Of a DNA stretch of 64,000 nucleotides, positions 1-64,000 are shown piece after piece. Source of the DNA: Paraspadella gotoi. Taxonomy: Eukaryota > Animalia > Chaetognatha. Made by a program: the position numbers and the translations under genes. The stretch is from positions 2,925,631 through 2,989,630 of the forward strand of contig CM119267.1 in assembly GCA_051294375.1 (NCBI GenBank). Reading direction: 5' to 3'. How positions within the stretch are numbered: the first letter of the stretch is position 1; every line of letters begins with the position of its first letter. Under the pieces are notes generated by a model. It did not search any database. It was given only the letters and a program-made list of their open reading frames with translations, and was not told where the DNA came from.

Positions 1-404
1 GTCGCATTTACTAAAATCTTTTTACTTATTTTAACCAATAAGTACTCTAATTAATCATAATTGGATGGATAGATTGAGTTCAAATTTTTTGTGTGGGTAG
101 AAAAATGTGTATCGATGCTTGATATAAAGTTTCGGTGGAAACGTACGAGTGGAAATGAGTTTAAATGAAAAAATATGAGTCACATTTACTTGAATCTTTT
201 TACTTATTTTAACCCATAATAGATTGAGATGAAATTTTGTGAACGCGGTAGGAAAGTGTGTGAAAAAGCTAGATATAAAGTTTTGACGGAATTGTGCCAG
301 TGGAAATGAGTTTAAATGGAAAAAAAAAAGTCACATTTACTTGAAGCAGAAAAATGATACAAGTTAAAAAAATCCTAAAAGCATAAGGATCGTCGCAATT
401 GCAA

Positions 405-447
<43 letters not shown>

Positions 448-521
448 AGAGAGAGAGAGAGGAGAGAGAGAGAGAGCAGTAAAATGAGCATAAGGATCGT
501 CGCAATTTCAAAGAGAGAGAG

Positions 522-587
<66 letters not shown>

Positions 588-1104
588 AAGAGAGAGATCC
601 AGTATAAAAATTAGCGAATAAAAAAGTTTTATTTTACTCACTGAATAAAAATACTTAAAATACTTACAAAATACATAAAATTGATAAATTATTATTCCGA
701 TAACATTGTTTAATCACATGCAATATATCTAGTAAGGCCTAATATCTAGTAAGGGCGGCCAAAATTGAACACTTTTTTATAACTTCTAGTTCTCTTTAAT
801 TTTTTTTTTCCTTTTACTACTAAATCGATTTTCAATATAACTTTTTGAATTAGTTCATTGGGTTGTTGCACTGAAGCTTTTAAATATTTATTAATATATA
901 ATAATATATAAGTATTGACGGAATTGTGCCAGGGGAAATGAGTTTTAGATGGAAAAAACATAAGTCACATTTACTTGAATCTTTAATATTAATGATTACT
1001 AATAAATGTTTTAATTAATTAATGAATTAATTAATTAATTAATTGTGAAAAATGATGCAAGTTAAAAAAAATCTGAAAAGCATAAAGATTCGTCGCAATT
1101 GCAG

Positions 1105-1105
<1 letters not shown>
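1..1105. repeat. Degenerate local repeats interleaved with (GA)n microsatellites (Phox2 intron)
   Basis: Block GGAAATGAGTTTAAATG...GTCACATTTACTTGAA recurs near 150-200, 300-345 and 933-982. Block AAAAATGAT(A/G)CAAGTTAAAAAAA...GCATAA(G/A)GATCGTCGCAATT recurs near 350-400, 489-508 (partial) and 1048-1100. Confidence 0.7.
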
Positions 1106-1162
<57 letters not shown>

Positions 1163-1565
1163 GGAGTGAGAGAGAGAGAAGAAGGAGACATAAAATAAAA
1201 TAGAGGATATTTGTTTGTTTTGATAAAATGTAAACAAAACATATTTAATAACTGTCCTAACCCAATTTTAAGGACATCGATGATGATAATTGAATATAAA
1301 TTTAAAATTAATTATTACATTTAAAATTAATTAATTAATTAATTAATTAATCGATTAATTAATTAATTAATTAATTATTAATTAATTAATTATCGTAGGC
1401 AGATCCGACATTGTTTGCTCAAACTTGTTTACCTTCCTCTTAAGATCCACGCAATATTACCTACTTTTTCTTAATTAATTCCTCGTCGCGCAGAATCTTA
1501 CTTTCTTAAAAACTTACTTTCATCCCGCCCTAATTTATCCTATCGAATCTCCTAATCTCAACTCA

Positions 1566-1722
1566 CTGATTCGTCGTGCTTCCTCTTCTCGTTGACGCCC
1601 GATCCGACGTGCGCGCGCAGCATGCGCATGCGCGTGGTGCATCGGAGTCAGGTGGGCGTGGCCCATCGCCGCCGCCGCAGCAGCATGCGACCCCGCCGCG
1701 TCGTACATCTTGTATGGCAGGC
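1566..1722 (-). other. Redundant, indel-damaged copy of Phox2 coding exon 5
   Basis: Same sequence as 5456-5612 but with single-base deletions in the KQRRIR codons and at the donor site. Confidence 0.75.
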
Positions 1723-2007
1723 CTGTAACGAAATGGTTATAGGGTATGTTAAGTCAATTTTTCATACACTTCTAATAATAATAAATTCTGAATAGCGGCG
1801 AATAGTTTGATCAGAAAAGGTTTCAATCCCTCAGAGATGGTTTCGTGCCACACAGATCGAGAGAATTCCGGTTCCACCGAGAGAACCACAACAAGCAACC
1901 GAAGCAAATCGTTAAAGGGAAATGTAAAGGATCGAGAACAATAAAGATGAAAAAAAAAAACCTTTCGCTCGGACGCGTAAATTGAATTACGTCGTCATTC
2001 CAGGTGG

Positions 2008-2078
<71 letters not shown>

Positions 2079-3300
2079 TTAAAAGTTCCAGCTCTGTCTT
2101 CCACAATAAAACGAAAACCAAAACTTCATGAGATCATAGAACATTACATTACATTGCTCATTTTGTCATCATTTAAAAATATAAAAAATACTATATCTTT
2201 TATCAGATAGAGTAGCAGCACAAGAACACAACTAATTGGTTTACTGTCCCTTCCTTTTTGAAACTAACAAAAACAAAAACCATATCGTGATACCCGCTCG
2301 CCCCGATGTTGAGGCTTGAATATCCTCTTTATTGTATTTGACGTCACGGCCACCTGGTGGCAAAAACGCGGAAGTAACGCGACCTCGCTGGTCGGGGCGG
2401 GAAAACGGGGGGAAAATGCGGAAAAACATAAGGCTAACGGACGGCGAATTGAGGGATAAAAATATGGAAAGAGAGAAAGAAAGGCCGATGTTTTGACTAG
2501 AATTTTGGAGCCCGATTCCATCGGATTAACCGACCGCCATGAATGAAATATGAAGATGGCAAAAAATAATAGCGGAATCTTCCAATTTTTTTTAAGAATT
2601 GATGGCAAAGCTAAAGAATGGTATAACTTGTATACCGTATAAGAATAGTAAGAATAAAGGAATAATCAACGTTAACTATTTTTGTTCAACAGAATTTTAA
2701 TAATTCAACTCTTTAAAATGTTTATCTCTTCGCTCGGATGCTCATTTGTTTCTCCTCGATCGACGCTTTTGCTTTCATTAGATCATCGCCGCTTTCGCTC
2801 TCAATAGGATTTCGTGCTGCGGTTTATTTTACGGCGGCGACCGGCGGCGGCGGCGGCGGCAGTGGCGGTTCGAAGCCGCGGGCGGCGAGCTTCGCTGTTA
2901 TTCACCGCCGAGAATGTTTTCATTCCATTTTGGCGATCGGGGGTGAAGAGAATGAAGAGTCACCAAAGAGAAAAAGAAGAAAAAAAAAAACAACAAAAGA
3001 CTCTCGATCTTCGATCTCGAGTTCAAACTGGAAATTTTTTTCATATCGAAAGGAAAGAATCTCAAGGGTCAGTTTTTCATCTCACCCACTTACGTTCGGC
3101 TCAATGTTACGCAATTTCGAGATGGAATTTCGCGATGTTTTTGACCACCTTAGGGAGTTTTTAGCCAAAAGAAATTGAAAATAGACCCTGTGGCAATTCA
3201 TTATTAATCGATACAATGCAAGAAAGAGGAACTTCATGGGTTTCTCTCTTAAAAAGAATTTTGAAACAATCTCTCTTTCTCTTTCTTTCTTTCTTTCTTT

Positions 3301-3333
<33 letters not shown>

Positions 3334-3342
3334 TTTCTTCTT

Positions 3343-3397
<55 letters not shown>

Positions 3398-3661
3398 TAG
3401 AACTCGCGCAATGTCGGAATAAACTCGGATTTAGAAATCGATATCTTTAATGTTGACCCAACGGATGAATTAATTCCGAACAAAAGACGAGACGGAAACC
3501 AATCATGTAATGGTATGAGGGTCATGGGGCGTGGAGTGGGGGGAGGCAGGGGCTCATGGGTGTCAGCGAGTCGAACCAAGTCAAGGAGTCTATGGGTTAA
3601 GCGAGTGAGGAAGGGAAAACATAGAAGCAGAAAGTGGAAAGGAGAGAAAGAGTAAACAGTT

Positions 3662-3740
<79 letters not shown>

Positions 3741-5455
3741 GAGCTTTTCATCCCTTCCTCCCCACGTCTTTTCCGATCGACAAAAAAAATTGAGGACGAG
3801 AAAAGAAAAACAAGAGTGAAATAATAGAGAAGGAGAAAGACGACAGAAATAAAGATTAAAGGCTGAAGGAAAATATTAAAGGGAAGTAAAAATGAAAAAA
3901 TAGAGAAGGAAAAGTGGAAAAAAGAGGAGAAAAGAAGAGAGAGAGCAGAAATAGAGCAAAATATTTAAGGAAAAAGAGGGTTTAAGATAAAAATGAAGAG
4001 AGGCAGAACTTGAAAGTAAAAAAGAATAAGGATGTGTTAAAGACAAAAGATGTTATTACAGGAAAATAGTAAAACAAACGAAGAAAGAAGGCAATTAACG
4101 TAATACTGAATCAGTACCTACTCAAGTTAATAAAAACATCGGTAACATAATAACAAAGTAAATCTCTGAATGAAATACATAGGAATAACTGAAGAAAGAA
4201 AGAAAAAAAAAACATAAACAAAAAACTGTTCATAACCAACGTCACGCTCTCAACGGCGGCAACTTGTGACAATCATCTAAATGTCGGGATCAAGCTGCGG
4301 CGGAGGAGGAAGAGGAGGACAACCCCCCCGACTCTCTAAACTAAGCGATTGCTCATCGGAAACCGAGAGACTCGAGACCGCGAGTTTGCGAAAAGGGACA
4401 TTCGATTCTTGTTCGTTGATGGTTTCCGACCGCGTCCATCCCCCCCCGCCGCCGCCGCCCGCGGGTGACCCTCCCCTCTCACGAAGCCCGAGATTCGAAA
4501 ACCGCGCGCCATAAACTCCATGAAAGTTAATTTGATTTCGCTGATGAGTTGCGCCTACGGGTCGCGAAAAAGAAGGGGGGGAAGGGGGGGAGAAGAGTAC
4601 GTGGGGGAGGAGAGAGGAATAGGGGTGAGGCAAGGGGTGTGGGGAGACGACGTCGAAAAAAAAAGAGAAATTGGTGTAGCTAATCAATAATCGTTATTAA
4701 TCCCACCTACGGAAAAATTCATAAGGAAATTGTTTTGGACCAATCGAGAGAAACGCATTGAATTCAAGCGGAGACCATATTTTCAATCATACTAAATCTT
4801 TGGTTTAAGTTTTTAATTATTTTTTAGGTGAATGTAATTTAAGGAAAGAGGTTCCTTCTCGATCTCTATCATTTTGCTGAGAGGATCTGATGAAAAAAGC
4901 AGTTTTTATCTCGGTTTTTGTTTTTGACTCGAAGGCAAAAAAAAAAAAAGGACAACAATCATCAAATGGTTGCAATCGACCAACGACCATCTGGGTCGAT
5001 GAGCGGCAATCTCACCGACTTCAGGCTTTTTCCACGATCAAAATCTTTTTTACGAAAAACTTAAACTGGAGAAATTTTCTATCTTTTTGNNNNNNNNNNN
5101 NNNNNNNNNNNNNNCAGAGAGAGATAAACATATTTAATAACTGTCCTAACCCAATTTTAAGGACATCGATGATGATAAGTTGAATATAAATTTAAAATTA
5201 ATTATTACATATTAAAATTAATTAATTAATTAATTAATTATCGATTAATTAATTATTAATTAATTAATTAATTAATTATCGTAGGCAGATCCGACATTGT
5301 TTGCTCAAACTTGTTTACTCTCCTCTTAAGATCCAACGCAATATTACCTACTTTTTCTTACATTAATTCCTCGTCGCGCACGAATCTTACTTTCTTAAAA
5401 ACTTACTTTCATCCCGCCCTAATTTATCCTATCGAATCTCCTAATCTCAACTCAC

Positions 5456-13769
<8,314 letters not shown>

Positions 13770-14456
13770 CCTCGATGTCGCGCGATGGCGTGAGTGTCGG
13801 TCGAATGGACGGTCGAACGAACGACTAAGAAATTGAAGGATTTTCATAGGACGACTTTAATTTGATGAATTAAAATTTTGTTTTTAAAAATTTGTAAAGG
13901 TTAATTTCTTAAAAAGAGTAAGATATTTTAAAAAATACCAATTGCGAGAAAATAAAAAAAATAAAAAAATTTTAAAGACGATTGTACGTTAGCGCCGAAG
14001 AAGGAAAGCGACGCTAATGACGTTACAAACGGGAAAAAAAAATCCGCCCTTCCCTCTCCCGGTTATAATTACATTTGGGGTTTTTTTTTTTAGTTGTTAT
14101 TGTTGTTACACGTCATTTAAAATAAAATCTCCCATAGAAACAATATATTCTTTACGAAATTCGAGTCGTTTCGCTAAACGCCCAGTAATCAGTTTTTTTT
14201 CTTTCCTCATTCGATTTTTCTCTCCGGTTGTTTGCGTAAGTATCCGAGAAATAATGGTAATGAAAAAATCGAATTACTAATTGAATATAAAAAAAAAAGG
14301 AGAGCGAAGAGGAAATAATTAAATATTCCATACTTACTCTCTCGTCAGCGCCTTCGGGCGTCGGTGGACCGAGAGGAAAGTTTTTTTTTTTTTTTTTTTT
14401 TTTTAGGGGTTGAGGATTTCGTTGACGAGGAGGGGGGTGGAAGTACTAGACGAGAG

Positions 14457-14515
<59 letters not shown>

Positions 14516-16085
14516 AGACAGACAGGGGTAGAAAGAGAGAGGAAAAAAGCGAAAGACGATGATGACGAACTTGACGAAATGAAAAAATTGAATTTCGAGT
14601 CTTCGTCGTCGTCGATGGCGGCGGAGACGGGGTTTTTTTTTTTTTTCTCCGGGAGAGAGATAGAGAGAGAGAGAGAGTCGGCGCTCCGGAGGGCGTCGGG
14701 TGTGTGAGAGCGAAAAGGGGGGGGTTGGGTGTCTGTAGAAAAGAACGACGCCGGGGAAAAAAAAAGAAGAAGAGAGAGAGAGAAAAAAAAAAACCGGCGC
14801 GGCGACGCCGGGAGAGCGAGAGCGAGAGAGAGGGAGAAACGAAATCGGTAAAAATTGGATAAAGCGGTGGCGCTAAAGACGTTAGGCTAGGAGCAAATGC
14901 GTCTAATCTGCAGGCTAAACGCGAGGAAATACGATTATACGGAGGAGGAAGAGGAAGAGGAGCGGGAAGAGGAAGCGACGTGGGATGGCACGAAGGAAAA
15001 AAAAAGGGGGAAACCGCGGCGTCGGCGGCGGCGGCGAGAAAAGGGAACCGTCCCCATTCCGACGACGACGACGACGATGGAAACGACGACGGAACAAACG
15101 GTTCCATTTGCTGCTCCAATGCCATTGCAGTATGACTCGCGGGGAGAGGATTCGATGCCGAGAGAGTTTTCCTCGATTGTGTTCGTTGTGACTAAAAATT
15201 AATAATACAAATTTAAACTTAAGTGTTTAAATGAAATGAATTTATTTCGTTATACGTCCAAATTTTTAACCATTGTATCTAAGGCCTGGGTTAAGTCAAC
15301 TCATTGTTTTAAATGTAGCAACATACCAGAGAGAGAATTGTTACTGTTACATACGAATTTAATTTTTATATTTTAAATCAATTAATCATCGTGAATTATT
15401 TAGTTTTAGTTTTTTTTATAAGATTTTATGAAAATGATAATTCTAATTCTGCTGTTAGGAATCAATACTACCAATAAAAACTATAAATAATTAAATTTTA
15501 GAGACCCTCAAAATATTCGTTATAAAAATGCAACTAAGATATAGATAGATAGAAGCCTTTTTTAACAAAATTTAACCAAAAACAAAAATATTATTAAAGC
15601 GTAGTTTGATACAAAAAAAAAAAAAATTCAACCCGTTTAGAGAACTGGGTAGTAGTAGTAGTTGGCGAAATTAAATTTAATAATGAAAAAAATTTTTGAC
15701 TCTTCAAGCCCAGATGTATATGAAATTAAATATTTTTTTTTATTTAAAGAACAACATTGGCTCGGCAGAAACGGCCGCGAATCGCTTTCCGAGTTCCGTC
15801 CTCCGACTATGTCACCCTCGAGCGTGGCACGCGTGAAGCGACCGTCTCCCACGCTGTAAAATCGACGGATTAAATATCGACGGAGCGGAAAATTTATGAC
15901 GGGAAAAGAGGGGGGGCGTGGAGGGGGGAGGGGGAAATACAGCGGGACGAAGGACGTCGTCGCGGCAGCGGGGTTCGCCATCCGTCGCGTTCAAGATCTT
16001 CCAAGTCTCGTCCGACGAGAGACGGAAAGATAATTGTGGCTTCATTCCGTGGATCGTGTGATCGCCGGATCCGAGTCACCATGGC

Positions 16086-16179
<94 letters not shown>

Positions 16180-16539
16180 TCCCGGGCGCATAAGGCCTCG
16201 AGGTCGTTCGCCTTATGTTTCACGACGAACGCGGACGAAGCAAAATCAGGTTTGACCGATGGCCAATGCAATGGCCAATGGCAATGCAAATACAATGGCC
16301 AATGGCCATTGGTGGCGGAATAGGACGAAAAATTTTCATTTACGTCAGGCAAAGGAACTATGCATAATCGCATAATAATAGTAGTATTAAAAGTTCTTCT
16401 CGATATCTGCGGCTACGTATAGTAAAAAACCTATTTTTAAAAGAGAACTAAAAACTTGGATGAAATTTGTATATATATTTCATAATCGTGAAAACTCAAT
16501 CAACCCAAAACTAATACTATAGTAATAATAATTGTTATA

Positions 16540-18715
16540 CTACTTCTCTTCAACTTCCAATTGGTTTCTTTTCGAATTCGGCTTATCGAGAGGTTGATAT
16601 TCGTCAATACAGGAGCAAGGACACCTGACCGATTTCGGTTTATTATTATTATTATTATTTTACAATTATTTGAACCGAGATAGTGAATGCCGCCTCATAT
16701 ACCTTTCAAAGAGCCAGGCTGGATTCTCTCCCTTCGGATCGCCGAACACGTAAGAATTGTCAATCGCCGTTTGAAGGTAGCGAATGAAAATCATCAACAC
16801 AAATTCTGGTATCAAGACGTAAAGAATGCCAATTTCAATCAATACAAAACTGGCAAGTCCGCTTCAACCTGCAATGAGCATCGCCCATTGAATCTTGGCC
16901 AAAACGTCAAGGAGAATTTCGAATTCGTTCATCAGAAATTCATTGCAGCCATCAACGTAAATTAAGTCACGAGCTTCGTTTTCGCTCTGACAAATCACGA
17001 AGTCAAATTTATTCAATTTAGTCATATTTTTCTTTCGAGACGGTCAAGGAACATTAAAATAATTTAAGAGATAATATTAATAAAATAATATTAATAAGAT
17101 ATCATTATTATACTGAAACTCACAGCCTAAAATGCACGAGAACACGAAAAAATGTTCCCTCTACGTCATTCACTTTGTTTTTAAAATGGTAATGATCACA
17201 GGGTCCGGCGGAATCGACCCGGCAGCACGAGAATGGGACGCCGTGGAGCAAAGCTTCGCCGTTGACTAACCGCGTCGCCGTCACTTGATGAGCGTTCTTT
17301 TGTTTCTAAGAAAGTTTAAGTCTCAGACGTAAAATAATTTCGAGAATATTTGTTTGCTATATATATTTGCTCTAAATATAAATTATAATAAGAACAAGAT
17401 TCCACCGACCTTGTTAGCGAAGAGATGTAATTGTATCCATGGAACTAGAAAAAGATTTCATCATTCCATGTATTTTGATCGAGAACAGTTAGAAAGTTGG
17501 ATTAACCGTGAAACCAGTCGGTGTAATTGGCAGATCCGCAGCAACGAAAGTTAATTTGCAGAAGATCGATGGTTTGTTTCACTTTGGGAGTTTCTTTGTA
17601 AAACCCGATGGCCGACGTGAACCCTTGGTGAAAACCTGTGAGCAGCGGTGATAAGAATCTCACGCGAGCTTTTTAATGAAGGTTTAACCCAATACCCACT
17701 GGTGCGAAGAATTTGATCGTGAACTTCGCACATAATAGACGAGGACAACACGATCCATAGAAACAAAAATATGACGACTATGTGTATCTGTTCCTCAAAG
17801 AGCATAGTTGGTCAAACCGTGTGGTTCAATTATTAACCAGTGTCAAGGGTTAACCTTACTTTCAAAAGGTTCTCGAATCGATATCGCTTCTCGTATCTAG
17901 AACAATCGTAACAAATCTTCGCTCCAAAGCCGTTGATGATGACAGCAATCGAACCCACCGATATCAGCATGTTGGGTAAGGGGCCTTGCAAGACGTGAGT
18001 TTTAGCAGGTCGTAATTTGAGCGAGATTTTTATGAAAGAAAAATCTGAGAACCTTCGCCGTTTATTTTATCTGGTGATAAGGAACTGATTCGGTCTTTTC
18101 TTTAGAAAAAATAATTCTGGAGATAATTTTCATAGTGAGAGGCAGAAAAGATAATAAAATAAAAGAGTTGTGAATGGGAGAAGGTGTTCGAGGTCACCTT
18201 TGAAAACAGAAGAAACCTTTGGGTTTAAGGTCATTACAAGCTTTTAGAATTGAAAGGCTGAGAAGGTAGATGGCAAGAGAAAGGATTTTCATACAAATGG
18301 AAGACTAGAAGCCTTACCTAAAAATTGCGTAAAATTTGTATCCTATTTCGTAATGCAATTTAGAGAGAGAGAGAGAGTCTCTAACAAAATCATGTTACCT
18401 ACAGAATTCTTTTCTTTTCCTTTACTCATATTCATTGGGATGTAAAGACCAAATCAATTCCTTCTCAACAACTAAATCTCCCGACAAAATTTTTACAACG
18501 AAACAAACAATTCTATGTAATGTACATCATTTATTAATACCGGTCGCGTATCCCTTCAACAACCAGACGTAGGCTTCAATTTTCTTCATGAGAAACACGC
18601 CCCCTCCGCCGACGACGAGAGCGACGACGACGAGAGCGACTTCCGAAAACGCGACGAAGCGTCCGAACCGCGATCTCGGAGCAAAACACGAACCAAAGTA
18701 ATTTGATCTTTTCAT
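16540..18715 (-). CDS. PRPH2: Peripherin-2/ROM1 (RDS)-like tetraspanin, ~9 exons
   Basis: Exons ~18715-18542, 17984-17860, ~17787-17700, ~17635-17508, ~17444-17410, ~17306-17174, ~16987-16869, ~16805-16704, ~16624-16540. Translation gives LPNMLISVG..NGFGAKICYDC, KQTIDLLQINFRCCGSANYTDWFHVPWI, LLHGVPFSCCRVDSAGPC, YVDGC and IRYLQTAID..PAWLFER. These are colinear with PRPH2 [65 protein letters not shown], WVRGC and LRYLQTSLD..GWLLER. Confidence 0.88.
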
Positions 18716-19446
18716 ATATTTTGTCGTTTTGTGATAAAAATATTTTCATCGTACCTTTTCTTTTCATTAAAAGTGACCGGAAATACGGGCATGGTTTTAC
18801 TTTTAGTCACGTCGGAAGTAGTTCAATACCGTTCGTAAATGTTAGTAAATGACGAAACTACCGAACGCTTTTCCTACATGGTTTTAATCCTCAGTGAGGA
18901 CCTTAGAAGTTTAACAAAATTAGCGGGAAAAAAGACGGCGACTTCAGCGAAAACTGTAGCATCATACTACGGTAACTAATTAGCTTTTATTTCAAGTATT
19001 AAAACTGCATAACGTAAAATATTTTAGCTGTTACAAGTAACGTAGTCGTGATTAAAACAGTACTTAGAAATAAACAATCAGATCTTTTAATTTAAGTTTT
19101 ATGGCGCCAAATCAGTAATCAATACCAAGTAAAAAATACGAGTTCGATTTAAAAGTGAAACAACGATCTGTCTGTACACAGCGTAGTTCTTAAGTTGGCA
19201 TAAAATAACAGGCACTAATACTATATAGCCTTAAATGACTAAATAAACAATCGTGATTTCGACTCATTTAACATTTATTCTCATTTTCCATAGTCTAAAG
19301 AATAAAGATACATTATAGACTTTTAGTACAACGATGTTACTGCTTTGGAAGATTTCGAGCACCGAAAAAAAAAAACAACTGCTTAATGCTTATTTAGTTA
19401 TTAGTAAATAAGCAACGATTCTAGTTCATTCGTCGGCTGGAGTCAT

Positions 19447-22400
19447 TCAGTAAAGCTGCGGAAATATGGAAGTTGACCCGTCCCGCCATCTGGGGTCATC
19501 GGCGATGGTGGCGCGACACAAGGGACAAGTCCGCTCACGATCGAACCACATGGAGACACATTCATCGCAGAAAATGTGCTGGAAATAAATAGAAAAACAG
19601 TTTTAATGTGAAATAAAAATTAACTGTCAATTCTAAAGACTAATTGCACTAAAAACATGATACAAGTGAAGTTATTCAAAAATTAATATTTCGAAAACAA
19701 AAGGCAATGGCTGCAAAACAAAGACGTTTTTAATTTTAGAATAGTTTAAGAAAATATATCTAATATGATTAGCAAATATAACTATAGTTTAACTAATTTT
19801 TTGTGAATTTTTATATCTCCACTCACGTTGCAGTTGAGCTTAATGGGATCCGCGAAATCCTCTTGACAAATGGGACAAGAGGGGGCAGTCCCATCGCCGG
19901 CCAACCCTTGCCTTTCTAATTCTTTTTTCGACGGAATCGTGCCGTAGGACTGAAAAAAAAAACAACAAAAGATCAATATGAATATTATAAGGTCGAGAAA
20001 TGCTGACACTATACATAGACAAAAAAATATATTAATAATAGCTTCCTTAAAACGTCTCACTGTTTTACGTTAAGATCTCACTCAGGATTTTAGACAAATT
20101 TAAATTGAGTAACGCAACCAAAAAACCGGTTCCACTGGTTTTTCCTGCGGAGCTGAGGCTGCGCCGTCTGACTCGGCGGTATTGCCTCACCTGCTTTACC
20201 TCCTTTGAAGAATCCAGAAGCTGACTGGCTAACATTTTTTCATATAACAATAATTTGAAAAGTTATATTTCGTGTTTAACATTAATAAAAAAAACTTCAA
20301 TTGTACAATATTTATATTTAAATTAATTTCTATTCATATGCAGCTTGAAGATCTTTTTGTTTCCGAACTTACCTTTCCCCGCCCCGCTGCAGCTGCTGAA
20401 CTACCTGTTTCTGACACATCTTTGTAACCGCCATGTTCATTTAATAAAACAAAACAAATATTTCTCATTTTATAGACAAAAATGACTTTCAAAAATGACC
20501 TGTACAGTATTTTTCTACTCACCGCGTCATTTTTTTCTTGGGCAAATTCCCAAAATCAAGATATATGCAAATTTACGGTAAAAAGTTGAAAATGGATAAA
20601 TGTAATAGGTACTAAGGTTTTAAATATTTTTTGTTCTTTATTTAAGGTGCCCTTGAATAATGCATGCGAAATACCCAGCGAAATGTTAGGGCTTTACTTT
20701 TCCCTTGAAAATGGCCAGCATGCTACCACTACCATAGTAGGTGGCACAAATCCAAGGTAAATTAAATTGCGAAGTCGACTAGGTTGTATTTAAATTGTAA
20801 CCGTAATATTTGGAATAATTATTTTAAAACAGCATGAACATAGACTTCAACGACCCAGCATTGCTAGATGAGGAAAGAATATGCCAGAGAATGCAACTTC
20901 CAGTGGACAGAAGACGGGCACAGGATAATTGCAAAATATTTTTTCTCTTATATAAGACGTAAGTATTTTATAATCGAAATAAGTTGTTAGAACAGAGACA
21001 AACTAATCAATTCTTATGCAGAGGGGGCAATTGTTACACCGTTCGAGAAATGCAGTACCGAACGGGCAACGTGCTTCAGTATCGCGACAGCGCCTGCGAA
21101 TCGCAAAACCCCGGAGAAAATCAAATGGCGATTCTCGATAGACTGAAGAGGGAACAAAAAACGGCCGAATACGAGACCCTGTTTAGGGAAGACCCTCGCC
21201 CAGTCAACTGTAGGAACACCTTCGACGGAAGTTTCCAGTTCACTTATCAAGTAAAGATTTCTCAGAAATGGCTTTATCCATTTCCCAGTAGAGCGGGCGA
21301 CAGTAATGAAACGAAATCAACCACCAGGTGGACAGGGGAAGCGGAGGAATTTGTCGAGCGCCAGGATCTGAGATTTCCTCGTGTCAAGAACCCGGAACAC
21401 CTTGGGCCAGAATCAATCAAAGATTTTACATGCTCTTCAAGATGGGAACATGTGGGATGGAAGAACTCGCCAACGAAAACATAGGCAAGTAGCGTTTGAC
21501 CAATGTAACAGGAAAAGAACGGCAAAGTAAAATAAAATAAAAATATTTAAACTCAGGTCTGATCTTTGATTCTAAAATGTACTACTCATGCTTGGGGAGT
21601 TGGCTCGACGAAAACGAAAACAATGTCGCCGCGATATCGAATGATAACGAAGATAGAAAATACGCCAAATACAGATGCATTCTGACCAGAAGGGATGAGC
21701 CTTACCGATTGGTCTATTCACGAACGGCCGAGTGCAAGTATCTGAAGGTAAATATTCGGGTTAAATACATACATACAAAACTACGATTCGTTATTAAAAT
21801 TATTAGAAAAATTTTTAGGGCCCCTATGACGGACCAATCAAACTAGTTATGCTGCCCAACGAAGTCGCTTACGTGGAGCCCAAATGCAATTTTCCAAAGA
21901 ATGTTTCAGGAAATAATTTTGTCAACACCGAACGTTTTGACAGGTTAAAGGATTGAATAACTTTTCATAAGACAGACACTAGTATTCAATTTGACCTCAT
22001 TCGATTCCAGCTACGTCAACGTAAACGACACACACATGCATTTCAAATCTCGGACCATGTACGAAGGACCTATGTTTGAATATTACTATGTCTGTCGCCA
22101 GCAGCGTGACACCCGCTATCTCGTAACTTACCAGAAAAAGGGCGGCTGCCAACAATACTACGTCTGCTTAGATTTGCAACCGCGGTAAGAGGGGAAAAAA
22201 CGGGCGGATTGATAAGAAAGACGAAGTGTTTCTCACTTCCTAACTTTAACTTTAGCCCCAAAACAAATCCTATTTTGATTTCTTATCAAATCAAATGATC
22301 CTCTATTTTCAGAAATCACCAATATTCCTCACCCCAACTTAAAATATAATATACTTCACTATTTATAAAATCTAAAATCAATCCAATTTAAATTTAGTAC

Positions 22401-25400
22401 GAGAAAACAATCTTAATTTTCATAAATATTTAGGCATCACAACATTCTGCGGTACCGTGTCAGCACAGAGTACAACATCCAAGCTCAATTCGCCGACGGA
22501 CGCAAAGATCCCTTCAGCGTCGTCTGCGCTTGGCGCTCCTTCGGCGAAAACCCAAAGTGGCGCTATCGTACGATGATCCTGGACCCGCCCTACGCCGTCG
22601 AATGCCCCATCGCCGGACGCTACATTTTCAAGCAAATGCCAACGTCCGAGGCTAACAGACTGGTCACCAGAGAGCGGGAGACGGGTAAATGCGATTACGA
22701 TTTTGCCGTCGTTTCGTAGTAATTTATTCCCTGTCCACCAATTAAGGCGTGACTGTTCGGCCAAGACCCCAAATTCCCTGCAACAAATTCGAATCGGATT
22801 TCGCGGGTTGTCAGGGAAGCAAGTATTCCACGAAGCAGATTGGCCTTGACGTTGAAAGATGCATGCAGGTTTTGAAAAATGCCCATAAACTCGGAAGAAT
22901 AATCAAAAAAAGTCATAATTAGTAACGAAGAAAGAATATTCAAATTTACAGCTGGATTGGTACGGCAAACCGCGTCAAGGCGACACCGACTACGATAAAC
23001 CGGACTACGTCTTGAATTGCGCGGGATATTGGAGAGAAGATGGCCTGTCATTCCTCATCACATACGAGGAAGAGGATTCCGTATCGAGATACAGGTAGCG
23101 CGAAACATTAGAAGATTTTAGATCGAGATAATAGATTCATACTTTTCTTCTGTAAAGGTGTTGGGTCTACGAGCGCACGGGCATTCGCAGCGTCCGCATG
23201 TCTCGAGGCGTCAACGCCAAGTGTATGGAGAATCAGTTCGCATCGAGTAGTACCGCCAAAGATGGCGTTTCCCTTAAACTCGATCTGGAGGTCGGTTGTC
23301 CATGTCCAAGAATTAATAAATTAATACTTTGATTATTAGAAAGTAAATAAGACCAGCTGTACAAATGCTTGTAAAATACAACTCTTATCCACGGGACGAG
23401 CGACAAAATTCAAAACCCACGAACTTCCTTCAGGAGTACGAACGGCTGTTCGACGACTGTCCGATGAGATATTACGACGCCCGCAATCCCTACATAGACA
23501 TCAACGCTGCGCTGGAGCTGCACAACGGCGGAGTCGTCATCAGCAACGATGCCAGAGTATTGGCGGTCGCCCTTTTGGTCGTCGCAGCGTTCTTATGTTC
23601 TTGAAATAATAAACGCTTCAAAATTGTTCATAAAAAAACTCGAAACTCAAGTGTAAATGATCTCTGGAATGTGTCATTTGTGGGTTGTACAGAATACCGA
23701 AACTCCGTGAAAGACAAATAACAGTCAAAAAAGAAGTTTCACACGATGCTTCCCATTTCAGACTAGCCGTCCGTGCGATTGTACAGCGTTAAATGATTGT
23801 AATATAATATTGTCTCATTCTAAAAGTCGCTCTTATTAGTTCTTATCAAAGAGATAAATATATCCGTTAGAATCTAGTTACTATAGATGATCTAGATATC
23901 CTTCGCTGAGGATTCGCCAATGCAATTTTTTAACAAATCAATTTTTTTTTCTCAAATAATACTAACAAGAACCCTCGTTTAAATACTAAAACTTACCGTA
24001 TCCCGTCGCACCCGCTTCAAAGACTGGAAAAAGTCTCCCAATGCGAAACGAATAGAGAAAAGTTTGCAAAGGATGTAGAGGGCGACGAGGATGTAGCCTT
24101 CCAAATGGTAGTCGCTCCAAAGGTAACGAATCCAGGGACGAATCGGCGTCAAGTGTCGATACAATTGCGAAAGGATCTCTATGAGGAGAAAGTATTTTCC
24201 CTGCGGAGAAATATGACAAGAGTCAGGCATTTTTAAATTCTCCCCTTTTTTTAATAAAATATTTAGGTTTTTTCTATAAAATTTATTTTCTCAAATAGAT
24301 TTAAAAGGAAAATTCCAACCAATTTGAACATTACTGACAAATAGGACTGACCGTTGAATAAATTTTTTCAAACTTACCTTGAATTTATACGGAAGGATTT
24401 TCGGTGATAAGGCCAGGACAAAGACTTTCAGCATCATGGCGCCAAACCGGATAATGTAATCTGTGATACCAACGACCCAAACAAGATTCCACAACCCAAA
24501 TGACGCTTCCTTAGAGAATAAAACAATCTGATAATGATGGCATGTATTATAAATTAAATAAAAAATTGAAAACTACCTCGCTACATTTATTCATGTAACT
24601 AGAAAGTAAAAATACTTTAAAGGAAAACTACAATGCAATTACATTAGCAAAGTCAATTTTAATTCAAAATTTTATAATTGACGATTCAAAACTTCAAACT
24701 GCCGATGACAAAAAGTCGGCCCTTACGGATTCATCGGCGGCGGCGGCGTCGACTTCAGTGTCTCGGAAGAGCAGGGCGTTTTGAAGGTTCTCCGCTTGAA
24801 AGACTAGAAAGATGAGGTAAACGTCCGAGGCTAAAAAAACGACGATCCACGACATAATGAGCACGCTCCGCCTTTCCTAAGGAACAAGAACCGGAAAGTT
24901 CAAGGTGATGCGACGCACCAATTTATATCTGCCTTTAAAAATTACCCTGTATTATTTTGATTTTTTAAAAGCTCAAGTTTAAAAAAAAAACAATATCTTT
25001 TAAACCACTTGACCGATTGCGATAAAATTTATTTTTTAAATAATTTTTAAAAATATTCTTATAGTGAAGGATTTAAAGTTATAAAGTGGCGTGTTTTTTT
25101 TAATATAAGATTAAAAAATATGCACAATAAGACTTTTATTGCTAATCATTCATCTATTAAGCAATAAGCATATATTAAAATAACCAAATCGGACACGATA
25201 TTCAAAATTATAAAAATTACACAACAATGAATTTCGGATCATGCGATTGCATTTTCATGGGGCACGTTACTGCACAAGTATAAAACGTATGTACATTAAG
25301 TATCTTATAATACAACCTTTTTACAAAATAATAACTAAAATTATACATTATTACTAGAATTGTTAGCGTTAAAAACATACTGACAAAATTAGCTTAATGA

Positions 25401-26772
25401 CAAGCCGACCAAAAAAGTGTTTTAAAGCTGCTTCGCGTGTACTCGAGGCGCAACTGAGAAGCGTTAATCGTTCCGAGGCGCTCTTTCTCTCCCATTCTTA
25501 AAAAAGCTTTTTTCTCAGACGAGTCTTGCCTTCAAAGAGACTTGAGTTTTTAACATCTTGTTGGCGTGCCAGAAGGTGCCGGTGAGACCGAGAAAGACTA
25601 GGATTCCCAGCGAATAGTCGATCAATAGTTTAGCGATGACGAGAAAATAAAAGGGAATGCTTTTGCTCAACAAAGGAAGGATCGTCCGGAGAGAACCCGA
25701 GGGGGAATTGGGAGTCTGAGCGTCGCCGGGGTCGGCGGCCGGGTCCGCGTCGGACGGATCCGTTTCTTGAATCCGCAACGCGTGATCGGCACCTGACAAT
25801 GAATTTAAATTATATAATTAAATATCTTTTAGATAAAAATGACAATTAAAATGTTCACCTCGCGTATCCGAATCGTTGGAAGTTGCAATTCCATTCAAAT
25901 GATCTGACAAGGAAGGGGCGGCGTTGACTTCGGAGGAAGACGCGCTGAAGATGAAAATGAGAAATTAATCGTGAATTTCGAACGACTCTTGACGCCATCA
26001 CTCACGGGTTCGTCCGAGTCTCGGATCCGCTTCTCGTCGTCTGAAGATTCCCTCCGGTCGGAGTTCCGGCCTCCGAATCGGAGGAAATCTCGTCCGAGTT
26101 GCTGTTGCTCCATTCGCGCCAGATCGAATGCAGCTGCAAAGGGCCACCGACTCTGCCTCGCCTCGACGAACCTTTCCCCAACACAAATTTATTCCTTCAC
26201 AATAAAAAACAGTTTTGCCTTCAGAGCTCCCGAAGCGCTATGCGCTGGCTTTATGCCTCAAAACCTCTTACAAGCTAAATATAAAAAAGACCCTGGAAGC
26301 TTCAAGCACCGGTTCTGTCCGCCGGAGCGTCGAGGATCTGCTCCGTCGAGTTGCTCCGACGGGCGAGGTTGTGGATGGCGCGTGACATGACGGCCGAGGG
26401 CAGAATCTGCGCCACGAGTGACGCCAACGCTCGTTGACGCGTCGACGTCGCCGCCGGAAAAAGTGGGGAAAGGGGAGGATCTGAGGAGAAAAAAAATAAT
26501 GTCGTCGGGGATAGCATAAATTAGACAAACATACATATTTATCATTAAAGATACGGCCAAACCTATTATCAACAAACAACCTATTCCGCCCCTTGATTAC
26601 CTCGGCCTTCTTCGATGTCCAAGACTACGTTGGCCGAGTCGCCGCTCTCATCCCGCAACGTCGGTTGACTCGAATCGGGCGAGCGACGACGCGACGTAGA
26701 TTCCACGGGCGCGCGGGCGGATGCGGATGCGGAGTCGGGGGCGGGCGGATCCGCGAGATCGTGGTCGGACAT
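19447..26772 (-). CDS. RNFT2: RING finger and transmembrane domain E3 ligase RNFT1/RNFT2
   Basis: Low-complexity N-terminus, then TM exons ([27 protein letters not shown]; [18 protein letters not shown]; [24 protein letters not shown]). C-terminal [21 protein letters not shown]|[35 protein letters not shown]. Confidence 0.92.
20482..23604 (+). CDS. Cys-rich secreted, probably GPI-anchored protein of an uncharacterised invertebrate family, nested antisense in an RNFT intron
   Basis: About 12 GT-AG exons. Signal-peptide-like start [23 protein letters not shown]; two repeats of the pattern C..G.(F/Y).F...C.G.W...YRC ([15 protein letters not shown]; [16 protein letters not shown]); hydrophobic C-tail [15 protein letters not shown]. 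Resembles DUF7042/7043-type proteins from memory (unverified). Confidence 0.8.
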
Positions 26773-27799
26773 TTCCGTCACCGAGTTTTTTTGTTTTTTT
26801 TTCTTTTTTACTGACTAGTTCTCAGAGTTTTTAACATAGCTTTAGTCTCATGATTAAAGCAGGCTTAAATTTTAAAATAGTAAAAAACAAAACTTTTTCA
26901 ATATTTTGCTGAAACTTGACAATTGACTACTAGAAAATGGTGACTGTGAGCTGAAATCTTAAAACAAAGACGGAAGAAAGGGTGAGAAAAATGGATAGAT
27001 ATTAAATATTGACGAATTCCAGGATGTGAAATCGAATCAACTACTCTTATCATGATCCATTTTAACTGTTTTTATTAGAAATACATAGCCTATAAGCCTT
27101 CATCTCCTTTCTCCTTTCTTTCTGGTGATTCATGATTCAATCTATACCTTTCACCTCGTTCTCTTAATCTCAGTATAAGCAACGCAAGAACGTCCAAGGC
27201 TAAAGTTAAGTCTTAATCTCTTATTGCAAACAATAACAACCATTCGGCCTATGGTTATTATCTATGATTATGAGTCCTGCAACTCTTTCTCCACTAGTTA
27301 TACACATTCATTCCTCTCTCAAGCACGAATCATTTGCCTCCTCTTTCTCTTAACAAATCCATTTCCTTCAGCTCTGACCCATGCTTTGAAAAAGGTAAAA
27401 ATCCTTCATCTCTTTTAATCATCAATCAAATGCTCGGGATTTTTCAAGGATTCAGTGCGAATCTTTCACCTCTTTGTCTTGACACGTGATCTCTTGTAAG
27501 TAGTGCACACTCATAATTCATTATGCTTCATTCTTCTCTGTGTCTTACACGATTATAACAAAAGACACCTCTCTGACAATTAGCACTAAATTTTTTTTCA
27601 TTCGACCGCCTCAAATACGTCTTCAAGTTCGATTCGTCAAACTCGGCAGAACCAGTTTCTGATGCAGTTGATCATCCTCAATCTAAAAAAATGCCCCGAC
27701 CCATGAGTCTAAACTAAATTAAAGTCAATAAAAAATCGGAATGTCCCCCATTTTTGTTTGAGCAACCCTAGCCCCCCCCCCACCAGGCCGCTTTCCCTC

Positions 27800-28045
27800 T
27801 CAGATGCTCCTCTTGCTATCATCCCTCGGTCCGTGAATCGAAGAGTTGTAGCTTTGGTTCTTCTTCCGCTCCTCGACCTCCTTGATCCTGGCCAGGATTT
27901 CCGGCGTCAGTTCGCCCATGAAGCCGCCGCAGATGCTGCCGCGAGCGAGAGCGCGCCGGAACTCCTCCTCCCGAGCGTCGCTGTTTTCTTGCTCGGAGGG
28001 AGACGCCGTCGTCGCCGCCGCGAAACCAAAGAAGGCGTTGCCCAT
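27800..28045 (-). CDS. Small uncharacterised protein (81 aa)
   Basis: ATG lies 3 nt after a polypyrimidine/CAG acceptor, with an upstream GTAAGC donor near 28115; GC-rich exon-like composition. No family recognised. Confidence 0.5.
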   Translation of the reverse strand: MGNAFFGFAAATTASPSEQENSDAREEEFRRALARGSICGGFMGELTPEILARIKEVEERKKNQSYNSSIHGPRDDSKRSI

Positions 28046-28537
28046 ATTCTGGGGGTGAGAAAAGGCACCTCGGTCAAGCTTATCGCCCAGTTGGATTACG
28101 AGAAAACTCGCTTACCGCGAAAGGAAGCTGTCTGTTTACGAAAACATAAAAAGCCACTCCCCCAATAACTGCATAGCCTAAAGCTTTGGCGACGTCGGCA
28201 ATCCAAGGTTTAGCCATCGATAAAACCTAGGATGATCCCAAATCCAAGATGGAAAATAAATGAAAAAAACAAACAAAAACAACAACAACAAAAAACAAAA
28301 CAAAAGTGACAGAAAAAATACGTACCCTATTTGACGCCCATTTAAATTTTCAAGCCCCTATCTTACATGTTATCTAAAAAATAAAAAAAAATAAAAATAA
28401 AGAGAAATTAAAAAAAAAAATTTATGCTCAAATAAGATATCGAAGGAGAAAAAAAAATCCTCCTCGAATATGGCATTGTACATTGTGGCAAAGGAAAATC
28501 ACAGATTCACCAAAGCAGAAGTCCAAAGACTCAATCG

Positions 28538-31500
28538 TCATTGTTTGGCGTTCTGCACTTCGCCCTGATTGTCGTATTCGTTGTAAGCGACCCAATCGAG
28601 CGCGATGGGCGCGGATATCATCGTGTCGGAGATGTCGAAGGCGTCGGCCAACGCGAGAGACTGGGGTCCGATCTCCGCACAAAGGCGTCGAGAAATTATC
28701 CCGGCCGTTCGGGCAGTTTCAGGCGCCACGCCTCCTTCCACCACAAACCATCTAGAGTCGGGAGGGGAAAAAAGGAGGATGGAGAGAGAATTTGTGGTCT
28801 CGTGACTGGGAAGGATCAACTTCCTTACCCAAGTTCGTTCTCCAAAACGTTGATTAGATACAAGTGGTACAGTTTGCCGAGAATGGGTTTAAGAGACGCT
28901 TCGGACGAGGCAATGGTGGCGGCGAATCGCTCCGAAATGAGGCGTTCGGCGAAGGCACGAGCCGATGCTTGAACCGCGTCGGATTCTTGCAGCATCCAAA
29001 TGTCGAAAATTCCTTTTCCGCCGGACTGTTGGAAATATAAAGCGACTATGGCAACAGCCGGGTTGCCTGTGATGCCCATTGGGATGGGGCATCTCACTGT
29101 TGGCTTTGGGGGCTTCCGACCCTCAGGGACGCCTCCAGTCACTGGCGCGGTTACCCCAGGACGGTTTCGCTTTGCCAACGCAGAGGGAAGTCGTTAGGAC
29201 TGTGGATGGAACGCAACGCCTGGGATGGTGCGTTCCGCCTCTGAGCCAATGGTATTGGCCGAACGACGGTGGACGGGAGGCGGTGTGAATATAACGCCAC
29301 TCGACGTTATTTTTTTCCCCTTTCTATTAAAAACTATTCATTGAATTGGTTTCGACTTTTACCTCGGCCAGCTTTTTCCCGAGATCGCCGTACAATTTGT
29401 TTTCTCTCATCTGAAAGAGGAAGTGGAGATACTCGACAGATTCGAGGTCCGCCTTTTTAGGAGAATCGAGTTTGGCCGGCTTGAAAACCGCCAACCGCTC
29501 CTTGGCCACTTTTTGCATCAGAACCGAATTGTCTCCTAACGAAATTAACACAAAAAATATAGAGTAGTGTGGACGCAATCCACAGTAGGTTCTTTCATCA
29601 TTAAAATGGAAATTAACCTTCGGCCGTCATGGCGGCGTGAGCCAGACCCAAGAAGGTTCCGAATCTGTTGCAACTGAGATATCCCTGGCCCCCGGTACGT
29701 TCTCGGCATACGGAGGTAGATTCTTCGCAATGCCACGCCGCCATCGGTTTGATTGCGCAGCACATTGTAACGATCTCGGGATGCTCGGACCCATCCTCCG
29801 CCTGCGCTCCATATCTGTGGTGGCGTAAAACGTTAGAAAATATAACATCACAGCGTGACGGCGATAAGGTGAAAATGTTGATGAGTCACTGAGGAATACG
29901 ACTACAGCACTTTTTCCCTCGTTTTACCTGTCCTTGACGTAGTTCAAAGCGAAGTTTATGGCGTAGGTTTTGGCAAGGAGTGGGACAAGGGCTCGTTGCT
30001 GCAGTTGATATCCTAAAATGGGCATGTCGCTTTTGCCGGCTGAACCGACGGTCAAACGAGAAGCGGAGTAACGTAGCGCGATCGTAAGAGCCGCCTAAAC
30101 AAAATATATTGCACATTAAACATATTACACATTACAGTCATTAAATTCACATCGGCACACTTGCGACAGTTATATACCTTGGTGCAGCCGAGGGACATGG
30201 CGGCGATACAGATTCTGCCCGACAGCAACTGATCGGCGACGACGAGAAATCGCTGACGTCCACTGGCAATTGACGTTTCAAACTTACCCTCTTTAGTGAT
30301 GTCGCTGAAGAAAAAACAATTCGCTTACGGAAAAAGAAATTAAGAAAAAAATCCAAGACGAAATTGCCTACACGGCTACCGACCTGTATTTGTTGAGTAG
30401 ATTTTCTCTGGGCACCCTTACGTTGTCGAAAGACAGCTTGGCGTTGTCCACTCCATTAAGTCCCATTCGATGACCCATGTCCTCTATGGTGACCCCGGGA
30501 ATAGTTTTCAGCTTGTCGTCCCGCATGCGAACCATGATTGCATGAATCCCCTGGTTCTCGTTGTTCACCTTAAACGTCACGCAATAAGTACAAAGAATGA
30601 AAGACTAAAAAGGCTCACGATTTAGAATCCCAAGAAACTTGTGAGAATGAAAAATTGATTTGTTCTCGTCTTTCTTTTTTCTTTGAAAAGGGAATAAATT
30701 TACTAATTAGTAAATATTTATAAAAATGCTTTTTATTATTTATTATTTACGACATGAAACTTTCCCTAACAATTCCGAAAGATTTCCCCATCAATTTCAA
30801 CGATATTCAAAGGGCATATTTTGTTGAAAAAAAAAATCAATTTTAACGACTATTAACTTTTGGATGATCTTATTAACTCACGTATAACTGCGCCATGACG
30901 ACGGCGTGCTTGGCGTGAACGGCTCCGTTGGTGATCCAGTATTTCTGGGCCAAGGGATCGGGAGTGTTGACGATGAGCTCGTCAGTGGCGGGGTCGTAAG
31001 TGGCGGTCGTCTCCATCTCGACGGCGTTGTTTCCGTATCCCAATTCGGTCAGAGCGAAGCAACCGATGTCGTCCAAAGTATCGATGCCTGATGGACAACG
31101 AAACCGAGAAAAAGGAAAACAAACTTGAAAGACGAAAACCATGTAGGTACTTGAATAGCTTTATCGCGCTCATTACGTAATTACAATTGAATCACCGCCT
31201 AAAAAGCCCAGTTACAATGGATAAGAATCGTAACTCGACATATTTTTCATAAAATTAGGTCAAATTCGCATCTAATCTCAAGATGGCTAAGCCAACGGCT
31301 CAAGAGCTGTACGGTTGGTTTAACAAACCACCGTACGAAAGCTCACGGGAACCTTATCAAGAAGTAGTGGTCAAATTTAGAGACTTTAGCGGAGATCAGA
31401 AAAAGAAAGGTGGTTTTTCAGATTGTCAAATGTTAGTCAATAGCTGAATTAAAATATTTGCAATAACTTTAGGAAAGAAGGGCGGGGGGATGAGGGTTAC

Positions 31501-33955
31501 GCTGGAACAGCCCATCTTCAAGGCGCCGGGTGAAATGAAAACCAGATCTGCCAATCAAGACGGATATTTCGAGCACGAATTCAAGAGAGTCTTCGAGGTC
31601 GCATCTTTCATAAGGTTTTAATATCGACACGATCATTATATATATCATTGGCGATATTTGAAATCCACAGAAAGAGGGACCAGGGAGGAGAAGCGTGACG
31701 GTCGGATCCGCAAAGGGCGCTTCGAAAGGCGGACGCGTACATCTTCAACAACCCCCGTACATTCCACCGTCTCCCGGTAAAAATAAAAAGAAAATAATTT
31801 TTTTTTCTTCTTTTTTTTTCTTTTTTTTATTGGAAAAGTATTAAGTATATCAATGAAAATCATGAGTGAATATTAGCATTATGGTTCCTAACCTTTACAC
31901 TAGGCCATTTGCCATAAAAAGAAAAGAAAGTTGTAATTTTTTTGACGTTTTTATCGACGCCTTCCTCGTCAGGAAAATTAAACAGCGGAAAAGGGGATTA
32001 TTATGGAACATTTCACGGTCCGTGGTCGCACTGGGACCCGACGGAGCGAAACCGCGGGCCTCTCGTTCACGAGCTCCGCAACTTGACGAACAACCCGGGA
32101 AAAAAGGGGACGGGATACGGTTACATAGATGTCGGCTTTAGCAAATATCCAGAGTATAAGAGCTCGCCCTACCAGCCGGGGGTAAGGATACAACCAAAGG
32201 CTTGACTATTGGCTAACTGACAATTAACGACATTCGTTCTTTTTAATTGTTTTTTCCCCCCAACAGATAGAAATGTCAAACTTGGTCAAAGGTAAAAAGG
32301 GCGTAGCGAGAGTCAAAATCTCCGATTCGCCCTTCTATTCGCAAATCCACGAGCAAGAGCTTTTTGACAACAACGACTGTTATCGGCCGCCGAAAAATCC
32401 CGTTAAAGTAAAGAAAACGAAATTAAATAGAGAGATAACTTTTGCTGAGTAGTAAGTTGCTTTTATCTTATTAATTAGCCGTCCAAAGCTAAGAACAAAA
32501 TGCTCGGCGTCGTTCCCTTTAAACAAGAAAAGATTTTCATTCCTTCGAATCCGGGCAAAAAGCACGGGGGTTGCAAAGCCGGAGGATTTTCAAAATGGCC
32601 GCCTTACGATCCGGCTTCTCCGTACAAGAGAATAGGTTTGAAAACAAAGTCCTTCGCATTTAATTGTTAAGTATCGATCTTCTCAAACCTTATTTACTTC
32701 TTTATCTCAGGTCCGGATTATCTGAAAGAAGTGAGGAACAAAGACAATCAACTCTACGTCCCGATCAACACGACTTGTCCCTATTCTCAAAGATTCACAT
32801 CGCATATCTCGCAAATTGTCAAAAAAGGTCAGAAATGACCCATGATGCAAACGCGCCCACTTTAACTTACGAACGTTTTTTTTTCAGAAATCAACCCGCA
32901 CAGCTACCGGACGCGGGCACCCAATTTGAAGGTCTACTCCTTCGATAGAACTTGGACGCGGGATGAATGGAATTTTAAAAAGGGACTAGTTGAATGCTGA
33001 ATTCATTTTAAGACATTTTGGTGCCGCGTAACAACCATAGATTCTGAACTCTGTTTGCTAAATTCAAGAAATACAAACGTATCAAAAGGGGAAATAACGC
33101 TCTTCATTCCTGAGTAATACAGCTCAAAGTCGAGATCCACCTTTTAAAATCTTCTTGTGATGCCGCTCGGTCCCCAATTTGAGGACGGTTCCGCCGAATA
33201 GGTTGAACTGCACCGTCATCTTGGTGGTCATTGCCGGGTCGATGATCGCCGCCAGTTCGTGGGCCGCAAAAATTCTATGAGGATTGTTCCAAAAATCTAT
33301 CGTGGAAAAAAGAAAAATTGTAGCTTCTGGTTAATATTGCTATCAACACAACCCTTTTTACCAAGAACCGAAATGAATTGGTTGTCGCAAATCCGCTGAA
33401 GTCTGGCCAGGGCGATTTCTCTCTCTTCGGCCAGGTCGATGGCGTACTTGGGCACCATGACAGGGTCAGAGACGAAAGCACGGAACTTCTTGCGCATCTC
33501 CAGGTTATCGTGGTCCAAGATGGCGACCATCGCATCGCGGGAGAAGGAAGGCGAAGCCCAAACTGCGCGAAGCTCTTTCGGCGACATTCGATTGTTCACG
33601 TTGTGGGCTGACCAACATTTCAAGATAAAAGATTTTGAAAATCACCCGGAAATTAATACGGACTCGTGCCATTATCCCAGCGACGCTTAACGAAATATCA
33701 AACAAATTACCGGATGTATTATGTTTAGGCTTCGCCAACTGCGACGACTTCGAACTTGGTGCAACTAAACATCGCGACGAAGACGAGAGCGCTCGGCTGA
33801 GTCCGGCATTTTCCACCAAAATGGCCACCTATTCGTTATTCAATGCAAATGGCAAAGAGATATCGATTTCTGCTCAAATCTTTTAAGAATTGGTGACACT
33901 TTCTGTTCACCTGACTCATTCCGATCCTAATTTTGAAGACGGAAGAGGAAAACAT
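28538..33955 (-). CDS. ACOX: Acyl-CoA oxidase
   Basis: [117 protein letters not shown]. Two in-frame upstream exons (~33955-33911, ~33828-33711) extend the N-terminus. Confidence 0.93.
29034..29301. mobile_element. 240-bp GC-rich, hairpin-rich insert in an ACOX intron, flanked by an imperfect 14-bp direct repeat
   Basis: AATATAAAGCGACT (29034-29047) versus AATATAACGCCACT (29288-29301), 12/14 identical; several internal hairpins. Confidence 0.55.
31283..33000 (+). CDS. CFAP96: Cilia- and flagella-associated protein 96 (C4orf47/DUF4586), nested antisense in ACOX intron 31088-33140
   Basis: About 8 exons: [79 protein letters not shown]. These match human C4orf47 [35 protein letters not shown] and PGKKPGGMKAGTF. 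Confidence 0.9.
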
Positions 33956-34324
33956 GATCCTGACGGCGACGTCTCTTCGTCGTCACTATGTGGGTGAATC
34001 TCTAGCTAAACGCGCGTCGTTATGACTCGGAATGAACATTGGCGAACGAAATAAAAAAAATGTCTCTGAGAAAAAGGAAACTTGTATAAATATAATTTAT
34101 TTCCTATCGAATTATCTATCACATTCAAACAGAAATCTAAACGAGAGACTACAGAAATTACGCGTCGTTAGACTGGAATGAGAGAAATAAAAGGGATTAA
34201 CAAATAACAAAATGAACACTATATTTGACTAGACAGATCTAAGTTAACACCATAAACAATAAGCCGATTATTTTTCGAAGTTTTTATCCAAGTTTTAGCG
34301 AGGCACGTTGTGGAAAAAGAAAGT

Positions 34325-37288
34325 TTACAGCCGCTTAGACGGAGAAAGCATAAGTTGGGATTTTTTTTGTTCGCGTGTGACATCAGTCAGAGACCCATCG
34401 CCATTGTTGTTTCTCTTCCACCGGAGACTTTTGACAAGGAGCGATGACCAAAGTGGTGATACTTTTGGTAGAAGGTCGGGTGAGCACCTCCATGCACATA
34501 TCCGTGGAAGGGGATCGAACCTGCGATATATGATTAAAGATATGATATTTAAGAAAATGAAAACGACGAAAAACAACGTCGTGACAATAACCTGGAAAGT
34601 CTTTTCGTCGTACTCCCAAGAAGTTGAACCCACAGTCGCGTCGGAGGACGTCTCGCAATTTTCCATCATGACGCTAAAAGTAAAACGAAATAATATTTTT
34701 ACAATAATTAACTATGACTATTATAACTATTAACTATGATGGATTAGAAAATGAGGGAAACAAGTCAACGAAGGTGAAGTGACTTGGGAAGAGTAAAACT
34801 GTAAAGGGCAGAAGAAGAGAAAATAGAAGATACGGGGCAAAAAAGAGAATAAGACCGAACGGCGCCCATTTTAGGCTATTTGATCCCCTTTTGTCATTGA
34901 AAAACACGGCTGTTTAGCCACGAACCTGAGGGTGCTAATTTGGGGTCTGAGGCACAACTTGTAACTTCCTTCTGCTGGTCGTAACGTTTTATCGGCCGAC
35001 ATGAGCAGAGCCTGTGTCCCGTGTTGATAATGACACGGATAACTTCCCATGGGTCCACTGAGGAAAAACAAATTTGCATTTTGACTTTTTGAATCCCATC
35101 AATATAAATTCCTTATTTAAATTATATAACTTTGTGTCACTCTCTTAAATTATATAACATATTTCAAAGCATACACTGAATCGCTGGCCAAAGTGTCGAG
35201 GCAATTCTTGGTAGCGATGTTCTCCAAGGCTCCAGCTTTTGCGTTCGTGAGGTCGGGAATCCACAGTTCCGGGTAAATGTTCTCCAAGTACCATTTGAAA
35301 GACTTGCAGTTAAGGCGCTTCCGAAGATTGAGCGCGTCTTCAACCGATCCCAACGGGTTGTCCACCGGAAGTTTGGGAAGGCTAATTTTCACGATTTTCT
35401 TTAAAAAAATAAATCCAAAATTAGCGGCGTTCAAAAATCAACAATAACTAATGGTTACTAACTTATTTTAAATCGGACTCACCTTGTAATCGTCCATCCA
35501 CCCTTCGGCGGCCCTCAACTTGTTTCTATAAATCTCATGGTAAGGCACCGGATAAACCTGACCCCTCCAATATTTCCCGTCGCGAAAGACGTGGCCAACG
35601 CGCGAACAAGGGCCGACGAGCAACTTCCCTCCGCACATCCACGTCTAAAAGGTTTTGTTTTAAAAATAGATTTTCCCCCCGATGTCAAAAGATCATCCCT
35701 TTTTAAACTCCAATCTCGCCTTGAAGCCGATCTCCATTTCCTCGCCACCGTAGAGGCGCATTTCCTTGTCGTATCCGCCCAATTCGTCGTACCACCATCG
35801 TTTGTCGGCGGCGAAGAGTCCGCCGGCCATGATGGGCGATGGGTTCTCGTCATCGTAGTTGAGTCTCCGCGTCTCGGGGTGAGTCTGACCCATGGTCCAC
35901 GAAAATCCCAAGAATGAGAGGTAAGAGTTGACGAAGGTGAGGTCGTCGAAGGTTATGGTGTGGATGAGGGGAACCTTGAATCCAGATTGAGAGAGGAAAC
36001 TGTTTTTAAACTCGGAGAGTTCACTTTTATATAACATAAATAAAATAGACGAAAGACGACTCACGACAACGGTCTTTGTATCGGAGGCGACCATCGCGAC
36101 CAGCGGCTCCAGCCAGTGAGGCGTGCATTCGACGTGAGAATCCAAAAAGACGAGAACTCGACCCTCGGTGATCTCGACGCCGGCCATGCGGGCGCGCATG
36201 AGACCGTGTCGCTCCTGAAGAAGACGCAATGGAATACAAAAAAATTCCCAATTGCTAAAGATTTCCCCGTCATTCCCGCCAATCGAATTCCAAACCTTCA
36301 GTCGAAGAAGTTTGACTTTGGGGAGAAACTTGATGTGGCGATCGAGTTCGTCCTGAAGCCAAGGATGCGAGTTTGGGTCGGAGGCATCGTCGACGAGAAT
36401 GATTTCACGGAGAAGTTGGGGCGGAGAATGGTTGAGGACGCTGAGAAGGAATATCAATGATCGATTCTTGGATTTTCACGGTTGAAGGACAGAGAGAAAA
36501 ATACAGACCAAACAATGAACCACACTGAGGCTCATAAGCACATTATTTTATAGGCGGGAACCTGTGGACGGATCTGAGCAAGGCCGAGAGGAGTTCCTGA
36601 TGAAATATAATGATGACGGAGGCGGGGAGCCACTTTTCCCGCATCCTGTTATCTTCTTCTTCCCAAAAATATCGTCTGCACTGCGGAATGTCCCTTGTGA
36701 AGTCTGGAACGGGGCGGTCGAGAGGCAGAGAGTCTGAGACCCAGGAATTGAAACAATAACCCTTGTGGGCGACCGCCTTGTCTTCGTCCGTCATTGGAGA
36801 CTAAAAAAATATAAGAAAATATAGAGAGATTTTTAAAAGGTGTTTAAAACGATTTCTATTTGTTTAGTAACGGGACATGTTTCAATTTTGAAGCATGTCG
36901 AAACATGTTCCGTGCTTAAAAATTTAAAAATTTTGCTGATCTAACTAGAAAAAAAAGGAAAGAAAGGAAAAATCATAATAAGAGCATATTAAAAAGGCGT
37001 ACATATGATCTTTAGTAAAAAACGTCTTGCCTTCAGCGGTTTCGGTTTCCAAGAGGGTTTTCCCGAGGAATTGACGCCGACCCGCCCATGGAGATGCGTC
37101 CAATCTCTCCAGACGTTCGTGAATTCGTCCTTGAGGGAAACGGTGTCTTTGCGTCGCCCGACGCCAGAGAAAAGAACTAAGACGAAAAAGAGGAGGCCGA
37201 CGACGACGACGACCGAGAGAGTGGCCAGTCTCGTCAAGTAGAGTCGCCGTTTCAACAGATGAAGGTATCGGAAAAAAGTCATGGTCAT
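34325..37288 (-). CDS. GALNT: Polypeptide N-acetylgalactosaminyltransferase (GT27) with C-terminal ricin-type lectin
   Basis: Type II TM anchor; [55 protein letters not shown] (DxH), [40 protein letters not shown]; lectin CLDT, YPCH..GTQ, QxW-like motifs. Confidence 0.93.
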
Positions 37289-37886
37289 GACTCCAGTTTT
37301 GTCATAAGTGATTGGTGAGAGATCCACGAATGTGTTTCGCTTTTTCAAACGAAGAGCGAAGGATTTTAATCCATTTTCATTAAACACCAGGATTGTGTTT
37401 TATTCAAATAAGTCCTCAAATTAAAATTCATTGCACTGTAGTCGTAATTTTCTCACCTCGGAAGAGAAAAAAAAAAGTCATACACGTAAAGTGTTGAGCA
37501 TTTAAACAAAATGAATTCCATTTTCGAATCACGGGGAAAAAAATTCGGACACAATTATGAAAAAAATAAACTGTTATCGTGCCCTAAATTAGGCACTGCG
37601 ATACGTCTAACTCTAAACCACAAAAAGAAAAGTATCACAGCCGAAAATATTTCATACAGAGTTACTGAACTATATAAAATTTCTCTGATAAGTAATAATA
37701 TGGAAAATTGAAACTTAAGAATCGGTGATTTCATAAAATTCTACATGAGTATTCTACATAATTATTGTGAAAAACTGAAAATACACTCATTTTTGAATTA
37801 GGAATTAAATACGTTAGAAAAAAAATAAAAATAAATGCAAAGTTTTTTGTAATTTGTGGTTCCAAATGGAACCGGGATTCTTCATG

Positions 37887-38026
37887 GTTCTTCCCCACCA
37901 ACAAAGTGAGCATCTGCTCTGCAAACGCGACATCTCCGAGAGAAAAACGAAGAGGAAACCTCCTCTTCCCCGCCTTCTCTTCCCCTCCCGTACGCTACCT
38001 CAGTACGCCGACACAAGACAATCACT
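37887..38026. repeat. DIRS inverted terminal repeat (3' ITR in element orientation)
   Basis: Reverse complement of 40156-40297 apart from a small indel near the inner end. Confidence 0.95.
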
Positions 38027-38079
38027 CGTAGCCAAGCAAACCAAGAGGGGGGAATCCCGCGAAGACTTCCGGTGAAGCG

Positions 38080-39750
38080 CTACGCCCACTTGACCGGACG
38101 TCGTAGAAGGGGGGGATGAGAAACCGCAAAAAACCAGTCCATGAACGAAAACCGGGTCTGGAGAAACTGACGGCCGGACGAGGCAACGGCCGAAAGAGCT
38201 GTCGGGCGATCAGTCGGCGTCCTTAGACGTCCCTGGAGCCCCGCCCCTACGCTTGGGAGGCGGCGAAGACTTGCGAGGCGGTAGGGACGGCGAGCGGGAC
38301 TACGCGGACTGCCACGCCCACGCTTGCGGCTAGCAGAACAGGCGCAATTGTGTGGCGCCCCGGAGCGGAGAAGCGAAGAATGGAATGCTAGAGTGACGTC
38401 TGTGGAGCGGTCTCCGAAAAAGAACGACGTGGAGGGCGGAGAACTGGACAGAACTGTCTTGAGATCCGAAGGGGCAGCGTCGACAACTAAGCGCCGAGAC
38501 TCGGAGAGGGCCGAACCAAAAATCGCCGCCAAACCCGACGAGGCGTCTCCAAGGGGCTTGGCAAGATCGTCAAGGTGGCCTGCGTCCACTGCACCGGGCC
38601 CCTCCGAGCGAAGGGCCTCAACCATGAGGCGGAGAGCGTCAGCGACAGAAAGGACAGCATGAGCGGACGCTCCGGCGTCCCTCATGATGCGCTCAAAAGC
38701 CTTGAAAGCGCGCGTCTCTTGGAGTCCTTCCGAACGGCGTCGAACTGAGCGGCAAGGCAACTCTCTTGAGCAGGAGGACGAAAATCCGCCGGCAAAGAGA
38801 CATCCGACCAGCGCCGGAAACACGTATTGGCGGAAAGCACGTCCCACGACGGTAAAAGAACGTCGTCCTGGCCAACTCTGCGCAAATCCCTCCACTGCTG
38901 TAGGACCCATTCCGAAGGCTGTACAGAAGCACGACGAGACAAGAAGTTGTCAAACCCCGCAGCAGACTCTTCAGAGGAGGAACCCTCCTCTGATCCGGAA
39001 ACGGAGGCGTCGTCGTCGACTTGCGCAGATGGGGCTCGACGAGGAAGGCGTGATGCAGTCACCCACTCGGAGCGTGAAGGCCGATCCGCCGCCGAAGAGG
39101 CCGCCAAAGAACGCGAAGACTCCAAGTCGCTGGCGTACAAACGAAGAACGACGAAGAACGGCGAACAGAGGCGTCCAAGAACCATGAAGAAAACGTACAT
39201 GGAAAAAAAGAGAAATCATTAAAAAATGACAGTTCAAAAAAAGAACCCCAAAAAACACCCACCAAACAAGACAAGCGAGCCTGAGCCGCCCTCCACCACC
39301 GGTGGTGCCAGGGGTGGACGGTGGGTGGTTGTTGGTGGGAAGAACCATGAAGAATCCCGGTTCCATTTGGAACCACAAATTCTATCATGTAGTTCTTCCC
39401 CACCAACAAAGTGAGCCCGTAAAAAGACCAGGCGAAGGCCCGACAAAAAACAAACAAACAAAGACGAGTTAGGTGGGGCACAGGAGGAAAACCCCTCTGT
39501 ACGCCGAATGTACGCCAAAAAAAGGCGAAAAACAAAAACGAAAAGAAAGAAGAACTCACCGCCGAAGACTCTCCAACTCGGAACGAGACGAGCGGCGAAA
39601 CTCCTTAAATTCGCGACGAACGCTAGAAAGAGCGTTGCTAATTTGGAGAAGAACTGCCTCCATCTGAAGGGGCATGACTTCGGCCTGACCAGAAAAGCCC
39701 GGAATGGCTGATGGTGGAGGCGGCGGCGAAGGCGGCGGCGGAAGAGACAT
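38080..39750 (-). CDS. Spliced gag-like ORF of the DIRS element (one frameshift near 38710)
   Basis: Exon 39750-39560 (MSLPPPP..coiled coil..ESLR) joins through CG|GTGAGT...polyY..CAG|C in frame to 39129 (DLESSRS..). After a -1 shift it continues AFKAFERIMRD..LAKPLGDASSGLAAIFGSALSESRRLVV..PPSTSFFFGD into a basic tail. This resembles the DIRS ORF1 layout (helical region, RR, P..LFG, basic tail). Confidence 0.6.
39329..39416. repeat. Internal complementary region (ICR) / circle-junction copy
   Basis: ..GAAGAACCATGAAGAATCCCGGTTCCATTTGGAACCACA-AATT-CTATCATGTAGTTCTTCCCCACCAACAAAGTGAGC equals revcomp(left end) + revcomp(right end). Confidence 0.93.
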
Positions 39751-40155
39751 GAGGGTAGTCGAGTTGAAAAACACGCGCCTCAGTCCAAAAAACGAAGAGC
39801 ACTGGACAAACAAGGAAGCCGAAAACAAAGTTCTTCCCCCCTGCAGCCGTACTAAGCGCCGTGGGCAAACGAGAGGGCCGAGTCGCAGCTCTTCCTTCCG
39901 CAGCCGCGCAGGGTGCGTCGAGGGCAAGCGAAAGGGCCGAGTCAAGGCTCTTCCCTCCGAAGCCACGCACAACGAAGACGAAAAAGATGGCGGCCGTGAA
40001 GAGAGAACTTCAAAAAGCCACGTGTTGAAGAATATCTGTATTCTGAACTCCAAAAAAAGAGAAACGAAAAATATGCAAAATTATTCAACAAAAATAATCA
40101 AAAAATATTTTCGTAAAAAAGCCGGGAGACTGAGCGCAAAGGCGCGAACAGAAGA

Positions 40156-40297
40156 AGTGATTCTGTCTTGTGTCGGCGTACTGAGGTAGCGTACGGGAGG
40201 GGAAGAGAAGGCGGGGAAGAGGAGGTTTCCTCTTCGTTTTTCTCTCGGAGATGTCGCGTTTGCAGAGCAGATGCTCACTTTGTTGGTGGGGAAGAAC
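40156..40297. repeat. DIRS inverted terminal repeat (5' ITR in element orientation)
   Basis: Reverse complement of 37887-38026. Confidence 0.95.
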
Positions 40298-40320
40298 TAC
40301 ATGATAGAATTCAAAGTCTC

Positions 40321-43300
40321 TTACGGTGACTTCATTCGGATGTTCACCGTGTCGTCCTGATCTTCGCCGTTAAAAATCTCCAGGCTGATCACGTGAGGGT
40401 TGGCGGCAAATTTGGAGTGAACCTTCTTGGGGGTTTCGAGGGGAGCCGGATGTCGACGCGCGCGGACCAAGCTTTGGCCGATCAAGGCCGACAGAGTCTC
40501 CTTACCACGGTTCCGAGAACAATCTGAGTCGAATATAAATAATTGTAAGATCAAAGGATCAATATTATTGAAAAGGGAGAAGAAGGCGGTGACTACCATG
40601 CATTCCGTGGAGCTGAAAGGGCAGAGCCAAAGGTGGCGGAGCGTCGACGAGCGGGGGTTCAGCGGCGGAAGGAAAATGAGAGACCTCAGAGACGGAGAGG
40701 CGACGAGTGAAACCAAAATCCACAAAGAAAACCTCAAATCTAAATCAAATGACATTTTTTTCAATAATATTTTATTTTATTTTAATACACAAACAAGTTT
40801 CGATAAAACGTACAAATTGGGACGATTTTCTTCGTCCGAGATGGTATCGAAAATATATCCTCGCAGCCATTGTTTGCCTTCGAATTTCGCCATGCATTTG
40901 CCATTGAGAGGAATAGGCTTGAGCGACAGTTCAAAGAATCTGCGAAGAAATAAATAACTAGATATTTACATATATTTTGCTTAAAGGAATAATCAATAAT
41001 CATATTGCCATATATACCGAGCTGCATTTTCCAAGACAGAATGGATTCTTCTCAATTTTCTGAGCGAATCTCCATCTAGAAGTTGTCCCCAGAATCTCCG
41101 ACCGTCTTCGACAGCAAAAACTACAACGTCAACAAGATCGGGAAGATTCTGACGAGTAAAGTCGGAAATAAGAAAAAAAAAATATACATTAATTATTTTT
41201 GTACGCGCAAAGAGAGACAGAGACGTTTCGTACTTTGTAGCGATCGCGACCGAAAGCGGAGGTTATTTCGTCGAGGAAAACTTGGGACATCGTCAAAGGA
41301 AGATTCATCGCTGATTCACGCGTCGAACTTAAATTAACTGAACTGATTTCGCGACGAACTGGGACGGGAGAAACGGAGAGAGCCATCTGAAATTAAATGC
41401 ACAAACGTTTAAGACTATAAATGATCTATCCTGGTAAATTACCTGGGGAAATAGTATCACAAATAAAAATGTTTTTAACCTGGAAAACCTCATCTTCTAA
41501 TTGATCCTGCTGCGGCGTAGACATCGATAGGGACAACATAGCAGAATCGATGGAATCTTCGGTGTCGGAAGTCATTGGAAGACGCGAGACTTGAGGGCGA
41601 TTTTCTCCGGTTGGAGAGACGGATATTCCAGAGGACGAGGCCGTCACAGAAGCGTCCGTCGATCGCTCGATCGTATCGAGGCCGGCGCCGGATTGAGATA
41701 CATAAGAGGTTTCCATTTTAGAATCTAGAGCGGGCGAATTCCCTCTCAGCCTCTCAAACTCTTCCATCGCCTCTTTCTCCGAAGGCCCCCTCCACGATCG
41801 CACCATTTTAATTAAATATCCATCGTGTATCGTCGTGAGGAGCCCCAATTCACAGGATTGACTACCGGGAGGCATCGAAAGGACCGTCAAGTGAAAAGCC
41901 GTCCCGTCTTTGTCGGCCGCTTGGACGAGATGACGAACAGCGAGGTCGTTGCGTTCGATTCCTCCGAGTTGAAGGATGGTGACGAGGGATTCGTGTTCGA
42001 GACCCGAGGCGAGACCTTCGACGCGGAAGACCGACCAAATCATTTCTTTGTTCGTCTTTTCGACGCGAAAAATCGATTCTTTATTCAGAGAGAAAAGTTT
42101 GGGATTCGGGATTCGATCGATCCGGTCGCCGACGTGAACGAAGACTCCGGACATACGGACGACCAGTGGGGGAATGTTTCCGCGGCAAACGCCCCAGAGA
42201 CGTTCGAGGAAGGCGTCGACGGAACCGGGGACGGCGACGCGGACGTAAGCGAAGATTTTCTCGCGGCGATTGTCCACGGAATTGATGTAATCAACTCGCC
42301 GCAGGAGAGCGGATACTCTGGGTGACTCGAGGACGTAGTCCAGAGCGCGACGAACGGCGTCGAAGAGGATTTCTGAAATCTTTGCATCGGAGACGAGAGA
42401 GTCGATGAGGCGCGGGAGAATCTCGAGGAAGTGAATCTCGATGACGGTGATCGAAGAACGAGGACGGGGAGAAGAGTTGACGCCGATTTGTGTCTCTGAA
42501 TCGAAAGACGTTTCCCACTTGGTATCTAAATCTCGGCGGCTTTTATTAAAATCTTTCGGAGGTTTAGCGTCGTCAACGTTGAAAAGGTGGGTCTTTAGAG
42601 GTGGCTTTTCGTAGGGGGGGTAATCTGGAGGAGCTACTTCGGATGCTGCGCCTCTTGAGACGGTTCTCCCCCTCGTGATCCTGGATTGACGTGAACGATC
42701 GTGACGAAAATACCAGCCGAGTTCTCTCACATTTTTTAATTCGTGAACTTCGCGAATCACACGCTGAGCGGCAGGGCGATCGTCAAATCTTATGTAACAT
42801 AACTTGTCTATGATAGTCACTTCGCGCAGGTTGTATGGAGTAAGAAGGTCGCGAATTGCGTCCCTGCATCAAAAATAGAGACCTTAAAGAGTGATGTCAA
42901 AGTGCGTTAATTTTTTCGCGTTCTGATTTTCCGATTTTATTTACCTTGTACTGAAGGACGAATTTTCGCTCGTATTGTAACTGAGTGAGAAGAGCTTGAG
43001 AGGATCAGCTTGTACGTGAGAATCAGCGAGTTTCACATTTTGTATCAAACGTTTGTCGGGTTGCGCAGGACGCCGGTCCTTTAAAAATACGTAGAGGTCT
43101 TCTTTGATTCCCACCCTCGTAAGAACGCTGAGCTTTTCGATGCAGACGTCATCCATAGTCTCGAGACACTCGAGCGCGGATCCGTAGCCGAGATCGTCCC
43201 ACGGAAAAGGCTCCTGCGTGACTCTTTGGAAGACGCGGTCGAAAGCATCTACGGAGACGCGGCCCTCGTCGTTGGAACTGATCACCGCTTTGACGAGAAT

Positions 43301-43339
43301 GACCAACTCGTCGCGAGGCTTCTGTGGCACGCGTTCCAT
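40321..43339 (-). CDS. LOTUS (OST-HTH) + RRM-like + extended Tudor domain protein (TDRD5/7/10-like)
   Basis: N-terminal LOTUS signature LVKAVISS..G..FDRVF..EPFPWDDLGYGSALECLETMDDV. RRM-like segments LCYIRFDD..AAQRVI, KIFAYVRV and VFRVEGL. Small 3' exons give VVVFAVEDGRRFWGQL, GKCMAKFEGKQWLRGYI, VFFVDFG and PPPLALPFQLHG (extended Tudor). Stop at 40321-40323. Confidence 0.82.
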
Positions 43340-44080
43340 TCCAAGTTTTAACTGAATCTAATTAGAAGAGGGATCAAAGCAGTGATAAACGAAAAGCCGC
43401 AACTGTTGCAAGCGAATCTTTCAATTTTCTACTTCTGACTTTAATTTAAGAAAGCGACGAGCTTTGTGAAAAGTAAATACGTAGTGGTGGCACTTCGAGA
43501 TTTACATTGGAAAGAAATTTAATCATAGTTTTACTATATGAAAGAAAATTATTTTACCTATGATTACAGCTGGCTTTATAGACCTTTTAAGTCATGATGA
43601 TGATTTTTTAAAAGTCTTTTTTACTATTAATTAATTTAGAAACAGAAGTTTGATAATCGAAAAAAGCGGAAAATTAAGACGGGAGTTTGAAAGTCAGGCG
43701 TTGGTTTATAATCCTGATTACCACAAGACAGTCTTGAGAAGAGTAAGATCCTATCTGACAATATCAAATAACATCTGTGAGATGGTGCGCATTATCCGTA
43801 TTTTTAACAATTTTCACCAAAAAACTATGGCTCAATTGATGATGGTGATAATAGACGCAAATTAAAACTACAGTTGATTTATATTTTCAATAATTATTAG
43901 GAATTCTGGTTCACCTACGATAATCAGAAACAATAGTTAATCTTTAAAACATTAAATCCACTTCACTAACAAATAAACTTGCGGAAAAGCTCGAACGAGT
44001 TACTTGTCTCAGGCCAGACGACGAGGGACATAATACTATTAGTTTGGTTCCGCCTCGTTCACTCGACTCCAACTGGAGCG

Positions 44081-44728
44081 TCAACGCAGGGGCCTTCCCA
44101 TGTACACCCCGGGCGTCGGCGTGTGGGGCCGCTTGGTGATGGAGTAGTCGACCCTGATCCTTCTGCCGTCGATCTCCATTCCGGAGCATCGATCCCTGGC
44201 CTCCTTTGCGTCATCGGTGTGCTCGAAGTAGACGAAGGCGAAACCGCGACTCCGTCCCGTCGCGCGATCGTAGACGATGCTGACGTCGGAGAGAGGTCCG
44301 TACCGGCCGAAGACCTCCTCCAGGTCCTGCTCACGCGAATCGTGGGAAAGATTAAACACGCCCAAGCAGGAGGACTCTGGCGGGTCGTCGCGGTCGCCCT
44401 CGTGCCGCTTTCTGTCCGACATCGGCGAACGAGAGCGGCGTCGGCGGGAATAATCGCCGCGGCCGCCGTACCGGCTGCGGCGCGACAAGGAGCGGGAGCG
44501 CGATCGAGATCTTGAGCGGCGGCGCCGTCGGTCGCGAGAGCGGCTGCGGGACCGGTGGTGTCGGCGGTATCGGCCCCGGCTGCGGCTCCTGCTGCGATCG
44601 CGGCTTCTATCACGTGAGCGACTGCGGCTTCTCTCTCGGGACGCCGATCTGTGAGAGCGGTTCTTGGAGACGTCGGAATCGGCGTCGGAAAGCGCCGGTG
44701 ACGCTCCGCTTGACTCCCGATCGGACAT
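44081..44728 (-). CDS. tra2: Transformer-2 homologue (RS1 + RRM + linker), single coding exon
   Basis: RS repeats, then [54 protein letters not shown]. Confidence 0.95.
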
Positions 44729-45428
44729 TTCGACTTTTGGACAGAAAGGGGAGAAAAAAAATATTAAAAAATTAATTTTAATAAGTAAGCTTAATGAAAG
44801 ATGTTTAGACCCCGAGTTCAGATATTTAAATAGAGATGCAAGGTCGTATTTTTTTTTTATTTTTTTTTTACCCATATAAATCGATATCTTGTTTTCTTCT
44901 ACCCATTTTTATTTCTTCGTTGCCGAGGAAACTTCAATACTTGAGAAAGACTTGATATATCTTCACAATGACTTCTCATGGAAAATTTCCCGACATGTTT
45001 CTATTTTTTCATGAAGACGAATCTTCATGGAAAAACTGTTGAGCTTCACAGACATTCTATTTCTTGGTAGAGACGTTGCAAAAGCGCGCTTCTTACTTCT
45101 CAGCTTCATACTTCTCACCTTCGAAACTTGAAATGTCAAAAGACGGTTGGATTAGCGAGTATCGAGACAAACGACGATATTAATATTTTTTAATCCGATT
45201 TTTTATGGGGATATGTTTTTAATGATCGACCAATTCTTACCTGATAATTTACTTCTTTTCAATGTTAATGATATCAGTTTAATACAGTAAGGCAGACTTC
45301 CAATCTAAAAAGAAAGACTAGAAATACATTATAAAAATATCACAGAAGTGTGTAAGAATTTAATATTCTGATCGTACGGAGCAAACTATAAAACCCCCCA
45401 CAAAAATCATAAGAATAAATAATTAAGA

Positions 45429-48400
45429 CTAAAAGAGTTCGTATAGTCTTTCTGTCTCGAGTCTGCCTTTTCTAACGCTCTCCGCAACCCAGTCCGGGTT
45501 GACGATATGAAATTTTTTCGATTTTTCCCTTCTGATGCTCCGGTAAGTCTCGGCTCTGTCAGAGCGAACGCAAACGACGTGGGTGAGGCGCGAGTCATCC
45601 AAATTCTCGACGACTTCGCCGCCGAAACGAATCAGATCGAGGGAGACGACTTCTAAAGAAGAATCGAGGTCCCTCGAGGAGGAATCGCTCAACCTTTCAA
45701 GGAGATCCACGTAAAACACTTTTCCGATAAAAACGTGGAAGGGCGACTGACCAACGAGTTCTTCCTTCCATCCCTCGATCGATCCAACGAATCCCGAGAC
45801 ATCGACTGCATCGAAGATCTCCCGCAGCATTTGCTCGTCGACCGGATTCTCGTAGGAGTCGCCAAATTTGTCGAAGCGGCCGCGGAAGGAGAGGCGCACC
45901 TCTTCGGTGGCGACGAGGCAGTCCAAGGGTGCGAGCGGCAGAAGCTTTCTAGCGGCGATGCAACGTAGCAGCCAATCCCCGCGGACGACGAGATACTTGC
46001 CGGTCCTGGAGAAATTCTTAGTCCGAAGGTCGTCCTTGAAAGAGACGATGCAAAACGTAGTCGGCGTAGGATTCTGGGAGATTGTTCCCCCTAATTCTTT
46101 GACCTTGATTTGTAACTCACGCCGAGAAAACATTTTTCTAGGCTCAGAGTCAGTGTCGGTCGAAACCATTTTCTTTAACGGCGACATCGAAGAGGCCAGA
46201 TCCGGAGGATCGTTCAAAATGACGAACTCGTTTCCTCCAAAGGCTTTCGAGGATTCGACGACTTCGTCCAGATCTGGCGCCTCAAAGTTCGGAGCCAATC
46301 GACGCTTAGCGGGGCTGCGGGAGTTGGCGATGCCGTCAAGCTTTCGCCGTTTCGCCGGAGAAGCCGTTGCGTCGGCAGACATGGTCGTCGATAACCCGCC
46401 CACGGCCGTCAGCTTGCCGGCGTTGCTTCGCAACAACGACTCGAAATCTGCCGTGGTCGAGCAATCGGTGAAGCTTTTGTCTGAACGAAAGTTGACGATT
46501 CGCGGAAAGCGAAGTGTGTGACTGACCTTAAAGGCTTCAGATTCGGTCAGTTCCGCCGCTTTGACCTTGAAAAAGAATTGATCTTAAGGTGAGCGATCGA
46601 AATCGAATCACATAAAATTCTAGATTATAGTAAATAAAAATCCATTAAAACCAGAGGCAAGTCATTCGCCTCTTAATCTAAAGGTCCTGCGCTATAGCCC
46701 GCCTAGTTACGATGGACGGAGCGCTTAACCCGCCAGGAGCATGGGTGCTACACTGCTACAGCCTGATGCGAAGCTCAGGGACTGTTACTATATCAATTAA
46801 TTCATAACTATTATTCTGACTCTTCAAGTTAAAACAAGCAGTAAGTCTAAGTACTTATATAAATAAAAATACAAGCTTGACTGAAAGTATAGTTTTTCAC
46901 CTAAAAAAAACCTTTTAAAATGATCGCACCTCGACGACGACCGACTTTTCGGGCCTGATCCACACGTCCGGCTTCTTCCCTTTGCCTTTCATCGACGTGA
47001 GGACGTTGCTGGGTCTCGAACGCTCATCCGTGTTACGAACCAAGGATTGGCGTAGTTTATTATTGAGCTCCTGAAGCTCGAGAAAGGTGTAGCCGCTGCC
47101 TACGCGGCACACGGTGTGGAACTGGGAAGGGACCGAGTCACTCTCGGCGACTTTGTGGCCCAACGCCAACAAGAAGTGAGTCAAGGTGGAAACTGTTCCC
47201 CGATTACCGGCCCCGAAATAACCGCCGACGATGACCAAATCCAACGTCTCCGTCAGAGAATCAACGTACTCGGGTTTGAGTTTTAACCACCCGCCCTTCC
47301 GGCTGTTCGCCTTAAAAGGTAATCAAGGAGGGGGCGGAGTTAACGCGAATCGAGACGCTCGCAATAAGCGATCGACGCTCACTCGATAAAGCGAGGATGA
47401 CGACTTGACGATGACGCCCTCTTCTCTGGCGTCGATGGCGTCGTTGAAGAAAGAAAGCGCTGTTTGATTACGTCGTCCAGTCAAGCGATGGACGTGCATG
47501 AGTCTACCTTCAGTTGGAACGAAGACGTCGTTCGTCAAAATCTGGAACGAGGATCAGGTTTCTTCAGGTTTTATTAAGTTCTTTTTCAATTAAACAGTCA
47601 TATATATCATCCTCGCGTAATATTCACCGAGATCCTCTCTCGAAGAGGCAATCCCGTCAGGACTCGGCCATTAAGATAAAGAACGTCGAAAACGAAGAAA
47701 CAAGGTTGGGGTCCGTCGACCCCGTCGCCGCTCAGACTTTTCACGTCACAGTTGGCGGCTTTGGAGACTCGTGAAGTCGATGAGGCGTCGAAGCCGATCA
47801 TCTCGCCGTCGAGGATCACCGAGGACAGCCCCGACTTGAACGACGAATGAATGTGGCGTGTTAAAGACCTTTCCAAAAATGAATTTGAATAAAATTAAAA
47901 TAAACGAATCAAATAAAAACAAGCGAAAAGGCAGACTCACCCGGAGACGCTAGTTGCTCCGAACTGAGCGGATAAATCGAAATTGTTGCGCGTAAAATAC
48001 TTGTACTTGTCTCCGTCCCGGTGAAGTTGAATTCGTTCGCCATCGAGTTTAGTTTCGAGGAAGAATTCCTCGTTTTCCATCTTTTTCTCGACTTCGGTGG
48101 GAGATTCGCATTTTTCGGCCAGCATCGGTCTGCAGAGAGTGAGAGAGAGAGATAAGAGAGAGATATATATATATATGATTATATATATAAAACGTTAATC
48201 GTGTGAGCCAAGTAAAAAAATACGCTCTTAGTTTCATCAAATGATTGCCTGAAGGGAGTAAAGATTTCAATCTCTATTTCGCAAAGACGCTTCTTCGGGT
48301 CACTCAGGGTCGACGCCAATTTTCGGAGACTGCTGTTGCTGTTGAAGAAATCGTCAGCGTCGGGATGGAAACAGTTTAGGATGGAACGTTGGCCCATTTT

Positions 48401-49170
48401 TATTTTAAGATCCTGATAAGAAAAAATCTAGTCGTTATTATTCTCCTGACAGTATTTATTTCAGCAAAACTTCTTGTCAAATTAACCTTTAAAATCATTC
48501 TTAATAACCACTTCACGTCACGCGCTGACAATTTTTGTAAAAAGACGTGAAACTCGCGCGAGGCTTCACTCTTCCCCTTAGCGCCCTCTTGCTGAGACTT
48601 GGCGAAGGCGTCCAACTGAACATTCACGTCGGACACTGACATCTCGCTCGAATCACGACAAGCCGCTCTTTTTTTCAAAACGAAAAAGACGGTGGACGCG
48701 AAATCACTTTTCGCCGCCGCAGCGGCCGCCAGAGGCGCCTTGTAGTTGAGAAGTCGAACGGCGTCGTCGCTCGTTTTCGAGATGGAAAGCAAATCGATGA
48801 GGAATTTGGCCAGTTTTTGTTCCTTAAGATTGTAAGGCGGTCTTTCCCTGGGTAGATACGGAAGAAGTATACCAATGAACAAAATTAAAACGCTAAATTA
48901 TCTTTACCTGTCCAGGTGAGGTACCAACAACCTAAGCAAATGAAAGGCGTTGTCCGCCGGGTCGCGGGCTTCGTTCGCCAATCGGCGCCAAAATCCGAAG
49001 AGTTTGTCGAAGGCGACTTGAGAGTTTTCGCGGACGTTGGCTTTACCCGTCGAGGAGGTAAGTCGGTCCACGTGATCCAGGAGATCGCAGACTTTGGAAA
49101 AGGGCAGAGTCTTGGCGGAGACACAGTCAGACGGAGAAGAAGCCGACTCATCGCTCGACAACGTATCCAT
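45429..49170 (-). CDS. LIG4: DNA ligase IV
   Basis: LRLLVPHLDR|ERPPYNLKE, motif I ETKLDGER, ILDGEM, FFVFDVL, EEGVIVK, WLKLKPEY, DLVIVGGYFG, RVGSG, TLRFPR, and two C-terminal BRCT domains. Confidence 0.96.
46651..46796 (+). mobile_element. Diverged, 5'-truncated copy of the tRNA-headed SINE, in a LIG4 intron
   Basis: Aligns with 51130-51274 (GAGGCAAGTCATTCGC, AAAGGTCC, GCGCTTAACCCGCC, TACAGCCTGAT.CGAAG.TCAGGGACTG). Confidence 0.75.
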
Positions 49171-49717
49171 TTCTTTATTGATGGAAGGAAACAATTCGCA
49201 TCATCGACGGATCCTTAAGGAAAATTGAAGAAAGATGAATGAGAATGAAAAGTAGATAATAATTTTAAATTTTGTTGTCGAGATTTTATCAGCTTGAAAA
49301 CTAAACGTCATTTCTAAAAATTCGTCATCGCCAATCGCACATTCGATCTTCTTCGGGCTCGATACGGCGAGTTTCGTCATCACAAACGGAAAACAATGAC
49401 ATAAATGACATCATATAGATATCTCTATATCACTGATCTCTACGAAGGAGCGACGAAACATCGAACCGCAGATCCGTAAAAGATAAAAGGCATGGAGAGA
49501 CAAATTCTTTTATGGAATGATCAGAGGTGGTTTAACATCATGGAGGTGTCCAAAAATTAAATGTTTCGCCACTTTGAAGACTTACCTTGGGACTTAACCA
49601 TCGACTATAATTTCTTCTGCAAAATAAAACAAAATCAACAATTGTATATAAAACGGCTATGCATTTCTTAATGCTAACTATTTTCAACTGTCACAAACAA
49701 TTAACACAGTAGAAAAG

Positions 49718-50362
49718 TCATTCCGGTCTGCCGAAGATCTCGTACATCTTCCGACAAAACGTATGCGTTGGAAATCCAACCACATTATCAAAACTTCCAT
49801 TGACAGTGTCGATGAGCGAGGAACAAGCCGTTCCTTGAATGCCGTAAGCTCCGGCCTTGTCCATCGGCTCTCCGGTGGCAACGTAAGCTTTAATCACGGA
49901 CGATGGCAAATCGCCCATCGTGACTTCCGTGGTTTCGTTAAAGACGGTTTCTACGAAGTCGTCGGCTCCCGACGGATCCTTAACAAGCATGCAGACACCG
50001 GTGTAGACGACATGAGTCCGTCCACTCAGCGTAGATAACATCGAGACCGCGTCTTCGGTCGACTTGGGTTTCTCAAAAATTCTTCCGTCGAGAAAGACGA
50101 CGGTATCGGCGCCGACGACGAGGTCCGGCAGTGAAGTCTGGACCTGGCGCCGCCAAACGTCCTTCGCCTTCCCGCGAGCCATTCGCTCCACGTACGATGA
50201 CGGATCTAGAACTTTCGTTTTGTCCACCGTCTCTTCAAAATCCGAGGAGATGATTTCAAAGTCACGAAGTCCGGAGGAGTGAAGAAGAAGTCGGCGTCGC
50301 GGCGACGAACTCGCGAGGACAATTCGCCGCTGACAAAGTTTCGTCAACAGAGGTTCCAACAT
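49718..50362 (-). CDS. ASMTL: Maf-family dTTP/UTP pyrophosphatase (stand-alone ASMTL N-terminal domain), intronless
   Basis: IVLASSSPRR, GADTVV, FEKP, LSGRTHVVYTGV, YVATGEPMDKAGAYGIQG, NVVGFP. Confidence 0.93.
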   Translation of the reverse strand: MLEPLLTKLCQRRIVLASSSPRRRLLLHSSGLRDFEIISSDFEETVDKTKVLDPSSYVERMARGKAKDVWRRQVQTSLPDLVVGADTVVFLDGRIFEKPKSTEDAVSMLSTLSGRTHVVYTGVCMLVKDPSGADDFVETVFNETTEVTMGDLPSSVIKAYVATGEPMDKAGAYGIQGTACSSLIDTVNGSFDNVVGFPTHTFCRKMYEIFGRPE

Positions 50363-50788
50363 GGCCGACAAAGTCTTTTGACGAATTTACTTATTTCCGT
50401 CTGCGAAAGAAGGCACGAAGAAAAACCGTAAAAAAATCGTAAAAAGTGAATCTGTTACATTCGGTAAACGTGTAAATTATATTTTTGACCAGAGATCAAG
50501 ATTTATTTGGTGAGAGATCGTTGGTGTGCGTGTAAAAGGCAACTTTGCTTTATGAGGATGAATTCGTTGCATTGCGGTAAAATATAATTTAAAAAAAAAT
50601 AGTACAAAAAGTTGCGACATACGTGAAAATGTGAATTGGCACAATTGCACTACCTTGTACAAATTATCTCGTAAAAAGATAAAAGAGTTAACAAAAGGAA
50701 TAAAGTTAGCTTGGAATAATTTGTTTTTCTTTTAAATTTTTATTGCAGCGAGTAAAGTTTTCAGAGAAAAATAACTTTTTTCACTGTT

Positions 50789-53700
50789 CTATTCGGGATC
50801 TCCCGAATTGTCCTCTGCCGTTGACAGTCTCGCGTCTTTAAACCTGCGGGCGACCTGTTCTCGAACGACGGATGTAATTTGCTTCATCTGTCGCTCGAGT
50901 TCGGCGCCGTGACCAGAGACGTCGTCCTCGACAGTCTCTTCTCTGGCCGATTCGCGCAAATTTCGGTTGGACTTTTGAAGTTTCTGGTTTTCCGTTTGGA
51001 GGCAGGCTATCGCGTCCTCCTGCTTTTTAACGAGTTCGCGAAGAGAAAAGACCTAAACAGCGACGTCGAAATAAAGTTAATCCTATGGTGGACTAAAATC
51101 CACCAACCGTTCATCAGCGGCCATTGGTGCCGGAGGCAAGTCATTCGCTTCCCAACCCAAAGGTCCGGGGTTCTAGCCCGGTGGCCGCCTAGCAGTTAAG
51201 AGGGACGGGGCGCTTAACCCGCCTGTAACATGGTGTTACAGCCTGATCCGAAGTTCAGGGACTGCTTATATTCAACGGTTCTGTCATTAACACATATCAA
51301 TAATTACTGTCTCTTCAATCCGTATCTTTTCAATCGAAACAAACGGGACGTTGAACACAAAAATAATACCTCCTCATTGAGCCGGGCCAAACAGGTAGAG
51401 AGCGCCTGATAGGCTTCCAAACTTTTCCCTTTCCACTTGTCAATTTGGCCTCGAATGGCCTTCGCTTCTTCGTCCTTTAATTCAGAACTGAGGACAGTGT
51501 TGCCGACAAAGGGCGGCATGAAGCACATGAGCGTGCAGTTGGTCCACCTGTCGCTCAACTTGGAAAATCGGGAGTTGACGATGAGGTCGTCGTCGAATCC
51601 TTCCTTGCGAAAAAACTCGGTGGCGCCGTTGTCGGCGTGAACCACGATGGCGTCGAATGTCCCGAAGAGGGAAGTGTCCTGGAAGGCCAAGTGGATTCGT
51701 TTTTACAAGCGAACGAAAAACGACACCAATGAAATAAAGAAAGAGACGCGACACCTTAATTAGTTCTATCAGTTTATGACCAACGCCCATTCTTCTGTGT
51801 CTCCTGTGGACCGCAACCAACGTCAAGTGAATGATCTTTTCCCCGGGACGGCAATAACTTTTTTCGATCGTGGCGCAGCCGACCAGCCTGAATTCCGGAG
51901 AGAAAACGACGAGTACAAAAATGGTATATAATCAATAAATATAAAAAAAGAGAAAGCCATAAAGATTATTTAATCGTTCAAAATGAAAGCGAAAGCCATA
52001 AAGAAAACCTGTTTTCGATCCCAATGTCGTCGTTTTCGGCGACGACTCCGTCTTTCGATTTCCGTCGTCGTTCGCGGCGACGATCGACGTTTTTAAAAAA
52101 GGTTTTGACTCCGACTGAGAGATCTTCGTCGTCTTCCGCGTCGCTCGCCTCAAAGTAGAAAAATCAGAATCCGAATTCGTTTACGTTTTCAAGTAATATT
52201 AGGAGTGTTAGTTAGAAGTATTAGTCTCAGTAAGTTGGGTCAAAAATTTTATTTCAGCGCCTGCTCCAACAAAAATTTTTACATTTTTAAAAAAAAATTA
52301 GGATAGACAAACAAATTTTTGCGTGACTCTATACTCTATATATTAATTTTTTAATATTTATTTATTAAGAAAGGCAAAACAATTTTTGAAGATTTCTAAA
52401 ATCAGATTTAGCTGGCTTGCAAAAAGTTGTCTGTACAAAGTATAACTCTTATTTCGATATTTTGGTCATAAGTGGGTAAAAAAATGAGAAAAACCGTTTA
52501 AAATCTTCATCATCATCATCTTTCGATAATTTTGTCATTTTTTCTTAATTTTGACCAAGAAAACATAATAATTCTTAAAAGCTGTAATTATAACTTTTAT
52601 TTAACTTTTTATGCTCTATCAGAATCCATCAAAATAATTTAAGACTTATTAAAATTGTTTTTAATCATTATATAGTAATTTTGATAGCAACAAGAAAAGC
52701 ATTAAAATTAAAATTTTTTTAACAAAAATATTTTTCTACCTGAAAGTAGACATCAAGACGAAAGTTTTGTACCCCCGCCCCTTTTGATTTTAATTTTATA
52801 GTAGATAACTCATAATATTGATTTATTTAAAATACCATGTGATTATGTTCACAATTTTATTGCGAGTGTGGCTTCTGTTTAGAGCCTATCCTCACCTGAT
52901 CCGATCCCGACGACGAACTCGAATCAGAAAAGACATTCCTGAATTTAGAGCCAGAGTCCGCGCCTGCGTCGTCGCCGTCAGCCCAGAGGCTGTCCCAAGT
53001 TTCGAAGACATCTTCTCCGTCGGCGACGTCGACGGCGTCATCGACTTTGGACTCGAATTCCGAATCGTCGCCGTTGACTTCTGTGGCGACGTCTCTCGTC
53101 TCGGGTTTCGATCTCGGCGTCGGCGATGAGATGGCGCGAAACCGGTCGGTGCCGGCGATGGTCGAAACGTCGCTCGCGTCCGCGTCATTGGACACGGATC
53201 CGTTGTAGCTTTCGCCGTTTATCCGATGGTCACTGGAGACGACATTCACGTCCAAGGGCAAAGGTTCGCCCTCCTCTTTCTTCGATTCAGTTGGAAAAGA
53301 ATCGATGGGCGTGGCTCCGTAGTTATGATTCTCCTTCTCGGTTTTCCTTCTCGTCGCCACCGGCGTCGTTTGAGTCCTAACGCGGCGTCGCCCCAATCTG
53401 CCTTTAGCGAAACGAAGTTTATACTCCTCTGCGGCCTCCGTCGCTTCCCGCACCAAGAGGATCGTCCGCGCCCACTTTTCCGTTACAGTCGTGTAAAGGA
53501 TTTCCGGGGTTATCTCCGGCAAAGAGACGTCGTACAAAGCAACGGCGGAGTGAAGCAGCTCGCGATTCGGAACTCCGCTCACGACCTCCGCGATCCCCGG
53601 AGTTTGAGGACTCGTTGGAAATCCACGAGGAAAGGCGTCACCGTTAAACGTTTGTCCGCAGACTCCTTCGAGGGGCGATGGCGAATGTTCCAGCGATTGG

Positions 53701-53934
53701 ACGTGTTGACGACGCCATCACCTGATGAAGTATATTATGATATTTAGTAGAATCAAGTACATCAAATTATTAATTATAAATATATTTTGAAGATTTGGAT
53801 GATGGCGATTCACCTTTTGCCTGTAAATATTCATTGTAGCGTTTGAGGTTCCAATTTGACAAATAGCTGCCGTCTTTTTGGCGTCTACTAAACCTTATAG
53901 GTGAAAGTTGAGATTGCACAGAATAAAAGGCCAT
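50789..53934 (-). CDS. GNAT (GCN5-like) acetyltransferase domain protein with acidic insert and C-terminal coiled coil
   Basis: IIHLTLVAVHRRHRRMGVGHKLI (motif A), then VVHADNGATEFFRKEGF (compare GCN5 TYAD..A..YF.KQGF); about 6 exons. An apparent frameshift near 53603 is corrected in the duplicate copy (RVLKTPGIAEV). Confidence 0.8.
51117..51275 (+). mobile_element. tRNA(Gly-CCC-like)-headed SINE with structured body, in a GNAT intron (redundant copy ~60041-60200)
   Basis: Acceptor stem GCGGCCA/TGGCCGC, A-box-like TGGTGCCGGAGG, loop TTCCCAA with a broken anticodon stem, B-box-like GGTTCTAGCCC; related copy at 46651. Confidence 0.75.
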
Positions 53935-54433
53935 AATGGGTCTAAAGTTAAAGTTTTTTAATGTTGGTGGTCCTCGATCCTAGAAGTGACAATTATACGA
54001 ATTAGCTCAACTTTTAGAAACAACAAATAGAGTACATTCCAATATTGGATAAAAGAATCAACCAGACATAACAAAGGGAGAGATCTATTTTCAAAATTCG
54101 ATGTACTAAAATAAAAACAAACAAAAAATTTCAAGTTATTTAACATATTTTTTTTATTATTTACGTTAACCCCACCAGCGAGCGTCTTGCTATCTCGGAA
54201 ATTAAAGAATTACGTCTCTTCCTAGCTACCGAAAGTTACCACGTCGAAATTGAAATTGAACGCACTGAGATCGAACGACATAGTTCTGACGCGAATTCAA
54301 TTCGCCCGAAATTCTTTACTATGGAAATAAAGATGCACAGAAGGCCGCCATCTTGGTTTCGTCTCTCTTCTTCCACGTTGAGAACCAAAAACTTTTTCGT
54401 GGAAAAACAAATGAACAGAAGTTCTGTCAGAAC

Positions 54434-54825
54434 TCCAAAGTCAGGGGCAAGATAGCTTATTTATTAAATGAATGGATAATTTTTATATTGGTTTACCAAT
54501 TTCATAAAATTCAGCTCCTTGTATTTTGATGCTAGTGCGGAGTACAATAAGTATTCCCCGATCTAATACTTAAGGGAGTGGTCTTTTCATACAATTGAAA
54601 CATTCTTTGAAATATTTTCCACTTCATTGATAGGAAGCCAGGTATCTGGGAGTGAATAAACGAGTCTGTGAGAGAGTCTTGATTGAAAGCTTGCAGGGAC
54701 CTGCTATGTCATTATCTTGTAAGAGTGATGGAGGCCTTAACCACCAAAGCCTGTCCAAAATCAGGGGCAAGATAGCTTATTTATTAAATGAATGGATAAT
54801 TTTATATTGGTTGTACCAATTTCAT
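54434..54825 (+). repeat. ~72-bp direct repeat pair (54434-54505, 54754-54825)
   Basis: TCCAAA(G/A)TCAGGGGCAAGATAGCTTATTTATTAAATGAATGGATAATTTT..ACCAATTTCAT occurs twice, 320 bp apart; also present in the redundant copy. Confidence 0.9.
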
Positions 54826-55492
54826 TATATATATACACAATTCTACTTTGTAGTCTTATCCTTATGGTAAAAATAATCATGCAACATAACCTTAATCCCC
54901 CAAAAAATTATCCATTCCCCCTTTTTGTTCGGCCTTGTAGATTTTATGAGTTTCTCATGAATGATTTTCCAACAGGAATGATGTACGATATCTATTAGAA
55001 AACTGTAACTGAAAGTAATCTCACCTTGTGTTGTGTAGATGCACCCTCTATTTCCAGAAGACAACACTAACGTCCCCATCCCAAACAGATAAAAAAATAA
55101 TATATTTAAATATTTAACACAAAAATATTTAACAAATAAATAAAATCATAAATATTAGTTATTTTAAATCTAAAAAATAAGATAGTGAAACAAGTAATTT
55201 TGCAACTTTCATAAAATGCATATAAAAATGGCAAAATTATTTGATTATCGAAACTTCCGAAGTAAAATGATCGATGAAAACCTTTTTCAGTTCAGTATTT
55301 TAGACGCGCGTGAACGGACGTAATTTCAATTCTGACGTTGTACCCAAAAAGTGAGAATAAAAAAACGGCTTCACACGTTGAGAATGAGATGAGAAAGCGA
55401 CGGGAGAACGAGAGGGAGGAAATGTGGAAGGGCAGGGAAGGGGACGAAAGACGAGAGAGAGACGAGAGCAGGAGAAGAGAGAGAGAGAGAGA

Positions 55493-55530
<38 letters not shown>

Positions 55531-55793
55531 AGAACTCGTAAAATTTTTCCCCAAATCATAGGAATCATACAAAATGACTACACCAATGAGTACCCAGTCG
55601 GTACGTAAGGAAAAAAGAAAAAATTCTGGGAACCTGGTTAGGGGCATACTCTTGGCAGGAGTTTACAAGGCGGATTGCTTTATTGCGTACCATCGTTGCG
55701 TACTCGTGCGTACTCTTTGCGTACTTAATACCGTGTAAAACCATATTTCGTACTGGCGTTAATCATAAAGATCGTAAGCGTCAAGGTTTAAGA

Positions 55794-57838
55794 AGTACGA
55801 ACTAATAGAGTGAGATTATTTTGGAGAGCCTACGCCAGCCAAGTACGCAAAGTCCAGTACGCAAAGTGAACAAAAGTACAGCTATAGAGAGATTTTTTGG
55901 AGAGTACGCAGACCAGTACGCAATCATACGCAAAGTGAAAAAAGTACACATATAGAGAAGAATTGTTTTGGAAGTACGGACCAGCCAGTAACGGCAATCA
56001 GTACGCAAAGTGAAAAAAAGTCCACTATAGATGAGATGTTTCTGTGGAGAGTACCTGCAGCCAGTACGTTCAATCATGTAACGCAACAAGTGAAAAAAAG
56101 GTACACCATATAGAGAGATTTTATGGAGAGTATCTGCAGCCAGTACGCAATCAGTACAGCAAAGTTGAACAAAAGTAAACAAACTATATGAGAAAGTTTA
56201 TTTTGGAGAGAAGTACGACAGCAGTACGCAAATCAGTACGCAAAAGTGAAAAAAGTAACACTATAAGGACAGAGATTTTTGTTGGGAGAGTACGCAGCCA
56301 GTAAACGCAATCAGTAACGGCAAAGTGAAAAACAAGTACACTAATAGAGAGATTTTTGGAGACGTACGCAGCCCAGATACGCCAATCATAGTAGCGCAAA
56401 GTGAAAAAAGTACACTAAGTAGAGAAGATTTTTTGAAGTACGGCAGCCAGCTACGAGCAAAATCAAGCTACGCAAACGTGAAAAAAGTACACTATACGAG
56501 AGATTTTCTCTGGAGAGTACCGCAGCCAGTACGACAATTTCTCAGTACGCAAAGTGAAAAAAGTACACTATAAGAGATTTGTTGGAGAGTACGTCAGCAG
56601 TACGCAATCAGTGACGGCAAATAGGTGAAAAAAGTACACTATACGACGAAGAATTTTTTTGAAGAGTACGCAGCCATACGCCAATCAAGTAACGCAAAGT
56701 GAATAAAAAGTACACTATACGAGAGATATTTGGACGAAGTAACGCAGCCAGTACCGCAATCAAGTACGCAAAGTGAAAAAAAAGTACAACTATAGAAGAG
56801 ATTATTTTTGGGAAAGAGTACAGCAGCCAAGTACGCAAGTCCAGTACGCAAAGTGAGAAAAAGTACACTACTAGAGAGATTTTTTGGAGAGTACGCAGCC
56901 AGTACGTGCAATCAATAACGCAAAGTGAAAAAAAGTACACTATAGAGAGAGTTATTTGGAAGAGTGAAGCGCAGCCAGTGACGACATCAGTACGCCAGTG
57001 AAAAAAGATACACTAATTGAGAGATTTTATGAGAGTACGGCAAGCCAGTACGCGCAATCAGCTACAGCAATAGTGAAGAAAAGTACACTATAGAGAGATT
57101 TTTTGTCTGGAAGAGAACAGCCGAACCAGTACCGCAATCAGTAACGGCCAAAGTTGACAAAAAAGTACACTATAGGAGATTTTTGGAGATACCGCAGCAC
57201 AGTACCAGTCAGTACCGCAAGTGAAAAAAGTACATCTAAGAAGAGATTTTTTGGAGAGTAGACGCAGCCACGTATCGCAATCAGTAACCAAAGTTTGAAG
57301 AAAAGTACACTATAGAGGAGATTTTTTTGGAGAGGTACGCAGCGCAGTACGCAATCAGTGACGGCAAAGTGAAAAAAGTACACGTATCAGGAGAATTTTT
57401 TGAGAGGTACGCAGCCCAGTACGCAACTCGTGACGCAAAGTGACAACAAAGTACACTAATAGAAGACGATATTTTGGAGACGTACGCAGACCAGTCACGC
57501 AATCAGTCGCAAAGTGAAAAGTACACTATACAGAAGAGCATTTTTTGGAGAGACACCGCAGGCAGTACGCAATCAGGTACGCAAAAGTGAAAAACGTGAA
57601 ACAACTAAGAGACGATTTATTGGCAGAGTCAACGCAGGCAGTTACGCAATCAGTACGCAAAGTTGAAAAGATAACAGCTATATGAGAGATTTTTGGCAGA
57701 GTACGACGCAGGCCAGTACGCAATGTCAGTAAAGTACCGAAAGGTGAAAAGTACACCCTACAGGAGAGAATTTTTTATTAGGAGAAGCTACACAGCACGC
57801 CAGTAACCGCAATCAGTACGGCAAATGAAAAAGTACAA
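55794..57838. repeat. Tandem satellite, ~67-bp consensus, roughly 28 error-rich copies running into the gap
   Basis: Consensus approximately CAGTACGCAAAGTGAAAAAAGTACACTATAGAGAGATTTTTTGGAGAGTACGCAGCCAGTACGCAAT. Confidence 0.92.
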
Positions 57839-57863
57839 NNNNNNNNNNNNNNNNNNNNNNNNN

Positions 57864-60800
57864 CAGGGAAAGGGCGTGTCGCCGGGGTCGCGGCTTCTTC
57901 GCCAATCGGCGCCAAAATCCGAAGAGTTTGTCGAAGGCGACTTGAAGAGTTTTTCGCGGACGTTGCTTATACCCGTCGAGAAGGTAAGTCGGTCACGTAT
58001 CCAGGAAGATCGCAGACTTTGGAAACAGGGCAGATCTTGGCGGAGACACAGTCAGACGGAGAAGAAGCCGGACTCATCGCTCACAACGTATACATTTCTT
58101 TAATTGATGGAGAGGAAACAATTCCGCTCATCGACGGATCCTTAAGGAAAATTGAAGAAAGATGATGAAGCAATGAAAAGTAGATAATAATAATTTTGTT
58201 TGTCGAGATTTTATCAGCTTTGAAAACTAACGTCATTCAAAAATTCCGTCATCGCCATCGCACCATTCGATCTTTCTCTCGGGCTCGATTACGCGAGTTT
58301 CGTCATTCACAAACGGAAAACAATACATAGAAGACATTCAATAGAATATCTCTATTATCACTGATCTCTACGAAGGAGCGACGAAACAATCGAACCGCAG
58401 ATCCGTAAAAAGAAAAAGGGCATGGAGAGGAACAAATTCTTTTTATGGAATCGATCAGAGGAGGATGGTTTAACATCAGGAGGTGTCCAAAATTAAATGT
58501 TTCGCCACTTTTTGAAAGACTTAACCCTTGGGACTAACCCATCGATCATAATTTCTTCTGCAAAATAAAAAAAATCAACCATATGTTATTAAAACGGCTC
58601 TATGCATTTCTTAATGCTAACTTTTTCAACTGTCACAAACAATTACACAGTAGAAAGTCACTTCCGGTCTGCCGAAGATCTCGTTACATCTTCCACAAAA
58701 CGATATGCGTTGGAAATCCAACACATATCAAACTCTCCATGACAGTGCGATGAGCGAGGAACAAAGCCGTTCTTGAATGCCGTAAGCTCGCGGCTTGTCC
58801 ATCGCTCTCCGGTGGCAACGTAAGCTTTAATCACGACGATGGCAAAATCGCCCATCGTGACTTTCCGTGGTTTCGTTAAAGACGGTTTCTACGAGTCGTC
58901 GGCTCCCGACGGATCCTTAACAAGCATGCAGACACCGGTGTTAGACGACATGAGTCCGTCCACTCAGCGTAAGATAACATCGAGAACGCAGTCTTCGGTC
59001 GACTTGGGTTCTCAAAATCTTCCCGTCGAGAAGACGACGGTATCGGCGCCGACGACGAGGTCCGGCAGTGAAGTCTGGACCTGGCGCCGCCAAACGTCCT
59101 TCGCCTTCCCGCGAGCCACTTCGCTCCACGTACGATGACGGATCTAGAACTTCGTTTGTCTCCACCGTCTCTTCAAATCCGAGGAGATGATTTCAAAGTC
59201 ACGAAGTCCGGAGGAGTGAAGAAGAAGTCGGCGTCGCGCGACGAACTCGCGAGGACAATTCGCCGCTGACAAAGTTTCGTCAACAGAGGTCCAACATGGC
59301 CGACAAAGTCTTTTGACGAATTACTTATTTCCGTCTGCGAAAGAAGGCACGAAGAAAAACCGTAAAAAAATCGTAAAAAGTGAATCTGTTACATTCGTAA
59401 ACGTGTAAATTATATTTTTGACCAGAGATCAAGATTTATTTGGTGGAAGATCGTTGGTGTGCGTGTAAAAGGCAACTTTGCTTTATGAGGATAATTCGTT
59501 GCATTGCGGGTAAAATATAATTTAAAAAAAAATAGTACAAAAAGTTGCGACATACGTGAAAATGTGAATTGGCACATTGCACTACTTGTACAAATTATCT
59601 CGTAAAAAGATAAAAGAGTTAACAAAAGGAATAAAGTTAGCTTGGAATAATTTGTTTTTCTTTTAAATTTTTATTGCAGCGAGTAAAGTTTTCAGAGAAA
59701 ATAACTTTTTCACTGTTCTATTCGGGACTCCGAATTGTCCTCTGCCGTTGACAGTCTCGCGTCTTTAAACCTGCGGGCGACCTGTTCTCGAACGACGGAT
59801 GTAATTTGCTTCATCTGTCGCTCGAGTTCGCGGCGTGACCAGAGACGTCGTCCTCGACAGTCTCTCTCTGGCCGATTCGCGCAAATTTCGGTTGGACTTT
59901 TTGAAGTTTCTGGTTTTCCGGTTTTGGAGGCAGGCTATCGCGTCCTCCTGCTTTTTAACGAGTTCGCGAGAGAAAAGACCTAACAGCGAGCTAAATAAAG
60001 TTAATCCTATGGTGGACTAAAATCCACCAACCGTTCATCAGCGGCCATTGGTGCCGGAGGCAAGTCATTCGCTTCCAACCCAAAGGTCCGTGGTTCTAGC
60101 CCGGTGGCCGCCTAGCAGTTAAGAGGGACGGGGCGCTTAACCCGCCTGTAACATGGTGTTACAGCCTGATTCCGAAGTTCAGGGAACTGCTTATATTTCA
60201 ACGGTTCTGTCATTAACACATATCAATAATTACGTCTCTTCAATCCGTATCTTTCAATCGAAACAACGGACGTTGAAACACAAAATATAATACCTCCTCA
60301 TTGAGCCGGGCCAAACAGGGTAGAGGAGCGCCGATGCTTCCAAACTTTTCCTTTCCACTTGTCAATCTTGGCCTTCGAATGGCCTTCGCTTCTTCGTCCT
60401 TTAATTCAGAACTGAGGACAGTGTTCCCGACAAAGGGCGCATGAAGCACATGAGCGTGCAGTTGTCCACTGTCGCTCAATTGGAAAATCGGGTGACGATG
60501 AGGTCGTCGTCGAATTCCTTCCTTGCGAAAAAACTCGTGGCCGCCGTTGTCGGCGTGAACCACGATGGCGTCGAATGTCCCGAAGAGGGAAGTGTCCTGG
60601 AAGGCCAAGTGGATTCGTTTTATCAGCGAACGAAAAACGACACAATGAAATAAAGAAAGAAGACGCGACACCTTAATAGTTCTATCAGTTTATGACCAAC
60701 GCCATTCTTCTGTGTCTCCTGTGGACCGCAACCAACGTCAAGTGAATGATCTTTTCCCGGGACGGCAATAACTTTTTTCGCATCGTGCGGCAGCCGGACC

Positions 60801-63800
60801 AGCCTGAATTCCGGAGAGAAAACGACGAGTACAAAAAATGGTATATAATCAAAAATATAAAAAAAAGAGAAAGCCATAAAGATTATTTAATCGTTCAAAA
60901 TGAAAGCGAAAGCCATAAAGAAAACCTGTTTTCCGATCCAATGTCGTCGTTTTCGGCGACGACTCCCGTCCTTTCGATTTCCGTCGTCGTTCGCGCGACG
61001 ATCGACGTTTTTAAAAAAGGTTTTGAACTGCCGACTGAGAGATCTTCGTCGTCTTCCGCGTCGCTCGCCTCAAAGTAGAAAAATCAGAATCATCGATTCG
61101 TTTACGTTTTCAAGTAATATTAGGAGTGTTAGTTAGAAGTATTAGTCTCAGAAGTTGGGTCAAAAATTTTATTTCAGCGCCTGCTCCACACAAAAATTTT
61201 ACATTTTTAAAGAAAAAATTAGGATAGACAACAAATTTTTGCGTGACTCGTTACTCTATATATTATTTTTTTAATATTTATTTATAGAAAGAAAGGCAAA
61301 ACAATTTTTGAAGATTTCTAAAATCAGATTTAGCTGGCTTGCAAAAGTTGTCTGTACAAAGTATAACTCTTATTTCGTATATTTGGTCATAAGTGGGTAA
61401 AAAAATGAGAAAAACCGTTTAAAATCTTCAATCATCATCATCTTTCGATAATTTGTTCATTTTTCTTAATTTTGACCAAGAAAACATATAATAATCTTAA
61501 AAGCGTAATTATAACTTTTATTTAACTTTTTATGCTCTATCAGAATCCATCAAAATAATTTAAGACTTATTAAAATTGTTTTTATCATATAATAGTAATT
61601 TTGATAGCAACAAGAAAAGCATAAAATTAAAATTTTTTTAACCAAAAATATTTTTCTACCTGAAAGTAGACATCAAGACGAAAGTTTGTACCCCGCCCCT
61701 TTTGATTTTAATTTATAGTAGATAACTCAATAATATTGATTTATTTAAATACATGTGGATTATGTTCACAATTTTATTGCGAGTGTGGCTTCTGTTTAGA
61801 GCCTATCCTCACTGATCCGATCCACGACGACGAACTCGAATCAGAAAAGACATTCCTGAATTTAGAGCCAGAGTCCGCGCCTGCGTCGGTCGCCGTCAGC
61901 CCAGAGGCTGTCCAAGTTTCGAAGACATCTTCTTCCGTCGGCGACGGTCGACGGCGTCATCGACTTTGGACTCGAATTCCGAATCGTCGCGTTGACTTCT
62001 GTGGCGACGTCTCTCGTTCGGGTTTCGATCATCGGCGTCGGCGATGAGATGGCGCGAAACCGGTCGGTGCCGGCGATGGTCGAAACGTCGCTCGCGTCCG
62101 CGTCATTGGACAGGATCCGTTGTAGCTTTCGCGTTATCCGATGGTCACTGAGACGAACATTCACGTCCAAGGGCAAAGGTTCGTCCCCTCTCTTTCTTCG
62201 ATTCAGTTGGAAAAGAATCGATGGCGTGGCTCCGTAGTTATGATTCTCCTTTCTCGGTTTTCCTTCTCGTCGCCACCGGCGTCGTGTGAGTCCTAACGCG
62301 GCGTCGCCCCAATCTGCCTTTAGCGAACGAAAGTTTATACTCCTCTGCGGCCTCCGTCGCTTCCCGCACCAAGAGGATCGTCCGCGCCCACTTTTCCGTT
62401 ACAGTCGTGTAAAGGATTTCCGGGGTTATCTCCGGCAAAGAGACGTCGTACAAAGCAACGGCGGAGTGAAGGCAGCTCGCGATTCGGAACTCCGCTCACG
62501 ACCTCCGCGATCCCCGGAGTTTTGAGGACTCGTGGAAATCCACGAGGAAAGGCGTCACCGTTAAACGTTTGTCCGCAGACTCCTTCGAGGGCGATTGGCG
62601 AATGTTCCAGCGATTGGACGTGTTGACGACCGCCATCCACCTGATGAGTATATTATGATATTTAGTAGAATCAAGTACATCAAATTATTAATTATAAATA
62701 TATTTTGAAGATTGGATGATGGCGATTCACCTTTGGCCTTAAATATTCATTGTAGCGTTTGAGTTCCAATTTGACAAATAGCTGCCGTCTTTTTTGCGGT
62801 CTACTAAACTTATAGGTGAAGTTGAGATTGCACAGAATAAAGGCCATAATGGGTCTAAAAGTTAAAGTTTTTTAATGTTGGTGGTCCTCGATCCTAGAAG
62901 GACAATTAACGAAATTAGCTCAACTTTAGAAACAACAAATAGAGTACATTCCAATATTGGATAAAGAATCAACCAGAATAACAAAGGGAGAGATCTATTT
63001 CAAAATTCGAGTGTACTAAAATAAAAACAAACAAAAAATTTCAAGTTATTAACATATTTTTTTTATTATTATACGTTAACCCACCAGCGAGCGTCTGCTA
63101 TTCGAAATTATAAGAATTACGTCTCTTCTAGCTACCGAAAGGTTACCACGTCGAAATTGAAATTGAACGCACTGAGATCGAACGACATAGTTCTGACGGA
63201 ATTCAATTCGCCGACAATTCTTTACTATGGAAATAAAGATGCACAGAAGGCCGCCATCTTGGTTTCGTCTCTCTTCTTCCACGTGAGAACAAAAACTTTT
63301 TCGTGAAAAACAAATGAACAGAGAGTTCTGTCAGAACTCCAAAGTCAGGGGGCAAGATAGCTTTATTTATAATATGAATGGATAATTTTTATATTGGTTG
63401 TACCATATTTCATAAAATTCAGCTCCTTGTATTTTGATGCTAGTGCGGAGTACAATAAGTATTCCCCGATCTAATACTTAAGGGAGTGGTCTTTTCATAC
63501 AATTGAAACATTCTTTGGAAATATTTTTCCACTTCATTGATAGGAAGCCAGGCTATCTGGGAGTGAAATAAACGAGTCTGTGAGAGAGTCTTGATTGAAA
63601 GCTGCAGGGACCTGCTATGTCATTATCTTGTAAGAGTGATGGAGGCCTTAACCACCAAAGCCTGTCCAAAATCAGGGGCAAGATAGCTTATTTATTAAAT
63701 GAATGGATAATTTTATATTGGTTGTACCAATTTCATATATATATTACACAATTCTACTTTGTAGTCTTATCCTTATGGTAAAAATAATCATGCAACATAA

Positions 63801-64000
63801 CCTTAATCCCCAAAAAATTATCCATTCCCCCTTTTTGTTCGGCTTGTAGATTTTATGAGTTTCTCATGAATGATTTTCCAACAGGAATGATGTACGATAT
63901 CTATTAGAAAACTGTAACTGAAAGTAATCTCACCTTGTGTTGTGTAGATGCACCCTCTATTTCCAGAAGACAACACTAACGTCCCATCCCAAACAGAAAA
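57864..64000. other. Error-rich second copy of ~48942-55090 (LIG4 5' end, Maf, GNAT) after the gap at 57839-57863; probable assembly redundancy
   Basis: Colinear match; differences are mostly random 1-nt indels whose density falls with distance from the contig end, as expected for low-coverage long-read consensus. Confidence 0.85.

Follow-up and report, generated by a model that had tools for sequence, protein, structure and literature searches.

DIRS1-like retrotransposons, such as DIRS-1 of Dictyostelium, have ITRs with conserved and divergent parts, a right extension, ATT ends and an ICR, the complement of the joined right and left termini, whose two parts overlap at the circle junction (available text of PMC3266345, PMC9210276 and PMC7192593). 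ATT is the commonest end in the group, and the ICR is described as 3′-terminal in the portion available of PMC3266345. The ICR of DIRS-1 is essential: when it is deleted, cDNA is still made but retrotransposition is blocked, so that it acts after first-strand synthesis, and the RT is active in trans (available part of PMC7192593). Retrotransposons should purge introns, and it is a long-standing question how a single RNA manages to act as message as well as template. For some Ngaro elements of fungi, introns have been reported. An ICR inside an intron, an arrangement of which the preliminary description of the present locus knew no account, was not found in our literature searches either, the Goodwin and Poulter papers, the 2015 Poulter and Butler review and Repbase Reports lying outside their scope. 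The word “intron” has no occurrence in the available text of PMC3266345, PMC9210276, PMC3783388 and PMC6681497, “DIRS” is absent from the available text and three supplements of the chaetognath genome paper PMC12460157, and the accessible portions of PMC9341512, PMC5718144, PMC9940879 and PMC5890265 added nothing on an ICR inside an intron.

The window, by which we mean the whole 64,000-nucleotide stretch of Paraspadella gotoi DNA that was analyzed, contains on its minus strand (37851..40311) a whole, non-autonomous DIRS1-like element of 2,461 bp with AATT at both ends and no target duplication outside. The left terminus with the left ITR occupies 40156..40311 (conserved part 40164-40297), and the right ITR, with a right extension and a terminal 6-bp hairpin, occupies 37851..38026 (conserved part 37887-38020). 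The conserved ITRs (134 nt) are 100% identical, their outer parts are divergent and the right end is extended; AATT is common to both termini and to the ICR junction, and no TSD is present. These features, together with the complementarity of the ICR to the termini, the NTT ends and a DIRS-type Gag, are those of the DIRS1-like group. What the element lacks are an ICR at the 3′ end beyond the ORFs and the RT, RNase H, methylase and tyrosine recombinase ORFs of autonomous members: gag is its sole gene, and the short 3′ region (38021..38207), which an X7 contig (37999-38783) spans from gag into the right ITR, holds neither pol nor recombinase. The pol of a metagenomic relative (L001, see below) had no match anywhere in the window (best E 0.5), and the element is too short for pol ORFs. 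Since RT and recombinase are absent, the element is non-autonomous and all its replication steps run in trans. It is thus an element that works like DIRS1, with the terminal and Gag features of that group but not its 3′ ICR or its autonomy.

A Ngaro- or PAT-like identity was rejected, as the repeats are inverted and split direct repeats, or long direct repeats of any kind, are absent. A decayed start of pol 3′ of gag is at most a trace, the best minus-strand matches (E ~0.6-0.8) being not significant. In the right extension, the terminal hairpin, with a 6-bp stem and a 4-nt loop and five bases ahead of the final TT, may correspond to the 3′ RT-primer hairpin proposed for DIRS-1 or to an RNA 3′-end signal, chance being likely. 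Matches to the Rfam histone 3′ stem-loop at 37835-37878 (minus strand) and 39354-39398 (plus strand) are sub-threshold (25-27 bits, cut-off 34).

Nine sequencing runs contain about half of the element's words, and the contigs of five of them were compared with the window. The contigs of X6 and X7 both skip seven host introns with GT/GC-AG ends, which those of X2 and X3 read through; by this measure X6 and X7 are RNA runs, and X2 and X3 DNA runs; X9 was compared on 39000-39700 only, its RNA or DNA type is unverified, and its gap at 39216-39263 proves nothing. Two of the seven host introns confirmed by RNA contigs (35645-35719 and 36801-37030) have GC-AG ends. The summed depth of DNA contigs across the element is ~285-570-fold that of the single-copy flanks, a step at the element limits that indicates a multi-copy family but is not a copy number. 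DNA contigs are mostly at least 95% alike to the element (1,727 of 2,152 in X2); decayed deletion copies also exist, and single-copy deletion variants are visible in X2. The junctions of the window insertion were found in all four runs X2, X3, X6 and X7, which come from three studies, and no empty insertion site appeared among the 15 of 43 joints listed in the contig comparison of these runs.

The ICR lies on the minus strand at 39329..39416 and forms a long hairpin within an intron that interrupts gag. It comprises 88 nt, with a one-base gap in its alignment to the joined termini: complementarity of 100% extends over 45 nt to the right end and over 39 nt to the left end, with a 3-nt overlap at the junction. 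The claim that the 430-nt intron holds the whole ICR is thereby borne out. The ICR begins 143 nt past the donor and ends 199 nt ahead of the acceptor, 895 nt (~0.9 kb) from the 5′ end of the element, with the right ITR 1,309 nt further downstream. Its core motif had three matches in the window, in the two ITRs and the ICR, against 0.05 expected, so there is no second ICR in the window. At position 39376, the ICR and the right terminus of the window copy carry the same minority base, from which ~95% of the depth differs (~5% carry it), as would be expected if the ends were templated on the intronic ICR. The predicted fold of the intron has a z of −8.2 against shuffled sequences.

Two exons of gag, exon 1 at 39560..39750 (ATG at 39750; 63 codons plus 2 nt, 191 nt) and exon 2 at 38208..39129, both on the minus strand, flank this GT-AG phase-2 intron (39130..39559), whose donor CG|GTGAGT starts at 39559 and whose acceptor CAG ends at 39130. 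The preliminary description had proposed this donor, with the stop of the first frame lying over it, and this acceptor as restoring the frame. The donor is as described, the sole GTRAGT on the minus strand of the element; the stop over it is automatic in any phase-2 GTGAGT donor and is not independent evidence. Five AG dinucleotides occur between 39300 and 39060, of which only the one at 39130 restores the frame, and this acceptor also has the best pyrimidine tract of the five (19/25). In RNA run X7, a contig of depth 152 joins 39129 to 39560, skipping exactly 430 nt with CT..AC ends, and splicing thus occurs at the very bases predicted; the joint is carried by one contig of one run, with a shorter side of 29 nt, under a contig method with a 31-nt bridging rule. 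Further X7 contigs start at the branch points that the two splice sites would create in a k-mer graph, record 23 at 39560 and record 19 at 39101, 30 nt into exon 2 counting the common base. The joint was absent from the contigs of X6, X9 and the DNA run X2 (39000-39700; all five joints examined), and is thus present in one of the three runs other than the DNA control, bearing in mind that contigs show presence rather than absence and give neither strand, level nor conditions. With GT-AG ends, a pyrimidine tract, skipping in RNA (in one contig) and presence in DNA, the intron has the features of a spliceosomal (U2-type) intron.

Intron-retaining contigs were also found, so that both of the RNA forms envisaged earlier are represented: X7 contigs cover 39101-39357 and 39504-39583 (depth 62-117), an X6 contig (39069-39313, depth 590) runs across the acceptor, and an X9 contig (depth 1,308) ends at 39135, six bases into the intron. 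Conservation of the splice sites among copies and absence of intron-less copies had both been put forward as checks, and the contigs agree with both. None of the 30 variant rows places a variant of ≥10% in donor positions +1 to +6 or in the acceptor CAG, and no intron-less form occurred in the contigs of X2, the one DNA run with all joints examined. Intronic variant rows (430 nt) number 24 and exonic rows (271 nt) 6, and the 12 indels listed of 18 are all intronic. A predicted pairing (−40 kcal/mol) between the 5′ part of the intron (39490-39520) and its 3′ splice region (39131-39180) could mask the acceptor. We do not claim such masking, as a majority variant at 39136 weakens the pairing and no compensating change is found among the variants listed.

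Without splicing, the gag reading stops after 64 aa, as translation confirmed for the peptide given in the preliminary description. After splicing, the junction (...LRR-DLE...) is in frame, and 201 codons are free of stops up to the first frame break. Exon 1 encodes a proline-rich start followed by a helix-like stretch, and exon 2 an acidic linker, a DIRS Gag core and a basic tail, with the stop at ~38212-38210. The further claim that spliced RNA yields full-length Gag holds for the joining of the frame but not for the window copy, which has two frame breaks, near 38716 and 38278, and as assembled would not yield full-length Gag. At both sites the X7 contig 37999-38783 differs from the window and lacks the breaks; in X2, X3 and X6, 45-98% of the summed depth likewise departs from the window there. 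Each break is either a mutation private to this copy or an error of assembly, and does not represent the expressed form. The frame breaks, the missing pol and recombinase, and the spliced leader discussed below are points absent from the preliminary description. Among the at least 15 exon variants listed and classed, 8 are synonymous and 7 non-synonymous. Those segregating fall in seven codons (5 synonymous, 2 non-synonymous), and the eight listed sites that are window-private or near-fixed also fall in seven (3 synonymous, 4 non-synonymous). Selection on Gag is weakly supported by these sequence comparisons, since four of the seven window-private or near-fixed codons are non-synonymous and 40 further variant rows lie outside these counts. 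The gag 5′ UTR contains a 55-nt direct repeat (39856-39969), its copies 82% alike and at a 59-nt spacing, which is a candidate packaging or regulatory element.

Pfam gave no match for Gag or its 12 homologues, word-based protein searches with pieces of the window Gag found nothing, and the ESM Atlas offered no usable match for Gag. The 12 homologues were found with a 122-aa piece of exon 2 (E≤1e-3, 35-46% identity); the upstream piece of exon 2 matches the homologue profile (probability 94.6, E 7e-8), and single homologues align over both window frames of exon 2. A metagenome scan for related DNA yielded one locus, L001, from 326 candidate stretches, and none was found in viral contigs or prokaryote genomes. 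L001, located through the alignment of the Gag homologues, is over positions 1-2660 a partial, autonomous-looking DIRS element, in which gag is directly followed by a 552-aa frame with RVT_1 and RNase H/Dam-like features, i.e., the DIRS domain order. It has an acceptor-like AG at 85 (16/20 pyrimidines) and starts 85 nt upstream of this AG. Three Gag homologues (P0037, P0044 and P0052) have an F/L/S-rich start, a read-through like that of the window's own intron end. The gag intron may therefore be a trait of a clade, to judge from these sequences. Two contigs each in X6 and X7 track the 5′ region of the element and the first gag codons as far as 39713 and then diverge for 132-243 nt; these are sister subfamilies, possibly including the autonomous partner.

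The RNA is processed at a second place. At 40042..40043 (minus strand), a pyrimidine tract and a CAG ending at 40043 form a trans-splice acceptor, with the spliced leader joined at 40042. X7 has here a 15-nt loose end that is the same as the one at the 5′ end of a host gene (37456), each following a pyrimidine tract and AG, and the 15 nt match the 3′ end of chaetognath SL2 (Table 3 in the available part of PMC2481426), a match that by itself points to an arrow worm as the most likely host. The first ATG past 40042 is that of gag. Leader addition takes off the whole left ITR and 121 unique bases, and an X6 contig (39734-40119) crosses 40042 without a leader, so that X7 represents the processed and X6 the unprocessed form at this position. 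Leader and cis-splice both occur in X7 on separate contigs, and their linkage in one RNA is presumed. Under the Cappello model, reconstruction of the left end relies first on residual terminal sequence and afterwards on the ICR (available part of PMC7192593); leader-bearing RNA would thus lose the left end too, and leader trans-splicing is likely a second lock alongside removal of the ICR.

Downstream of the element, RNA contigs of X6 (depth 105) and X7 (62.5) run at 37457-37886 from its right end through a 394-nt spacer to the leader acceptor of the host gene, a glycosyltransferase gene that we take to be GalNAc-T-like, and represent either read-through from the element or an operon-like transcript. 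The surrounding region (30800-50400) is a long run of minus-strand genes, possibly operonic, including a 480-aa ORF without Pfam match, a LOTUS-domain ORF, tra2-beta-like and DNA ligase IV genes, and presumably acyl-CoA oxidase-like, GalNAc-T-like and Maf-like ORFs. Elsewhere in the window there are near-tandem duplications of 95-96% identity (48942-55092 versus 57868-64000 and 1237-5089 versus 5126-9080), their second copy interrupted by frame breaks, as well as a tandem array that has diverged (55780-57840), either real duplicates or long-read assembly artefacts.

We consider it probable that this is a gag-only, multi-copy DIRS1-like family with its ICR in a spliced intron, in which spliced RNA yields Gag and likely cannot complete retrotransposition, leaving intron-retaining RNA as the only template. 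Transcription would likely start from the left ITR or result from read-through. On the message route, leader addition at 40043|40042 would drop the left ITR and cis-splicing the ICR, giving a Gag of ~370 aa from unbroken copies. On the genomic route, the unprocessed RNA would encode only the 64-aa peptide and keep the ITR remnant and the ICR; by analogy with DIRS-1, an autonomous partner, itself unseen, would supply RT and recombinase in trans, by which the RNA would be copied, its ends rebuilt on the ICR and the product integrated at ATT. That RNA lacking the ICR cannot replicate, as proposed earlier, follows from the DIRS-1 deletion experiment (available part of PMC7192593), in which loss of the ICR blocks retrotransposition; carried over to this element, it suggests that spliced RNA could not finish the process and that intron-retaining RNA would be the sole possible template for the partner's enzymes. 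Spliced copies would never be fixed, and the intron would be locked in and self-preserving, consistent with the DNA contigs. The splice switch suggested in the preliminary description is in these respects partly supported, and a regulated choice between the two RNAs would be one possible form of it. Read-through from host genes may account for part of the retained RNA: the window copy is in sense orientation among co-directional clustered genes, and its flanks too are represented by RNA contigs.

Several other readings have to be weighed. An origin of the joint by misassembly, or by a genomic deletion in a single individual, is extremely improbable: it does rest on a single contig with a 29-nt side in a run automatically labeled “DNA?”, but it coincides with exactly the GT..AG pair that had been predicted and uses the sole AG that restores the frame, X7 is RNA to judge from its skipped host introns and its leaders, and X2 lacks the joint. 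Gag might also be made from unspliced RNA through the intronic ATGs at 39200 or 39185, one RNA then being both message and template. In the window copy both ATGs share the frame of exon 2, and homologues are called from nearby ATGs; against this, other ATGs lie upstream of them, and in the two intron-retaining RNA contigs (X6 and X7) an insertion of net 8 nt ahead of the acceptor, downstream of both ATGs, shifts them out of frame, so that we regard this route as very unlikely. A family that is immobile or exploited by the host, with Gag kept as a helper or inhibitor in trans of autonomous DIRS elements and the retained RNA mere read-through, would accord with the decayed deletion copies, with window insertion junctions in all four runs from three studies and with a Gag that, coming from non-replicating RNA, gains nothing by cis preference. 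It is an unlikely reading, as the 134-nt ITRs are 100% identical, the ICR matches the termini, and most DNA contigs are ≥95% alike (1,727/2,152 in X2), a likeness that points to recent copying.

The alternative that we take most seriously, without preferring it, is one of neutral stowage: with pol, recombinase and the usual 3′ ICR region gone or rearranged, the ICR would have persisted in the single non-coding slot that left gag intact, and splicing is leaky and unregulated, so that the split between mRNA and template is a by-product confined to this element family. This is a real possibility given that the element is a pol-less derivative, that no relative with a 5′ ICR was seen (L001 begins only 85 nt upstream of its acceptor-like site) and that differences between runs may reflect library type. 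The splice cores are nevertheless invariant, and the F/L/S-rich starts of P0037, P0044 and P0052 suggest an intron older than the derivative; the mechanical consequence is in any case identical either way.

A broader version of the preferred reading, in which a DIRS clade that includes autonomous members carries its ICR in a conserved gag intron, making proteins from spliced and copies from unspliced RNA, is in our judgment doubtful. If true, message and genome would be strictly separated, doubly so here by leader trans-splicing, the efficiency of host splicing alone would set the transposition rate, and the intron would never be lost. For the element itself, an ICR, provably needed by DIRS-1, inside an intron that Gag expression must remove gives the element an inherent reason to keep the intron and divides the fates of its RNA in a clean and testable way. 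As Gag would be made only from non-replicating RNA, cis preference would be impossible, which raises the question of why a pol-less family keeps gag open. The layout also suggests that an ICR need not adjoin the right ITR, a point relevant to annotation that seeks it only at the 3′ end.

Penelope-like elements, though of another class, resemble this one in that introns survive retrotransposition, but there the introns are held to be kept because the template is antisense or unspliced, and no essential intronic element is invoked (available part of PMC3846280). The copia-type BARE1 also has separate RNAs for translation and replication and a spliced Gag-only RNA, but its pools are set by promoter, cap and tail, and its unspliced RNA still encodes the polyprotein (available part of PMC3735527). 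In the element described here, by comparison, the splice removes the cis-element itself and the unspliced RNA encodes no full Gag. In some retroviruses, psi lies within an intron. As proposed for this element, only the intron-retaining RNA of retroviruses serves as genome, but there the unspliced RNA is the Gag message, the reverse of the present case, and selection takes place at packaging rather than at end repair and circularization (available part of PMC5035971). Among chaetognaths, a DIRS-related element of Spadella cephaloptera (2.8-3.9 kb) has inverted repeats of 166 bp and is annotated only as ?-YR-?, with no ICR, gag or intron described in the portion available of PMC2997562. The closest likeness remains with the DIRS1-like elements themselves, with which this one shares an ICR of 88 nt, as in DIRS-1, and a Gag homologous to that preceding the DIRS-type pol of L001. 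It differs in that their ICR is 3′, beside the right ITR (available text of PMC3266345, PMC9210276 and PMC7192593), whereas here it lies inside a gag intron, in its want of RT, RNase H, methylase and recombinase, and in a Gag that needs splicing and an RNA that receives its leader by trans-splicing.
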